A DNA stretch of 64,000 nucleotides from Narcine bancroftii (taxonomy: Eukaryota): the NCBI RefSeq assembly GCF_036971445.1, contig NC_091482.1, forward strand, positions 50,592,001 to 50,656,000, written 5' to 3'. Below, piece by piece: positions 1-64,000 of the stretch. The notes beneath the pieces are model-generated. The model was not told where the DNA came from and searched no databases. It saw nothing but the letters and a program-made list of their open reading frames with translations. The position numbers were made by a program, and so were the translations under genes. Numbering within the stretch: the stretch's first letter is position 1; every line of letters starts with the position of its first letter.

Positions 1-204
1 TCTCGTGATGCAATAACGTTGATTTGCCATTTCTATTTTTTAGAAAATATTGATAAATGTGTGGGCGGAACATTCCCTGTCACACCTACACTGATAATTG
101 CAAGAGTAAAAGGGCTCCTTAATTGACATTTTTAAACCTTGTGACACAGTGTAAAGTTTCCCCAACTCCTTTGAGGAAAAAGATTGATGTATTTTCTATA
201 TTTT

Positions 205-428
205 TAATTTTAGACATACAGCTTGGTAACAGGAGCTCATGAGCTCATGCCGCCCAATTACACCCAATTGACCTACAACCCCAGAATGTTTTTGAAGGGT
301 GGGAGGAAACCGGAGCAACTGGAGGAAACCCGTGCAACACAGGGACAATGTACGCATTCCTTACAGACAGCACTGGATTCGAACCCTGGTCACTGGCGCT
401 GTAACAGCGTTGAGCTAATCATTACGCT
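205..428 (-). mobile_element. V-SINE (tRNA-derived, HE1-like)
   Basis: Minus strand has B-box GGGTTCGAATCC, V-domain GGGTTTCCTCCAGTTGCTCCGGTTTCCTCCCAC and a LINE-derived tail ending GTATGTCTAAAAATTAAA. Confidence 0.75.
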
Positions 429-1092
429 TTTTTTTCAATCATTTGAACTCATCCTCCTTTTGATTTTGTAGTAACAATGTAAATGTCATTGTATCCTTGG
501 CATCAGCCCCATCACTTTATTTTTTTGGTGCATTGTAAGGAAATCACCCAAACCTAATTTTTCAATAATTGGGTGTTTTCATTTTTTTTTGCTGCCTTAC
601 CCTTTCTGGTTCTGACCCACTTGGCTGGCTGTTATTCAGCCTGGCACGTCCACTACAATCCTTATTTTGTGACCTGCCTTTAAATGTCTCCGCATATTTT
701 AAGTTCTAAACTGTTGCAGCTTTTCATAATCTGAACCACAGTTTCTGCAACATTCTTTATCCATCAGGAGGTCTTCAGGGTAAATCACTTCTGCTTTCTT
801 TTTCATGTATTAGACAGACCTAGTATTCATCTCATTCCAGGTGGCACTAGAAACACCAGGCAGATTAACGTATGGTATAGAAAAGATTTTGCAAGGAATG
901 CAAGGCTAATGTGACTGAATTATTTAAGATATATGGATGGATGAATTAAAGACGGCCTCTCCAATGACAGCTTTCCTCAACTCCCCACACGGTGTACAAA
1001 ACAAAAAATATTGCTTGCACAGAGCAAGCTTTAAATATACTATATAATCCATTTGATGTATGAATTTGGAAGTAGGACTATTAGGAAACAGA

Positions 1093-1338
1093 TTTTATTT
1101 TAGACATACAGTATGGTAACAAGACCTTCTGGCCCATGAGCCTGTGCCGCCCAATTACACCCAAATGATTTACAACCACTGTATGTTTTGAATAATGGGG
1201 GGATATTGGAGCACTCAGAAGAAACCCACTCAGACACAGGGAGAACGTACAAACTCCTTACAGACAGCACCAGATTCGAACCTGGGTTGTGGGCACTGTT
1301 ACAGCGTTGCACTAACCATTACACTAACCATGTTGCCC
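1093..1338 (-). mobile_element. V-SINE
   Basis: Same head, B-box (GGTTCGAATCT), V-domain and tail as the 205-428 copy. Confidence 0.75.
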
Positions 1339-2029
1339 ATTAATGAAAGCTTAAAATATTGTTAGAAAATTCTGCACATTGATCTCTCCTGAGGAAAGCT
1401 TTTAGAGATGATAATTTAACAGCAGTGGAGAAATATCAAAAATAAGACTAAAAAGAAGACAAAAATATTTCAACATCCCATGAAGGAGATTTGGGTGGAA
1501 ATGAAACTGCGATGGAACTTCATAGTTTTTTTCTAGAACACTTCTCTGATTTATTTTTAATGAAATGGCCATATTTTTCCCCTTTATGGTTCATATTCTT
1601 TTCAATAAAGTGAAAATTGACATGGTTAATTTACTTCTCAGAACGTGCACATCTTATCTGATCCACATGGTCTTCTGAACTAAGGCATCATAAGTTTCTG
1701 ACTGGTGTTATTCTTGGGATTCAGATTGCCTTTTATCTAAAACTATGGCTGCACACAATGTCTTCTCTTTTCCTGCTGTAATTAATTTACAGTAAGTTTT
1801 AGTTGTTTAACTTTCGATTGTTAAAATTATCTAAGAGTAAAATTGATAGTATGATGTGAATTTTCTGCTGCTTTATTTTCCTTCTTCAATTGTGGGCTCC
1901 AGAAGAGAATGTGTAGGTTTAGGGTGACTTTTTTCCTGATTTTTAAAATCATGTGCCTGGAGCGAACATGCGTCTCTTGCGCAAACTGGATCTCTTGCAT
2001 CTCATGATCTGCTGAATCTTTCTTGATTT

Positions 2030-2305
2030 GTGCTGTTTTTTCAACTTAAAAAAAACTTTTTCAACGTTTCTTTTGTATTATGGAACCCAATGCACCAGAC
2101 ACCCTGATCGCCTACCCATCCGACCTTGCGACACCCTGAATGTGGACTTACCACCCGGACCTGGCCATCCGAGCTCCCGACACTTTGAAAGACATAGGTA
2201 TTTACCGCGATCAAAAGTATGACACGTTTAAAAGTCGACCCCCCCCCAAATTTGACCCAAAAATTTGGTCCAAAAAACTTGACCATTACAAATATATATT
2301 CTTAC
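2030..2305. mobile_element. Possible pogo/Tigger-type DNA transposon remnant
   Basis: AAAAGTCGACCCCCCC...AAAAAACTTGAC subterminal-like motifs and a GC-richer internal tract; termini unclear. Confidence 0.3.
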
Positions 2306-2659
2306 ACTCCAACACCTTTGCAATAAAACTCAATTTGCCTTTTGCCTTCTTAACTATTTTTTGGAGCTGCCTCCTGATTCATGGTGTAAAAAACACTTAA
2401 ATTCCTCTCAACTTTACTCATTTACAATGCCTCTCCATTGAGATAATAATCTACATTATGCACATCCCCACATTAAGCTTCATTTGCCTTGTATTTACTG
2501 GACTACTTGATCCATTTATTAACCTTGCAGATTCGCAATATCTTCACCACAACATTCTCTCTTTTTTTTATATTCTATCAGCTACTTGGGAACCTTATGT
2601 AATGTTCCATTCTCCTGGTCATGAATATAAATAATCGCAATTGAAGGCCAAGAACCAAT

Positions 2660-2855
2660 CACCCGTGCCGTCCAATTACACCCAACTGACCTACAACCGC
2701 TGTACGTTTTTATTTGAAGGGTGGGAGGAAACTGGAACACCCGAAGGAAACCCATACAGACACGGGGAGCAAGTACAAAGTCCTTACAGAAAGCACCATC
2801 TCTGAACCCCGGTCGCTGGTGCTGTCACGGCACTGCACTAATCACCATGCTGCCA
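2660..2855 (-). mobile_element. V-SINE
   Basis: V-domain reverse complement GTGGGAGGAAACTGGAACACCCGAAGGAAACCCA plus tRNA-like head. Confidence 0.7.
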
Positions 2856-4049
2856 GGTTTCTGTCCATGGGAACAAACTTCTAATACCTTGGGCTCTTAC
2901 TTCATGCACCAAATATTATCAAAGCAATGTTCTAAATATCACTGATACCTTCAACCTTATGAACATTTTTATTATCTTTGCGTGCCTACTTTAGGTCATT
3001 TAGACATCTAGATTACCAAGTCTCTTTGCTCTTTTTAGCTCTATTTAGCTTTGCTTTAATCATCCAAGGGAGAAGGGCTTTCTTTATCCTTCCCATCAAG
3101 ATGAATGAGCTCACACTTTGCTACACTGAAGCTAATTTGTTATTTCTCTACCTGTACAATTCATGATAGCTAGAGCCAATAGTTCAATATGTCTCCTGAA
3201 TAACTTGACCATATAATTACCCTTGATGGATACCAAGTAACATAACTCCAGCATCTGCAGAATTTCTTATCTAACTAATATAATTTTCCTTGTTGTGACT
3301 TTCAACTGTGTACTGTTGTCTGGCCTTGCATATGTAGAGCTATCCTTGAGCTGCTGCCAAGTTCATGGATGGTTGCTATCTTGCTGTGGAGGAAGTAGAA
3401 ATTGGGTCCAAAGAATCACTGTTTGTAGATACGTGCTTCTGATTGTAACAGATGGCATACTATAGACGGCCAATATAGGTGCATTTTCCCATATTCTGAC
3501 TGTGATCTGTTCTTGCCAGCTTTCCCATGCTGATCCCAATTTTCAACCACCCTCTACTTCGTGCAGTCCCAGCGATGGGCTGATTGGATGAGAGTGACAC
3601 ATGCAGAAATGGTGTATTTTTCCACTCTGGAGTCCTATAGTTCATAAGTGATACATTAAGTGGCAATGTGTGGAGGAAGTGTTGTGGGGAGGCCTTTCTT
3701 TGTGGAGTATCTTGCACATCAGTGATAATAAGATGCTAACTTATGATCATGAGGAGTGGATAAATGGGTCAGGATGTGATGAGAAAGAGAAGGTTGCAGG
3801 ATGAGGGAATATAGGATGTGAGAGGGAATTGGACTGAAGATATCATGATCATCATTAAGTCCTGATGTACCTCTGGTCAATAGCTTAGGTCAGCTGGATC
3901 CATGACCAGAAGGACCATCTCTTTTAAATGACTGAGCACTGATCCTGAAATGAACCCTCTTTGCTACTGTCACCTATTGTATCAATCTTCATCCACCAAC
4001 AAGGAAGAAGACTCAATGAATGTCGGTCGACCATTCAGACATTTGTGTA

Positions 4050-4275
4050 AAACACAAAAGTCTGCAGATGTCAGCATGGGAGTGGGGTGCAGAATTGAAA
4101 TGATTGGCCTCTGGGTGATCCCTGTCATTGAGGGAAGCGGAGCAAAGCAAAGCAATGCTTCAGTCTGGTGCTGATGTAGAGGAGACAATAGGAGCATCAG
4201 ATGTAGTAGATGACTCCCACAGATCGCCAGTGAAGTGTTGCTTCACTTAGAAGGACTGTTGGGCCCCTAAATGGG
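4050..4275 (-). mobile_element. Penelope-like element remnant (GIY-YIG endonuclease fragment)
   Basis: Minus strand 4270-4150 reads, with stops and frameshifts, GPKQSF*VKQHFT..SVGVIYYI*CS.CLLYI, matching the PLE GIY-YIG pattern. The family terminal motif ACACAAAAGTCTGCAGATG is at 4053. Confidence 0.6.
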
Positions 4276-4399
4276 GGAGGAGGAGTGGATACATCAGAAT
4301 CAGAATTTATTATCACGATCAAGTTATGAATTTCATTGTTTGGCTGCTCAACCTTGAGGCTGCAGGGGTAGGGGCCACGTGCCCTTACACCTGCTCTTC

Positions 4400-5545
4400 C
4401 ATTCAAAGCTTCATGGCTCATCTTGTACTTTTATGTAACATTCCCACAGTCATCTTGTGCCCCTTATTTCTATTAATCAAAAAAAAACCTCTCGCTCCCT
4501 TGAATAGACTCAGCAAATGAACCTCCACAGAACTCTTGGGAAAAAGAATTTCAAATATCCACTACCTCTGGGTGAAAAACATTTTCTCCATCTCAGTCTT
4601 AAATAATTAGCTTCTAATTTTGAGCCTGTGAGTATTGGTTCTCAATACTATCACCTGCATTAAGAAATGTCTCTGCTCCTTCTAAATTCAAGTGAGTACA
4701 GGCCAAGTCCTCTTCATCATTCCTCAGAGGGACAAGCCCCTCCCCATGTCTGAAAGCCATCTGGTGTACTTTTGTTGCAGTCCCTCTATTTCAAATAGAT
4801 CCTCCCTTAGATAGAGAAAGCAATTCTGCACACAACATTCCAGGTGCAGTCTCCGAAGGACTGTAGAGCCTTACACAATTTGCAATGAGATATCTTTCCT
4901 CTTGTACACCAATCCAGTTGCGATAAAGGGCAGCCTACAATTTCCCATCTTAATTTCCAGCTTGTTGATTTTCACCAATTCGTCTGCAAGGCCAGTTCTC
5001 TTTGAACGCCTATAATTTTCAATCTCACTATTTAAAGGATACTCCGCTTTTCTATATTTCTTGCCAACCTCACATTTTTTGTTCTACATTACTTTCCATC
5101 AGCCATGAACCTAACCTGTCTAAATTCCCCTGAAGCCATTTGCTTCTCCCCTATTCCTATCAATCCCCAATAGCATTCAGTTTACTATCAACAACAAATT
5201 TGCATATACTGTATTACATTTTTCCCCCTCATCCAACTTGTATATAAATTGTAAACAGCTGTAGCCTCAGCCCTGATCCCTACGGCATCCCTCTAATTAT
5301 GGGCTCCCGTGCCAAAATTGACAGGTTTAATCCTACTCTATCTTTTCTGCATGTTAACCAATCCTCAAGTACAGTGATTACCTCCAATACCATATCCTCT
5401 ACTTTTAATAACTTTGCATGCAGGATCTTCTCAAGGGCCTTGTGGAAACTCAAATACATAACAGCTGCAAGCTTCCCCTCATTTATTCTGCTGGTTCTAA
5501 CCTCAAACAGTTATATAAATCAGGATATCCACTTCTTAAATCAAT
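4400..5545 (-). mobile_element. Decayed CR1-type LINE 3' region
   Basis: Antisense CR1-like motifs (CTCCATCTCAGTCTTAAAT, TCCAGGTGCAGTCTC, CCTGATCCCTACGGCATCCCT, TCAAGGGCCTTGTGGAA). Confidence 0.6.
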
Positions 5546-5769
5546 TTGAATTGATTTACCTTGCAGACGAAAGCAGACTTAATCAGAAATGATGATCGAC
5601 AAAAACCCTGACATTGGAGACTGAATAGTATCCTCCCTGCCCCAATTCTAGCAATGAAAGACTAACTCTTGTGTGCCATTTAAATGCAATTGGTTCATTT
5701 CAATCCAAATGCTGTGAGATTGGCAAAATGGCAAAATGAAAAAAATAGTTGACTGATATAGCAATGGAT

Positions 5770-6216
5770 TACCTTATCCGGTACGGTTGCTGCAGAGAAA
5801 TGGATCGGAGGTCAATCCACAGGACCATAAGAGTGGCAGAGAGGATCACTGGAGTCTCCCTCCCCTCCATCAATGTGATCTACTGGGATTGCTGTCTGAA
5901 GAGGGTGTCCAAAATCATTGAGGACCCTTTCCACCCTGCAAACAGCATCTTTCAGCTGCTCCTGTCAGGAAAGAGATACAGGATTATTAGAGCCAGCACC
6001 ACCAGACTGAGGAACAGCTTCTTCCCATGGGCCAGTGAGAATCCCAAACGTCCAAAGGAACTCGTTACATTAACCGTCCAAGACTCCCATATTTATATAT
6101 GAATACTTGTCCTGCATATGTGTTTGTTATATTTGGCTATGTATCCACATGTTTTGTACCAACGACAGGCGAATGCCCTGAACTTGTGCAATCAGATGAA
6201 AATAAACTTGACTTGA
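5770..6216 (+). mobile_element. Rex1/Babar-type LINE 3' fragment
   Basis: RTIRVAERITGVSLPSI...IIEDPFHPANSIFQLLLSGKRYRIIRASTTRLRNSFFP C-terminal motif; tail AATAAACTTGACTTGA. Confidence 0.8.
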
Positions 6217-7084
6217 AAATTAGTGTGGATGTACCACAGCTTTTGGAAAATGTAATGTGACATGATTTTGTTTATCATATTATCTGCAATAATAGGGTTC
6301 TTGTGAAGACTGTGATGCAAGTGGATACAATGCCAATGAAAGATCTTTAAATATAAAATGTAACAATTTAAACATCAAATACATTCTCTGTAATGCAAAA
6401 GAGAGAATAAAATGATTAATCTGAAATTTGCAGAAAAATTGGAGTAGAACAAAGGTAAACTTTTGGAAGAAGTTCATCTTTCTGATGGCAGATTAGGGAG
6501 TGACCAGATTACTGTGTACAATTAAACAAATTGCTAAAAAGAATATGAAGCACAATCTTTATGGAAGTAAGCCGTGATAAATCTTGGAACATTAAGAGAT
6601 TTCTATGTCTGGCTTCAGAGAAGTTTTACCGAAAATGGATGGAGAGGAAAATGTCGATAACATTAATTACCATGAAGTGCAATACTGGATACTTTCTGTC
6701 GATGACATTGCACCGTAAATATCTAGACAGACCACAGCTTTGAGGGAAGCAGTGCAGAAAGACTTAATTCTGCTGCATTGCTGTTTCATTGTGCTGCGTC
6801 CATCTAGGTTGAGACACTGCGTGTTTATGAAGAGCATCCTTGAACAAGAAAAATGCATAAGAAAATGACTAGTTAATTGATGAGAAAAATAACCATGGCT
6901 GCATATTTACAAAGCAATAAAGAATCTACCGTGCACCATGTGGTAATTTAGTATTATTCTTTGTATTTACCATGGAGGAACTTGCCTCCATTATTATGGA
7001 TAATGGACAATCAACCGTAATTGACTCATTTATTTAGCTGAGTGGTCATTAGCTGTTCAAACAGCATGAAAGGATCTTTAATTT

Positions 7085-7315
7085 TAAAAAATAATAATTT
7101 TTTTTACAGCATGGTAACAGGTCCTTCCAGCCCATGAGCCCTTGTTGCCCAAATACACCAATTAACCCCATACATTTTGGAGGGTGGGAGGAACTGGAGC
7201 ACCCAGGGAAAACCCATGGAGACTTGCAGGCAACATACAAACCCCTTACAGATAGCAATGGATTTGAACCCAGGTCGCTGGCAGTATAATAGTGTGCTGC
7301 ACTCACCATGCCACC
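7085..7315 (-). mobile_element. V-SINE
   Basis: B-box GGGTTCAAATCC, V-domain and tail on the minus strand. Confidence 0.75.
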
Positions 7316-7525
7316 CTTTCTGGCTGACGATTCATGCATAGATTTAGTCTTTACATTAGACTTCATTCTAAGAAAGAATAGAAAGCCAAGGGCTACATCA
7401 TTCCATTACTTGTGGATCCTGTTGAGATGTAATTTGTTTGTAAAAAGAATTAAATATTTTTACGCCAAAGAAATGATTAAGTTGAAACTTCCAGTAATAA
7501 TTGATTCTTATTTCATTATCTACAG

Positions 7526-7728
7526 AACAGATTATACACCTCATGAAGTTTCACGACGTCCTGTTCGTGTGCAGGAAGCGTATAGACCAAAATCTGGTGA
7601 GGTAGATCTCCACACAACTTACAAGACAGACTATAACCCCTACAAAATTAAGCCTGTAGAGAGTATGCGTCCTCCAGAAAGAAAACATGGGAAAGGAGGG
7701 AAAGTAGACACTGTACCAACATACAAAG
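7526..7728 (+). CDS. SAXO2: SAXO2-like (stabilizer of axonemal microtubules, FAM154B), penultimate coding exon
   Basis: Acceptor ttatctacag|A at 7525/7526 and donor AAAG|gtagaa at 7728/7729. Encodes TDYTPHEVSRRPVRVQEAYRPKSGEVDLHTTYKTDYNPYKIKPVESMRPPERKHGKGGKVDTVPTYK, with SAXO Mn-type TTYKxDY motifs. The phase-1 donor joins the 9705 exon in frame. Upstream exons were not identified in the window. Confidence 0.88.
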
Positions 7729-8597
7729 GTAGAAGGTTATTGATTTTTAAATAAGAAATTGTTAGCTTTTTACCTTAATGGACTGAAAACTGGTATGATA
7801 ATATGAGGGCGATGATATTGTCTAGCAAACTAAAGGAAATTCATAAAATTTGTGGACTGATATTGAAAAAAATGACCATAAAATAGAATATGATGGAAGC
7901 TCTGTAGGAAAGTAAAACAACCACCTCAGTCAGCTTTGATTTATGTGTGCTTTTGTGCAGTTGAATTTTAATGCAATCTGAAAAGGTTTCATCAACCATC
8001 CAATTCTAAAAAAAACACATGGAACATGAACAAGTGGGGTAAAAGTTCAACTTCGCTCGCCACAACTTTAAAAATATTTTCCGTAATTCCCCAAAGAGAA
8101 TAGAATGAAATTATATTCTTTATGCTTTGGAATTTGTCTTACAAAGTCTTAATTGCAGAGATCTGAATAGATGCCACAGGCTTATTCTGTGCACTTCAGT
8201 TGTGAAAATCCTAGCACTATGGCAGACTGATTAAATTTGGATTTATGTATTATTGTGCTACTCGCACAGTCGCACACATATATAGTCAAATTTAGCACAC
8301 ATTTGTGCATGGTCACAGCACCACCCCAGTTTCAACTCTGATTGAGCTCTTTAAATATGATTGTTCGTTAAAATATATCAGCACCATCCATGCATTTCAA
8401 CATTTTTCTTTGAAAGTGACTAGACTGAATTTTACTTTCCAAACAAATGAGGACAATTATGTCAATGTTAACCTAAAATCTCTTTCTCCTCCCATTTAGT
8501 TTTAAGCCTAGACTAATAATGATAAATTCAGACTTAAAAATAAGACACCTCTTATTCTGTTCAATATGATTCTAAGTTAAATAAATATTAACATTTA

Positions 8598-9460
8598 AAT
8601 ACAAAAGTCTGCGGATGCCATAATCGAAGTAAAAACATCAAGCTGGAAAAACTCAGGAGGTCAAACAGCGTACTTCATAGAGTAAAGATAAAGATACATA
8701 ACCAACGTTTCAGGCCTGAGCCCTTCATCAAGTTATGTAGGCAGGTGCTTGAATAACATGGTGAGGGTAGAGGGGAGGAAATGGGAGGGTTAGGTAAATA
8801 AGCACAGACCCAGGTTATTGGTAGATGAGGGCACAACAGCAAATGGGGAAGGGAGATGGCTCTGTGAATGGAGAAGGAAGGGTGTGGTGAGTTGAGGAAA
8901 GAAATCAGAGGGATCGGGAAGGGAGGGAGAACGGGGAGTGATCTAGAAGAATCCAGATTCAGATTTCAAATTTATTGTCATAGAACATACATGACATCAC
9001 ATACAACGCTGAGATTCCTTTATCCTGCGGGTGCGACAGAATGACCACTAATTGGTAGTACAAAAAATAAACTGTACACAGTGTAAACATGTAAATAAAT
9101 AAAAGAACCATAAACAGATAATGAATGTAAATAAACTATGCAATATAGAGAGAACAAATCAATAAAGTGCGTAAGTAAGAGTCCTTAAATGAGTCTCTAA
9201 TTGAGTTTCTCGCTGAGGAGTCTGATGGTGGAGGGGTAGCAACTGTTCCTGAACTTGGTGGTACGAGGTCAATGTTAATGCCATCCAGCTGGAGAGTGCC
9301 AAGACAGAATATCAGGCATTGATCCTCCATTTTTTTCAGGCAGCTGCTCAAGACCTTGATGACTGGCTCAAGCCCGATTGGTTGGTTATGTATCTTTCTC
9401 TTCACTACATAAAGATCACTGTTTGGCCTGCTGAGTTTCTCCAGCATTGTGTTTTTACTA
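8598..9460 (-). mobile_element. Penelope-like remnant with inverted arms, interrupted by a Rex1-type tail (about 8955-9265)
   Basis: Left arm (GCTGGAAAAACTCAGGAGGTCA...CGTTTCAGGCCTGAGCCCTTCATCAAG) is inverted relative to the right arm (CCTTGATGA...CCTGCTGAGTTTCTCCAGC). Minus strand 9330-9270 encodes MEDQCLIFCLGTLQLDGINID, the PLE C-terminal motif. Confidence 0.7.
8701..8732 (-). ncRNA. Minimal type-I hammerhead ribozyme-like motif (PLE-associated, variant core)
   Basis: Minus strand C-UUGAUGA-A-GGGC-UCAG-GCCU-GAAA-CGUU-GG: core, 4-bp stem II, GAAA and a palindromic AACGUU stem III. Position 3 is U rather than C. Confidence 0.55.
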
Positions 9461-9704
9461 GATTTATGCGGTTTCCATTCAAGGATCAGATAATCCCTCA
9501 TAATTGCCATTGGTGAAGGTGTCAAACCCTCATCTCCATTTGTCTTCAACATTGTTGTAAAATTGAGAAGGAAATGGTTATGTTAATTGATGGTTAATTT
9601 TGCTTTAAGTAAAATAGTCATTTATTCTGTTTGCTTATAAGTACAGTCCAATATATTTATGGAAGTGTAAGATAATATTGAAGCATTTTTTTTTTTTAAA
9701 ATAG

Positions 9705-10690
9705 ATGATTACCGACTTTGGGAAATTCCTAAGAGAAAGCCTAAACCACCCCAAGCTTACTGCCCTCCTACAGCACGGTTTGGGAATCCATCGACATTCC
9801 AAGATGACTATGGCCCCAAGGTATATTCACAGAGGGACAGTTTCAAGCCGCCTGATGTCCCTAAAATATCTGATATCCCCTTTGATGGTCTAACAAACCA
9901 TAAAATATCTTATGTAGCCCATCCAGTAGGGGAACGATATGTGAGACTACAGGAAGAATATAAACCAAATGACAAGCCTTTTGAAAGTCTCACCACTCAC
10001 CGTCGTGATTACACGGGAATGCATGGAGATCCCACAAAAAGTTTTAAACCTGAACAGGCAAAGATAGGATCAGATGCACCCTTTGATGGAAACTCAGAAT
10101 TTCATGATCGATACCAGGCATGGCCTGTTTCCTTGCCCTACATGCACAAACATCCAGATTACGTGCCACCAGATGGTTCAATGGACTTGAATACAACTTC
10201 CCACCTTGATTACATTGGACATAAAGTTAAGCCTCCTGTTCCATTTAGACCTGCAAGTGCAAGAAAGGTCCATGCTCCTTTTCAAGGAAGCACGACAATG
10301 AAAGATGACTTCAAGCAATGGGATATGAAGAAACAAACCATGATCAGGCGGGGTGAAGAAATAAAAGTACCGTATCCAAAATTTGATGATTTGACAACTT
10401 TTAAAGCAAATTATGTCCCTCATCCAATCAATCCACTGCAAAGTTTTAAACCATCGAACGTTCCTCGACTTAGCAAAACACCATTTGATGCTGGAACCTT
10501 GTATCGCACTGAGTATAAACCAAAGAGACTAGAAATATGTCCTGCAAGCTATTCTACTCCACCAGGCTTTGTGTATGACAGCACAGATGCACGTGGTCAT
10601 AAATTCTTCCACAAGATAACACCATCAGAAGAAAATCTGGTGGTGTCACATGAAATGCATTTTCCAAAAGAAGTGGCAGTAGTATCCTAA
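9705..10690 (+). CDS. SAXO2: SAXO2-like terminal coding exon
   Basis: Poly-T tract then aaatag|AT at 9704/9705. Reads (D)DYRLWEIP...FGNPSTFQDDY...LTTHRRDY...NTTSHLDY...FQGSTTMKDDF...EICPASYSTPPGFVYDSTDARGHKFFHKI...VS* in the same frame as ORF 9941-10690. EICPASY.PPG and GHKFF.KI resemble SAXO2 more than SAXO1 (recalled). Confidence 0.92.
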
Positions 10691-11131
10691 GGTGTACAGA
10701 TGCAATTTCTGATGTTAATTCGGTTCCTTTCCTTGGACAATACCACATTAGTCATTCAAATTGCAATACTCTGCCAGAGGCAGAGACATTGATCTTTTTT
10801 TTCCCTTTAAAACAAAATCACAATTTTATCCTGCTTACAGCGATCATGTGAATAGAAGTTTGATCAATTCATATATTTGGCAATATAATTAAGGAAGGAA
10901 GGAAATCTTTAAAAATAACAGAAGCAACATTCTTTTCAAGTCATTGTCAGATGTTTATTTTAACCTATTGGGTGATTAGAATATTCCAAACTAGCTATGT
11001 TAATTTGGTTGACATAATGTACAATTATGAATATGTATGATTTTTACGATGCTTTCAATGTCTAACATTTCAAGTCTTATTTTAAAAGTCTTCAGAATGA
11101 CCAGATAATTAAATTATTTTGTAGGTTGACA

Positions 11132-11137
11132 AATAAA
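11132..11137 (+). promoter_or_regulatory. Candidate poly(A) signal of the SAXO2-like gene
   Basis: AATAAA about 440 bp after the stop codon in an AT-rich, TE-free UTR-like tract; a second AATAAA lies at 11431. Confidence 0.4.
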
Positions 11138-12740
11138 GGATCCTATCTTCAATGCATTAGGCACAATGAAAATTATTATACCACTATCTAAAACCAGGGA
11201 AACTACATTCAACGATTTTCCACTTCATGCTTTAGAAACTATCATAATTAACTATTTTTGAAAAAATTTCCACTGTTCTCAATGTAAAATGAAATAATCT
11301 GGCCTGTAATAATCACAGTGAAAAAATATTCGATAATATTCCGATCTACTTTTTTGTAGCACCATTTCTTTATACAATTCAAAAGAATTCCTACATGGGA
11401 AAATGTTCAAAACTCCAAGTCAAGTTTTACAATAAACATGCACCAAAGCAAAAATGTTATTAAATTTTTATAATGAATCTGCATCATTTTCAAACTTTGA
11501 CTCTATGTTCAGAGAAAATAATATTGTTCACATATTTCATGTTTTTATTTTGCTTGTTCAAGAGGTCTAAATTGGGTCAAGATGTCTTGCACAGTTTATT
11601 GTGTGTACATTGTTGGCCAGGAGTATAGACCAGTTATAATTTGCTGTAATTTTTTTGACCATCTAAAAGTTAGCACCTATCAGTATCTTATGGACTAAGC
11701 TTAAGTTAGGAAGCTGAGACAGTGAAAAGGGTTCTTTCCATTTGCACTTCTGGTAAATCCAGGATGCCTATTTCTTTCCATTGTAGAGCTGTCCCTTCAC
11801 CATACTTAGATAAACCCAAACCACTCAGTTGACTACTCAAGGTCCTCAGGGCCACTTCAATCCCATGAAAAGCAGGTACTCTCATTTAAACAGAGGTTAT
11901 GCACATAATTATAAAGTAACGTGTTACTCATTTACAGTATTATTTAGAGACAACTGAAATGAGAATCCAAGACTTCTGTGATTAAGAAAGCCACAGAAAT
12001 AGAATGAGGAAACCAATCCCTCAGCAGTTTTTGCTTCAGTCTTTTTGATAATAGCTATTGGAATCTTGCCATGCCAACTGGGAACTTTTCGGAGCTAGAG
12101 GAATGACTGATTTATCCACTTTCATAATACTTAAGATAAACAAAAAAGACACTTAACCATCTCAAATGATTTATCCATAGAGAGAATAGTATGGATTAGT
12201 AAAATGTCAGTCTTGATCCATCAAGTGACCACATCAATGGAATAACCTGAAGGTTCTTTCAGCTATTATTAGATAATCTCTCTACTGCAAATGATCACTC
12301 ACTCTCAATGAAAAACTGGATTAGCAAGTGACTGAATTTTTCTGGCTGTTCCTTCTTCACTTGTACAGCTAAGCATTCTTATTTAAAAGTGGAGTCTATA
12401 GATAACAATAAAACAAAACAAAAAAAAAATTGGTATAAACAATTTGTGTGAAGTGGAATTTTAAATTTGTCCCTAATAGAAAATAAAGGACAGTCTGAAA
12501 GTATGCCATTTTACACCTTTAGATTATCATTTTCATTCCAGTTATGTTGGACATCACCTGAGAAAATAAGATAAACTCACATAATCACCATGATTTCCCT
12601 CCCTCCCCCCCACCCTGCTTACTATTCTTTCCTTTGTTGAGATTTTATCTTCCAGCCATTGAAAAAATTTGGCCAATTGTGACATGCCGTAAAACATGTG
12701 ATAAGTTATTTTTTTATACTTTCCCCTCAGCCGTTACTAG

Positions 12741-13321
12741 TATGGAGATATGCAATTCCACCACCAGGTCACCAGGGGTCATCCCGGTGACCTTGTATAT
12801 AAAGGAGTCCAGAGCTACAGTCGAGCCTTCCAGGTTCGTCTTGTAGAGAGACAAGACCTCTTAGTGTACATATTAGTTTATTCTTCTTTCTTTGGCTTGG
12901 CTTCGCGGACGAAGATTTATGGAGGGGTAATGTCCACATCAGCTGCAGGCTCGTTGGTGGCTGACAAGTCCGATGCGGGACAGGCAGACACAGTTGCAGC
13001 GGTTGCAGGGGAAAATTGGTGGGTTGGGGTTGGGTGTTGGGTTTTTCCTCCTTTGTCTTTTGTCAGTGAGGTGGGCTTTGCGGTCTTCTTCAAAGGAGGT
13101 TGCTGCCCGCCGAACTGTGAGGCGCCAAGATGCACGGTTTGAGGCGATATCAGCCCACTGGCGGTGGTCAATGTGGCAGGCACCAAGAGATTTCTTAAGG
13201 CAGTCCTTGTACCTCTTCTTTGGTGCTCCTCTGTCTTGGTGGCCAGTGGAGAGCTCGCCATATAATACGATCTTATTAAAGCTGTCATACTCGCACTGCT
13301 GGTGTGGTTATTGTCAGTACA
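12741..13321 (+). mobile_element. Short solo LTR split by an RTE insertion
   Basis: Flanked by 5-bp direct repeat ACTAG (12736-12740, 13322-13326); ends ...GTACA; TATA-like TATATAAA near 12796; ATTAAA signal at the RTE junction. Confidence 0.6.
12881..13274 (-). mobile_element. RTE LINE 3' fragment (AviRTE-like)
   Basis: Near-identical reverse complement of about 13955-14333, with a (GAA)n tail at 12881. Confidence 0.85.
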
Positions 13322-13873
13322 ACTAGTTTTGGCAAAGCCTCCTGGATTTCCCTATTGGACCGGTGAATCGTGCTGCGATTGACCAACAGATTTCAACGGA
13401 ACAAAACCTTGTTGTCCTATTGGAGGCTGCATACTCTGGAGTAAGGGACTCAAATTCAGTCTCCTCACCGCAAAGCACAAATTGAGTACGTCATTTACTT
13501 GCTAGGTCAAAGTTACCTGCTTGATTGGCATGCCCATCAACCTCATTTGATTTTCTTTGGACTTTTACAATCAATTTCCCAGTCTTTTCTTTTGTCTTTT
13601 TCACTATTTAGCACCATCACACCATAGATCTACAAACCAGGTTGTTACAAAGTAAACAAGATTTATTTTACAATGCTTGGAAAAAGCTGGGCTTCCACTT
13701 CCCACAAAGACATGGACAACAAAGGCATGGGCTGTGGAAGGCATGCATAATGGAAACGTACCTCAGTCACTGGCACAATTCTGGAGCTGTCTACCTGTCA
13801 GCACTATGGGGGGCTACTTCACCACCAAGTCCACAGCAGGGCAAAGTTCAGATTTATTGTCAGAGTACATACA

Positions 13874-14333
13874 AGATGCTGTCGATCCACGCTGATGAAG
13901 ATCAAACTGCGCTGGGTAGGTCACGTCTCCAGAATGGAGGACCATCGCCTTCCCAAGATCGTGTTATATGGCGAGCTCTCCACTGGCCACCGAGACAGAG
14001 GTGCACCAAAGAAGAGGTACAAGGACTGCCTAAAGAAAGCTCTTGGTGCCTGCCACATTGACCACTGCCAGTGGGCTGATCTCGCCTCCAACCGTGCATC
14101 TTGGCGCCTCACAGTTCGGCGGGCAGCAACCTCCTTTGAAGAAGACCGTAGAGCCCACCTCACTGTCAAAAGACAAAGGAGGAAAAACCCAACACCAAAC
14201 CCCAACCCACCAATTTTCCCTTGCAACCGTGTCTGCCTGTCCCGCATCGGACTTGTCAGCTATAAAGGAGCCTGCAGCTGACGTGGACATTACCCCTCCA
14301 TAAATCTTCGTCTGCAAAGCCAAGCCAAAGAAG
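13874..14333 (+). mobile_element. RTE LINE 3' fragment (AviRTE-like) with 7-bp TSD
   Basis: LRWVGHVSRMEDHRLPKIVLYGELSTGHRDRGAPKKRYKD...CLSRIGLVS RTE C-terminus. TSD ACATACA at 13867-13873 and 14334-14340. Inserted in a Rex1-type 3' tail (about 13845-14490). Confidence 0.88.
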
Positions 14334-14689
14334 ACATACATGACATCAGGTATAACCCTGAGATTCTTTTTCCTTTGGCGAGGCAGAATTACCACTTCTT
14401 GGTAGTGCAAAAAAACTGTACTCAAGAAGATATGTATACAAATAAAGAAATGTAAACAAACTGACCGTGCAATGCACAGACAAGGCAACAGATCTTCGAA
14501 GGGTTAATAGAGATGATCATTAAAAGCCAAAATTCACTGCCATCTGCATCCTATGAGTCAGGACAAAATGATGAGTCAGAATCCCCAGTGCCACATGTAT
14601 ACCATATTAAATTTGTTTCTACTGCTAATCGGAAATTCTTAAGACATAGTTGTTCATCTCAATCCATTATGGCTTCTGGTATATAACCA

Positions 14690-15575
14690 TATAACCACTT
14701 ACAGCACAGAACAGGCCAGTTCGGCCCTACTAGTCCATGCTGTAGCAAATCCCCACCCTCCTAGTCCCACTGATCAGCACCCGGTCCATACCCCTCTAGT
14801 CTGTTAGGTCTGCTTTGTTCATGAATGAGTGAGACAAACACCAGGCTGAGTCGAAATTAGGGTTCTTTGTTCTTTATTACCGGATTGTAACACTTGCGAC
14901 TAAACATGTTAGTCGGAGAATGCATTCTGCCGTTATCAGCAAAATGGTGATTTTTTATACCCTTGGATATGTGCTTAGAACATCATCATATCATTACTTG
15001 TCCAATGACTAAAACTGTTGCTATCCTTTCCCTGCTAGCTTCCTGCCTCTCAATCCATCAATGTCTCTCTTATCTTGTAAGTACAAGGATGCATTCACAT
15101 CTTGTTACAGCCCTGTACATTCCCATCTCATGATGTTTTACCTAACAGGAGTACAAGGACACCTCCCCTTCTTGTTACTGCCCTGTACAGGGTAACTCCC
15201 TACACATTCCCATCTCATGATGTTTTACCTTACAAGTCCCCTCCTATCCATGTAAAGATCCAGTTTTTCCTTAAATGTAACCAATGATCCCGCCTCGACC
15301 ACGTCTGCCGGAAGCTCATTCCACATCCCCACCACCCTCTGCGTAAAGAAATTTCCCCTCATGTTCCCCTTATAATTTTCCCCCTTCAATCTTAAACCAT
15401 GTCCTCTAGTTTGAATCTCCCCCACTCTTAATTGAAAAAGCCCATCCACATTTACTCTGTCTGTCCCTTTTAAAATCTTAAACACCTCGATCAAGTCCCC
15501 TCTCAATCTTCTACGCTCCAGAGAAAAAAGCCCCAGTCTGCACAACCTTTCCCTGTAACTCAGACCCTGAAATCC
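14690..15575 (-). mobile_element. CR1 LINE 3' end interrupted by a solo LTR
   Basis: LGLFSLERRRLRGDLIEVFKILKG...TRGHGLRL...FFTQRVVGMWNELP, the CR1 ORF2 C-terminus; (GGTTATAT) tail near 14685. Confidence 0.9.
14802..15234 (-). mobile_element. Solo LTR (433 bp), copy A
   Basis: TG...CA termini; 4-bp TSD AGTC (14798-14801, 15235-15238); TATA and AATAAA on the minus strand; near-identical to 53422-53854. Confidence 0.9.
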
Positions 15576-15644
15576 CTGGATATATCCTGGATATGCACAT
15601 TAATAATGTTGAAACCAAAAAGATTATGAGATTGCAAAATTACC

Positions 15645-16095
15645 TATTTAACCTTTCTTAGGATGTTTTCCACCTCCATCACAGTGGATTGGCAGCGAGT
15701 GTAACCGCACTGTTCCCACAAGGTACCATATTCTACAACCTACTGGGTTAGCCTTTGTGAGATTGTAGAATATACACACAATCACTCGTTCTTCATGGAG
15801 TCGACCTTCTTTATTCTTCTCAGCCACTACAACTCTTTCTTTATCCCATAAAACCACCCGTCCAAGCCTGCTGACCTTTTTATTGGCTCTCGGCCACATG
15901 GGTGCTTGCAACGCTTTTAATCTCTTCCTCCTCCTGTGTCCCCTTTGCACGCTCACGGTCCATCACAGTGTACGCAACCCCCACGTTCTGACCCGCGCAT
16001 GTGCATTACTACTCTCGTGTGTTGCCCCAGACACATCGCCAGCAGCGTCGAGCATTACTCCTGACGCATGTAAGTACACGTCCGCGTCAAGATAA
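15645..16095. mobile_element. Possible piggyBac-like non-autonomous remnant
   Basis: Begins TTAA|CCTTTC; CpG-richer than the flanks; GACGCATGTAAGTACACGTCCGCGTC subterminal-like motif; right TTAA end not found. Confidence 0.25.
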
Positions 16096-16869
16096 TGTAT
16101 GTTCTGAGCACTATAACTTTAGGAGCCATATAATGATCTTGAAAAAGTGCAATTGTAAAATTTCCAGTGAAGGGATATTGGAACTGGCAGGAAAGTGGAG
16201 TAGAGGCCAATATCAGATCAGCCATGATCTTATTAACTAGTAGAGCAGACTGAAGATGCCCCAAACTCAAGAGTTAACTCCTGCAGTATATTTTCTTGTT
16301 TCGATTTGGTTAAAGCTTTCAAGATGTATGAAAAAATAGAATGATTTGTTAATTGGGGGTGTATGCAATGTGTGAAAAATAGGACACACTTCCACATGTA
16401 AGTTTGGGTTTTGGTTAGTTATTTTAATTAGGATGGTGCGTAACCTTTGTTAACTTGAAGTGTTGTGGGAGACGTAATAGAGCAGCTGAATGGAATATGG
16501 TAATGAAACACCCATGATCTAATTGAATGCTCAAATTCTTACATTGGTAAACAGTTTACATCTATCCTACAACTCCATGTTATTCATTGCAAACAGTGTG
16601 CAAGTTCACACCGGACAGACATTGTTCTTTAAATCAACTTTTTATTCACTTTGAAATACCAGTGTCAGGGTTCAGATATCTTTGATGACTAATCAGTGAT
16701 TAAAGATGAATTTCCAACAGGCAGGGACATTAAAATATATTGTTATTTTTCTGGCGTTTTATTGATCCTGTCTTGGGAGAATAAGCTAAAATCTTACACT
16801 CTGACTGGCATATCCACAGATAAGTGAAATGGCTACTTAGGCCTTGGCACCACATTGAATCTATTCTTG

Positions 16870-17370
16870 GCACCACATTGAATCTAATCCTCCAAAAAAA
16901 GCCAAAATTAAATTTAAATATTTATCAAATTGAATTTGTGTTCATTGCTTTAGCAGTTGCTAGGACATGTATAGCAATATCATGGAAGTCAGAAATAAAT
17001 TTAGGCTTGGAAAGATGGCGCGCTGAACTTCATACCATTACAGAAAATTACATAATTTGCAAGATAAATATCATGTATTTTTTGAAAATATCGAGCTCAT
17101 ATTTACAAAATTTTGGTTTGACTCTCTGAGGTCCTCACTTCTTGATAACCTCCAATAGAGTTTTCTGTATAAATGTTTTATTTCTTGGCATTCTCCAGTT
17201 TTTCTTCCTTTTCTCTCTTTTTTTTTCAGGGGCTGTGGGGGAACGGGGTGGGGGGGGGGGGAATGGGAGTATATTACCACATGTAATAATTTTTTAAAAA
17301 TAGTTTACAATTGAATGCAATGTAATCATTTTGTGGTTTAAAATTTATAAATAGATTATTTTAAAAAATA
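16870..17370 (+). mobile_element. L1/Tx1-type LINE 3' fragment
   Basis: LAVARTCIAISWKSEINLGLERWRAELH...FLKISSSYLQ, a C-terminal motif of fish L1-like ORF2, followed by a T/G-rich UTR and A-rich end. Confidence 0.6.
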
Positions 17371-19979
17371 TCTATTCCTCCTACACTCCTTGAACAGCAG
17401 AGTGCAATCTTCCACTCCTGAACTACAGCCCTTTGAGATTCCACAACTCCACCACCAGCATTCTTCCCACTCTCTGCCCAGCAGCTAAATTCTGTAATTC
17501 TGATTCCTCCACAATAATGTTAGTGAATTTTCACCCCCACAATGCAAACCCATCTTCAACCCTAATTCGACGTGATGGACGTCTCAGCTTTGGGAGAAGA
17601 TGTATTAGCAGCACACATTTGTAAAAGAAAATGTGGAAAGCCTGTTTTAGGGCCAGGTCTCGAGTGAGTTTGATGGGCTGGAAAAACAACTGTATAAATC
17701 TTAGCTTTTGACTTCAGGGTATACTAAAATTTCCATTTTAAAGTCAGGGGATTGGAAATGTGTAAATTAGACAGATTGTTAAAAGGAAAATGGTGTCAGA
17801 ATATGCATGAAATTAACTATGATATGACATATTCAATGAAATAAATCTTTTCTAAATGCTGTAATTGGTTTAGACTTACCTGTGGGGCTCCAAAACTAGG
17901 CATATTAAATGAACTCCCCTCAGACCCGTTCGATCATTCTATAACCCATCATGATCTGCGGCTAAATTCTATATGCTGGTCTTTGCACCCGACCAATTTA
18001 ATAATTTACAATTAGCTCTCATTATCCAATGTAAAATGAACTATTTGTCCTACAGATTTTTTTTTAGAGTTTCAAGGCCTTACCTCTTCAAATGCAATTT
18101 TTAATGATCCATCACCTTCAGCTAATACTTCACTAATTGCCTTTGGATATGCACATTAATAATATATCTGCAGAGATCCCCCTATTGACAATTTCACCTT
18201 CTAACACAGAAGAATATATTATTTTCTTGTTTATTTCACACCATGAAGTAAATAAACCAAATTCCAAGGCAGATTTATCTTCATTTGATTGCACAAGTAC
18301 AACCTGACAAAACACCAGTCTTTGGCCCTCGGTGTGAAATGCGCCGACACACAACCAGACGTAACGCGCATATAGACAAATAATACACACGCAGGACAAG
18401 TAGTCAAAGATACAACTAGACTGCCCAGCGGGTTTCAGCAACCAATTGCCCACCACTTGATAATATCTATCAGAAACGCTGTCTGGGCAGGGTGAAGATG
18501 CCAATAATATCTCCTCCAAGCTATGGACTTTTTCCTCTTCTCCTATCCAGTCGGCGCTACAGGAGCCATTGCTCTCGAATCAGTGGGCTTAAGAAGGGCT
18601 TTTCTCTTGAGGCTGTGACCCTGTTGGACCTTGAATCACAGCTCTGAGTGGTACTCACATGGTACTCTCAGTACTTTTAGAATTGTTTGCTTGCTGTACG
18701 TTCTTACGTTTATTTGCATGTATTTGTATACAGCACTATTTTTTTTAAACCTCTGGTTGGATTCTAATTTGTATTTCATTGGCTTTGCATTTTACTGGGC
18801 TCAATGACAAGAAAGTTGAATCTAATCTAATCTAAGTAAACAAACATTTCATGAGAGACTAGGATGGTTTAGTAAGAGCAGTCCCTTTGGTCGTTCTGCA
18901 CAATATAATCATCAGAAATAAAAGGCACAAAACAAGGGCATACGTTTTGCACAAACTGCTTTGCACAAGATGGCATCGACATATCAGGTCACTTTAGCCT
19001 TTCTCAGGGACCATCACTGGATGTGTCTTATCTCGATGACACTGCTGGATCTCTTGAGATGAGACAGAGGGACTGGGGAATCAGAGATCTGCTCCTGTTA
19101 TGTGCCTTTTGTGGTCTTATTATTAATAATAATTAATAATCATATATTCCTCTTTGATGGCCTGATAATTGAGAATGTTAGAGTTTAATGATCAAAAATG
19201 TTCCCGTAGGAGAATGATGGATTATTTGCATTTTAAGTTATAAAGGTCCAATTAGGAATCACACTTAGGAATTCTTGCAAGTCTTTTAAATAGTATCATT
19301 TGTTCTGCAGCCAACCCTAGATGACTTTGGATGTACAAATTTTCATATTAAATTATTGGTATGAATTTGGATCATACAAATAAAACACTCGCCTTTCAAA
19401 TGACAAAAACATGCATCCTGACCAACCCACAAGAACAAAAATCTTCTCTACATTAGTGTGACAGCTGGACTACATTATCAAAGTGTAATAGGAAAGAAAA
19501 AAATGTTATTTATTTTTTTAAAAAATAGACCTTGTATGTTGTCAATTGAGCATGGAAGTGGTGATTCTCCAATTCCTTTAAAAAGGAAGAGACCATTGCA
19601 TTTTCGGCTGGGGTTGCAGGCTGTTACACTCCCATCCCCTATGAGCACCATCTTTCCGCCGGGATCACAGAATCATTTCTCTGAAGAAGAACTCGACCCA
19701 AGTTGTCACATTCGATTAGTATTGATTAGCCAGTCCAACATCTGGAGCAAGGAACGTTCTGCAAGGTATTTGACGAGATTCCATCAAAGCCTATTTGACA
19801 AAACCTGTCAAAAAGGCATGCATCCCAAGTAAATTCAGGCCCGAAACATCAGTTATCCTTTTCTTCCTATAGATGTTGCACAATCTGTTCAGTTTCTCCA
19901 GTACTTTTGTTGCACAATAAGTAAACTGGAATTTTTCTTCCAAGAGTAAAACAAAATGGATGAAGTATTTCCTGTAGGT

Positions 19980-21887
19980 CAGGGGTGTCAAACTCAAATT
20001 CACAGAGGGCCAAAATTAAAAACTTGGACTAAGTCGAGGGCCGAACTAAATATTTATTGAAAATTTTCAACAACATCTGCATGTTTTCTCTTCTTTCAAC
20101 ATATGTAATATTAAACTTTTTCTTATTAAAATAAATGTTTAATAATAGTTTAGGATAAACTCTTTCCAGAAGCATTAACAAATGAGAAATAAAATATTCA
20201 ATAAATAATATTTCTCTGTAGAGGATTTGTCAAATGTTGCTAGTGTGCTGTCGAATAGTAAAATCTGAGGGCTATTGAGAATGTGGGAGAATAACATGAT
20301 TCCTGAAACAATCAAATGGGTGACTGATTGTGGGCATGGACTCTAGCAGGGTTATTTGCCATGCCCTTTTTCCATTGGTACAGATATCCTTTGATTTACA
20401 CACTTTTCAAGTTTTATGCCTAATGAGCTTGTATCCAGGTTCAGGATCATTTTTAACCAGGAATATATTTATCACTGTGACATGAAACTACTGGAAGATC
20501 ATTTTATCCTGAGATTAAAGTTCATAATACTTACTCAGGCCTGTGTGCGGGAGGGCGGGGTTTGCGGGCGATTGGGTTGGACAACGACAGTGCGAGGGGC
20601 ATCGGTTCTCGCTGCAGGGCGGCATCTTGGCGGATCAGCGGCCCCGTCACCGTGAGTCGCGGGTCGGCCTGCGGCAGGGAGGGGGAGTGGGCAATGGTCC
20701 TGGCGAGGTCAGGCCCCCCCTGAGTTTCTGCCGGACCCCCCTTGACCTGCTGAGTTTCTCCCGGACCCCCCTTGACCTGCTGAGTTTCTCCCAGACCCCA
20801 ATTGACCTGCTGAGTTTCTCCCGGACCCCCTCCCCTTGACCTTCTGAGTTTCTCCCGAACCCCTCCCCCTTGACCTGCTGAGTTTCTCCCGGACCCCCTC
20901 CTCTTGACCTTCTGAGTTTCTCCCGGAACCCTCCCCCTTGATCTGATGAGTTTCTCCCGGACCCCCCTTGACCTGCTGAGTTTCTCCCGGACCCCCCTTG
21001 ACCTGCTGAGTTTCTCCCGGATCCCCTTCCCTTGACCTTCTGAGTTTCTCCCGGACCCCTCCCCCTTGAACTGCTGAGTTTCTCTCGGACCCCCCTTTGA
21101 CCTGCTGAGTTTCTCCTGGACCCCCCTTGACCTGCTGAGTTTCTCCCGGACCTCCCTTGACCTGCTGAGTTTCTCCCGGACCCCCCTTGACCTGCTGAGT
21201 TTCTCCCGGACCTCCCTTGACCTGCTGAGTTTCTCCCAGACCCCCCTTGACCTGCTGAGTTTCTCCCGGACCCCCTTTTCTTTCCGTGCCGGTGTCCCAG
21301 GACCTTTCCAGGGCAGTCTCCGCGCTCAGGACCGCGCTGGGATCCCGGTCAGTGGTAGAGGAGCAGGTGAGCGCGGCTAATCCCGATCCAGCCCACGCCA
21401 CTCTCGAGATTGGCAGGGGGTTCCACCCTACCTGCCCGACCAGCCTCGCTCTCCACGTGTATTCCGGGCACCCGCCGCTGGTCCGGTGGGAAGGCGCAGA
21501 GCGGTCGGCGGCCGGCGCCCCCATCGCCCGGCGGGGAGCCTTAATCTTCCCTCCGGCATCCCGACTCCATCTGCAGCTCCAAGAAACGATGTTCCACTGG
21601 GGTTCCCGGTGATGGGAAGCGGCCTTGGCTTTCCCTGACACCGGCCAGGCCGCGCTGCGGTGGGCGGGGGGACACGACAGCGTGTTTATAAAACCACCCA
21701 CCACTACTTTTCAAGGACCAGGATTTTTCTCTCTCTCACCCTGGGACACAGTGGTTACTGTGCATGCGCTATACTGGCGCGGCGGCCAGCGGGCCACCTC
21801 TAGTACATTTTTGATATGATCTTGCGGGTCAAATATAATTATATCGCGGGCCAAATTTGGCCCACGGGCCAGAGTTTGACATGTGTG
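19980..21887. mobile_element. Non-autonomous hAT element with captured cargo (Pack-TIR-like), copy 1
   Basis: Termini CAGGGGTGTCAAACTC ... GAGTTTGACATGTGTG; 8-bp TSD CTGTAGGT (19972-19979) / CTGCAGGT (21888-21895); ends shared with 55830-57006. Confidence 0.85.
20714..21275. repeat. Minisatellite, about 18 units of about 30-35 bp
   Basis: Consensus CCCCCCTTGACCTGCTGAGTTTCTCCCGGA in direct tandem with no unique spacers. Confidence 0.95.
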
Positions 21888-24800
21888 CTGCAGGTGTTAT
21901 TTCATCGTGGACTTTTTGGTTACAGTTTAAAGAGCATTTTAAAAAAGGCTTCATAGCTTTCAGTGATAAAAATAGTTGGGTGGCTATAGAACTAGCTAAA
22001 GCATCAAAAGCAGAATATTGTGCTAAATAGAGACAGATTTGTTCACAAGGTAGTGACCATCAAAGGATCTGTTTTCAGTCTTTTTGCTATGAGAAATAAA
22101 ATGGCAACATTTAATCAGAGCTGTTTCGTTACAAGGTGATCAGAAGACATTTGCTGGGAACTTGCTGAATAAATAATGTGCAATCCTGCTCTTTGAAGCT
22201 TTGGGGATGTTTCTTCTCAAAACAAAGTACTTCTTTTCTGTCTCTTTTTGCCCTTTCTCAATCCAATCTCTCACCTGCACTGTTCTGCACCCATTTTGAT
22301 TCAAATTCTCCTCTTTTCCTCAATCTTTAAATCTCTGTGATGTCATTGATTATTACCATTCCAGCCTTTTATGAGCTTACTGTTTCAGCTATGTGTACTG
22401 AGAAATGGTTTCTGAGTTGAAGAATGAGGAAAGGTCATTCATGAGGGATTCCAAGAAATGGCCTGGAGAGAAATAAAAACATTCAGGAGGAGGCCATTTG
22501 GTCCCTCAAGCCTGCTGTGCCATTCAATACATTTAAGCCAATAGTTCTCAACCATTTTTTCCCCACTTGAAGTAATCCCCTACTAACCACAGAACACCTA
22601 TGGCATCCTTTTATTTTTAATCCCATATCCTTGATTCCCTTAATATACCACAAACTATCAAGCATCTATCTGCTCCAGCCAATTCTGATCCACTAACATA
22701 GACCTAAATGAACTAATAAAGCTGGAATGTGAAATCCCGAGTGGAGCTTTCTTTGAAGAAATGTGAGACGATTTAAAATAAAATAGATTAAAGAATCTTC
22801 ATCATCAGCTGGGTGCAATTGTCATGGGCAGTAAGAGAAAATAAAGAATGATTGAACGCAATTGTTAATCTCCCCTTCAAAGCATCCAATCAATGGGCCC
22901 TGATTTGGAGCCAATGGTACCGTAAATTTAAGACGTCTTTCATCTGTATTGCATCACTTTTGGTTACCTTACTCCACAGTGTCGAGAGTAAACATCTATA
23001 GAAATGATGAATTGAAAAAAAACACACCATAAGAGTAGATTGAAAATAGAAGTGAGTTATTTGTACATTTACACATCTTGTTCACATTTCCAAACTATGA
23101 GGTAAGATATTGTTTCATCTTTTCAAAACTGATGAAGCTGCTAAATGAGTTTTGCGACTTCAGAAAATAAAAAGGAGAAAGGATTATTTGAATTGGATGA
23201 TACTAAATAAAAATTTGTCTTAACTTTTTTTATCTTGGAGAAAATCAGAAAATAAATGTGGGGTATAAAAAAAAGAAAAATATCCTTTTAATGGGGTAAC
23301 TTCTGGGAACAAAATATTGAACACATCTATCATACCAGCATCAATAACTACAATAAGCTCCAAGCAGTATATTTTATAAATCATATTCATATTGTTTGCT
23401 AAGACACATGTTATATATTTGACTTTTTCTATGCACTTTTGACCCTTTGCCATCATTCTTTGGTTAAGGAAGTTCTGAAGCTCACAGGGTTAAGAAAGCA
23501 ACTGTAGTAAAGTGACAAATGTCAGCCTTCCCGAAGGTGCATCGCAAACAAAAATCCAGTGATCTTTGCAGATATGAACCGCTGTGAGTTCATGCCGTTT
23601 CTGGCCTACAACAGTGTGATGTAATTATTTTGGCCGAGAAGCCAATCATGGTGAAGAATTCTCCCAGCAAGAAAGGTCAAGAGTACAACATTTAACTGGT
23701 TTCTTAATGCAGTGTGTTAAATAAAGGTTGGGATATCCATAGTAAATTATGGTTAATGTTGAAATCAAGAATTGGTTTTCGTTGAGTGATGCAGTTGTTA
23801 TATTGGGGAATTATAATACACACATTGAAATTGCGTTTAAGGGCCAAACTATGGGTTTGTGTGTCATTATGTAATCATAGTTCATTTAACAAGGCTAAAT
23901 ATTTCAGTTTTTTTAAATCATGGGAATCGATAAAGGGTTACTGTTTCGTAATCAGCAGAAGGCAACAATATGCCATCTTACCCATAAACAGAAAATTATT
24001 GACAACATGCTAGCTTTTGCAATTAAAAACGTGGAAAAATGCAGGTGCTTGAAATGGTCAAGTCACCATTCTGTGACTTTGTTCGCTGCATTTAAACCAA
24101 CTTTAACAATCTTGAATGCCCCTGAACTTCAGGAACATTGAGAAAATCTCAACTGCCTTGCGGTCGGTCAAAGATTTTTAGGGCAGGGCTGATTCTAACC
24201 TATCCACTTCATCAGAATACAGAGGGTTCTGGTGCTGATTGGGTCCAGGAGACTGAAGGCCAGCAATTTCAACCTTGCAAATCTCAAGCAGGCATGTGCA
24301 AAATAATTAGGAGCGCAAGTGGACAAATGTGACGAATGGGATCTAAATGATCTAACTGGGGGATAAATCCATTGGAGTGATAAGTTAAGTGAATGAAGTG
24401 ACCTCTATCATTATTAAAGTGTCCGACAAACTGCCATTACGTTTCACATCCAGCAGGGGTGCGGTGCTGCGGCACCTCCATGTCGCTGTTTTGGGTGAGC
24501 TCCAGCACCTAAAAAATTAGCACTGCACCCTCCGACTTCTAGTGGAGCCACAGTGAGCATCATGGGTAATATCGTAGCACATCTACGGATTTCATTTGAT
24601 TAATTAAAAAATATATTAAAACCTGTCCTTACAGTTACTGTTTGATGACACAGGCAATATCAGAATGTCTCTTTCTTTGCACAACAAGATTTGGTGAAGC
24701 AGCGGCAGTAAGGTTCCATGAGGCAATGGAAAGCAACTTCCAATGACAGACAAGACTTAGCAGTCACATGGTCCTGAGTAACCAATTCTAGCTACTTACT

Positions 24801-26289
24801 CTTCCACACCTGACATCAGTAAAATGTAGACAACGTGGTTGATACACACTAATAATGACTCCAAAAGCTGAGTGAGGAACGATGGGCTTCAATACAACTC
24901 CGTGTGCTCAAATGAGGGGTTTATAGCCGGGTCACAGGTGGAGGGGTTACAGGGGATTGAGTCATCAGTGGGCGGGCCAGCAACTTATATAGAACAGTAT
25001 ATCACCATATTGGTCAAAAAAAGCCAATGTCATTACCCTATGTTTCTAAAATATTTTATGGATTTCAGTTATAAAACATGTTGATCTAAGATGTATATGA
25101 TTCATTTAGTGGACGTGTAAGTCGTTTCATGGTTATCGCTCCTGGGGGAAAAGGAGGTGAGAGGGCATTTTGAAGGCTGGCAAGAATCAGCAAAGTCCAG
25201 GGTCAGGTGCCACTTGCTGTGCTGTCATTGGTTAGTTGGTAAATGGGCACACCTTTGCACATGTGGTGCTTGACTTCAGCAGTAGCACTAGAGGGAGCTG
25301 ATGGGCAGAAGGATACAGTCTACAAACTAGTTTGACTTGTGCTGCTTGGAAAGTGGAAGGGCCAGGATGCGTAATGTTTTGCTATCTGAAAACCACAGTT
25401 GGAGATGTATAACATAAACACTGAAGAGGGGTAATGTTTGTTCATCTTTGTTCAATGTTTGTACATATGCATCATATCTTAGTGAAGTAGCTTTTTTTAG
25501 ATTCACCTGGATAAGAAAATCAGATTAGGGTTTCAAGCTTGGGTTGAATGGTTTCTTGGAGATTCAATCACATCCAGCCTCTCTCTCAAAGAATAGCTAA
25601 TATTTACATGGTTGGTGCCAGTGAAATCATATCTAAATGATTTCATGCTAAGGAAATCCCATCCAGCACCAATCACTGACAGGGTTACATCATATTGAAC
25701 TAGCGCCAAGAGAAAGGCACCTTAATGAGAGCCAACGCATGGGAAACTGTAAACCAGTGTTCAAATAACGTACCTTAATTTCTTTCAATTTCCAGAGGTT
25801 TTGCTCTCGGTTATTCTTGATGTTAATCTTGGGTGCAACCAAGTTCTACTTGCTTCTAAAGACTTGTTCGTTCTCCTCAGTTAAACTATTTCTATTTCCA
25901 ATAATTCCGCTGAACAAAGTAACAAAGGGAGCTGTATTTGGTCTTTTTTTGGTAAAATAATTTGTTGATTGACCAGTTTCTGGTGGGGATATTTTACCTA
26001 TAGCATCAGAAAGCCAAATAATCTGATGCAATAAATACCCATAATTTTTAAAACAATAAATTTTCTTCAAGTAACTCTGAAAGCAAAGCGACTGGTAGTG
26101 AGCAGGTGTTATTCTCGGGTGCTGTGGAAGGAGCAGATTGAGAGCGTCTACGAAAATGAATGGGGCATGAGCTACAATGTTGATGCCACATGAGGAATGA
26201 AGGCAATGTATTGATTTGAAATGCCTTAGAAATGTGTGATAACGTTGCAAAAAAGAGTCTGCAACATGGTGTTAATTTAATTAATTTTA

Positions 26290-26505
26290 ATTAAAAAAAA
26301 ATTTTGGTAACAGGCCCTTTTGGCGCCCATGCCACTCAATTACACCTAATTGACCTGCAACCCCCAGTACGTTTTGAACGGTGGGAGGCAACCGGAGCAC
26401 CTGGTGGAAACCCACGGAGACACGGGGCGAACGTACAAACTCCTTACAGACAGCGCAGGAACCGAACCCTAGTCCTAATCACTGGCTCGGTAATAGCATG
26501 GCGTG
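26290..26505 (-). mobile_element. V-SINE
   Basis: V-domain and tail as in the other copies; further decayed copies at about 26630-26885 (-) and 27660-27930 (+). Confidence 0.7.
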
Positions 26506-27239
26506 CTGCCCTTGAACTTATCCATTGTTTATTTTATCAGAGGTGGAAAGGAGAAAGCAGCCAACCCTTTAGCAAAACAATTTGTCATTGAAATGAGGTT
26601 GCCTATATTAATTTTAGTAGTTTGATTGTCTTGGAGATACAGCATGGATAACGATCCTTCAGGTCTCTGAGTTCGTGCCAAACACCCATTTATATCAATC
26701 CGATATTAATCTAATTTTTTATTCTCCCCATATTTTTAATCAACTTCTCCCAGATTCTGACAGTCATCTCCACACCAGGGGCAATTTACAATAGACAACC
26801 AACCTAGATAATTCAAGGATGGGGGAAATCAGCATACCGAATGAAACCCCCAAGGTCCCAAAGAGAACATGCAAACTCCACCCTTGGTTTTGAGTTATGT
26901 GGTGTATTCTGTCCTTAGTGTGTGTTTCGTCTACACGCTTTATACAGATAGCGAACATTATGCGGAGTAATTATTCAGAATCAACCAGTAACTGCTGACG
27001 TGGAGCAGATGTTTCATCAAAGTACATGATGTGTCATAGTGGCTGAATCGATAAGCCGCATGAAACTTCCCTTCCCCTTCTATCTGAGCCCCTTTTCTTC
27101 ACTCTTTTAACACTGAGATGCAGGCATTAACAGATCTATACCAATGCAAAGATAGGCATCTTGTAAAGAGTAACAACTCATACCAGAGAAATTCTTCTAA
27201 ATCATAAGGACATGAGATATTGGTGGTTAAAAGATCACT

Positions 27240-27245
27240 TTTATT
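27240..27245 (-). promoter_or_regulatory. Candidate distal poly(A) signal of the ADAMTSL3-like gene
   Basis: AATAAA on the minus strand ending a U-rich UTR-like tract. Would imply a 3'UTR of about 5.5 kb; nearer AATAAA sites also exist (e.g. about 30205, 32230). Confidence 0.3.
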
Positions 27246-30012
27246 AAACTTCAGTTGAACAAAAAAAACCACACAAACTGGATTACAAAGGAAGCACAAA
27301 TATTGTTTCCATGATTATATATCAATACAAATGTGAGATAATTGTTGTTTTGAAAGCCTAAAACAAAGTTTTACAAAATATATGAATATTCAATGTCTCT
27401 GCATTTACAGCTCTAAGGCTATGAACCAATTTTGGAAACAGTCTGTATAACCCCAAGTTGCTCTGTATAACATCAGATGGGTCCAAACGTTTGTGAGCCT
27501 TATCCGAGTATTTGCATCATATACAAAGTGAGTAACTACACTCTGAATTATGGAAGGTCCTGTATGTAAAGTTGCAAGGTGGTGTGGCAGCTCACTCTTT
27601 TGGACAAGAATATGAAGCTCGAACCTTCTGTTCTGCATATGACCCCGAGACACTTGCACAAGGTTGGGTAGCGGATCGAACAGAGCTGCTTCACATCCTC
27701 AATGACCCAACTTCAATCCTGACCTCTGATGCTACCTGTTCGCCATGATTGCTCTGGGCCCTCCAGTTTCCTACCCCCACCCCCATCCCCTCAGCAAGTC
27801 TGTGAGTGGCAGCATCTGGGGGAGTTGAAAGGCGATTAAAATGGGATTAAGTAAAGAACGGTGTTAAATGGAGCACTGATGGTCAGCACAAACTCAATGA
27901 GCTGAAAGGCCTGTCTCCATGTTTATTTACTCTATTATAATTGCGCACAAAACCCTTTCCCTCACAACCTACCATTGGAGAGCAGAGGAAGACCAGTTGG
28001 AAAGTAGATTGTGGGGAGGAGAAGTGTTTGGTCACTGTAGGGAAAAAAATGATGAAGGTTGGGGTAAAGGAGGGGCTGTCTGACAATTAGCAAAGCCAAG
28101 GTGTAGTGGGGAGGGGGGGGGGGAGAATGAGATCCACGGGGCCAAGGTTACATCAGCAGGGATGGGTTTGGAGGCAAGAAGAAAAGAGGAGATGCAAAGA
28201 ATCTGACTGAGGAAGCTCAATGTCTTATACTTTCCAGGAAGAGTTGAAGTGCAGCCAGGTTTTGGGAAAGATTCACTTGTGCAATGCCTGAACATAGCAT
28301 TAGATGAGAGAATTTCTAGCCCAGTGTAAGTAGTAATGGACAGGGTTTCATTAAAAAATATGGACACAGAGCAATAACAAATTGGGAATGAGAGCTGAGC
28401 CAAGAGCTAGAAAGGAAAGTGGTCCAAAGGTAGATTGTATTGCGTGATTTGTTCTGGCACCCAACAAGGGAAAATGAATAAATACATTACTGGTTTGTTA
28501 TGTGACATTCCAAAAATTCAACTAGGCATTTCCTTGCAGGACTAATATAATTTCCAACCTAAATTATGTAATTTCTCAAAGTACAGCAGAAGAAATTAGT
28601 CCGTATAGCCCTGATAGAAATCTAGATTTGTAACTCCTGGGCCAACTAGTCTTTGTAGTTACTGAAACTTTGCTCACTCTTATTCCCAGGAACATCAACT
28701 GCACCTCCACCTGTTAAATCTTCCCCCTCCTCCAGTCACCCCCCCCCCCCACTTAGTTCATCCTTCTAACCAATCCAAGTACAGACATATTCCCCACTAT
28801 CACTTTCAACTTCCCTCCCACTTAACAAAGGACTTTTACATAATTGCTGTCTTAGGCATCTCTCTCATTCCCTTTCCCTTAGTTCTTGCACTGATCTCCA
28901 ACAACCGATCTCACACTTGTCTATGCATACAATCATCAACCCTTCCCAGGCCCACGTCTCTCACTTCCTCAGTTTTGGTTCCATCTTTTTGTCACTGATA
29001 AAAAGCTATAAAGCTTTAAGTGGTTCTGCTATTCTGATTGATCCTTTGTCAAACCAATTGTTGGTTAATCCAATGAGAACTCATTAGAACCAGGGGCATA
29101 TATTTTGTGAGCAAAATTCTCTCAGTGAAGTCAATACAGCTGTTAAAAGTGGAACAAAGGAAGGGGTAGGGGGTAGTTTTGGGAAGTTCTTCAAATGAGC
29201 TCATCAGAAGATCAGATAGACTCTCATGGTAAGAAGAACAAGCAAAAAGGAAATGTAGCCAGGAAAACACAGCAGAAGAATATCTATGTTCTAAGTAATA
29301 TCCTTTCTCAGTCAAAGGTTTTGGAGAGTTAATAGAGAAGAGAGAACATTCCTATGTAAGAAATTGAGACCAAATAAAATGTTTATATTCTGATTTGGGA
29401 TTTTTGCCTCACTGAAATATAAACCCTCAGAAATGCAGAAATCTACCAGATAGACCAATGCATCAAGGACCAGGTTGATAGGAGTTGGTGTGCCTAATTT
29501 TCAAGGCCTACTGGCTATGCAGAGCCCATGGGTAGCACTTTAGATACGTCTTACATTTAAACCCTAACCCAGGGAGAGCTTCATTACCAAGTTACGTGCA
29601 TTTCTATGTCTGGAAAAAAAAGACAATTTTGATAAGTGCTTAACATAGTTACTAGCATTTTAACTTTAAATAGGAAGTGAAAAGTAACTTCGAAAAGAAG
29701 CTTTGGTAGTAAATAAGTCCCAGCAAAAATACTCTTTATAACACACAATGTACAGTATTCAGTATTGCACTTCATAACAGAAAATAAATATGTACAGGTA
29801 ATATGTTACAATTTTTTTTGTTTAATTTATGGACAACCTTTTGCAAAAGGACAAGACCCATCAATTCTTTGGAGAATGTAAAATCATCTTCTTCTGGGAA
29901 AAGACCAACTTAAAACAGCTGTATTCAGAAACATAACTGGAGGACTTGGAAATGCACAAATGTGAATCAATGTTAAATGTTTACCACTGCCTATAATACT
30001 GTTACCCTCAAT

Positions 30013-30123
30013 AAGCCCTATTGCTGAACACCTAAAAGCCCTATTGCTGAACACCTAAAAGCCCTATTGCTGAACACCTAAAAGCCCTATTGCTGAACAC
30101 CTAAAAGCCCTATTGCTGAACAC
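30013..30123. repeat. Perfect 23-bp tandem repeat, about 4.8 copies
   Basis: AAGCCCTATTGCTGAACACCTAA repeated without mismatches. Confidence 0.95.
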
Positions 30124-32705
30124 AAATAATTATTTATCAACTGAGTTTCAGCAAAATTATTGTACTTGTCTAATTTATATTGTTCAAATTAAATTTAATA
30201 CACAATTATTAGTGACCATACGTTTACTAGATTAGTTTATATTTTTTGCATATTTCCTCTAAGTTTATTTATTTTAGTAAACTGGCAGCAAAATGATTTC
30301 TTACATTCACTCTTATTTCATCTTTTTTTCTTCTTCTTTATCCCTTCAGTAAAGGGAAGATGATTTTGAAATTTGCTGTGTTGTGATGCCATATTGTACT
30401 CACGAAACAAAATTAAAATACTGCAGTGTATTTTGATGCATTGTCTATTGTTCCTGTCAAGAAAGAACTCAAGGATACTTTGAGTTATAAAGAAAATAAA
30501 ATATAAGGTTGGACTCATTATTTAAACACAATGAATTTCTTGTAAGATGCAGAGTGCTGGTTATTGCAGCAATATTACACTAGCTGTTCTGTACTTTTAA
30601 AACATTTACAGAACTATTCAGAGCCGGTCTGTACTTTGCCAACATATTTTTTGCTGCTATTTATTTTAAAATTTGCTTTCCACATTTGATTTTCTGATTA
30701 TGAATATATTCTGTCATCTTCTTTGCAGTCAAAAATGAATTTTAATAAACCTCAGCAGGGCTATACATTAATTAATGTTTCTGGGAAACACATGGACCAG
30801 TAAAGGTTAGTTTGAAATACAAAACATGAAGTAATATTCCATTAATGACATCAGTTTACTCAGATCTATGCTCCGACACAGATTGGCAACATGTACTGCG
30901 AAGATGAATGTTGATCTACACCGACTTCCCTGTACGATAAGTCTCTGAAATTTACTGGAGTGGGTGGAGGAAGTATGTGTGCAAACATACCAGCTGAAGG
31001 GTAACCACATTAGGAAAGAAAGATCGGAGTCACTTGAGTATATCTGATTCACCAGTGGAGGAACTGTGCTTGGAAGCACATCATATAATGAATTGTTCCC
31101 TTGGCTTCAGGAGAATGAGAAACCCTTTGAGAATAAAATTAGTTGGAATTGAATCATATAAAAAATGTAAGGACTATATGCCTGTTATGTTCACACATTA
31201 TAAATAAGGGAAATCTGAGCTTTATTTTGAGAGTCCATTACTCATCAAGTTGTTGTAAGAACTGAGGGGGAAAAAGTTTCAAATGCACATTCAAGGTTTA
31301 AAATGACAAATTTAGCAGGAAAATATGCTTTCTTTCCAGGTGACCTTAATGAGACTCTCAAGGAAATGCCTGTGTTCAATTGATTCACGAAACTGTACTT
31401 GAGTGCTTTTGCAAAAGTTGAACATTTGATTTTGGTTTTTTTTATGGGGGGGTGGAATTCAATCAATGAAATCAAATTCATTTTTTATCTGTTGTTTTTG
31501 CAAGAATTCTACACTGAAAATGTCAGATATATGGGCAATGCCACATTCAAAAGTTACTTTGACCTTTGATTTTTTTTTTAAAAAGAGCTGACCCTCAACT
31601 TCCACATTCTGATTCTAACCTGTTTAAATCCTGAAAATGATATGCAAATACAAAGGCGAGGCATTGATTCTCAGCTGCAATTTTAGTTGAAAACTGAAAG
31701 GTCAACAATTAGCAGTAAACCTGAGGATAGAGATTCTCCAGAGGCAGAAATGTTTTGCATTTATTTGAATATTTCCTTCTCTATTTTTGTGCAATGCAAA
31801 ATGTACTCACCATTAATTCATACGATTAAATTTGTGATCATTTTCTTAACAGTGGTAATTTAATTCTTTATCTTAAAGGGTCTTTTTGAGTCAAGAAATA
31901 AACATTGTTATCATGGGTGTTGCAAATGGAGAAAGGTTCCTATGTGACCATATTAAAAACGTAATGTGGCAGCTCAAACTAAAGAGAATTGGTGAGATTA
32001 TCTGTTAAATATTTTCCCTCAAGCATAATTTACCTCTGACTTTTTGTCTCTTTACAATCAAGAACAATTCGATGCTTTCCCTTTGCTAACACTTGACGGC
32101 AGTGCAGGCTGCGTTGGTAACAGCTAATTCACTGATCGGATTTCATTCAAAGGTGGGATTCACATTGCTAATAGGTCTTCCTTAAAGTAGCTATCCAAGG
32201 TAAAAAAAAAATGTGAACCACAAAATACTTTATTCCCATGTTCATTTTCATCCACAGGTCGAACAAGTCTGCAAGATCAGACGTAATTTGAAGTAACGAG
32301 AAAGGATAAACACTCTTGCCAGTAGCCCAACCCCCCACCCCACCCCCTTAGTTGGAAAGCTTTTCCTTGCCTTCACTAAAAAACCCACCTGAAAATGTTT
32401 GTTCTCTTGGTGGCAGTGTTAATTCACATGATACAATCTAAATCCTGCGCGTTGAAGAATACATGGGCAGAACAAGTCCATAGTAGAGTTGAGCAGTTCT
32501 TCCCCCAAAGGATCAGCTGCCTGCATATTTGACTAAAATAATAAACAGCAAGGAAACCTTTGGACCAGCAGATTTACAGCACAATTGAAATATTTTCCCC
32601 AAGTTCATCTTAGATCAGATTCTACTGCATTCAGTTAATCTCCAGAGTTCTCCATAAATCCATTCACAGTCTTAATACTCCAGCAAACCAGTGGCATCTT
32701 ATCAG

Positions 32706-32821
32706 TTAGAGATTTCTGCAGGAATCGCAGCACCTGTGTTTGTAGGTGTTCAAGTGGCACAGCATCAGGCGTTTCACCAGTCCACAGTAGCGCATTGTGT
32801 CCATGCATTCTCCATCAGAAG
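32706..32821 (-). CDS. ADAMTSL3: ADAMTSL3-like terminal exon (PLAC domain)
   Basis: Minus strand ttccag|CT; encodes (T)SDGECMDTMRYCGLVKRLMLCHLNTYKHRCCDSCRNL*, a canonical PLAC Cys pattern. TAA stop at 32708-32706. Confidence 0.92.
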
Positions 32822-33042
32822 CTGGAAGCAACACATCCAAATCTAAATAACTGACACGTCATCGGGATGAGGTGAAGAAAACAAAAACTTCATTCACTTT
32901 TTCCATTTGCCACTTACTTATCGCAAAACTGTAATGAGATCCCAGCATACCAGACAAAAGCTAAATTCTTCCAGCACAAGGTTTTTTTGCTTGTCGTGCA
33001 ACATATTTTTTTATTTTTGACCAAAAGTGGAAATGTACTTAC

Positions 33043-33257
33043 TGTCACAAGAAGTTAGATTGCAATGTTGCCATGTGACTGGCCGCCTCTTCCATCCACA
33101 AAACTGATCCGCCACAACTTTGTTGTTTTTGTTATGGATACAAGCTACTTGTCGAGACTGGAAACCACTTCCACATGTGGCTGCACACTGTCTCCAAGGC
33201 CTTGTTCTCCAATGCACATTACACCTCTCTGATTTACATCGTCTTGCAGAAGGAGAT
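33043..33257 (-). CDS. ADAMTSL3: ADAMTSL3-like exon (last TSP1 repeat)
   Basis: Minus strand ccacag|A...GACA|gtaagt, 215 nt. Encodes SPSARRCKSERCNVHWRTRPWRQCAATCGSGFQSRQVACIHNKNNKVVADQFCGWKRRPVTWQHCNLTSCD. Confidence 0.92.
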
Positions 33258-33279
33258 CTGTGGATTGCAAACATTATTA

Positions 33280-33983
33280 CTGTAGAAACCCTGGTATCCG
33301 GAATTCAAGTGGCAGCCCCAAGCAACTGGCAAAAAGAAAATCCAAGAAAATAAATTTAACATTTTTAAATAAGTAATAATAAAAAAAGATTTTAAAAAAA
33401 CCGTTAGCTTAAAATTGTAAACGTAAATGTTCTCTGAAGTAACGTGTAAACCTTTGGTGAAGATGGGAGCAAATATTCGGCCCAGCGGAGCGCCTGGGTC
33501 GTGCCTTGCTCATAGCGGCTGTTTGAATAAAGTTGTGTGAAGCAATTGTGTTGCCCAGAATGAAGAACTGGTTGATGCTGCTTGTTGCAGTGTGGGCTCT
33601 CTTAAAGTGTCCTCTTATCCCTGTTTAGTAATTGTGGCCCTGGTCAGAAGTTTTATCTATAAACTTGGGGGAGGGATGGTTAATTATCTTTTATGTTATT
33701 GTTCATCTTTCAGGAGGCTGTGTGGAGGGGGAGGAACCTGCAGATGGAGTGACGGTTAAATGTTTTCAAGGAATATGACTGAAAACAAAGTAAAATGCTT
33801 TAAGGTTCATATATTTATGTAAGTGAAGCTTGTTCAGTGTAAGTACAATATTGTACTTTTGTCTTTTAAACTATTCTTAATACATATGTATGGGTTAGGC
33901 ATTGTAAGTCTCAAGAAACTAGAAAACATACTTATCCAGCATCCACCAATCCCTGTAGGTTCTGGATACCAGGAGTTTTATTG
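33280..33983. mobile_element. Tigger/pogo-type non-autonomous DNA transposon
   Basis: TA|CTGTAGAAACCCTGGTATCCGG ... TGGATACCAGGAGTTTTATTG|TA inverted termini with TA TSD; same family as 54298-54506. Confidence 0.7.
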
Positions 33984-34799
33984 TATAATTTAGAGCAGCT
34001 GAGGATGGGCAGCTTGAATAGATTTGTCCTTTGTGAGGTGTACATAGTGGTGTAACTAAACAGCAGCATATATTGCAGAACATTCCTCACCCTTGAAGAC
34101 ATTTACTTCCATGGTGAAAATAATTTGTCTTGTTTAGTTGAGTTAATGAGTTACGGACATACACATTGTACAGTGTACACATGCACTGAAATTCTTACTT
34201 GTTGCAGCCAAACAGTTATATGGTAAAAGAGACAATTATATGGTAATTTAATACAATAGCATGTATTAAATTAAAAAGAGACAATCAATTAAAATAAAAC
34301 AGATAATAAATATCCACAGCCACTACTGTCCAAGGAGAGAAGTGGTGTTCCAGTGGTGCAGATGACCCTTTTCGTGGTGTTGGAGTATTTTATGATTAAT
34401 GTAGTCAAAGGAGGATCAATAGCCTGATGGTCAATGGAAGTTAAAAAAAAACTATTCATGAAAGCAAGAGACATTGTAGCCAAAGGTAGCAGTGAGAAGA
34501 GATTGTGACTAGGGTTATGGTCTTGATTGCCTTTATGAGGCAGTATTGAACTTGTCTATGTTTGCTACTTCTGTGATCCGGGCCACCTGAATTGCTGAAC
34601 CAGGCAGTAATGCAACCAGTCAGTATACAGTAGATAACAACAGTCCACCTGTGGATAGGAGTGTTCGACAACATGCCAAATCTCCTCTGATTTCTTTAAA
34701 TGAAGGAGGCCAAGATCAAAAACTCTGATCTAAAGTTCCATAAGTTCAAACGAAAAAAAAATGTATTGATTTACTTGTTCACGGTAAATTTGTGGACCA

Positions 34800-35412
34800 G
34801 ATACTGACTGCCATCATAGACACACAACATCTCCTCACTTGTCAGGAAGGTACAATTGCGACTATACTTCCTGAGAAGACTATCAGTTACCATCATGTCA
34901 ACCTTCTACAGGAGCCCTACTGAGAGTGTCCTGCCTGGTTGCATCACAGTGTGGCATGGTGGAAAATGATTGGAGGCCAATTCACAGGACCATAAAAGTG
35001 GCAGAGAGTTTCACTAGACTCTCCCTTCCACCCCCCCCACCCCCCACCAATGTGATCTGCCTGGATCGTTGCCTGAACAAGGCACACAAAGTTGTTGAGG
35101 ACCCCTTTCACCCCACGCACAGCGCCTTTCAGCCACTCCCATCGGGAATATCAACACCAGTACCATCAGGCTGAAAAATAGCTCCTTCCCACAGTCAGTG
35201 AGAATGATGAACGATCAAAGGAAGTGCTCACACTGACCATCTGAGAGTATCACAGTTACAAAACAGCATATATTTATTTATGAATACTTGTCCTGCATGT
35301 GTATTGTTTATCCATATGTGGGTAATGACTGCTTGTAGGTCTGCATGTTTTGACAGGAGAACTGCTTTTGTCGGGTTGTACTTATGCAATCAGATGATAT
35401 ATAAACTTGACT
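34800..35412 (+). mobile_element. Rex1-type LINE 3' fragment
   Basis: IHRTIKVAE...VVEDPFHPTHSAFQPLPSG motif and AAACTTGACTT tail. A second, antisense Rex1 fragment lies at about 34130-34690. Confidence 0.7.
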
Positions 35413-35790
35413 TTAAAACAGTCTGACCTCACCAAGGATCAAACAGGTGCTAGACACTTCCTATCAATATTATCGGAATATTTTATCCCTATAATTAGTT
35501 ATTTACAGAATATAATTTGCAAATCTTTTGTGCTTTAGTTTCTACCAAATTCCAGATTAGATATCATTAACTTCTTGATATTCATTGTACAAGTTAAAAG
35601 AAGTTAGTTCTGGTAATTTGAAACTGCTGTTGGTCAAGCTCATATTATATCAGCATTTTTGCTTGTTGAATTTTAATGCTGAAGTTTTCATTTTCAATTA
35701 TTCCCTGCTTTTCGAACGTAATTAACAATGTTGTCACAACTGTTATTATGTGGAAAATTGCCACAGATTGCAATGATGTTCCCATAATAC

Positions 35791-35900
35791 CTCTCTGTTT
35801 TCATGCAAGAGGACCTTGCAGCTGACGTTCCATTTGGATAGCGACATACAACTTGGCGGTGCTGGACAGCAATGCCGTGACCCACACAACGGCCAGAACA
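35791..35900 (-). CDS. ADAMTSL3: ADAMTSL3-like exon (TSP1 repeat)
   Basis: Minus strand tttgacag|TGT...GAGAG|gtatt, 110 nt. Encodes CSGRCVGHGIAVQHRQVVCRYPNGTSAARSSCMKTE(R). Confidence 0.9.
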
Positions 35901-36147
35901 CTGTCAAACAAACGAGTAAAAAAAAAAGTTGCCAGGATTTAAAAAATGGTCATAGACACATTTGATTCCAAATTACAAAAACTCTATAAAATTGGTACTA
36001 GCACATCAAATGCAAATCCAGAAATCTTGAAAATCATCTATAAGCTTTATTCTTAAAATGTGTGTTTTGGATGTGTTTGGAAAGAGATTTATTGCTCAAG
36101 GGAATAGCCACACTTAAGGATCCAAGTATGGCAGCCTATGAAATATT

Positions 36148-36640
36148 GAACATAGAACACTGCAGCACATTACAGGCCCTTCAACTGTCGATGCTGTGCT
36201 GACCTATATATTCGTACCAAAATAATTCAAGAAATCTACACCCTTCCTACCTCATGACCCGATAATTTTCTTCATCCATGTGCCTGTTTAAGAGTCCCTT
36301 AAATGCCCCTCATGTTTCAGCCTCCACCACCATCCATGGCAACTCCCTGTGTAAAAAGATCCTTACCCCTGACGTCTCCCCTAAACGTTTCTCCCTTCAC
36401 TTTGTTAAGACGCCCTCTGGTGTTTGCTACTCCCACCCTGGGAAAAAGGTGCTGGCTGGGTACCTTATCTATGCCTCTCTATGAAGTCACCTCTTATTCT
36501 TCTAGGCTTCAAAGAGAAAAGTCCCCGCTCTGCTAACCTTGCCTCATAAGACTTCATTTCCAATCCAGGCAACATCCTGGTGAATCTGCTCTCCAAGACC
36601 TCCCGCCTCCTTCCTATAATGTGGCGACCGGGAGTGAATG
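36148..36640 (-). mobile_element. CR1 LINE 3' fragment
   Basis: Antisense CR1 motifs (GAACATAGAACA tail, CAGCCTCCACCACC, AATCCAGGCAACATCCTGGTGAATCT). Confidence 0.7.
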
Positions 36641-38417
36641 TAGAGATATATGGAGATGCAAATTAGTGGTGAATTGATGGATCCACGATGCTATAGTCAA
36701 AAATAACATAATAAAAACTTAGATTGGACGAGAAATCCCACACATGCAGTTGGTTATGTTTCCACCAGCCTGTGTGTGCCTTTTGTAAATGGAATAATGA
36801 CAATAACAGAAGTCATTTGTCGCAAAAGGGAAGAAGAGGATGAAAGCGGTCAGTTCAGCACTAATAACAGTCGTACGAACTTCTGACTTCTCTTGTCAAT
36901 ACCAAGATAACTAACATATATTTAGCATTAACATGTAGTACACTAAAAATTACATTTGCTGACAGGATAACCTACCAAAATGGCAATGCCAAGGTGAACT
37001 CTATTATTGTTATGCACTTGTATCTTATTGCACTGAATGTCTATTCTCGCCAATGTCAAAAATAGGTCTGACCTGCATGCCCCATTATGTTTCCTCTTTC
37101 ACATGTCTTGCTGATGTGAATCAGTTGTCAGTTCCTTTCCCTTGCAGTTTCTAAACATTGGGGTACCTTCGCATGAACCTCAACCCAACCTCAACGTGCC
37201 ACGGACTTTCCAGCAAGTGTTTCCAGGGATTAACTCTGCCTCAGCAGGTTAATCTTTTCAGTCGCAGCTCTTAAAAGAGCATAATTTTCAGAAAATTATT
37301 TGGACTAAGTGTAGCAAATTGCTGTTAATGTCCCCAGTAGTAATGATTGGTATGTACAGGTGCAGAATGATGACAGATTAAATTGTTGGCATCACCTAAC
37401 ACCAGATGAAGGCTTTTGCTTCCAATATTATATGCGGCCTGTGGAACAGAGGAGCCCCAGTATATTTAAATTTAGGATTTTTGATTTTATTATTGCAATT
37501 GACATCACTGTTCTCAGAGAAACGCAGCCATTCATACATCAACACCAGGGAGATGTATTATTCTCCTCTCACCTCAATAAATAATTATCTGATTCCTTGG
37601 CCAACTGCTGTTGTAGCAAATAAAAGCATGCCCAGACTAATTCCTTGATTTCAACACAACTGAACATTTTCATTGCAACTCAGCTTGGGGAAATAAAAGT
37701 TTTATTCCATTACTAATGATTGTTTCCATCTAAAGTTAATCGGCTCTGCTTGTGTACAATTAGGGAATAATTTTAACCATAAGATATAGCTTTAAAAAAA
37801 AGGAATAGTGGATCAAATGCTTGTTATAAACTTTTCTCTTCAGGGAAGATGGAGGGCTACATGATGACGACTGATTTCATAATTGACTTATTCCACAAAG
37901 CCAGGATTACAATTAAGAGATTAACTTAATTATGTTTGTTTAAAGATGAATTTTAATAAAATATTCATGACACACTGTTTATTGGATACATTGCCTTTTC
38001 ATGCATTCTGAGCCAAACACAGAGATGAGTGTTGCTTGGAAGGGAACCACCAGCAGATAACGTCGCACTGGGAATCGAACCCACTTAGTTTCTCTCCATT
38101 TAATTGAATAGAAATACTAGCTGACAGTATCTGCTCCAGGCATGCCGTCTTCTCCATGGAGATAGTCAGATGGCAGAGGTATTCAATTAATGGTAAATTA
38201 TCAACTGCTGATATGAATTACCCATAATTCTGAAATGGTTTTGAAGCCTAGGAGCCAATTTCATTTGCAAGGTGGAAATTCCTTTGAATTTAAGTTTTGG
38301 CAACTTTCCTTTCACTTCGTGAGAGCAAATTAATTCTTCCTGGAAATATCAGAGTAAAAGCTTTGGCTAAACCAACCTCTTTTGTTCCCATTCAAATACC
38401 ACCTTAAGTAATATGTG

Positions 38418-41400
38418 TCAGGTCACTCGTCGGGGTGCTACTGGTACCATGTAACCTAGTACTTACTACCTGTTGGATGGTCAGTGACTAAACTGGCTCC
38501 CCCAGCCTGCAGGATGAAAAACAAGACCTATCAAAGGGCAGACTATCCCTCCCGTAGGGCCATCTAGCATGAAGCGCGGAAAGGGCCTCCCTTGCATCGA
38601 AGCTTGGTCTGGCCATTCACTGCAAAAGAACTTTCCCCCAGCCGTCCTGGACCTCACCATGCCACTGGATCTGGGAGGGGATGTGCAACCCCCTACTCAC
38701 CTAAAAATTCATTCACGCATTCATTCATTCTGAGGGGTGGTGTATCCTAAACACATCCAAGTCCTATAGCGATGGACAATTGGCAAAGCGGGTGGCGGGG
38801 GAGAGCGGTTGCATGTGGATTACAGAGCATAGATCTGGTGAGGCAGCATCCTCTGCAGCCCTGATTAGGGAGGCACTGTTCCCCCTACCATAAGGGAAGG
38901 GCCTAGAAGAGGTGGCTCAAACAAAGCAAACTGGCCACTCTGCCGTGACTGGCAGGCCATCCAACGCGAGCGATAAGAATTACAAGCAGAATCTGATCGT
39001 CACCTCATGAAATAAACAAACTCTATTGGACAAGGCTATTTCTGATCGCCCAGAGAGATGCACTGCATTTGTTGCTCGCGTGCTCAAGGACTACAGAGTG
39101 GACATTGCAGCTCTCCAGGAGTCTTGACTCACTGGAGAGGGTGCGCTGTGCAAAAAGAAAGACGGGTACACATTCTTCTAGTCTGGCAGGCCTGAAGGGG
39201 GAAAAAAGAGAACCTGGAGTCTGCTTGGTTATCAAGAACTGCCTCGCAGCAAAGCCACCAACCCTGCCTGTTGCTGTATTGATCGAATCCTCCAGACCAT
39301 GTGAATACCTCTGCAAGGAAAGCACCATCTCACCATGGTCAATGTCTATGCCCCAACTCCGACTAATCCCAGTGAAGTCAAGGAGGAATTTTACAGTGAG
39401 CTGAAAACCACCACCAGTAGTGTGGCAAATTGCAATAAGCTGCTGTTGCTAGGAGACTTTAATGCTTGGGTTGGCAAGAAGTCCACTGCGTGGCCTGGTG
39501 TGATCAGACGCCAAGGGATTGGCAACAGTAACAGAACGGGCTTTTGCTTCTCTCGATGTGAACAGAATTCAAACTGATACATTCTTTAGATTGCCAAACA
39601 AGCTCAAATGAACATGGATGCATCCACGATCTAAAATTGACCATGAGACATCTCTGACATTTGTATCACCAGAGTTAAGTATGGAGCTGAGTGCTCAACT
39701 GATCATCAAACCTCCATGCTGCCAAACCATCCAAAAAGCTGAACACCACCAAAATGAAGGACTGTGAGTGTGTTGATGCCTTGAAATCCTCCATGGAAAC
39801 TGTGCTCAGCAGATGGGTTGAGAATCTACCAGACAATATTATTGAGCACTGAAATGCTTTCAAAGAAACATTGTACAGCGCTGCCCAGGACACCTTGGGG
39901 AAAGTCAAGTGCAAGCATCAGGAGAACTGCACAAGATCTTCTAAGGGCTAAGGCAGTTGCACACCAACACCCAAACTAAATTTCTAAAAAACTAGCCTTT
40001 TTGGGTGCAAAATCAACTTTGCAGAGGCAGGTCAGAGCTATCAAACACCAATGGCTGGCCAACAAGGCCAAGGAATTACAAGCCTTCGCTGACTGTAATT
40101 AGTCAAGACATTTCTATGAAGCAATCAGAGGTGTGTATGGTCCATCAAAGCAAGCAACCTCAGAACTCCTGAGCAAAGACAGTACATCCACTGTACAGTA
40201 CACTGAGAAGTCAGAGCACACGAAGAGATGGCAAGGACACTTCCACAGGCTGTTGAATAGACCAGGAACTATCACCGATGAAGCACTGGACAAAGTGTAC
40301 CCGTGTCTTGTATTGTTCGAGCTAGATGCTACCCCTACACTTCCTGAGGTCATCAAAGCCATCAAACAGCTAAAACACAACAAAACACTAGGGTCTGATG
40401 GTCTTGCAGCTGCAATCTACCAGTATGGTGGTAACACACTGAAATCATGTCTGCACCAGCTGTTCACAAAGTTATGGGGAGCTGCAGAACTACCACAAGA
40501 CTTCAAAAATACATCATTCTTGACCATCATCAAGAACAAGGGAGACAAGAGAGATTGAAGCAATTATCATGGCATCTCTTTTCTGTCATTTTCAGGAAAA
40601 TGCCTCGCCAAGATCAACCTGAGATGTTTGGTGTCCAACATCCTTCCAGAAAGCCAGTGTGATTTTCGAACAGGCTTTAGTACTGTCGATATGATCTTCT
40701 CAAGAAGGCAGCTGCAAGAGAAATACGTTGAGCAGCAAAGAAGTCTCCATGTCACATTTGTTGATCTAACCAAACCGTTTGACATTGTTGGTAGAGGTGG
40801 CCTGTGGAAGCTCTTACCAAAATTCAGTTGCCCCCCCCCTCCCCATACGCCCAACCAACATCATTCGTCAGTCCCATGAAGGTATGGAAGGCCGCATCAA
40901 TATGTGTGGCGAGTTGTCAGATCCATTTCCCATCAGCAATGGCGTAAAACAGGGTTGTGTTTTGGTTCCTCTTCTGTTTGGACTATCCTTCGCTGCTGTT
41001 CTTCAGGATGCCGCCTCAGACCTGAATTTAGAAGTCTTCCTCCAAACAAGGGCTGATGGCGAGCTCCTCAACCTCGCAAGACTGAAGGCATAAACAAAAG
41101 TCAAGGACATTGTGGCGCATGAGCTACAGTTCGCTGATGACTATGCTCTCAAAGACTAACAGGAGATCCCCAGTTTCTTTGTCAGTGTTACTAAGAGGTA
41201 TGGATTGACAATCAGCCTGAAAAAGACATAAGTTCTGTACCAACCAGCCCCTGCTCAAGATACAAAGAACCAACTATCCTCATTGATGAGATCGTCTCAA
41301 TGCTGCGAACAAGTTTTGCTATTCGGGCAGCGCACAATAACCTCTTCAGCTTCTCTAGATGTGGAAATTGAGTCAAGAATCAGAAAGGCCCTGCTTTATC

Positions 41401-42072
41401 TTTGGTCAGCTGAAAGATCAAGTTTGGTCACAGAACATCAGGTTGGCCATCGTGGCAAGGTAGACAGGGCCATTGTCATTATTGGCCTTGCTCTATGGAT
41501 GTGAGATGTGGTGCCCATGCCAGTTTGACCAACTGCATCAGCGTCACCTACGTTCTCTGATGAAGATCACCTGGTAAGACAAGATCTCCAATATTGAGGT
41601 CCTTTCTCGAGCTGGAATGCCAACTGTTTCAACCTTGGTGATGTCAGTCCATCAGCACTGGGCAGGACACGTTGTCAGAATGCCTGACGGAAGACCTCTT
41701 GTACAGCCAACTGTCCAGTGGTAGCCAAAAATGAGGAGGCTGGCGCCTACGGTACAAGGACATTCTGCACAGGAGCCTCAAGAAAGCTGACATGGAAGGA
41801 TCTAGCTCAAGAACGCTCGCAGTGGAGGGCTGCCATGAGAAAAAGGTGTGGACGTTGCTGAGGAAAAACCTCAAAGAGGTGACAGAGGAAAGGCATAGAA
41901 GAGCCATAACAGAGCTTCTACCCCTGTTGCCCCTCCAGGCCTGCCAAGTATACGGCAAGCAGGGCCTGTCAAGGATCGGCCTGTACAGCCACTTCAGGAT
42001 GTACATATCAAACCACACAAACTGACTGAAAGGAACCATTATCATTCTACATGATGGAGTGCCAGAATAAGA
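38418..42072 (+). mobile_element. Near full-length, decayed RTE (BovB-like) LINE
   Basis: Long 5'UTR; APE motifs VNVYAPT and LLLLGDFNAWVG; RT motifs QCDFRTGFSTVDMIF, FVDLTKPFD, GVKQGCVL and QFADD; C-terminal CQVYG..GLSRIGLYSH; many stops and frameshifts. Degenerate TSD CTTAAGTAATATGTG / CTTAAGATGATATGTG. Confidence 0.9.
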
Positions 42073-42189
42073 CTTAAGATGATATGTGAGTGGAACAAAA
42101 AAGTTATGAATCAGTGGGCTAACCCCTATGAAACAGGTTCTGACTCTTTCATTACTTACCACTGTTCATATCAAAGATAGGCAAATATT

Positions 42190-42822
42190 TCTCAGTAGGG
42201 AACGGAGGGATCTGGGAATGCAGATATTGTACATGATTCCATGAAAGTTGAATCACAGGTAGATAGGGTTGTAATGGGAGGTTTTGACATATTCATAAAT
42301 CAAAGTATTGAGAATAGGATTTGGGATGCTATGGTAAAGTTGTGTAAGACATTGTTTTAGTCACTTTGCTACAGGGAAGATATCAATAAGTTTGAAAGAT
42401 TGTAGAGAAGATTTACTAGGATGTTTCCAGGACTTCAAGAACTGAGTTACAGGGAAAGGTTAAACAGGTATGGACTTTATTCCCTAGAGATTTGATAGAC
42501 ATATACAAAATTATGAGGGGATGAGACAGAATAAATGAACCAGTCTCTTTTCACTACGGTTAGGAGAGATACAAACCAGAAGACATGGGTTAAATGGGAA
42601 AAGTTTAGGGGGACATCTCACACTGAGAGTAGTGGGAGTGTGGAATGAGTTGCCAGCTGAAGTGGTGAATGCGGGCTCAATTTTAATATTTAAGCAAAAT
42701 TTGGACATGTGCCTGGATGGGAGGGGTACAGAAGGTTATGGACTCAGTGCGACTAGGCATGTTAATCGTTCGGGACAGACAAAATGCCTGCTTTCTGTGC
42801 TGTAATGTTCTATGGTTCTATA
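42190..42822 (+). mobile_element. CR1 LINE 3' fragment
   Basis: AGAAGATTTACTAGGATG and GTGTGGAATGAGTTGCCAG motifs; tail (TTCTATGG) ends about 10 bp from the donor of ADAMTSL3 exon 42833. Confidence 0.75.
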
Positions 42823-42832
42823 AAATCATTAC

Positions 42833-43040
42833 CTCTCCCCATGATGGACTCTCCCATGCTGCACAGGCTTGCAATAAACAATCCTCCTCAGAGGGTGGTT
42901 GGTCCTTCTCTTCTGAACAAGATGCTGGAGATAATATTCTTAAAGTCCCATTGGCTGTTAACTGCTCACATCTCACTCGGAGTCGACGGATTCCTTTCCC
43001 ACACGAGACCGAACATTCTGATGTTGTGGTTGTAACCCAC
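42833..43040 (-). CDS. ADAMTSL3: ADAMTSL3-like exon (TSP1 repeat)
   Basis: Not in the ORF track. Minus strand catccag|G...GAG|gtaat, 208 nt. Encodes WVTTTTSECSVSCGKGIRRLRVRCEQLTANGTLRILSPASCSEEKDQPPSEEDCLLQACAAWESPSWGE. Phases fit both neighbouring exons. Confidence 0.9.
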
Positions 43041-43328
43041 CTGGATGGGGACAGAAATTCATTTAATTAGGTTGATCTACATACTAAAATGATTTGGTGA
43101 AACTTAAATGGACAGGAGATGGCACTGGCTGTTTAACTACCCAGCCCAGGGTTTTCCAACCCTGAGAAAAGGACCAACATAAGTGAGACTACTGACCGAT
43201 TTTCTTGAAATTGCTCAGTACAAAATACAGGTTCAAACACATTTTTATGTGTTTGACAATTCACCTTCATTAATGTGTAAAATCTGTTCCTCACACTGAG
43301 TTATGGTAGCTTTGAGAAAAGAGGGTAT

Positions 43329-43700
43329 TGTAGCGGGATCGCTACTGCTACAGCCAGGTTACAGCTCACGGTTGTAGCTCCTGGGCTGGAGCTCAAAACT
43401 TGCAGAGGAAAGAAGACACGCATGCCGGTAGAGTGTATTTGCCATTGAGTTTATTCAGAGGCAGTTCTGCCTTTTATAGTGAGCTCGGCCGCGTCAGTAT
43501 GGGGGCGTGGCTTGAGCAGGCCGGCCACCGATTGGCCGGTTCCAGCATCCACGCCCAGATTGGGTCCCCTGGGATCCGGTGGCGGTGGTTGGCCAGTTTC
43601 ACCATTCCACAGGTGGCCTATGTAATGGATGTCTCAGCTTGTGCGGCATCTTGCCGGTCGCCGCATTAGACGGCCATTTCCGGTGTTGGCCCGGGGCGCT
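43329..43700 (-). mobile_element. LTR-like fragment
   Basis: Starts TGTAGCG; CpG-rich; minus-strand TATAAAA, AATAAA, CCAAT and GC-box; no matched TSD found. Confidence 0.45.
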
Positions 43701-44019
43701 TTGATAAACCATATTTCACCTGTGATAAAACAGGTGAACTGGAGCTTGTGGAATATAGATTGTTTGGAGGACTGACACAATATGTGATATCTGAGAATAC
43801 ACAAAATACTTCTCTTTTGATTCCGACTGTCTGATATCACTTGCTGATTCATCAGGCAAGAAAAATGATGTATTACGTTGACGTTTCACCAAGCATTGGT
43901 TTTGATGGTTAATAAAATCAGTATATCAATACAATTAACACATTTTCCAAATGACTTGGTCAACCGATAAATCGGGAATACAACACAAAGTCATAAACTA
44001 ACAAAATGAAACTGGAAAA

Positions 44020-44325
44020 AAGTAAAAGTCCTAAAATCTAGACTGGTCGGGGATTGGGTTAAACCGGATTTTCCGGATTCTCAGGCAGTACTTTTAAAAT
44101 TTAAATTTAGATTGCATTTTGTATGAAATATGTTTCAATAATAAATTAAGTACAAAAAAATAAGTATTTTTTGTTACATTTTCACGTGGTCACTTGTATC
44201 TGTGGCACTTACACATGCACGCATGCACACAAAACCCCGCTAAATTTGAAAAGTGAGAGTTTTTGTGAAGTCCGGTTTCTCGGGTGATCCTGATTTCTGG
44301 CATCTGGATTTTTGGACTTCCACTG
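44020..44325. mobile_element. Tigger-derived MITE
   Basis: AGTAAAAGTCCTAAAATC ... GGATTTTTGGACTTCCACTG|TA; ends match 47045-47671 in inverted orientation. Confidence 0.65.
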
Positions 44326-44786
44326 TAATTGCAGATGCTGAAACTCTAAATAAGGCATTCGCATCTCTCACTTTCACAACTTCACTCTGTTTTTCCCTGT
44401 TGCTGCCTGGTCTGCAGACTACTTGCAGAATTTCCTGCTTTTATACCAAGCTAAAAGTAATTGGAACATGTTTTGATCAAGGTCATTGACCTCCACAGAG
44501 TTTGAATGATCAGTTTAATATGCCCAGCATTTTCTGTTTTTGGCCCAAGCCAAAAGTACTTGAGGCTTTAAACTCTGGCCCGTGGAATTAGTAAGCGAAC
44601 ATTTCCATTCCTTGCAGCAGCTTTTTAAGCCACATGAAACCACAGGACAGCTCAATAAAGAGCAGCTCGTCGATTGCAGGTGGACGCTGGAGCCTCTGTC
44701 CAGTCCCTCCACGAGTGCCATTTGGAACCTGGCACAGAAATTCCATCTCACAACACTAAAAGATACCGGCGCAATTGAAGTGAAAC

Positions 44787-45765
44787 AGGAAGGTCTCCAG
44801 ATGCTGTGGTTGTAGATGCAATGCACAAAAGTGCTGGATAACTTCTATGATGCGCTGAGGTAGCGACAAAACTCAAAAGACTGTACCACAGGCTTTATTC
44901 AGATAAAAGTCTGAGCACTAATTCCTGCTTCGGTGGCTCCCGTGTGACTGGCTCAGGAAGGGCCAGTTCAGGTCTATATTCGGGCCGGCTGATTGACAGC
45001 CAGCCAGGTGCAGTCAGCCCCTTAGGTGTTCTTCCTGTAGGTACAGAGATCGCCCCCTGCAGTAGGCTGGTGGTCGTATCACCACAACCTCAGCAGGTCA
45101 CACATCTATAGGAAGCAATGGGATAATAACAAATGTTCTGAGACCTTCATCAAGGTAGGAGCAAAACTCAGGCAGGCAGCTGAATAAAAAAAGTGAAGGG
45201 AGGAGAGGGGAGGTGGGAAGAAGGGACGGGGAAGTGCAAATGAAATTTGGCTTTAGCATTTTTGCATGCATTTTTGGGGGGTCTTAATGCGAGTTGAGAA
45301 TTTTGATTCAAGTGGGATTTTCATTTCCTCTTGTACACTGATTTTCTGACTCCCCTGACTGAAATCAATATTTATCCCTTTAAGAGCTGCCCTTGCTGGA
45401 TTAATGCCTATGGCTGCAAGAACATGCAAAGTATCATCAAGAGTGCTGCAAAGGGAAAGCTCTCAATACTGTTAAATGAACCATGCTATTGATCTGTATG
45501 TGGCTCCGGCAGAGAGCGATGAGATTGCTTGCACTAAGATCCACCTATCACCTGCTGCCTGTTGGACTGCACTCCTTCCTCTGCCCCTCCCACCATTTTA
45601 TTTGGGCCAGGCACCTGCTGACATTTTGCTCATACCTTGATGAAGGGCTCGGGCCCAAAAAGTTGGTTCTGTGTCTTTATCTTTGCTAAGGACCCTGTTT
45701 GACCTGCTGAATTCCTCCAGCTTTTTACTTCAATCACGGTGTCTGCAGACTTACGTGTTCACACT
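44787..45765. mobile_element. Penelope-like inverted-arm remnant
   Basis: Left arm (GTCTCCAGATGCTG...GCTGGA..CAGCAGGTCA...CCTTCATCAAGG) is inverted relative to the right arm 45540-45765 (CCTTGATGAAGGGCTCGGGCCC...GACCTGCTGAATTCCTCCAGC...TGTCTGCAGAC). Confidence 0.65.
44846..45086 (-). mobile_element. Short solo LTR (241 bp)
   Basis: Termini TATGATG...CACCACA; 5-bp TSD ACTTC/ACCTC; splits a PLE arm motif. Confidence 0.6.
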
Positions 45766-47044
45766 GTTGTTTTAGCCCCATTATAAGGCCGCAAAAGGGT
45801 CAGTGTCACAAAGGTGCAAATCTCATTAAAACCTTTTAGAAAAGTCCATCAATTTAAATATTACCGACCATATTTCCTCATTCAAACTGTTCGAGATTCA
45901 AGGTTTATTGTTACGTAATGGTACAGAAGATGTAATATTACTTGAAATTGCCTTCTGCCTGCCGAAAGCCAGACAGAGTCACCATTAGTATCTTCTGGTG
46001 CCTCTTGTAGTGCGAGAGAAAGGAAAGTGAGGGAGAGTCCCTTCAGGGTTGCTGAGGGTCTGTGGATTTTCCTCCAGCCCTCCCCCAGCCGTACAGTCTC
46101 CTGTTCAATTCATCTTTTTTTTTATGTATTTCGTATTATGGCAGTTAAATTTATGGTAAAACCCAGCAATTGCAGCATGCAATGCATAACAAGATAGCTA
46201 TTGGATGGAATCCTTCAGCTATTATTTTTCCAAATACTCCCCCTGTTCTCACACACACCTCATCCATAATTAGAAAGAGCTGAGCCAGTCCTACAGCAGA
46301 GAGATCCATTTCAATTTCTGACGATACGCTTGCTTCTTTATTATTCATGCAGCACTTGTCACCCACTACACAACTGTGTTTTTGTGGTTCATCGAGAGGA
46401 CCAATGAGAAAGTGTGGCTTCAAGACTTGAGCATAAAATCTTGCACAACAGTCCAGCGGAATACTGAGGAAGAGTTGACTGGGGCTAGAAATGCCATTCG
46501 CTTGAGCTGTTAAATTGAGGTTCTGTCCCAGGGAGACAAAGGAAGGTTTTAGGACTTTATACTGTGCCTTTAAGTGACTCCAGACCAACTAATGACATTG
46601 GCTGTTAATGGTCTCGTCGGTTACTGGACCACTGATAATAAATGAAGCTGCAATGTCCAGAACATGGAGAGAAATAAAGAGAATGTCCCAGCAGCAAATC
46701 TTCTGATCATCATGTTGGTGTTTGTGAGGATCGCCATTATCTAACTGCAAGTCTTTCTTTCACCATTTATGTTCAATGGAGAGTGTCACTTATCCACATC
46801 ACTCCAGGGTCCCAGATAAGATCTTAAAACACATAAATCAACCAAAAAACGCAAAGAAATACAAGACTGCACACAAGACTGCAGATGTCAGAATTGGAGC
46901 AGTCTTAACTTTCCTCCTATCATATCCAATTAGCACCTTTTGCCCATTGGTCTGCACTTCTCCCCCTTCTATTCTTCCCCAGCTTGTAATTCACTCATAG
47001 CTTGAGGAAGGGCTCAGGCCTGAAACTTCGATAATATCTCTTCA

Positions 47045-47671
47045 CAGTAGAGGTCCAAAAATCTGGATGTCAAGAAATCCAGACCGCCCGAGAAGCTGGA
47101 CTTTTCGATAGCTCTCCACCTTTTTAAATTTAGCGGTATTTGCGAGCATGAGTGCCGCAGATCCAGAGCGGCAACCAGATATACAAATCCATGATAATGG
47201 ATCCTAAAAACAGATAAATTTTGCAGTGTGAAGAGTAAGAAGAACATGTTGAAACTGAGTGACAAGCTTGAAATAATTAAGCAACTAAAACGTGGTGTGA
47301 GCAGTACTGTTGTAACGGAAACATGCGGCATCTGAAAGTACGATATAAAAAAGGCTACTGCCGAGGTGTCCATGGAAACAGTTATTCAATTTGTGGAACA
47401 GAATCGTAGCTTCAGTCTTCAAGATTTCATACATGTGCACATGGTGCAGAAAAATCTTATCACAAACAAATGACCAAATTGTAAACAGGGTAATATATGA
47501 AAGTATTTAAAGAATGCAAAAGATGGGCCAAGCAGTTCAGGAGATGTATTTGAAGTTGCAAGTGTTCGATCCACAGACAGTGCAGCATTTATCCCTCTTT
47601 AAAATTTCTGCCCGAGAATCTGGAAAACCTAACCCAATCCCCAAGCAGTCTGGATTTTCAGACTTTTACTG
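47045..47671 (+). mobile_element. Tigger-type internally deleted transposon inserted in a PLE arm
   Basis: TIRs CAGTAGAGGTCCAAAAATC / GGATTTTCAGACTTTTACTG|TA; psq-HTH remnant KSKKNMLKLSDKLEIIKQLKRGVS. Host PLE arm spans about 46870-47765. Confidence 0.75.
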
Positions 47672-48284
47672 TACCTCCTCTGGATGCTGCAAATCCCTTC
47701 GCGTCCCTCCAGCATTTCTGTGTTTCAGTTACAATTGCAGTATCTGCAGACCTTCGCGTTTCAGTCCCGCCGCAAGTCACAACCCGATATATCATCTACG
47801 TCTTCGCCTCCCCAAATTTAGGAATTGAATCCCCTCAGCAGTTGGTTACTTGCACAGAAATGCAAGCATTGAAATAAAGTTATTAAAGTAACAATTCAAG
47901 AAGGGGAATGAACTAAGACTTACCTTCTTCTTTTCCCTTCAAAGAAAAGGACCCTCCATTCCTGAGTCTCATCTACCCTGTCGCAACAGATCACCCTGCT
48001 AAATGGCTGCCACTTCGTTCTTAGCTACTGAACATCAGGACAATGCTGGTGACCTGATGACATTAACCTTGGGGTTTCTGTATTTCTAAGTAGGAATCCT
48101 AAGCTATGTGGCACTTGCACACAGAACAAGCCAAATACCATAAGTCTCCAATGGATTGAAGGTTGGTAATGCTTGGCCATCAGATATCCACTATTTCTGG
48201 GTCATGAAATTATTTATGAACAGGAGAGATAATTTGTTATGAAAAATTCTTAAATGACATTTAATTAATTTAACCTCAAAACGT

Positions 48285-48605
48285 ATGGTGGTTGTAGGTA
48301 AATTGGGGTATTTGGGCAGTATGGGCTCATGGGGTGGAAAGGCCCGTTACCATGCTGCATGTCTAAATTAAATTATGTGGAGATACATCATGGTAACAGT
48401 CCCACGAGCCCATGCCATCCAAATAAACCCAATTAACCTACTAACCCTGTATGCCTTTGTTACGGGGGAGGAAACTGGAGCACCTGGAGGAAATCCAGGC
48501 AGACACAGGGTAGGGGGGATGGGGGCTGGAAACATACAAATTCCTTATAGACAGTTCCAGATTTGAACCTTGCACTGTAGTAGCATCAGACAATCCGCTA
48601 CCCTA
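48285..48605. mobile_element. Two V-SINE pieces tail to tail
   Basis: Plus-strand tail to about 48372 abuts a minus-strand copy at 48375-48605. Confidence 0.6.
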
Positions 48606-50574
48606 TCAGTGTTCCAAGTTCGTATAATTTGCTTCAGAATTTCGGGCCACACTGATATTTCTTGGTCTCAACCAGCACTGCATCAGAATAAAAAGAGCAT
48701 GCAGACTCCGCACTTCAGAACACTCCTGGACGTAGCAGGTAAACTCTTCACATCAAGGGGATCTCATTTGACTTGACGTTGGACAACATGCTCCATTCTG
48801 GGAGCGCGGAACTGAGAGCACCAATCGCTTTTATGCTCTCTCACCAGTTCTGGCAGCTGGACAACAAACTGCTGAGATTGAGATTGTGCAACAGCGCCCC
48901 ATTCTTCGCTCGCTTCAAGAGCTTTGACATCATTGGCAATGAAGGTCTGGCATGCAGTAATCAGGCTTTGACTTTGAGCCTTTTGTGTGGCTGCACATGA
49001 CTTTCATTGCTTTCTGCTGATTTGGGCCACCATTTGACAGCAGGAATCCAAACAGATGAGGGAAGGAGCAGCTGGTTACACAAAGAGTGTTTTGAGAGAC
49101 TAACAACCTGTGCCTTCGGGGGTTAGCAATTGTTCGAAGCTCCAGATTTTTCAAGACATTGAGCTCTTTTTTTTCTCGTACGTCTGATTTGGCTGATTAT
49201 GTTGCTGGTGTGTATTGAAACATTCGGTTTCTAATCTTGAATTCTGGGTGACAGAAACAATTTTCCAGCAATCAAAAACAGGGGAAAAACACACAGAAAT
49301 GCTGGAGGGACCCACTGGTCTTGCAACATTCTTAGGAGGTAAAGACATGTTACCACCGTTTCGGGCCCGAGCCCTTCTTCGAGGCATAAGAAGGAACAGA
49401 AAGATGTCAGGATGAAAAATGGCGGGGGGGGCGGGGGAGAGCGGATTCCATTAGAATAAAGACTGAAGAAAAGGGAATTGGGCTCCTTTTTTTTCCAAAA
49501 CCAGCGGGAAGTTGGCCAGATGAAAATATGTTTTTTGCCATCATCCGCCAATCCGCTGGAGTCTATCCACTAATTTAGAAGTTTTGGCATGATCTTGGGC
49601 CTCTGATAAACTGACAAAGGGGTCTTTTTAATATTGGAGCTCAGGCTGGAAATATTCTTTGTAGTTGTTTTGATTGCCTGATGTTTCCCAATATCAAACC
49701 ATTTCATTTTTTAGCCAATGCAAAATCAGCCAACCTTCAAATGAACAAGATTTAGTTCTGTAACAAATAAATAATCATCGTGTTTTAAAGATATTTAGAC
49801 CAGGTCTTTTAAATGTTAGATTGGACATCTGTGCAAGGCACAGAATTTTGCTTCAAATTCATTTCATCTTGCCACATTTTTCTCTGTTAATACCATTTCC
49901 AAAAAAAATGCAAGCGCTATTTTTGAACAGAAGTATCCGCTGTTATCTGTTGAAGTGTAAGGTCCTATGAAAAGTCTTGACTCACCAAGATATTTATCTG
50001 TCAGTCCATTCCACCTCTAGTCTTTGCCTCAGGTCCATAAGAGAAGCCAAGGACTTCAAAGTATATAACTTAATTTTAATGTAAACTGAACTCAGCTTTC
50101 CCCAGCTCTCAAACCTCATCAAGGTGGGTGGAGGTGAGGCTTCCTCCATGCATCTGGGGAGACTTTGCTGTCCAAGCCAAATAGCTAGGTCCCAGCGGGC
50201 TCCAGACCAGCGAGGTTTTCCTTCTGAATCTAGACTGGATGGATGAAGACAATGGGAGACCATGGACAACATGGGAACATCTAGATCTGGCTCAAGATAT
50301 AAATGGCAACATCTCAAGCTATCCTGAGGGGTGATAAGAGTAGAGAATCTCACAACATTCGAGGGGCATCTGGATGAGTAACTGAATCACCAAGTATTGA
50401 AGTTGACACACCAAGTACTCTCTCTGGTAAATTGGATGAGATTGGAAGGCTTGCACACTTCTGGCTGAATGGGCAGCATCTCTGCTTTGTGGCTCCATCT
50501 CTGGGTTATCTTGATACTTACTGAGGTTAAAATGTTTCCAAATAGCACTTGCTGGTTTTGTCCCTCCAATCCTT

Positions 50575-50913
50575 GTGTGAATGCAGCACACTGCATCTTT
50601 CAACTTCTCCAGTCGGGGAAGAGATACAGGAATATCAGAGCCAGCACCACCAGGCTGAGGAACAGCTTCTTCCCATGGGGCAGTGGGAATGCTCAGCGAT
50701 CAAAGAAACTGCCGGCACTAACCATCTGAGACGTTCATAGTCATGAAACAATATCTATTTACTTATTTATAGATGAAATAATTGTCCAGCATATGTATTG
50801 TTTGTCTGTATGTGTGTTATGTCTGGCTGTCTGTTTTCGCCGAGGACTGGAGAACGCTGTTTCGTCAGGTTGTACTTGTATAATCAGGTGACAATAAATT
50901 TGACTTGACTTGA
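50575..50913 (+). mobile_element. Rex1-type LINE 3' fragment
   Basis: IFQLLQSGKRYRNIRASTTRLRNSFFPW and a (TTGAC)n tail; similar to 5770-6216. Confidence 0.8.
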
Positions 50914-51597
50914 AACTGAAAACATTGCACACAGAAAGAAACCAGACTTTCAAGATTGTAGCACACCACAAAGCATCCACGGCCAATGAAACCTTTGAAA
51001 AGGCAATCACTGGATGTCAAGACATGGCAGCCAAGTTATGCTCAGCAAGATCCCACAACACAATTAATGACCAGATGTTATTCGAAGGATACATAATGAT
51101 TAGAGGACTGAACACATTCACCTGTTCTTCTCTCAAATGAAAGGTGTCCAGGGCATAAATCATCTGGACCATGCTGTTTCTTCCAAAGTGGCCCAAGGCA
51201 TGTTCTTTTGTGGGGAGGCCAGAGTCCAGCTTCTAACCACATGAGCTACATTTACCCCTGAATGGTTTTGACAAAACAATGTGGCCCTTCACTGGTAATT
51301 AAATAAATGAAAATGTCATAAAAAGAGCCTGAAATGTAACCTCCTGTCAGCAACTGGCTGCAGATTGGAAACCAACTCTCAGGAACAGTGACAGCCGAAT
51401 CACAGCTTCTTCTCACTGCCACCTTCGAGCAGAAGGTACTGGACCGTGAAGATCATCACCTTTATGCTCAAGAACAGTTTTATTCTGACAGCTATTATGC
51501 TCTTGAAATTCCTCTTCTAACCTAAACATTATTTACTCCAACACTGCAAAAATAACCTGTCTGCACAATTGAAATGCCGCCCTTTTTGTTGAACAAC

Positions 51598-52782
51598 TGG
51601 GATAAACTATCAATGACTCGCATCAGACTATCGGTTATGATTAAATAGGCTTTAATCATCATAAACTACAGGCATATCTCACATGTATATGGCCCAGTTC
51701 CAAGACAGGTATTGAGGGAGGGGGGTTTGGCTATAACCGCCTTAATGAGGATTCTCAAGGGAAGAGTTACAGGTACAGGGTGGGCCAACTCATACAGTAC
51801 ATTCATATTAGACAGCACTAAACAGTTACACTCTGGTTCCATTATGGGTTCAGCCTGTTATTCCATTATTCAGTCCGGTGGTCATCTGTCATTGCATAGT
51901 GTTGGCTGTGAGTCAGCTGTTGGGTCCCATGCAGTGCCTTGCGTGACAGGCTGGGTGTCTAGTGGCTGAAAAGAGTTAATGGGGTGGGGGGGGGGGGATA
52001 TGTAGGTTGTTCAGTCTGTAGTTGGGATGGGACCCCGGGTGCCATTAGTGGGGTTGGGTTCCTGAATGTGCTGCCGGTAGTCGTGGGGGGGGTGGGGTAC
52101 TGGCTGGTCAATGTGCCAGGATCCAGATGGAAACGGTGTCTTTCTGTCCATCCTGGTACTTCACATAAGTGTACTGGGGGTTCGCAAGGAGGAGGTGGAC
52201 CTTCTCGACCAGGGATCTGTCGTGGCTTCTGGTGTGTCTCCGAAGTAGGATGGGTCCTGGGGTCATCAGCTAGATTGGCAGTGCGGTTCCCAATGCTAAC
52301 TTCTTGGGGAAGGAAAACAGCCTTTCATGCGGGGTAGCATTTTTAGCAGTACAGAGGAGGGACCTGGTAATGTGGAGCGCCTCTGAGAGGACCTCACCAC
52401 TGGGAAATGGGCAGGCCTTACAACCTGAGGGCTAGGAGGATTGCCCTCCAAACGGTGGCATTTGCCCTCTCCACCTTGCTGTTCCCTTAGGGGTTGTAGC
52501 TGGTGGTCCTGCTTGTGGCTATACCCTTGGCCAGCAGGTACTGGCACAACTCATCACTCATAAAGAAGGACCCTCCCTCCCACCCTGGGCATGCGAACAG
52601 AGTGAACAGGTAGCGCCGTGCCTTGATGGTCACCGCCGTGTTCGTATCTGGGCAGGGGATGGTGAATGGGAAACGTGAGTACTTGTCGACAACGTTGAGA
52701 AAGTACACGTTCCTGTTGGTGGAGGGGAGGGTGCCCTTGACGTCCATACTCAGACATTCAAAAGGGTAGGTGGCTTTAATTA
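51598..52782 (-). mobile_element. Gypsy LTR retrotransposon remnant (integrase plus probable 3' LTR)
   Basis: LIKATYPFECLSMDVKGTLPSTNRNVYFLNVVDKYSRFPF...FMSDELCQYLLAKGIATSRTTSYNP, a DDE integrase core. LTR-like segment at about 51598-51830. Confidence 0.8.
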
Positions 52783-53421
52783 GGCTTCCTCTGGCTGATA
52801 ATAAAACTTGCTTTGGCAAAACTTTAATTTAAATGTCTGGCGATAACTTTTCTGCTTATAAACTTTGCTTCTTTCTCTGTTTGAATTTGAATTCATCTCA
52901 ATTCCAGAATCTGGAATATCTTCTGGACATGAATTGGGACCATTCATTTTACACTCATTATTTACAGCACCCTTTCTCAGTCCAAAGCACAGCTGCTCAA
53001 GGAGAACCAAATGGCTCCCATACCAATCTCAGCCATTCTCAACAGGGCTCTACCACTTCCTCCCCCACCCACCCTGGGGGCCATTAAGTAAAAGCTTTGC
53101 TTTCTTTTCACCTCAGGTAACAAAGTATTTTATGCTTTTATGTAGTCAGTAGAAGTATAGAAACCAAAACTTGGCTGCATCACGGGGAAGGGGGCCCATA
53201 AACTTTGAGCAGAGTCCTAGCTGGGGGGGGGGGGGCATCATTAGGAAAAAGTTGAGAATGGCTGTTTTAAACCACCTTATACAAATGAATGGACTGCCAC
53301 AACTGTCATTCTATTGATCACTTCGCAGATAAGAGACAGTTATGCTTCAATGATAATTATTCTTGCGACTGATCCTCAACTATAATCTCAGATAGGCAAG
53401 ATTCGTATTTATTTTTGCAGG

Positions 53422-53854
53422 TGTAAGGTAAAACATCATGAGATGGGAATGTGTAGGGAGTTACCCTGTACAAGGCTGTAACAAGAAGGGGAGGTGTCCT
53501 TGTACTCCTGTTAGGTAAAACATCATGAGATGGGAATGTACGGGGCAGTAACAAGATGTGAATGCATCCTTGTACTTACAAGATAAGAGAGACATTGATG
53601 GATTGAGAGGCAGGAAGCTAGCAGGGAAAGGATAGCAACAGTTTTAGTCATTGGACAAGTAATGATATGATGATGTTCTAAGCATGTATCCAAGGGTATA
53701 AAAAATCACCATTTTGCTGATAACGGCAGAATGCATTCTCCGACTAACATGTTTAGTCGCAAGTGTTACAATCCGGTAATAAAGAACAAAGAACCCTGAT
53801 TTCGACTCAGCCTGGTATTTGTCTCACTCATTCATGAACAAAGCAGACCTAACA
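53422..53854 (+). mobile_element. Solo LTR (433 bp), copy B
   Basis: TG...CA termini; 4-bp TSD CAGG (53418-53421, 53855-53858); TATAAAA near 53697 and AATAAA near 53778. Confidence 0.9.
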
Positions 53855-54297
53855 CAGGTCAGAAGAGCGAGAGGGGACTTGACAGAAAGATACATGATCC
53901 TGAGTGGTGTGGAGAGGCTCTTTTATATTATTGGAGAGCTCAGAACAAATGGTCACTGTTTATAGATAAGGGGGTCACCCTAATCCTTTACTTCCCATGG
54001 ATATTGCGTGACCTGCAGAGCTCCTCCAGCAAATTTGTGTGTTGCACTTGACCCCCCGGTGTCTGCAAACTTTCTTGTTTAACTCTAGGCCACTCATTCA
54101 AGACAAATGTTTTTTTTACCCTTTCTCAGAGGCTGAACCCTTTTCCTCAAAGGGCATCGAAAGGCAAGAGATAGATTTTTGATTAGCAAGAGGGAGAAAG
54201 GTTATTGGAAGCAGATGGGAAAAGATGCTACAATGACATCAGCTATGATCCAAAGTGGAACAAGTTTGATTTAATTGACCGATGCCTAATTTAGATA

Positions 54298-54506
54298 CAG
54301 TAAAACTCCTGATATCCAGAATTCAAACGACCAGCAGCCTCAAGCAACCGCAAAAAGAATTGCGAAAAAGAAACAGGTAAAAAATAGGGAAGTTCAAAAT
54401 TGGTGCGCCTCACTGTTAGTTTGCCAATCATGCAATGCGCAACTGAAAAATTCACTCCTACGGCATCTACCGATCCCCATGGATGCCGAATACAGGGGCT
54501 TTACTG
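54298..54506. mobile_element. Tigger-type MITE
   Basis: TA|CAGTAAAACTCCTGATATCC ... GAATACAGGGGCTTTACTG|TA. Confidence 0.75.
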
Positions 54507-55829
54507 TATTCACATTGTATCTCATCTTCTTATCCTTCCTTACCAAAATGTGGCATCTTCATGTGAAATATTAGATTATATATTAGGTTCTAAAAAAACA
54601 ATCATATTTTCAAAGTCAAATGAAGAAATGCCTTAAAATTAAGTCATTCATAAGTAAAGTGAGTAGATTGTCAGGCAGTGACATGTTATGAATTTCATCT
54701 GCAATATGATTTCCCTGGCACCCTGAAGCACACCTGCACTGTTATTCACATTAGAGTCGTAGCACGTTTGAAGGCTGCTTTGGAGACTTAAATTTGGGTT
54801 CGAATCTGAAGCTTACAGTGGCTGGAGCTGAGATTATTGCACAAAGCAGACATTGTACAAGAACCTCGAGGGGCATCCAAAGGAATGCTAATAATTTAAC
54901 ATTTTAAATTAGTGCTGCAAAAGAAGCAGAAAAAATACACATGGGTGAAATTATAATCAAGTGTTCAGCATAGGATGCACCTAAGTAGAGAGCTGTTTTT
55001 ACAGAGTTCACCTAACCCTGTTTCAAGTATAAGAAATTTGTTAGCTACAGTATTGTAAAGGCACAGTGTGGATGAGTAGTTACACACATTGCAGAGTAAA
55101 AGATTTGATCAGTGAATTGCATCAAAGCAAGAAAATGCTGACTTAGTGCAGAATAGCACCAAGGAAACAAATGAAGTATTGATTACAGTTCTTCCACTAC
55201 CCTATTGGAAGGATGGCACAGTCAGGATTGACCAGGATGATACTTCGAATTGAGGGCTGCAGTTCTAAGGAGAGGATGGATAAGATAAATGTATTCCCGT
55301 TGAACAGTGCACATGGATTTGCCAGCATTTCCCCGACAAGTCCAGGGCAAAAAAAATCAACCTCAGTCATGCTGGGTTCAGACCCAACTGTAGTGCTGCC
55401 GGAGAGACTCCTCCTCATATCCAGAGAGCTTTCACACTTGCAATCTAATCACTTTACTTATAAACGTCTTCATTTGAAGACATTTCTTCATTTGACATTT
55501 AAAATATGATTTTTTTTTTGAAACCTAATACGTAATTTGATATTTCACATGAAGATGCCAGATTTTGGTAAGGAGGAACAAGAAAATGAGATACAATGTG
55601 AATACAGTAAAGCCCCTGGTATTCGGCATCCATGGGGATCGGTAGATGCCGGAGGAGTGAATTTTCCAGTTGGGTGATTGGCAAACTAACAGGGAGGTTC
55701 ATCAATTTTGAACTTCCCTATTGTTTACCTGTTTCTTTTCCGCAATTATTTTCACGGTTGCTTGAGGCTGCCGGTTGCATGAACACAAAACATGGCCACC
55801 AAGTTTCAGAAAAACTTGAGCATGAAATG

Positions 55830-57006
55830 CAGGGGTGTCAAACTCAAATTCACGGAGGGCCAAAATTAAAAACTTGGACTAAGTCGAGGGCCGAACTAAA
55901 TATTTATTGAAAATTTTCAACAACATCTGCATGTTTTCTCTTCTTTCAACATATGTAATGTTAAACTTTAGGATATAACTTTAGGAGGATAATGTTACAG
56001 GTCAGGAGTAGGTAGCTCAAGTTCACCCTTTGCTTGACCTGAGGGAAACCTATTTGGTCCCTGTGGAGGTGTAGTCAGCATTCACAGGCTGTGTCCATTT
56101 TGGCCTGCATCAGGACTCAGCATTTCCTGCTCATTCCTCAGGCTCTAGGCCTCTATTCACCCTCGACCCACCATCCCTCTACCTGACCAGTCCTTTACCC
56201 AACCTCTACTCACCCCTCACTCCACTCGCTCTGCCTCTACCCACCCCATCCCATACACACCCCTCTACTGCCTCTCCCCTCAACCTGTTCCTCCCTCTAC
56301 CCGTCTCTCACCCTCTAATCACCCCTCCCCTACTCGTCCTGCCCCTCCCCTTTTACCTCTTCACTATCCATCCCTCCTTCTACTCATCCCTCCCTCTAAC
56401 TGCCCCTCGCACCACCATAACTTCCCCTGCTCATTACTCCTCACCTACACCCTCTGCCCACCCCTGCTTACCCACCCACTCAGGCCCAGCACGCTGCCGA
56501 TCAGCCTTTGCGGACAGCCACCATCTCTCTCTCTTCACGTGCAGGGCCGAACCTGCAGTCCCTGGGGTCCGCGCGGGTGCAAGTGCTGAAGGCCGTGGCG
56601 ACCGGGAGAAGTGCGCTCGCGCTGTGGAAGGGCCGTCCGGTGCCAGTCGCGCGGGGCACACGCTGCCCGGGGGCCGTGCGCAGCCTGCCATGCCTGTCGC
56701 GCCGACAGGAAATCACAGGTGCTCGCCCATCCGCCGCACCGCTCGACAGGTGGGAGAAGTGACTGGTTGCGCGGGGAGCCTTCCAACTGGCTTGCCGGCT
56801 GATGACATCAACAGACTTCTCGTGTTACAATTTCTCGTGTTACAATGGGGAAGGATGTGCAATGAAGGGGGAGGATGGTGGGGGTGAGATTACCAAAAAA
56901 CAGCATCGGCTCTCGCTGCAGGGCGGGCCACCTCTAATACATTTTTGAAATGATCTTGCGGGCCAAATATAATATATAGCCCGCAGGCCAGAGTTTGACA
57001 TATGTG
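55830..57006. mobile_element. Non-autonomous hAT element with captured cargo (Pack-TIR-like), copy 2
   Basis: Termini CAGGGGTGTCAAACTC ... GAGTTTGACATATGTG; 8-bp TSD ATGAAATG (55822-55829) / ATCAAATG (57007-57014). Confidence 0.85.
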
Positions 57007-58093
57007 ATCAAATGGATCGAAATTTACCAAAGGGTACAATTCTCTCGACCCAAGCCTTATATTCCACCTCATATCGTTAAGCAGATCATCCAGATTCCTG
57101 TGCTTGTTATGAAACATTGTGTCTGAACTAATTCATCAGTGAGATCCACATTGCAGGAGATCCACTTTGTAACATGGTCCTAGTGTTGCCATTAAACACA
57201 CATCATTATTGACAGAACAGAATACACTTAGTCCTCCATTCAAGCCATTCTTGAATTGCGCATCAAAACCTTTAATATTTACTGGTTTATCTATCACAGA
57301 AGTAATCAAACCATTGCAAAAAATGTTATGTATCCGAGAAGAGAGAAGTGGTTTAGTTATGTTTTACATATAATCAATACAAAGGACTCTTGTATAGATT
57401 AAAAAGAGATGTGCCCCAAATAAGTTGAAAACAAAGGAAGCTAAATTTTTATATTTTCTTTAAGGAGATCATCAATATATTTCAGGAATTGAATCGCTAT
57501 GAAGTGCTGGGGATGGGCATTCTTGATCACAAACAACACTAGACAATTGTTCCAAACACCCTTCAGCTTGCTGAGATTTTAGCCCAGGAAAAGCAGGGTT
57601 AAAACAAGTTGATGTTCAGAAGAAAGGTTTAATTGCATTTTGGGGGGGGGGGGGGGGAGTCCTGAGCACTGGCTGGGTTGACAGAGAGCATTTCAAGGAG
57701 GGGGAGAACGAGTCAAATAGATTCTCAGAAATGGGAAGGATGGCAGAGGCCAGTCCAAAATTAAATCCAGCAGGTTTTGCAGCCTCCCTTCTTTATTCCC
57801 CTCATATTGATTCACTCCATTTCAGAATTAACCGGCTACGGTTCTTTTGACATTCACCTTCATGTATCCTTTACCAAGTTTCATTTTCATGTTGTCATGT
57901 TTAACCATCCCTCTCTTTGGTTATAATATCAGCAACTTGATGCGTTTAATCCTTTTTTGGGGGCACATCTCTTTTTAATCTTTGCTCCTGCCATCTAACT
58001 AAGAATGCAACTCAACTAATTGCCTGGATGTTAACTGATATAGAGTAATGGCACATTAAGGAAAACAAAATGAGATTATTTTTTCTATCTTAC

Positions 58094-58277
58094 CTTGCTG
58101 GACAGTCCAATGTATTGCATGATTCAATTACCAGAGGGGGTTTAGGAAGCTCATAACATGCTGATTCATTCACCCCTTTTCCATTTGCATTTAGGCAGAC
58201 CAGTTTCCTGTAGTGGATTCCAAAGTTGCCACATGTGGTAGTGCAGGCAGCCCAGTCACCAGGTGCCCACATGAAAT
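58094..58277 (-). CDS. ADAMTSL3: ADAMTSL3-like exon (TSP1 repeat)
   Basis: Minus strand gaatag|AT...GCAAG|gtaag, 184 nt. Encodes FMWAPGDWAACTTTCGNFGIHYRKLVCLNANGKGVNESACYELPKPPLVIESCNTLDCPAR, a TSR with ADAMTSL3-like ANG and DCPAR. Confidence 0.9.
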
Positions 58278-59291
58278 CTATTCACACGAAAAAAACACAA
58301 TGATAAGAAGGGATAACTGTTAATGGAATTCATAATCAGTAATGTGTAGCATTAAAACTATATTTTAATAATACATTACATTTTAAACTTAGACATTCAG
58401 GCCCTTTCGGCCGTCAACCCCATGCCCCCAATTGACCTACAACCCAGTAAATATAGTGCAAATGCAAAAATCTAAATATTATATATAAATGAAAAAATAA
58501 ATTTTAATGTATATTATGATTTAAAATTAAATTTTGCAGAGATAAAAGGCTGCTGGAGATGCCATTTAGTCTTTTGTAAGCTGCTTCAAGAAGTTATAAG
58601 TAAAACAAAACCTTGAATGATTTTTAATGGGTGGGGATTCACTTTCAGCTGAGTTCTGGATCTCCCCCACTTACGAATGCATATGAAAGAGCATTGGGGA
58701 TGGATAGGCACTCTTGATGTCCTTTCATGAAAAATGCTCATAAAATTATAACACCAGGAGGAAAAATTTGCATCTTTCTTGTGAAAATTTCATTGTGAAA
58801 TTTGAAATTATGAGACGGAGCGCAGAAAGGAAGGACGAAATTTGACGTCCCTTATCAAATACATTCAATGGAAGGGAAAGGAGCACGGTCCAGTATTCCC
58901 ACTGCCTCATTCAGGAAATTCTCAACAAAAACCAGCAGAGACAAAACTTTTAGATCACGTTAAAAATAGGCTTGTTACATCCATTCTTCTCTGTACAGGT
59001 CAGAAGTCTTATGGGTGACAATTAATATCACAATTCTATTCCAAGTAATTGTGCCTGTCTCAAGATATAGACACTAACTGAATTTATTCTTCAGGCGTAG
59101 GATTTTTGCGTCACTCATATTGTGATATCGAGGCTGGTCTTTTTCAAGTGAAAACGGGTGTCCTTGAAACACTGGTGCTCTCAAACGATTGCCAGGATGG
59201 TTCAGAAGTGGATAGTAGACGTGAGGGAAAGGGATGAAATGGAGGGAGGAGGCATTGGTGGCCTGTGATGGCATTTGGTGGTACAGGTCTG

Positions 59292-59655
59292 CAGGGGCGT
59301 ATCTACACAAAATAGCGCCTATGGCAGGGGTGGCCAGTGCTTCAAAATAAACAGCAACAAGGAGGTTGCACGAGGAATGGCCTTGGTGGCGCCATGTTGA
59401 ACGCTAGGGTGTGGAAGGAGGATGAGTGTACTGAGTGTAAAAGTATATTTTTAATGGGTGGGGTTCACTTTCAGCTGAGTCCTGGACCTCCCCAGTTACG
59501 AATGCCCAGCTTGTGACTACTCACTGCATATGAAAGAGCGTTTGGGATGGATAGGCACTCTTGATGTCCTTTCATGTCCTGCTGACAGCGCTGTGGGGGG
59601 GGGCTTTCTTCAAGTGGTGCCCCCCCCTTCAAGTGGCGCCCCAGGCCTAACCCTG
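59292..59655. mobile_element. Small hAT-type element carrying a copy of nearby sequence
   Basis: CAGGG...CCCTG termini; perfect 8-bp TSD CAGGTCTG (59284-59291, 59656-59663). Confidence 0.8.
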
Positions 59656-61469
59656 CAGGTCTGGGCTTCAGCGATCAGCTAACTCTGAGGTCAGGCTGAT
59701 GGAAGGCCAAGAGACTGTGGTAAAATGTCACTCCAAATTAAGAAAGGCAGGGAATTCATTTCACTCACAAACCTTCCAATATATTGGAAATAGTAGAAGT
59801 TCCACTCCTGCTTTTCACTGATATTTGCCCATTTTACAGACAGTGTCATTGAAAAATCACATGACACCCTTGGAAATATAATCTTTTAATGATGTAACAC
59901 TGAAAAAGCAGTTGCACATTTACATTTCTCAGTGGATGTCCAACAAATAAGAAACATAACCATAAATAAGATCAAATTGCCGGGGTTTTATGGGCCAGAA
60001 TTGCAACGATGAACTGGCTTTACACAATAGACAATTCATTACATTTTCTGGAGCTTCCAGTGTGGCTGTTAGGTGCGATGTTGATTTATTATTGCTCAAA
60101 ATCCTTGCTTGCACCACATATTTGCAGAACGTAGTGAAATTTAGCCATTTTCAGCTGTGGACAATGTACACAGAATAACTGAGTGTTAATGAAATATTTG
60201 ACAGGCCGTAAAAATCGTAAGCAGAAAAAAATGTTGGAAAACTCTCGTCAAAGAGTAATTACTTCTACAGGAGCTAGTATCATATCACCCGACCTGCTGC
60301 TCTTCCCTTCCACCTAAGGGCCTCAACCAGTGTCTTTTTTTTTGGCAGTGTCAATCTTGCTGTTGTGGTTATAAGATTGGGCCTGCAGGACCAGACCAAC
60401 TCAAGCTGGAGGGGTGCATGACATCATCTTGTCCGTGCTCCTCAATCCAATAAACTTTTCTCTTGCCTTATACCCATAATCATGACATAGAGTAAATAAC
60501 TCGAGAGACTGTCTCAGTCACTGATTTACAGGCTCAATGCACAGGGACCTCGTCCTGGGCCGTAACCCGGGCTTTCTGGCGAAGGGTCAAGGAGTTAGAG
60601 GTTTGACACAAGGTCGGAGAGGGAGGGGGGCCACAGGCACGGGGCGGAGCCAGGTAGTCAGGAGAACAGCACAAACTTTCCAAAATTTCAGAACAATTCC
60701 ATTGGCTTCTTTGTTCCTCTTCTGCTTTATGGTTGATTCTTCTGATCGCTCTTGTGTGCTTTGAATTGTAAAGCTTTGAGTGACTTTCTTCAGTTAAAGC
60801 ACACAGAAATGCCAGAGGAACTCAGCTGGTCTCGCAGCATCCAAAGGAGATACAGATATATCACCAATGTTTCGGGCCCGAGCCTCTTGTCTGGGTGCAT
60901 ATGAACAAGAAAGCCTGCAGATGTTTTAGTTTTTGCGATCCCTGCTGCCAGTTGAGAGGACTCTGACTTTCAAAACGACAATACAGAAAGCTGGGGGGGC
61001 AGGGGTTGATTTGAAATCCTCCTCAGGAATTGTCAATGAAGGAACACAAAAATAATCAGCCCAGTGAGAATGTTCTGCTTTTTAGTAAGATCAACATCAA
61101 TCTTGGGCGTCAAGGCCATTTTTCAACCTGATTCTCGTCCCTTGATTGTTCAAAGATCTGTTCATCTTTACCTGAATATATTCTACAAATGTCCTTCCAC
61201 ATATGAAGAATTGCAAAACTCTTTGACTAAAGAACTTCCCTGTTACCTCAGTCTTACAATGCAGACCCACATAAAGTGAATGCAACTGCAAGTCTCTCTC
61301 ACTGCTTCTCTGCAGTTACCATTGTTGTTCTCACTTGTTGGCTCCTCGGGCCGCACCCTGAAAACCGCTTCAGCTAGCGGCCAAAAACAAGTGAGGGGGT
61401 GGTCTCATTACTACGCAACTGGGCGATCATCCCAAGGTGGAGCAGGAGGAAGAGGAGACATCTCCTAAT

Positions 61470-61780
61470 GACTGCAAAGGCGGACGAGGATGCCCAACGA
61501 TGGGTAGGGAGGCTTAGCACGCTGCAAGAGTTGCCGTAGACTCACAACATGCAAGGCTTGTCTGCCTAGCGTGTGAAGCCTGGATTTTGTGGACTGTGCA
61601 GAAGAAACCATCACTGGTTCAATGGGCAGAAAGGCGATTGTCAGCAATGCATCGTGGAGCACTGAGGACACAGAGAGACGCATACAGAACACTGCTAGCC
61701 ATCCACAGCATCCTGACCTGCCTCCAGCCATCTCAACTGTGCCATGCCACTGGGTGGAATAGGCCAGGATGAGAGAGAGA
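61470..61780 (+). mobile_element. Decayed RTE-like LINE 3' end
   Basis: Degenerate coding-like tract ending in a (GA)n microsatellite tail. Confidence 0.4.
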
Positions 61781-62039
61781 GGCTGATGACCTGCGCAACG
61801 CTCCCTCCCTTTAATCCAAGTCAAGCGCAAGTCATGACTTCATGACTTCTCAAGTTTGACAAACGTGTCCTGCTGAGCGTCTCTAACACATTAGTGCATT
61901 GCACCTCCAAGCCCCAACCATGGAGAGTTTCTCATCATCTACCTGTCAGTCTCTTACAGAAACTTGGACATCTTAACACGATGATCTCACATTCTCCAAA
62001 ACTCCAATGAGCGCAGGACACACTTCCTCAAGGTCAAAA

Positions 62040-62850
62040 AGTTCAAACTTCAGAGTTATTGTCAGAGTACATGCCTGATATTACATACAACCTTGAGATT
62101 CCTTTTCCTGTGGGCAATGCAGAATTACCATATATTGGTAGTTCAAAAACTGTACTCAAGAAGATACATGTAGATATAAACAAATAAAGAAATGGAAGCA
62201 AACAGAGAAAAAAAATCAACAAAGAGCAAAAGTAAGAATCCTTTGAGTTTTAGTTTGCTGTTGAGTAGTCTAGTCTGACGGTGGAGGGGTAGCAGCTGTT
62301 CCTGAACCTGGTGGCGTGAGCCTTGCAGCACCTATACCTCTTTGTTGATGGTAGCAGGGAGAACAGAGCATGTGGTGGATGGTGTGGATCCTTGATGATT
62401 GCTGCTCCTCTCTGACAGATGTTCTCAATGGTGGGGAGGGTTTTGCCTGTGATGTCCTGGCCTGTATCCACTATCTTTTGCAGGGATTTCCACTCAGGGG
62501 TATTGGTGTCCCCATACCAGACCATATTGCAGTTGGTCAGCACACTTTCCACCTCAAATCTGTGGAAATTTGCCAGGGTTTCTGATGTCACACCTAACCT
62601 CCGCAAGCTCCCGAGGAAGTAGAGGCACTTGTGTGCTTTCTTCATGGTGCCCTTTGATGTGTTGGGTCTAGGAAAGATTCTCCGGGATAGTGACTCCTAA
62701 GAAGTTAAAATTTGCTCACCCTCTCCACCTCTGATCCCCCAGTGATGGCTGGATCATACGCCTCTGGTTTTCTCTTCCTGAAGTCAACAATCAGCTCCTT
62801 GATTTTGGTGACATTAAGTGTGAGTGCATCATTCAGCCAAGTTCTCAATC
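62040..62850 (-). mobile_element. Rex1-type LINE 3' fragment
   Basis: LNVTKIKELIVDFRK and KKAHKCLYFLGSLRRLG...IIKDPHHPPHALFSLLPSTKRYR...RFRNSCYP. Confidence 0.85.
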
Positions 62851-63166
62851 TCCCCCCCCTTATGAACCCACTGTAGTGGTATCGTAGTGAATTTGTAAAT
62901 GGTGTTGACATCCGAGCCACACCGTCATAGGTTTATAGCGAGTAGAGCAGGGAGTGAAGGACCTTTCATCAGAGGGCAACCACTGATCCCTCTCTACCAT
63001 TTATTTCAAGAATCAACCTCACGAATATCCTGGACCAACTTCAGAACTAACACTCCATATTATAACTCACCAATGTGGTAGACTCTGAACTCCCTCTTTA
63101 CTTCAGAGGCAATGAGGGATGGACATAAAAAGTGCTGAGATTCCATGAACAAATAAAATTTAAGTA

Positions 63167-63662
63167 CAGCCATTCCTCGACATGTGTCCAAGTTCCATTC
63201 GGACTGACCGGTCGGATCTCAAAATGGACATGTCAGACATTTGTTAGCTTGGCATGTACATTCTTTTATCAATATATAAATACACTTGTACTTGGCTGAA
63301 GGCCATCACAGTCTTCATCTTGGTGGGTTGAGGGGGTAGGGGGTTGTGTGGGGAGTCACACATTTGCTCCTTCAAAGGCTCAAAAAGACTTCAAGCCTTC
63401 GCCTGAATAGTTTTTTCAATTTGATCTTCCATCCACACCATCGACTTTTCTATTTTGTGAACGGGCCCTTGCTGTTGCATTGTTATTTTCATTAGACTTG
63501 TTGGGTTGCCGAACCTTTCAATGGTTCCCGTATTTTTTCTTTTCCCTTTAAAACTGTAGAGACCATTGAATGGGACCAACTGCAGATCATGTGCAATCAC
63601 ATTAACTTTTTGTGCTCCTTCATATCGGTTGACGACCTTTAGTTTCAATTCCAAATCAATCT
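63167..63662 (-). mobile_element. Tigger transposase remnant
   Basis: ELKLKVVNRYEGAQKVNVIAHDL (psq HTH) and VWMEDQ (CENP-B HTH); TA|CAG terminus at 63167. Confidence 0.7.
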
Positions 63663-64000
63663 ATGTTCTTAGCCCCCTGCTCTACTCACCTTACAATGAT
63701 GAGCGAGTGGCTGAGTACGACAATAACACCATCTACAAATTTGCTGATGATACCACTGAAGTGAGTTGTATAAAGAAAGGTGATGAGTCAGCGTATCGGA
63801 AGGAGATTGAAAACTTGGCTGAATGGTGCACTAACAACAACCTTGCACTCAATCTCACTAAGAAGCTGATTGTTGACTTCAGGAAATCTCGAGGTATACG
63901 ATCTAGTGATCATTGGGGGAACAGAGATGAAGAGGGTGAGAAAATTTAAGTTCTTGGGAGTCACTATTGTGGAGGTTCTTTTCTGGTCTTAACATACAAA
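63663..64000 (+). mobile_element. Rex1-type LINE RT fragment (runs off the window)
   Basis: VLSPLLYS...IYKFADDTT...DESAYRKEIENLAEWCTNNNLALN...LIVDFRK. Confidence 0.85.

Follow-up and report, generated by a model that had tools for sequence, protein, structure and literature searches.

Can a vertebrate cut-and-paste transposon carry the start of a host gene, and if so, was that start picked up once, at this place? The question is raised by an element at positions 19980-21887 of the 64-kb stretch of DNA from the electric ray Narcine bancroftii that was analysed (hereafter the window; Table 1). An earlier note, made from the letters of the window, had read it as a Pack-hAT element holding one captured 5' portion of a host gene, delimited at 20623-21792 and lying in the same sense as read-through from SAXO2. 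Of that proposal, the putative non-autonomous hAT and the host-promoter-like interior stand, a sister interior turns out to be exonised in annotated gene models, and the single local piece with its limits falls. Our preferred reading, at a probability of about 0.6, is that the element belongs to a massively amplified, modular Pack-hAT family donating exons, the modules of which probably go back to the 5' regions of host genes.

Table 1. Positions of the element and its modules, of its second copy and of the flanking genes in the 64-kb window (strand "." where none applies).
Feature	Positions	Strand	Basis or remark
Frame with last SAXO2 coding exon and stop	9671-10690	+	context
Left 8-bp TSD CTGTAGGT, central TA	19972-19979	.	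end comparison
Left arm with imperfect TIR (19980-19995)	19980-20119	.	98.6% against copy 2
AT-rich interior, absent from copy 2, three AATAAA on +	20120-20539	.	copy comparison
Promoter/first-exon-like module	20540-20716	+	motif order, GC/CpG rise
30-bp minisatellite, 17.7 copies, 88% matches	20720-21276	.	
Exon-like module	21277-21600	+	pyrimidine tract, AG 21299-21300, 66-nt block, GTGAGC 21367, CpG-rich tail
51-bp module	21601-21651	.	also in a sister form of greater abundance, there with other sequence to either side
Further module	21652-21757	.	part matched by a contig of single-copy depth
Common right arm with TIR (21872-21887)	21758-21887	.	at least five other interiors adjoin it
Right TSD CTGCAGGT	21888-21895	.	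end comparison
Last coding exons of ADAMTSL-type gene	32706-33304	-	TSP1_ADAMTS by Pfam
Copy 2, same ends, other interior	55830-57006	.	between minus-strand ADAMTSL-type exons
Exon cassette of copy 2	56545-56749	+	acceptor AG 56543-56544; donors GT 56719 (174 nt) and 56750 (205 nt)

The element measures 1,908 bp and a second copy in the window (55830-57006, copy 2) 1,177 bp. As the earlier note had stated, the element is bounded by TIRs and an 8-bp TSD, and the same was found at copy 2: 12 of the 16 terminal bases pair in both, and seven of eight bases agree between the two sides of each duplication (CTGTAGGT and CTGCAGGT for the element, ATGAAATG and ATCAAATG for copy 2). The common arms reported there were also recovered, with 98.6% identity over the first 140 bp and 76.8%, in a gapped alignment, over the last 99 bp. 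The 24-bp motif at 20599-20622 recurs at 56903-56926 in copy 2 (23 of 24 bases identical), where it is directly joined to GCCACCTCTA; in the element the two were said to stand 1.17 kb apart, and the distance measured is 1,170 bp. Both edges of this stretch read GCGG (20619-20622 and 21789-21792), a microhomology that would fit a deletion as well as an insertion. The ends and TSDs of both copies cannot be put down to chance.

Helitrons are not known to have TIRs or a TSD, whereas both are present here. Mutator ends and the TSD length of plant Pack-MULEs likewise differ from those of hATs. Pack-MULEs have long Mutator-type TIRs and a TSD of 9-10 bp (PMC8277862), unlike the 16-bp imperfect TIR and 8-bp TSD of this element. 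The hAT features described in PMC3517528 are an 8-bp TSD, here with seven of eight bases agreeing at both copies, short TIRs of 5-27 bp, here 16 bp and imperfect, and a length below 4 kb. Contigs of the sequencing runs described below fix the end of the element at 21887, since 92 of them run past this base into unlike flanks; the consensus of these flanks, GTCTAGAG (agreement 0.44), and the left TSD both match the Buster target consensus nnnTAnnn given in the same source, and the central TA is absent from the TSD of copy 2. From its ends and size, the element is classed as a putative non-autonomous hAT. Rfam gave no match anywhere in the 64-kb window, the TIR pattern none in viral contigs and the cargo pattern none in prokaryote genomes.

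The element is intergenic, 9.3 kb past the stop of SAXO2 and 10.8 kb past that of an ADAMTSL-type gene, of which we take 32706-33304, judged by eye, to hold the terminal cysteine domain. In its last exon, the SAXO gene has 100% identity to N. bancroftii SAXO2. Both annotated isoforms stop at 10690, and 13 AATAAA lie on the plus strand between this stop and the first donor of the element, two facts that speak against the proposed SAXO2 read-through. Other mobile DNA was seen in the window. Two inverted 433-bp copies (14802-15234 and 53422-53854), 98% identical, start with TG, end with CA and have differing 4-bp duplications; they are to all appearances recent solo LTRs. An RTE-like LINE has left two neighbouring 3' fragments on opposite strands (12939-13307 and 13751-14281), with more LINE remains at 15225-15599, 39305-41500 and 62250-63949, integrase-like remains, assigned by eye, at 52487-52828 and, at 63391-63660 on the minus strand, a short frame that by eye resembles a Tigger/CENP-B helix-turn-helix remnant and for which Pfam gave no match.

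The stretch 20623-21792 is GC- and CpG-rich, as had been observed (GC 0.63 and CpG o/e 0.61, where the window as a whole has 0.41 and 0.37), and its CpG o/e is 0.83-0.85 outside the minisatellite. Six of the seven CpG-island-like 300-bp segments in the 64 kb fall in the two copies. GC and CpG climb at about 20540, not at 20623, and from there a GC-box pattern (20551-20560), a reversed CCAAT (20571), the 24-bp motif, a YY1-like site (20620-20628) and a donor-like GTGAGT (20652) follow each other, succeeded by GC-rich DNA that resembles the start of an intron. A GC box and a CCAAT ahead of a strict donor occurred in 22 of 5,000 dinucleotide shuffles, and GC box, CCAAT, YY1-like site and donor in this order in 0 of 5,000, with patterns that had been picked post hoc. 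We infer that the promoter-like module is the source from which the 24-bp motif has been left over. At the border between AT-rich and GC-rich DNA, a perfect GTAAGT donor stands on the minus strand (20529-20534), the layout that a bidirectional promoter with a first exon to either side would have. The common right arm contains, at 21760-21769, what is presumably an NRF1-like site, the sole one in the window.

The splice signals previously listed are all present: after the GTGAGT at 20652 come the minisatellite, a pyrimidine tract, AG at 21299-21300, the 66-nt block (21301-21366, reading DLSRAVSALRTALGSRSVVEEQ) and GTGAGC at 21367. Acceptor/donor pairs of the same kind are common by chance (15 on the plus and 17 on the minus strand of the window), and in the block third-position GC does not stand out (p=0.57). 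A protein relative, the check proposed for the block, did not emerge: the one frame searched, that holding the block, had no match in PDB, Pfam or the atlas, and 1.84 billion representatives yielded no more than five repeat proteins, 25-26% identical, which were rejected as chance. One contig of a run guessed to be RNA crosses the 21366 donor unspliced, and no loose contig end at 21301 or 21366 is found among the 21 listed of 136, in contigs that drop rare forms; for four runs the RNA nature is a guess, which says nothing about expression.

The abundance of the element was approached through the contigs of four sequencing runs, aligned over 21241-22500. In run X1, a contig of depth 7.95 spans 635 bp from the element end into the flank with 0 differences, which assigns the run to the same species and shows the insertion to be present in it; the flank is uncovered in runs X5 and X10, of which the latter (three contigs) may be carried-over DNA, and barely covered in X9. 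Summed contig depth, which is not copy number and is taken as an order of magnitude only, is 7.95-12.7 in the flank, 23,895-41,155 in 10 of the 11 cargo bins, 118,928 in the other one and 414,000-717,000 over the right arm. This copy is 3.3% away from the family majority, and at the 17 sites where it differs from it, depth is, by the same rough measure, 1,315-4,736 times that of the flank. Of 486 31-mers, 178 (0.37) avoid these private differences, which agrees with the 0.36 of sampled words contained in the best runs and thus indicates that the runs contain words of the family, not those of this copy. The cargo is a high-copy repeat, and both measures contradict the local event that had been assumed. 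The private differences are not enriched in CpG decay (5 of 17, p=0.35), which was rejected as a sign of methylation.

The same contigs, in the 21 of 136 loose ends that are listed, tell how the interior is put together. In all four runs (10 contigs), the sequence entering 21601 ends in 20696-20716 plus nine bases, so that there is a sister form from which the minisatellite and the high-copy exon-like module are missing together; since depth rises over 21601-21651 (bin 21619-21660), this form is the more abundant one. Contigs of X5 and X10 also exit at 21651 into other sequence. Four other interiors meet the right arm at 21755-21768, and the join of copy 2 at 21789 is present in X5, which makes 21755-21792 part of the common arm and not of the cargo. 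Sister forms switch modules at 20716/21601, 21651, 21755-21768 and 21789, and the interiors beside the same arms are numerous and unrelated. The interior is a mosaic of modules exchanged among sister forms. Where one captured piece had been seen, at least three modules have been recombined, and neither limit of the cargo holds, as promoter-like DNA begins at about 20540 and 21755-21792 is an arm common to several interiors. Some of the other interiors end, before 21755-21758, in sequence with ZNF143-, CCAAT- and CRE-like promoter motifs, hinting at further captured promoters.

Evidence that such interiors reach host genes comes from copy 2. With its frame 56547-56759, 10 of 673 candidates gave a score; these ten are without exception from N. 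bancroftii and 78-90% identical, and the cassette peptide is contained in NCBI models, which are computed annotations, of IFT81, MMP21-like, PAGR1, CDK15, TBC1D22A and one uncharacterized gene, six unrelated genes spread over four contigs. In 25 of 27 isoforms, a biased set made up of matches and cluster members, the block starts in phase 1 at the acceptor 56543-56544, and its other border is donor 56719, donor 56750 or the next stop; two of the three MMP21-like isoforms skip it. The cassette had no match outside Narcine among the 673 candidates and is an insertion in each gene bearing it, and none of the six genes is its parent. TBC1D22A was considered as parent and rejected, both solved relatives, TBC1D22A and B, being without the cassette; weak similarities of the frame, at E 0.037 to WDR11 and at E 0.66 to eL32, were rejected as well. 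Over the first 27 codons, third-position GC is 0.89 (p=0.023, post hoc). For the cassette of copy 2, chimeric transcription is predicted by the models of six genes, and for the 66-nt block contigs and frame search gave none. In the 16 of 16 TBC1D22A isoforms seen, a 58-residue insert lies within the TBC domain. In the window, the cassette is antisense to the ADAMTSL-type gene.

A mechanism for such a family can be proposed. A transposase supplied in trans would cut and paste the element, and a segment running from promoter through first exon to intron start (about 20540-20716 plus 21601-21651) could have been taken in where the cut was made, by gap repair or template switching; subsequent switches may have brought the minisatellite and the exon-like block and exchanged the part beside the right arm. 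The modules would have been captured into ancestral copies and amplified afterwards, the join of copy 2 may have arisen through a deletion at the GCGG microhomology, and copies landing in sense orientation in introns could lend splice sites to host genes. The present, intergenic copy is most likely inert. As to sources, a 2,017-bp contig of single-copy depth matches 21633-21733 with 12 differences and three gaps, its other 1.9 kb lying off the stretch, and is a candidate parent or a broken copy; two contigs of X9 that reach 21278 from non-minisatellite sequence are a further lead on origin. A bolder version, to which we would give slightly less than an even chance, is that a Pack-hAT serially captured CpG-island promoters and exons of several host genes, shuffled them, multiplied to copy numbers in the thousands or tens of thousands and now supplies a shared alternative exon to unrelated proteins (IFT81, TBC1D22A, CDK15, PAGR1, MMP21-like), which would amount to shuffling on the Pack-MULE scale by a vertebrate TIR element.

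The explanation that competes best is that nothing was captured and that the interior is transposon-native, its modules stemming from promoter and untranslated-exon sequence that belonged to an autonomous hAT or to nested elements and was reshuffled among copies by abortive gap repair. Every module tested is many-copy, and protein and contig searches gave no parent; transposon promoters also bear GC boxes and splice sites, which counts toward this explanation. The interiors beside the same arms are, however, many and unrelated, which is less easily reconciled with it. In addition, the first 68 bp of the arm match, at 84%, one end of a decayed element that is present in two metagenome contigs (L001 and L002), in which the related end (CAGGGGTGTC in L001) lies downstream of broken frames that by eye resemble a hAT transposase, although searches of Pfam, PDB, the atlas and proteins gave nothing for them. 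If the assignment by eye is right, the plus-strand modules are antisense to the transposase, which would be mildly against a native promoter. The interior of this copy has no match in either contig (best E 0.17, outside the arm), which also argues against native modules, though the relative is distant. The decayed element (150-3024 in L001) lies in otherwise unrelated metagenome sequence and contains nested insertions, one with an 8-bp duplication. We regard a transposon-native origin as rather unlikely.

Much less credible is a single local capture of a continuous host 5' fragment (20623-21792), into an element that would otherwise resemble copy 2, spliced through SAXO2 read-through. Comparison with copy 2 does place the limits just there, GCGG standing at either one, and donor and acceptor lie on the SAXO2 strand; but depth and word share indicate many copies, promoter-like DNA begins left of 20623, both SAXO2 models stop at 10690 with the 13 AATAAA still ahead of the first donor, and the junctions inside the supposed cargo largely refute it. 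That the modules are GC-rich non-genic sequence with a minisatellite expanded inside the element, their motifs and splice sites fortuitous, is similarly improbable, for although acceptor/donor pairs are chance-common, the 66-nt block is without coding signal and the motif tests were post hoc, the CpG o/e outside the minisatellite, the ordered promoter motifs (in 0-22 of 5,000 shuffles) and the third-position GC of the copy 2 cassette, itself a post hoc result, all stand against it.

Amplified Pack-hAT modules of host origin, the reading that we prefer, can be set beside known systems. A Pack-TIR is defined by a parental copy of at least 90% identity that is free of the flanking TE, and the pipeline of Tan et al. 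2021 demands a unique parent match (PMC8277862). The present interior lies between both ends of one TIR element and within the 100-5,000 bp of a Pack-TIR; in place of a single unrearranged capture with a unique best match, it is many-copy and mosaic. Of the 370 animal Pack-TIRs found in that study, 208 are in hATs and only 4 (1.4%) are multicopy; Pack-hAT-N8_XT of the frog carries the CAPSL 5' UTR in three copies, with its parent identified (PMC8277862). The Narcine family resembles them in its hAT ends, its non-coding, gene-5'-like interior, a possible breakpoint microhomology at the join and chimeras with host genes, which here are predicted by models. It differs from them, whose parents are identified (PMC8277862), in that its interior is amplified about a thousand-fold or more, is mosaic and is a candidate capture.

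Amplification of this order is known from the bat Helibat Helitrons, which have taken up promoters, 5' UTRs, first exons and introns and exist in 4,690-5,505 copies (Thomas et al. 2014, PMC4224331). They, too, are amplified vertebrate mobile DNA that donates splice sites and exons (in gene models here), but they are rolling-circle elements with parents mapped to human genes, unlike the cut-and-paste Narcine element with its TIRs and 8-bp TSD. Plant Pack-MULEs, Pack-hATs and Pack-TYPE elements share with it the non-autonomous TIR structure, shuffled interiors and exons merged into host transcripts (PMC8903248, PMC5861414), and maize Pack-hAT clusters exceed 100 copies; unlike the Narcine family, they are found in plant genomes and have known parents (PMC8903248). 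In its 8-bp TSD, short imperfect TIRs starting with CAG, length below 4 kb and central TA in the target, the family is like Mar, a Buster/Charlie-type element, which is, in contrast to the many GC-rich interiors with splice sites seen here, short and AT-rich with one interior (PMC3517528). A literature search, subscription papers and repeat databases aside, returned no report of a Narcine hAT family or of Pack-hATs in rays, and the passages of Narcine papers that were searched mention the species in passing only.

In animals, TIR transposons are known to capture genes, but such events are rare and mostly single-copy. Beyond what was first read from this locus, the interiors are modular and high-copy, and one of them is exonised in six gene models. 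Should the modules be transposon-native, the finding would reduce to a modular hAT family of the ordinary kind that has an exonising cassette. By amplifying promoter- and exon-like modules at least a thousand-fold, a vertebrate family would scatter CpG islands and splice cassettes genome-wide, and its many copies in one species offer material on capture, on module exchange and on any favouring of GC-rich 5' pieces. For users of the annotation it matters that a peptide borne by a transposon is present in at least six protein models of N. bancroftii.

What the first reader, a model, noticed from the sequence alone, without database searches (positions are those of the whole stretch)
58620..59663. 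hAT element containing a copy of intronic DNA located about 830 bp away
Seen: 58620-58729 (ATTTTTAATGGGTGGGGATTCACTTTCAGCTGAG...GATGTCCTTTCATG) recurs in direct orientation at 59447-59576, inside a 364-bp element with CAGGG/CCCTG ends and a perfect 8-bp TSD CAGGTCTG. The outer copy has no visible TIRs and lacks about 22 bp bounded by TGC microhomology. Inference: local sequence capture into a TE by gap repair or template switching, with donor and recipient side by side. The reverse direction (element to flank) is not excluded.
Basis: partly seen in the sequence, partly recalled or inferred. Interest (0 to 1): 0.7.

Follow-up and report, generated by a model that had tools for sequence, protein, structure and literature searches.

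The report
Transposon copy holding duplicated neighbouring DNA
One copy of a common short DNA transposon holds a 130-base piece found elsewhere only about 830 bases away in the same intron; the piece was likely copied in during repair of a DNA break, a known and fairly ordinary event in animal genomes.

Summary
Observation confirmed: a 364-bp element (59292-59655) with a perfect 8-bp target duplication holds a 130-bp segment, 95% identical (103 of 108 aligned bases) to 58620-58729. The element's left end is a multi-copy family (127 of 460 laid contigs diverge at 59291-59293). The segment shows only two-copy depth, and four family contigs join both arms without it, one with 38 other letters in its place. 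The shared tract fills the non-family gap almost exactly, so flank-to-element capture is likely (about 0.75). Against: a 4-bp direct repeat straddles the outer copy (chance 2%), and no orthologue could be laid. The cargo-bearing element is single-copy; nothing shows it ever moved with its cargo. This matches the single-copy Pack-TIRs of Tan et al. 2021 (PMC8277862: 370 cases, 208 hAT, 160 of 281 within 15 kb of the parent, transposition-independent gap filling). A real, clean, new member of a known kind; no function is indicated.

The parts
58620..58729 (+). Outer copy, likely the donor; 110 bp of intron DNA, lacks the 22 bp present in the inner copy; ATGA direct repeat straddles its ends (58617-58620, 58727-58730)
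   Evidence: no contig other than the locus's own adds depth here
59284..59291 (+). Left target-site duplication CAGGTCTG
59292..59655 (.). Non-autonomous hAT-like TIR element, 364 bp (234 bp without the cargo), 5-bp perfect termini
   Evidence: 127 of 460 X1 contigs laid have unrelated loose ends at 59291-59293
59292..59437 (+). Left arm, shared with the multi-copy family; likeness falls off inward
   Evidence: summed depth in X1 2754, 1024, 69 in successive 55-bp bins against 3.5-4.7 for the locus's own contigs
59447..59576 (+). Inner copy (cargo), 130 bp, absent from the family contigs that join across it
59503..59524 (+). 22 bp present only in the inner copy, bounded by TGC; no template for it elsewhere in the window
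   Evidence: longest exact match elsewhere 10 bp; none within 4 mismatches of the 19-bp core
59577..59655 (+). Right arm with two 16-bp subterminal direct repeats (59608-59623, 59627-59642), shared with family contigs from about 59608
   Evidence: D8; joints tables 5 and 5c
59656..59663 (+). Right target-site duplication CAGGTCTG
58094..58277 (-). Host exon (thrombospondin type 1 repeat, ADAMTS/ADAMTSL type); the finding lies in the intron 5' of it
   Evidence: Pfam TSP1_ADAMTS E 5.8e-12; AG/GT ends

Best explanation
One copy of a short multi-copy DNA transposon holds 130 bp that occur elsewhere only about 830 bp upstream, and this piece was likely copied into the already inserted element during repair of an internal break (template switching, a single-copy Pack-TIR). 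Shown: the element, its family, the two-copy status of the segment and its absence from family contigs that span the site. Inferred: (1) an element of about 234 bp inserted here and made the 8-bp duplication; (2) later a break near 59446 was repaired by synthesis that switched to the nearby intron and back, with almost no loss of element sequence, possibly through ATG microhomology; (3) the copies drifted about 5% apart and the donor likely lost 22 bp by a TGC-bounded deletion (a 22-bp gain during capture is not excluded); (4) the loaded element did not spread. No function is implied.
For: Two-copy status: the locus's own contigs explain all depth in the outer bins (extra 0.0 in 3 of 3 runs of one sample). 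In bin 59500-59554 the extra fits one 33-bp shared node at depth 10.0, 10.0 and 14.2, about twice the single-copy 4.5, 4.5 and 6.8. Four contigs join left arm to right arm without the segment (59336>59623, 59362>59620, 59367>59620 with unknown filling; 59437>59608 with 38 other letters), each in 3 of 3 organism-A runs. The window has 40 non-cargo letters over that last interval, so the cargo is a near-clean insertion, and the shared tract fills the non-family interval to within about 10 bp on each side; 182 of 49,770 possible tracts (0.4%) inside the element would do so. Copy-to-copy divergence is 4.6% (95% interval 1.5-10.5%), while 390 of 460 laid contigs are under 95% alike, in keeping with capture after the family spread. 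The pattern matches Tan et al. 2021: single copy, parent mostly under 5 kb away, small gap, internal breakpoint.
Against: A 4-bp direct repeat straddles the outer copy's ends (2.2% of comparable local tracts reach 4 or more; inner copy 0), as if the outer copy were the insertion. The model needs a second event for the 22-bp difference. The gap-fit argument rests on one diverged family contig, read by eye on the right side, and the 0.4% window was set after seeing the data. Family likeness already drops about 40-fold before the cargo starts (bin 59390-59444), so most family copies do not test the cargo site. No orthologue was laid in organism B and no empty-site allele was seen.
Confidence: 0.75

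Rival explanations
1. Element to flank: the element already carried the 130 bp from a source now lost, and a break at 58620 was patched by copying from it, skipping 22 bp at TGC in the same event.
For: ATGA direct repeat at the outer copy's ends (chance 2.2%); a single event explains the 22-bp gap; the outer copy is richer in G+C (0.45) than its flanks (0.28, 0.37).
Against: Needs a third source, but depth fits only two copies and exact cores are absent from metagenome and viral collections. The copied tract would have to match the non-family interval by chance (0.4%). The ATG at the ends could also be the microhomology that set the ends of a capture, since the family contig has ATG at the site (by eye, table 5c).
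Confidence: 0.12
2. Capture coupled to transposition: the segment entered during gap repair after excision, or in a local hop from an adjacent site, so a transposase was involved.
For: Donor and element are under 1 kb apart; local hopping of Ac/Ds-type hAT elements is recalled knowledge; the target duplication is still perfect.
Against: Almost no element sequence is missing at the insertion point (40 against 38 letters) and the break is mid-element, which Tan et al. take as the sign of an internal break. No second loaded copy. No excision footprint was searched for specifically; no second family copy lies in the window.
Confidence: 0.09
3. The segment is ordinary internal sequence of a rare or diverged subfamily and the outer copy is a stray fragment of it.
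For: Contigs under 80% alike, or removed by the tool's filter, are not seen; three of the four arm-joining contigs have unknown filling.
Against: No extra depth over either copy beyond the two-copy node, while 231 of 460 laid contigs are under 90% alike, so diverged copies are detected; one family contig has 38 unrelated letters at the site; 0 of 27 organism-B contigs lie on the segment.
Confidence: 0.04

Closest known systems
Single-copy Pack-TIRs of animals (Tan et al. 2021, PMC8277862)
   Same: TIR-element arms around a short (median 224 bp there, 130 bp here) duplicate of host DNA; single copy (277 of 281 there); parent within 15 kb (160 of 281, mostly under 5 kb); hAT the commonest carrier (208 of 370); small gap in the element and internal breakpoint.
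   Different: No outgroup test here. Cargo is short and would sit just under their BLAT score cut-off (about 95 against 100, formula recalled). Their only cartilaginous fish (elephant shark) had 0 cases, but the host of this window was not identified.
Multicopy Pack-TIRs, Pack-MULEs and Pack-hAT-N8_XT (as described in PMC8277862)
   Same: Host sequence between the ends of a non-autonomous DNA transposon with a target duplication.
   Different: Those are amplified with distinct target duplications and lie far from the parent; this one is single-copy and adjacent.
Filler DNA in Ds elements and P-element gap repair; polymerase-theta templated insertions (recalled; related papers seen only as search listings)
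   Same: Synthesis-dependent repair copies nearby DNA into a break with short microhomologies.
   Different: Those are induced, observed events; here the enzyme and pathway cannot be read from an old locus.

Membership tests
Pack-TIR (criteria of Tan et al. 2021) | Both flanks belong to one TIR element family and reach its termini | tested here: inconclusive
   Left terminus met (127 of 460 contigs break at 59291-59293). Right arm is family sequence from about 59608 to 59647 (joints), but no pile of loose ends at 59655 is among the rows shown; 316 rows were hidden.
Pack-TIR (criteria of Tan et al. 2021) | Internal captured sequence of 100-5000 bp that is not family sequence | tested here: met
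   130 bp; absent from arm-joining family contigs.
Pack-TIR (criteria of Tan et al. 2021) | Unique parental copy, at least 90% identical, length ratio 80-120% | tested here: met
   103 of 108 identical; ratio 130/110 = 118%; two-copy depth.
Pack-TIR (criteria of Tan et al. 2021) | BLAT score of at least 100 (pipeline cut-off) | not tested
   BLAT not run; 103 matches, 5 mismatches and 3 gaps give about 95 by the recalled formula.
Pack-TIR (criteria of Tan et al. 2021) | No TE within 100 bp of the parental copy; cargo not TE-derived | tested here: inconclusive
   No extra depth at 58565-58839; small extra at 58510-58564 in 2 of 3 runs. A weak DNA likeness to a LINE remnant was not backed by a protein profile. 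No repeat library available.
Pack-TIR, gap-filling type | Microhomology at a breakpoint | tested here: inconclusive
   By eye, one family contig has ATG where the cargo ends in ATG (table 5c); no family consensus to test against.
Pack-TIR, gap-filling type | Orthologous element without cargo in an outgroup | not testable with these tools
hAT superfamily (non-autonomous) | 8-bp target-site duplication | tested here: met
hAT superfamily (non-autonomous) | Short terminal inverted repeats starting (C/T)A(A/G)NG (motif recalled) | tested here: inconclusive
   CAGGG fits, but only 5 bp are perfect; other superfamilies with 8-bp duplications are not excluded.
hAT superfamily (non-autonomous) | Autonomous partner with a hAT transposase and the same ends | not testable with these tools
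   No genome held; the element is 364 bp and its only frames of 55 aa or more are 66-109 aa stop-to-stop, not searched.

The most novel reading that the evidence does not exclude
Cargo unloading: the element arrived carrying DNA whose original source is gone from the genome, and then served as template to write that cargo, exactly from one cargo end to the other, into the neighbouring intron between ATGA repeats, so that a Pack-TIR made its own apparent parent. If so, nearby 'parents' of Pack-TIRs can be daughters, and the cis bias used as evidence for gap filling would be partly misread.
Probability: 0.1. Interest if true: 0.55.

Novelty: new member of a known kind. Interest (0 to 1): 0.25.

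Why it matters
It is a clean, compact example of a DNA transposon copy gaining local host DNA, with donor, recipient and an unloaded family relative all visible. Such cases are rare per element (about 2 per 10,000 in Tan et al. 2021) but expected in any repeat-rich animal genome. The cargo is intron DNA with no sign of RNA structure or coding, and the loaded element has not spread, so the biological consequence is likely nil. It would matter more only if the direction proved reversed.

Tried and rejected
Whole-genome search: no genome held. Structured RNA: Rfam gave 2 hits, E 1.2 and 3.6, far below gathering scores; folds of four stretches as DNA had z 0.27 to 1.07; rejected. Donor is a decayed LINE (which would have fixed the direction): the extended outer region scored 175 against one LINE remnant (0 of 1000 shuffles; best of 2478 window tiles, next independent tile 157), but only 95 against the second remnant (512 of 1000 shuffles); with the seed removed the left extension held (1 of 60) and the right did not (31 of 60). 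A profile from 99 related RT proteins found both true remnants (167, 257) but not the outer region (28.6; reached by 6-37% of 1274 tiles; wrong register; hmmsearch best E 0.32). The seed was chosen after the fact; the idea is unsupported and not used. Longer capture starting at a shared GTAAAA upstream of both copies: chance 1047 of 12,795 (8%); not claimed. Local template for the 22 bp: none. Family or cargo in metagenomes or viral contigs: 0 matches each, exact patterns only. Organism B: unique flanks were almost uncovered, which proves nothing; one 151-bp contig is 100% identical at depth 2.2 and may be carry-over. Earlier findings of the scan: none by sequence or place. Literature searches for a hAT capture in sharks (0 papers with all five terms) and Pack-TIR with cartilaginous fish (none of the 12 listed holds a Pack term) found nothing; subscription journals are not covered.

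Full report
1. Observation. 58620-58729 recurs in direct orientation at 59447-59576, starts 827 bp apart, E 1.6e-28 in the window. There are 108 aligned positions with 5 substitutions (4.6%; 95% interval 1.5-10.5%), two single-base gaps and a 22-bp gap bounded by TGC. The inner copy lies in a 364-bp element, 59292-59655, between two copies of CAGGTCTG; such 8-mer repeats at this spacing occur at 4 of 63,600 window positions. The termini are inverted for only 5 bp. No other family copy is in the window. The region is the intron 5' of a minus-strand exon with a TSP1_ADAMTS domain; a second such exon lies near 42821-43066.

2. No genome is held, so I laid whole contig sets of 4 of the 5 listed runs on 58400-60049 at 80% likeness. 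X1, X3 and X4 are one sample that may be the window's source, so they count once; X5 is another organism. 460, 467, 469 and 27 contigs were laid. Summed depth in X1 is 2754, 1024 and 69 over the first three bins of the element, against 3.5-4.7 for the locus's own contigs; 127 of 460 contigs have unrelated loose ends at 59291-59293 (rows shown; 316 rows hidden). The left end is therefore the terminus of a dispersed family, also present in organism B (5 of 27 contigs with loose ends at 59292). The tool warns that depth is no copy number; I use it only as many against one or two. Over the outer copy the locus's own contigs explain the depth fully (extra 0.0). Over the inner copy the extra is 1.39, 1.39 and 0.0 in the first bin, and in the second fits one node for the 33 exactly shared bases at depth 10.0, 10.0 and 14.2, twice the single-copy level (the node itself is inferred from arithmetic and from the one contig per run said to fit two places). 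Four contigs join the left arm to the right arm without the segment; for one (59437>59608) the filling is known, 38 letters, against 170 in the window. Caveat: family likeness has already fallen about 40-fold before the cargo begins, so only a few family copies test the site directly.

3. Direction. For flank to element: the segment has no third source by depth; the shared tract fills the non-family interval (59438 to about 59587, right edge read by eye) to within about 10 bp on both sides, which 182 of 49,770 possible tracts would do (window set afterwards); removing it leaves 40 letters against the relative's 38. Against: ATGA straddles both ends of the outer copy (2.2% by chance), the outer copy is richer in G+C than its flanks, and the 22 bp need a second event. 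The relative has ATG at the insertion point (table 5c, by eye), so the same ATG may have served as microhomology for leaving and returning, which would need one later lost base at the inner left junction; this is a conjecture from one diverged copy. A hoped-for proof, that the donor sits in an old LINE remnant crossing both breakpoints, looked good against one remnant and failed against the second and against an independent protein profile; I do not use it.

4. Mechanism. Shown: family, boundaries, two-copy cargo, unloaded relatives. Inferred: insertion of an element of about 234 bp; later an internal break repaired by synthesis that switched to the intron 830 bp away and back; drift of about 5%; loss of 22 bp in the donor; no later spread. 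The near-zero loss of element sequence, the mid-element break and a copy divergence below that of most laid family contigs (390 of 460 under 95% alike, short alignments) favour repair without a transposase. Confidence 0.75; reverse direction 0.12; capture tied to transposition 0.09; family-standard sequence 0.04.

5. Known systems. Tan et al. 2021 (PMC8277862; I read the abstract, parts 1-3 of 10 of the text, methods section 14, found passages and one search of the supplements) report 370 Pack-TIRs in 100 animal genomes, 208 with hAT, 4 multicopy, 160 of 281 within 15 kb of the parent, microhomology in 190 of 281, median gap 4.6% of the element, and conclude transposition-independent gap filling. 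This locus works like that class and meets the criteria I could test (size, identity, length ratio, unique parent); the right terminus, microhomology and TE-free flanks are inconclusive and the outgroup test is open. hAT membership rests on the 8-bp duplication and the first five bases only. Their elephant shark row shows 0 Pack-TIRs among 242 elements. Other papers were seen only as search listings.

6. Verdict. Real and well supported, but a new member of a known kind with intron cargo, no RNA family or structure, and no spread. Interest 0.25. The boldest reading left, that the element wrote its cargo out into the flank and so made its own apparent parent, has probability about 0.1.

Noticed in passing
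window 57396-57423 and 57954-57981: 28-bp inverted pair, 93% complementary, 530 bp apart, in the next intron; no target duplication seen by eye. May be a second small local templated copy or an old TIR pair.
   Followed up: partly
window 59743-59893: Run X5 (organism B) holds a 151-bp contig 100% identical to unique flank at depth 2.2 while the rest of the flank is uncovered; likely carry-over between samples.
   Followed up: no
window 58536-58785 against 62740-62974: Weak DNA likeness of the outer copy and its flanks to a LINE remnant; not backed by the second remnant or a protein profile.
   Followed up: yes
window 62250-62950 (-) and 63675-63984 (+): Two broken non-LTR retrotransposon RT remnants in opposite orientation, 76% alike over 189 bp; relatives carry PF00078 and mostly PF09004.
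   Followed up: partly
window 59607-59642: Family contigs vary in the number of subterminal 16-19-bp repeats (one has extra units; one high-depth contig lacks 3 bases at 59620), suggesting a variable binding-site array.
   Followed up: no
window 14802-15234 and 53422-53854: 433-bp inverted copies, 98% identical, 38 kb apart: a young repeat.
   Followed up: no
window 12888-13274 / 13955-14332 and 54322-54670 / 55441-55783: Two closely spaced long inverted pairs (387 bp at 92.5%; 350 bp at 87%), possibly long-TIR elements or foldbacks.
   Followed up: no
window 19980-20119 and 55830-55969: 140-bp direct copies, 98.6% identical, 36 kb apart; the second abuts the 54322-55783 inverted pair.
   Followed up: no
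window 52490-52828 (-): Broken integrase core (rve, E 3.9e-7, below the curated cut-off), likely an LTR retroelement remnant.
   Followed up: partly
window 20720-21282: Tandem repeat array.
   Followed up: no
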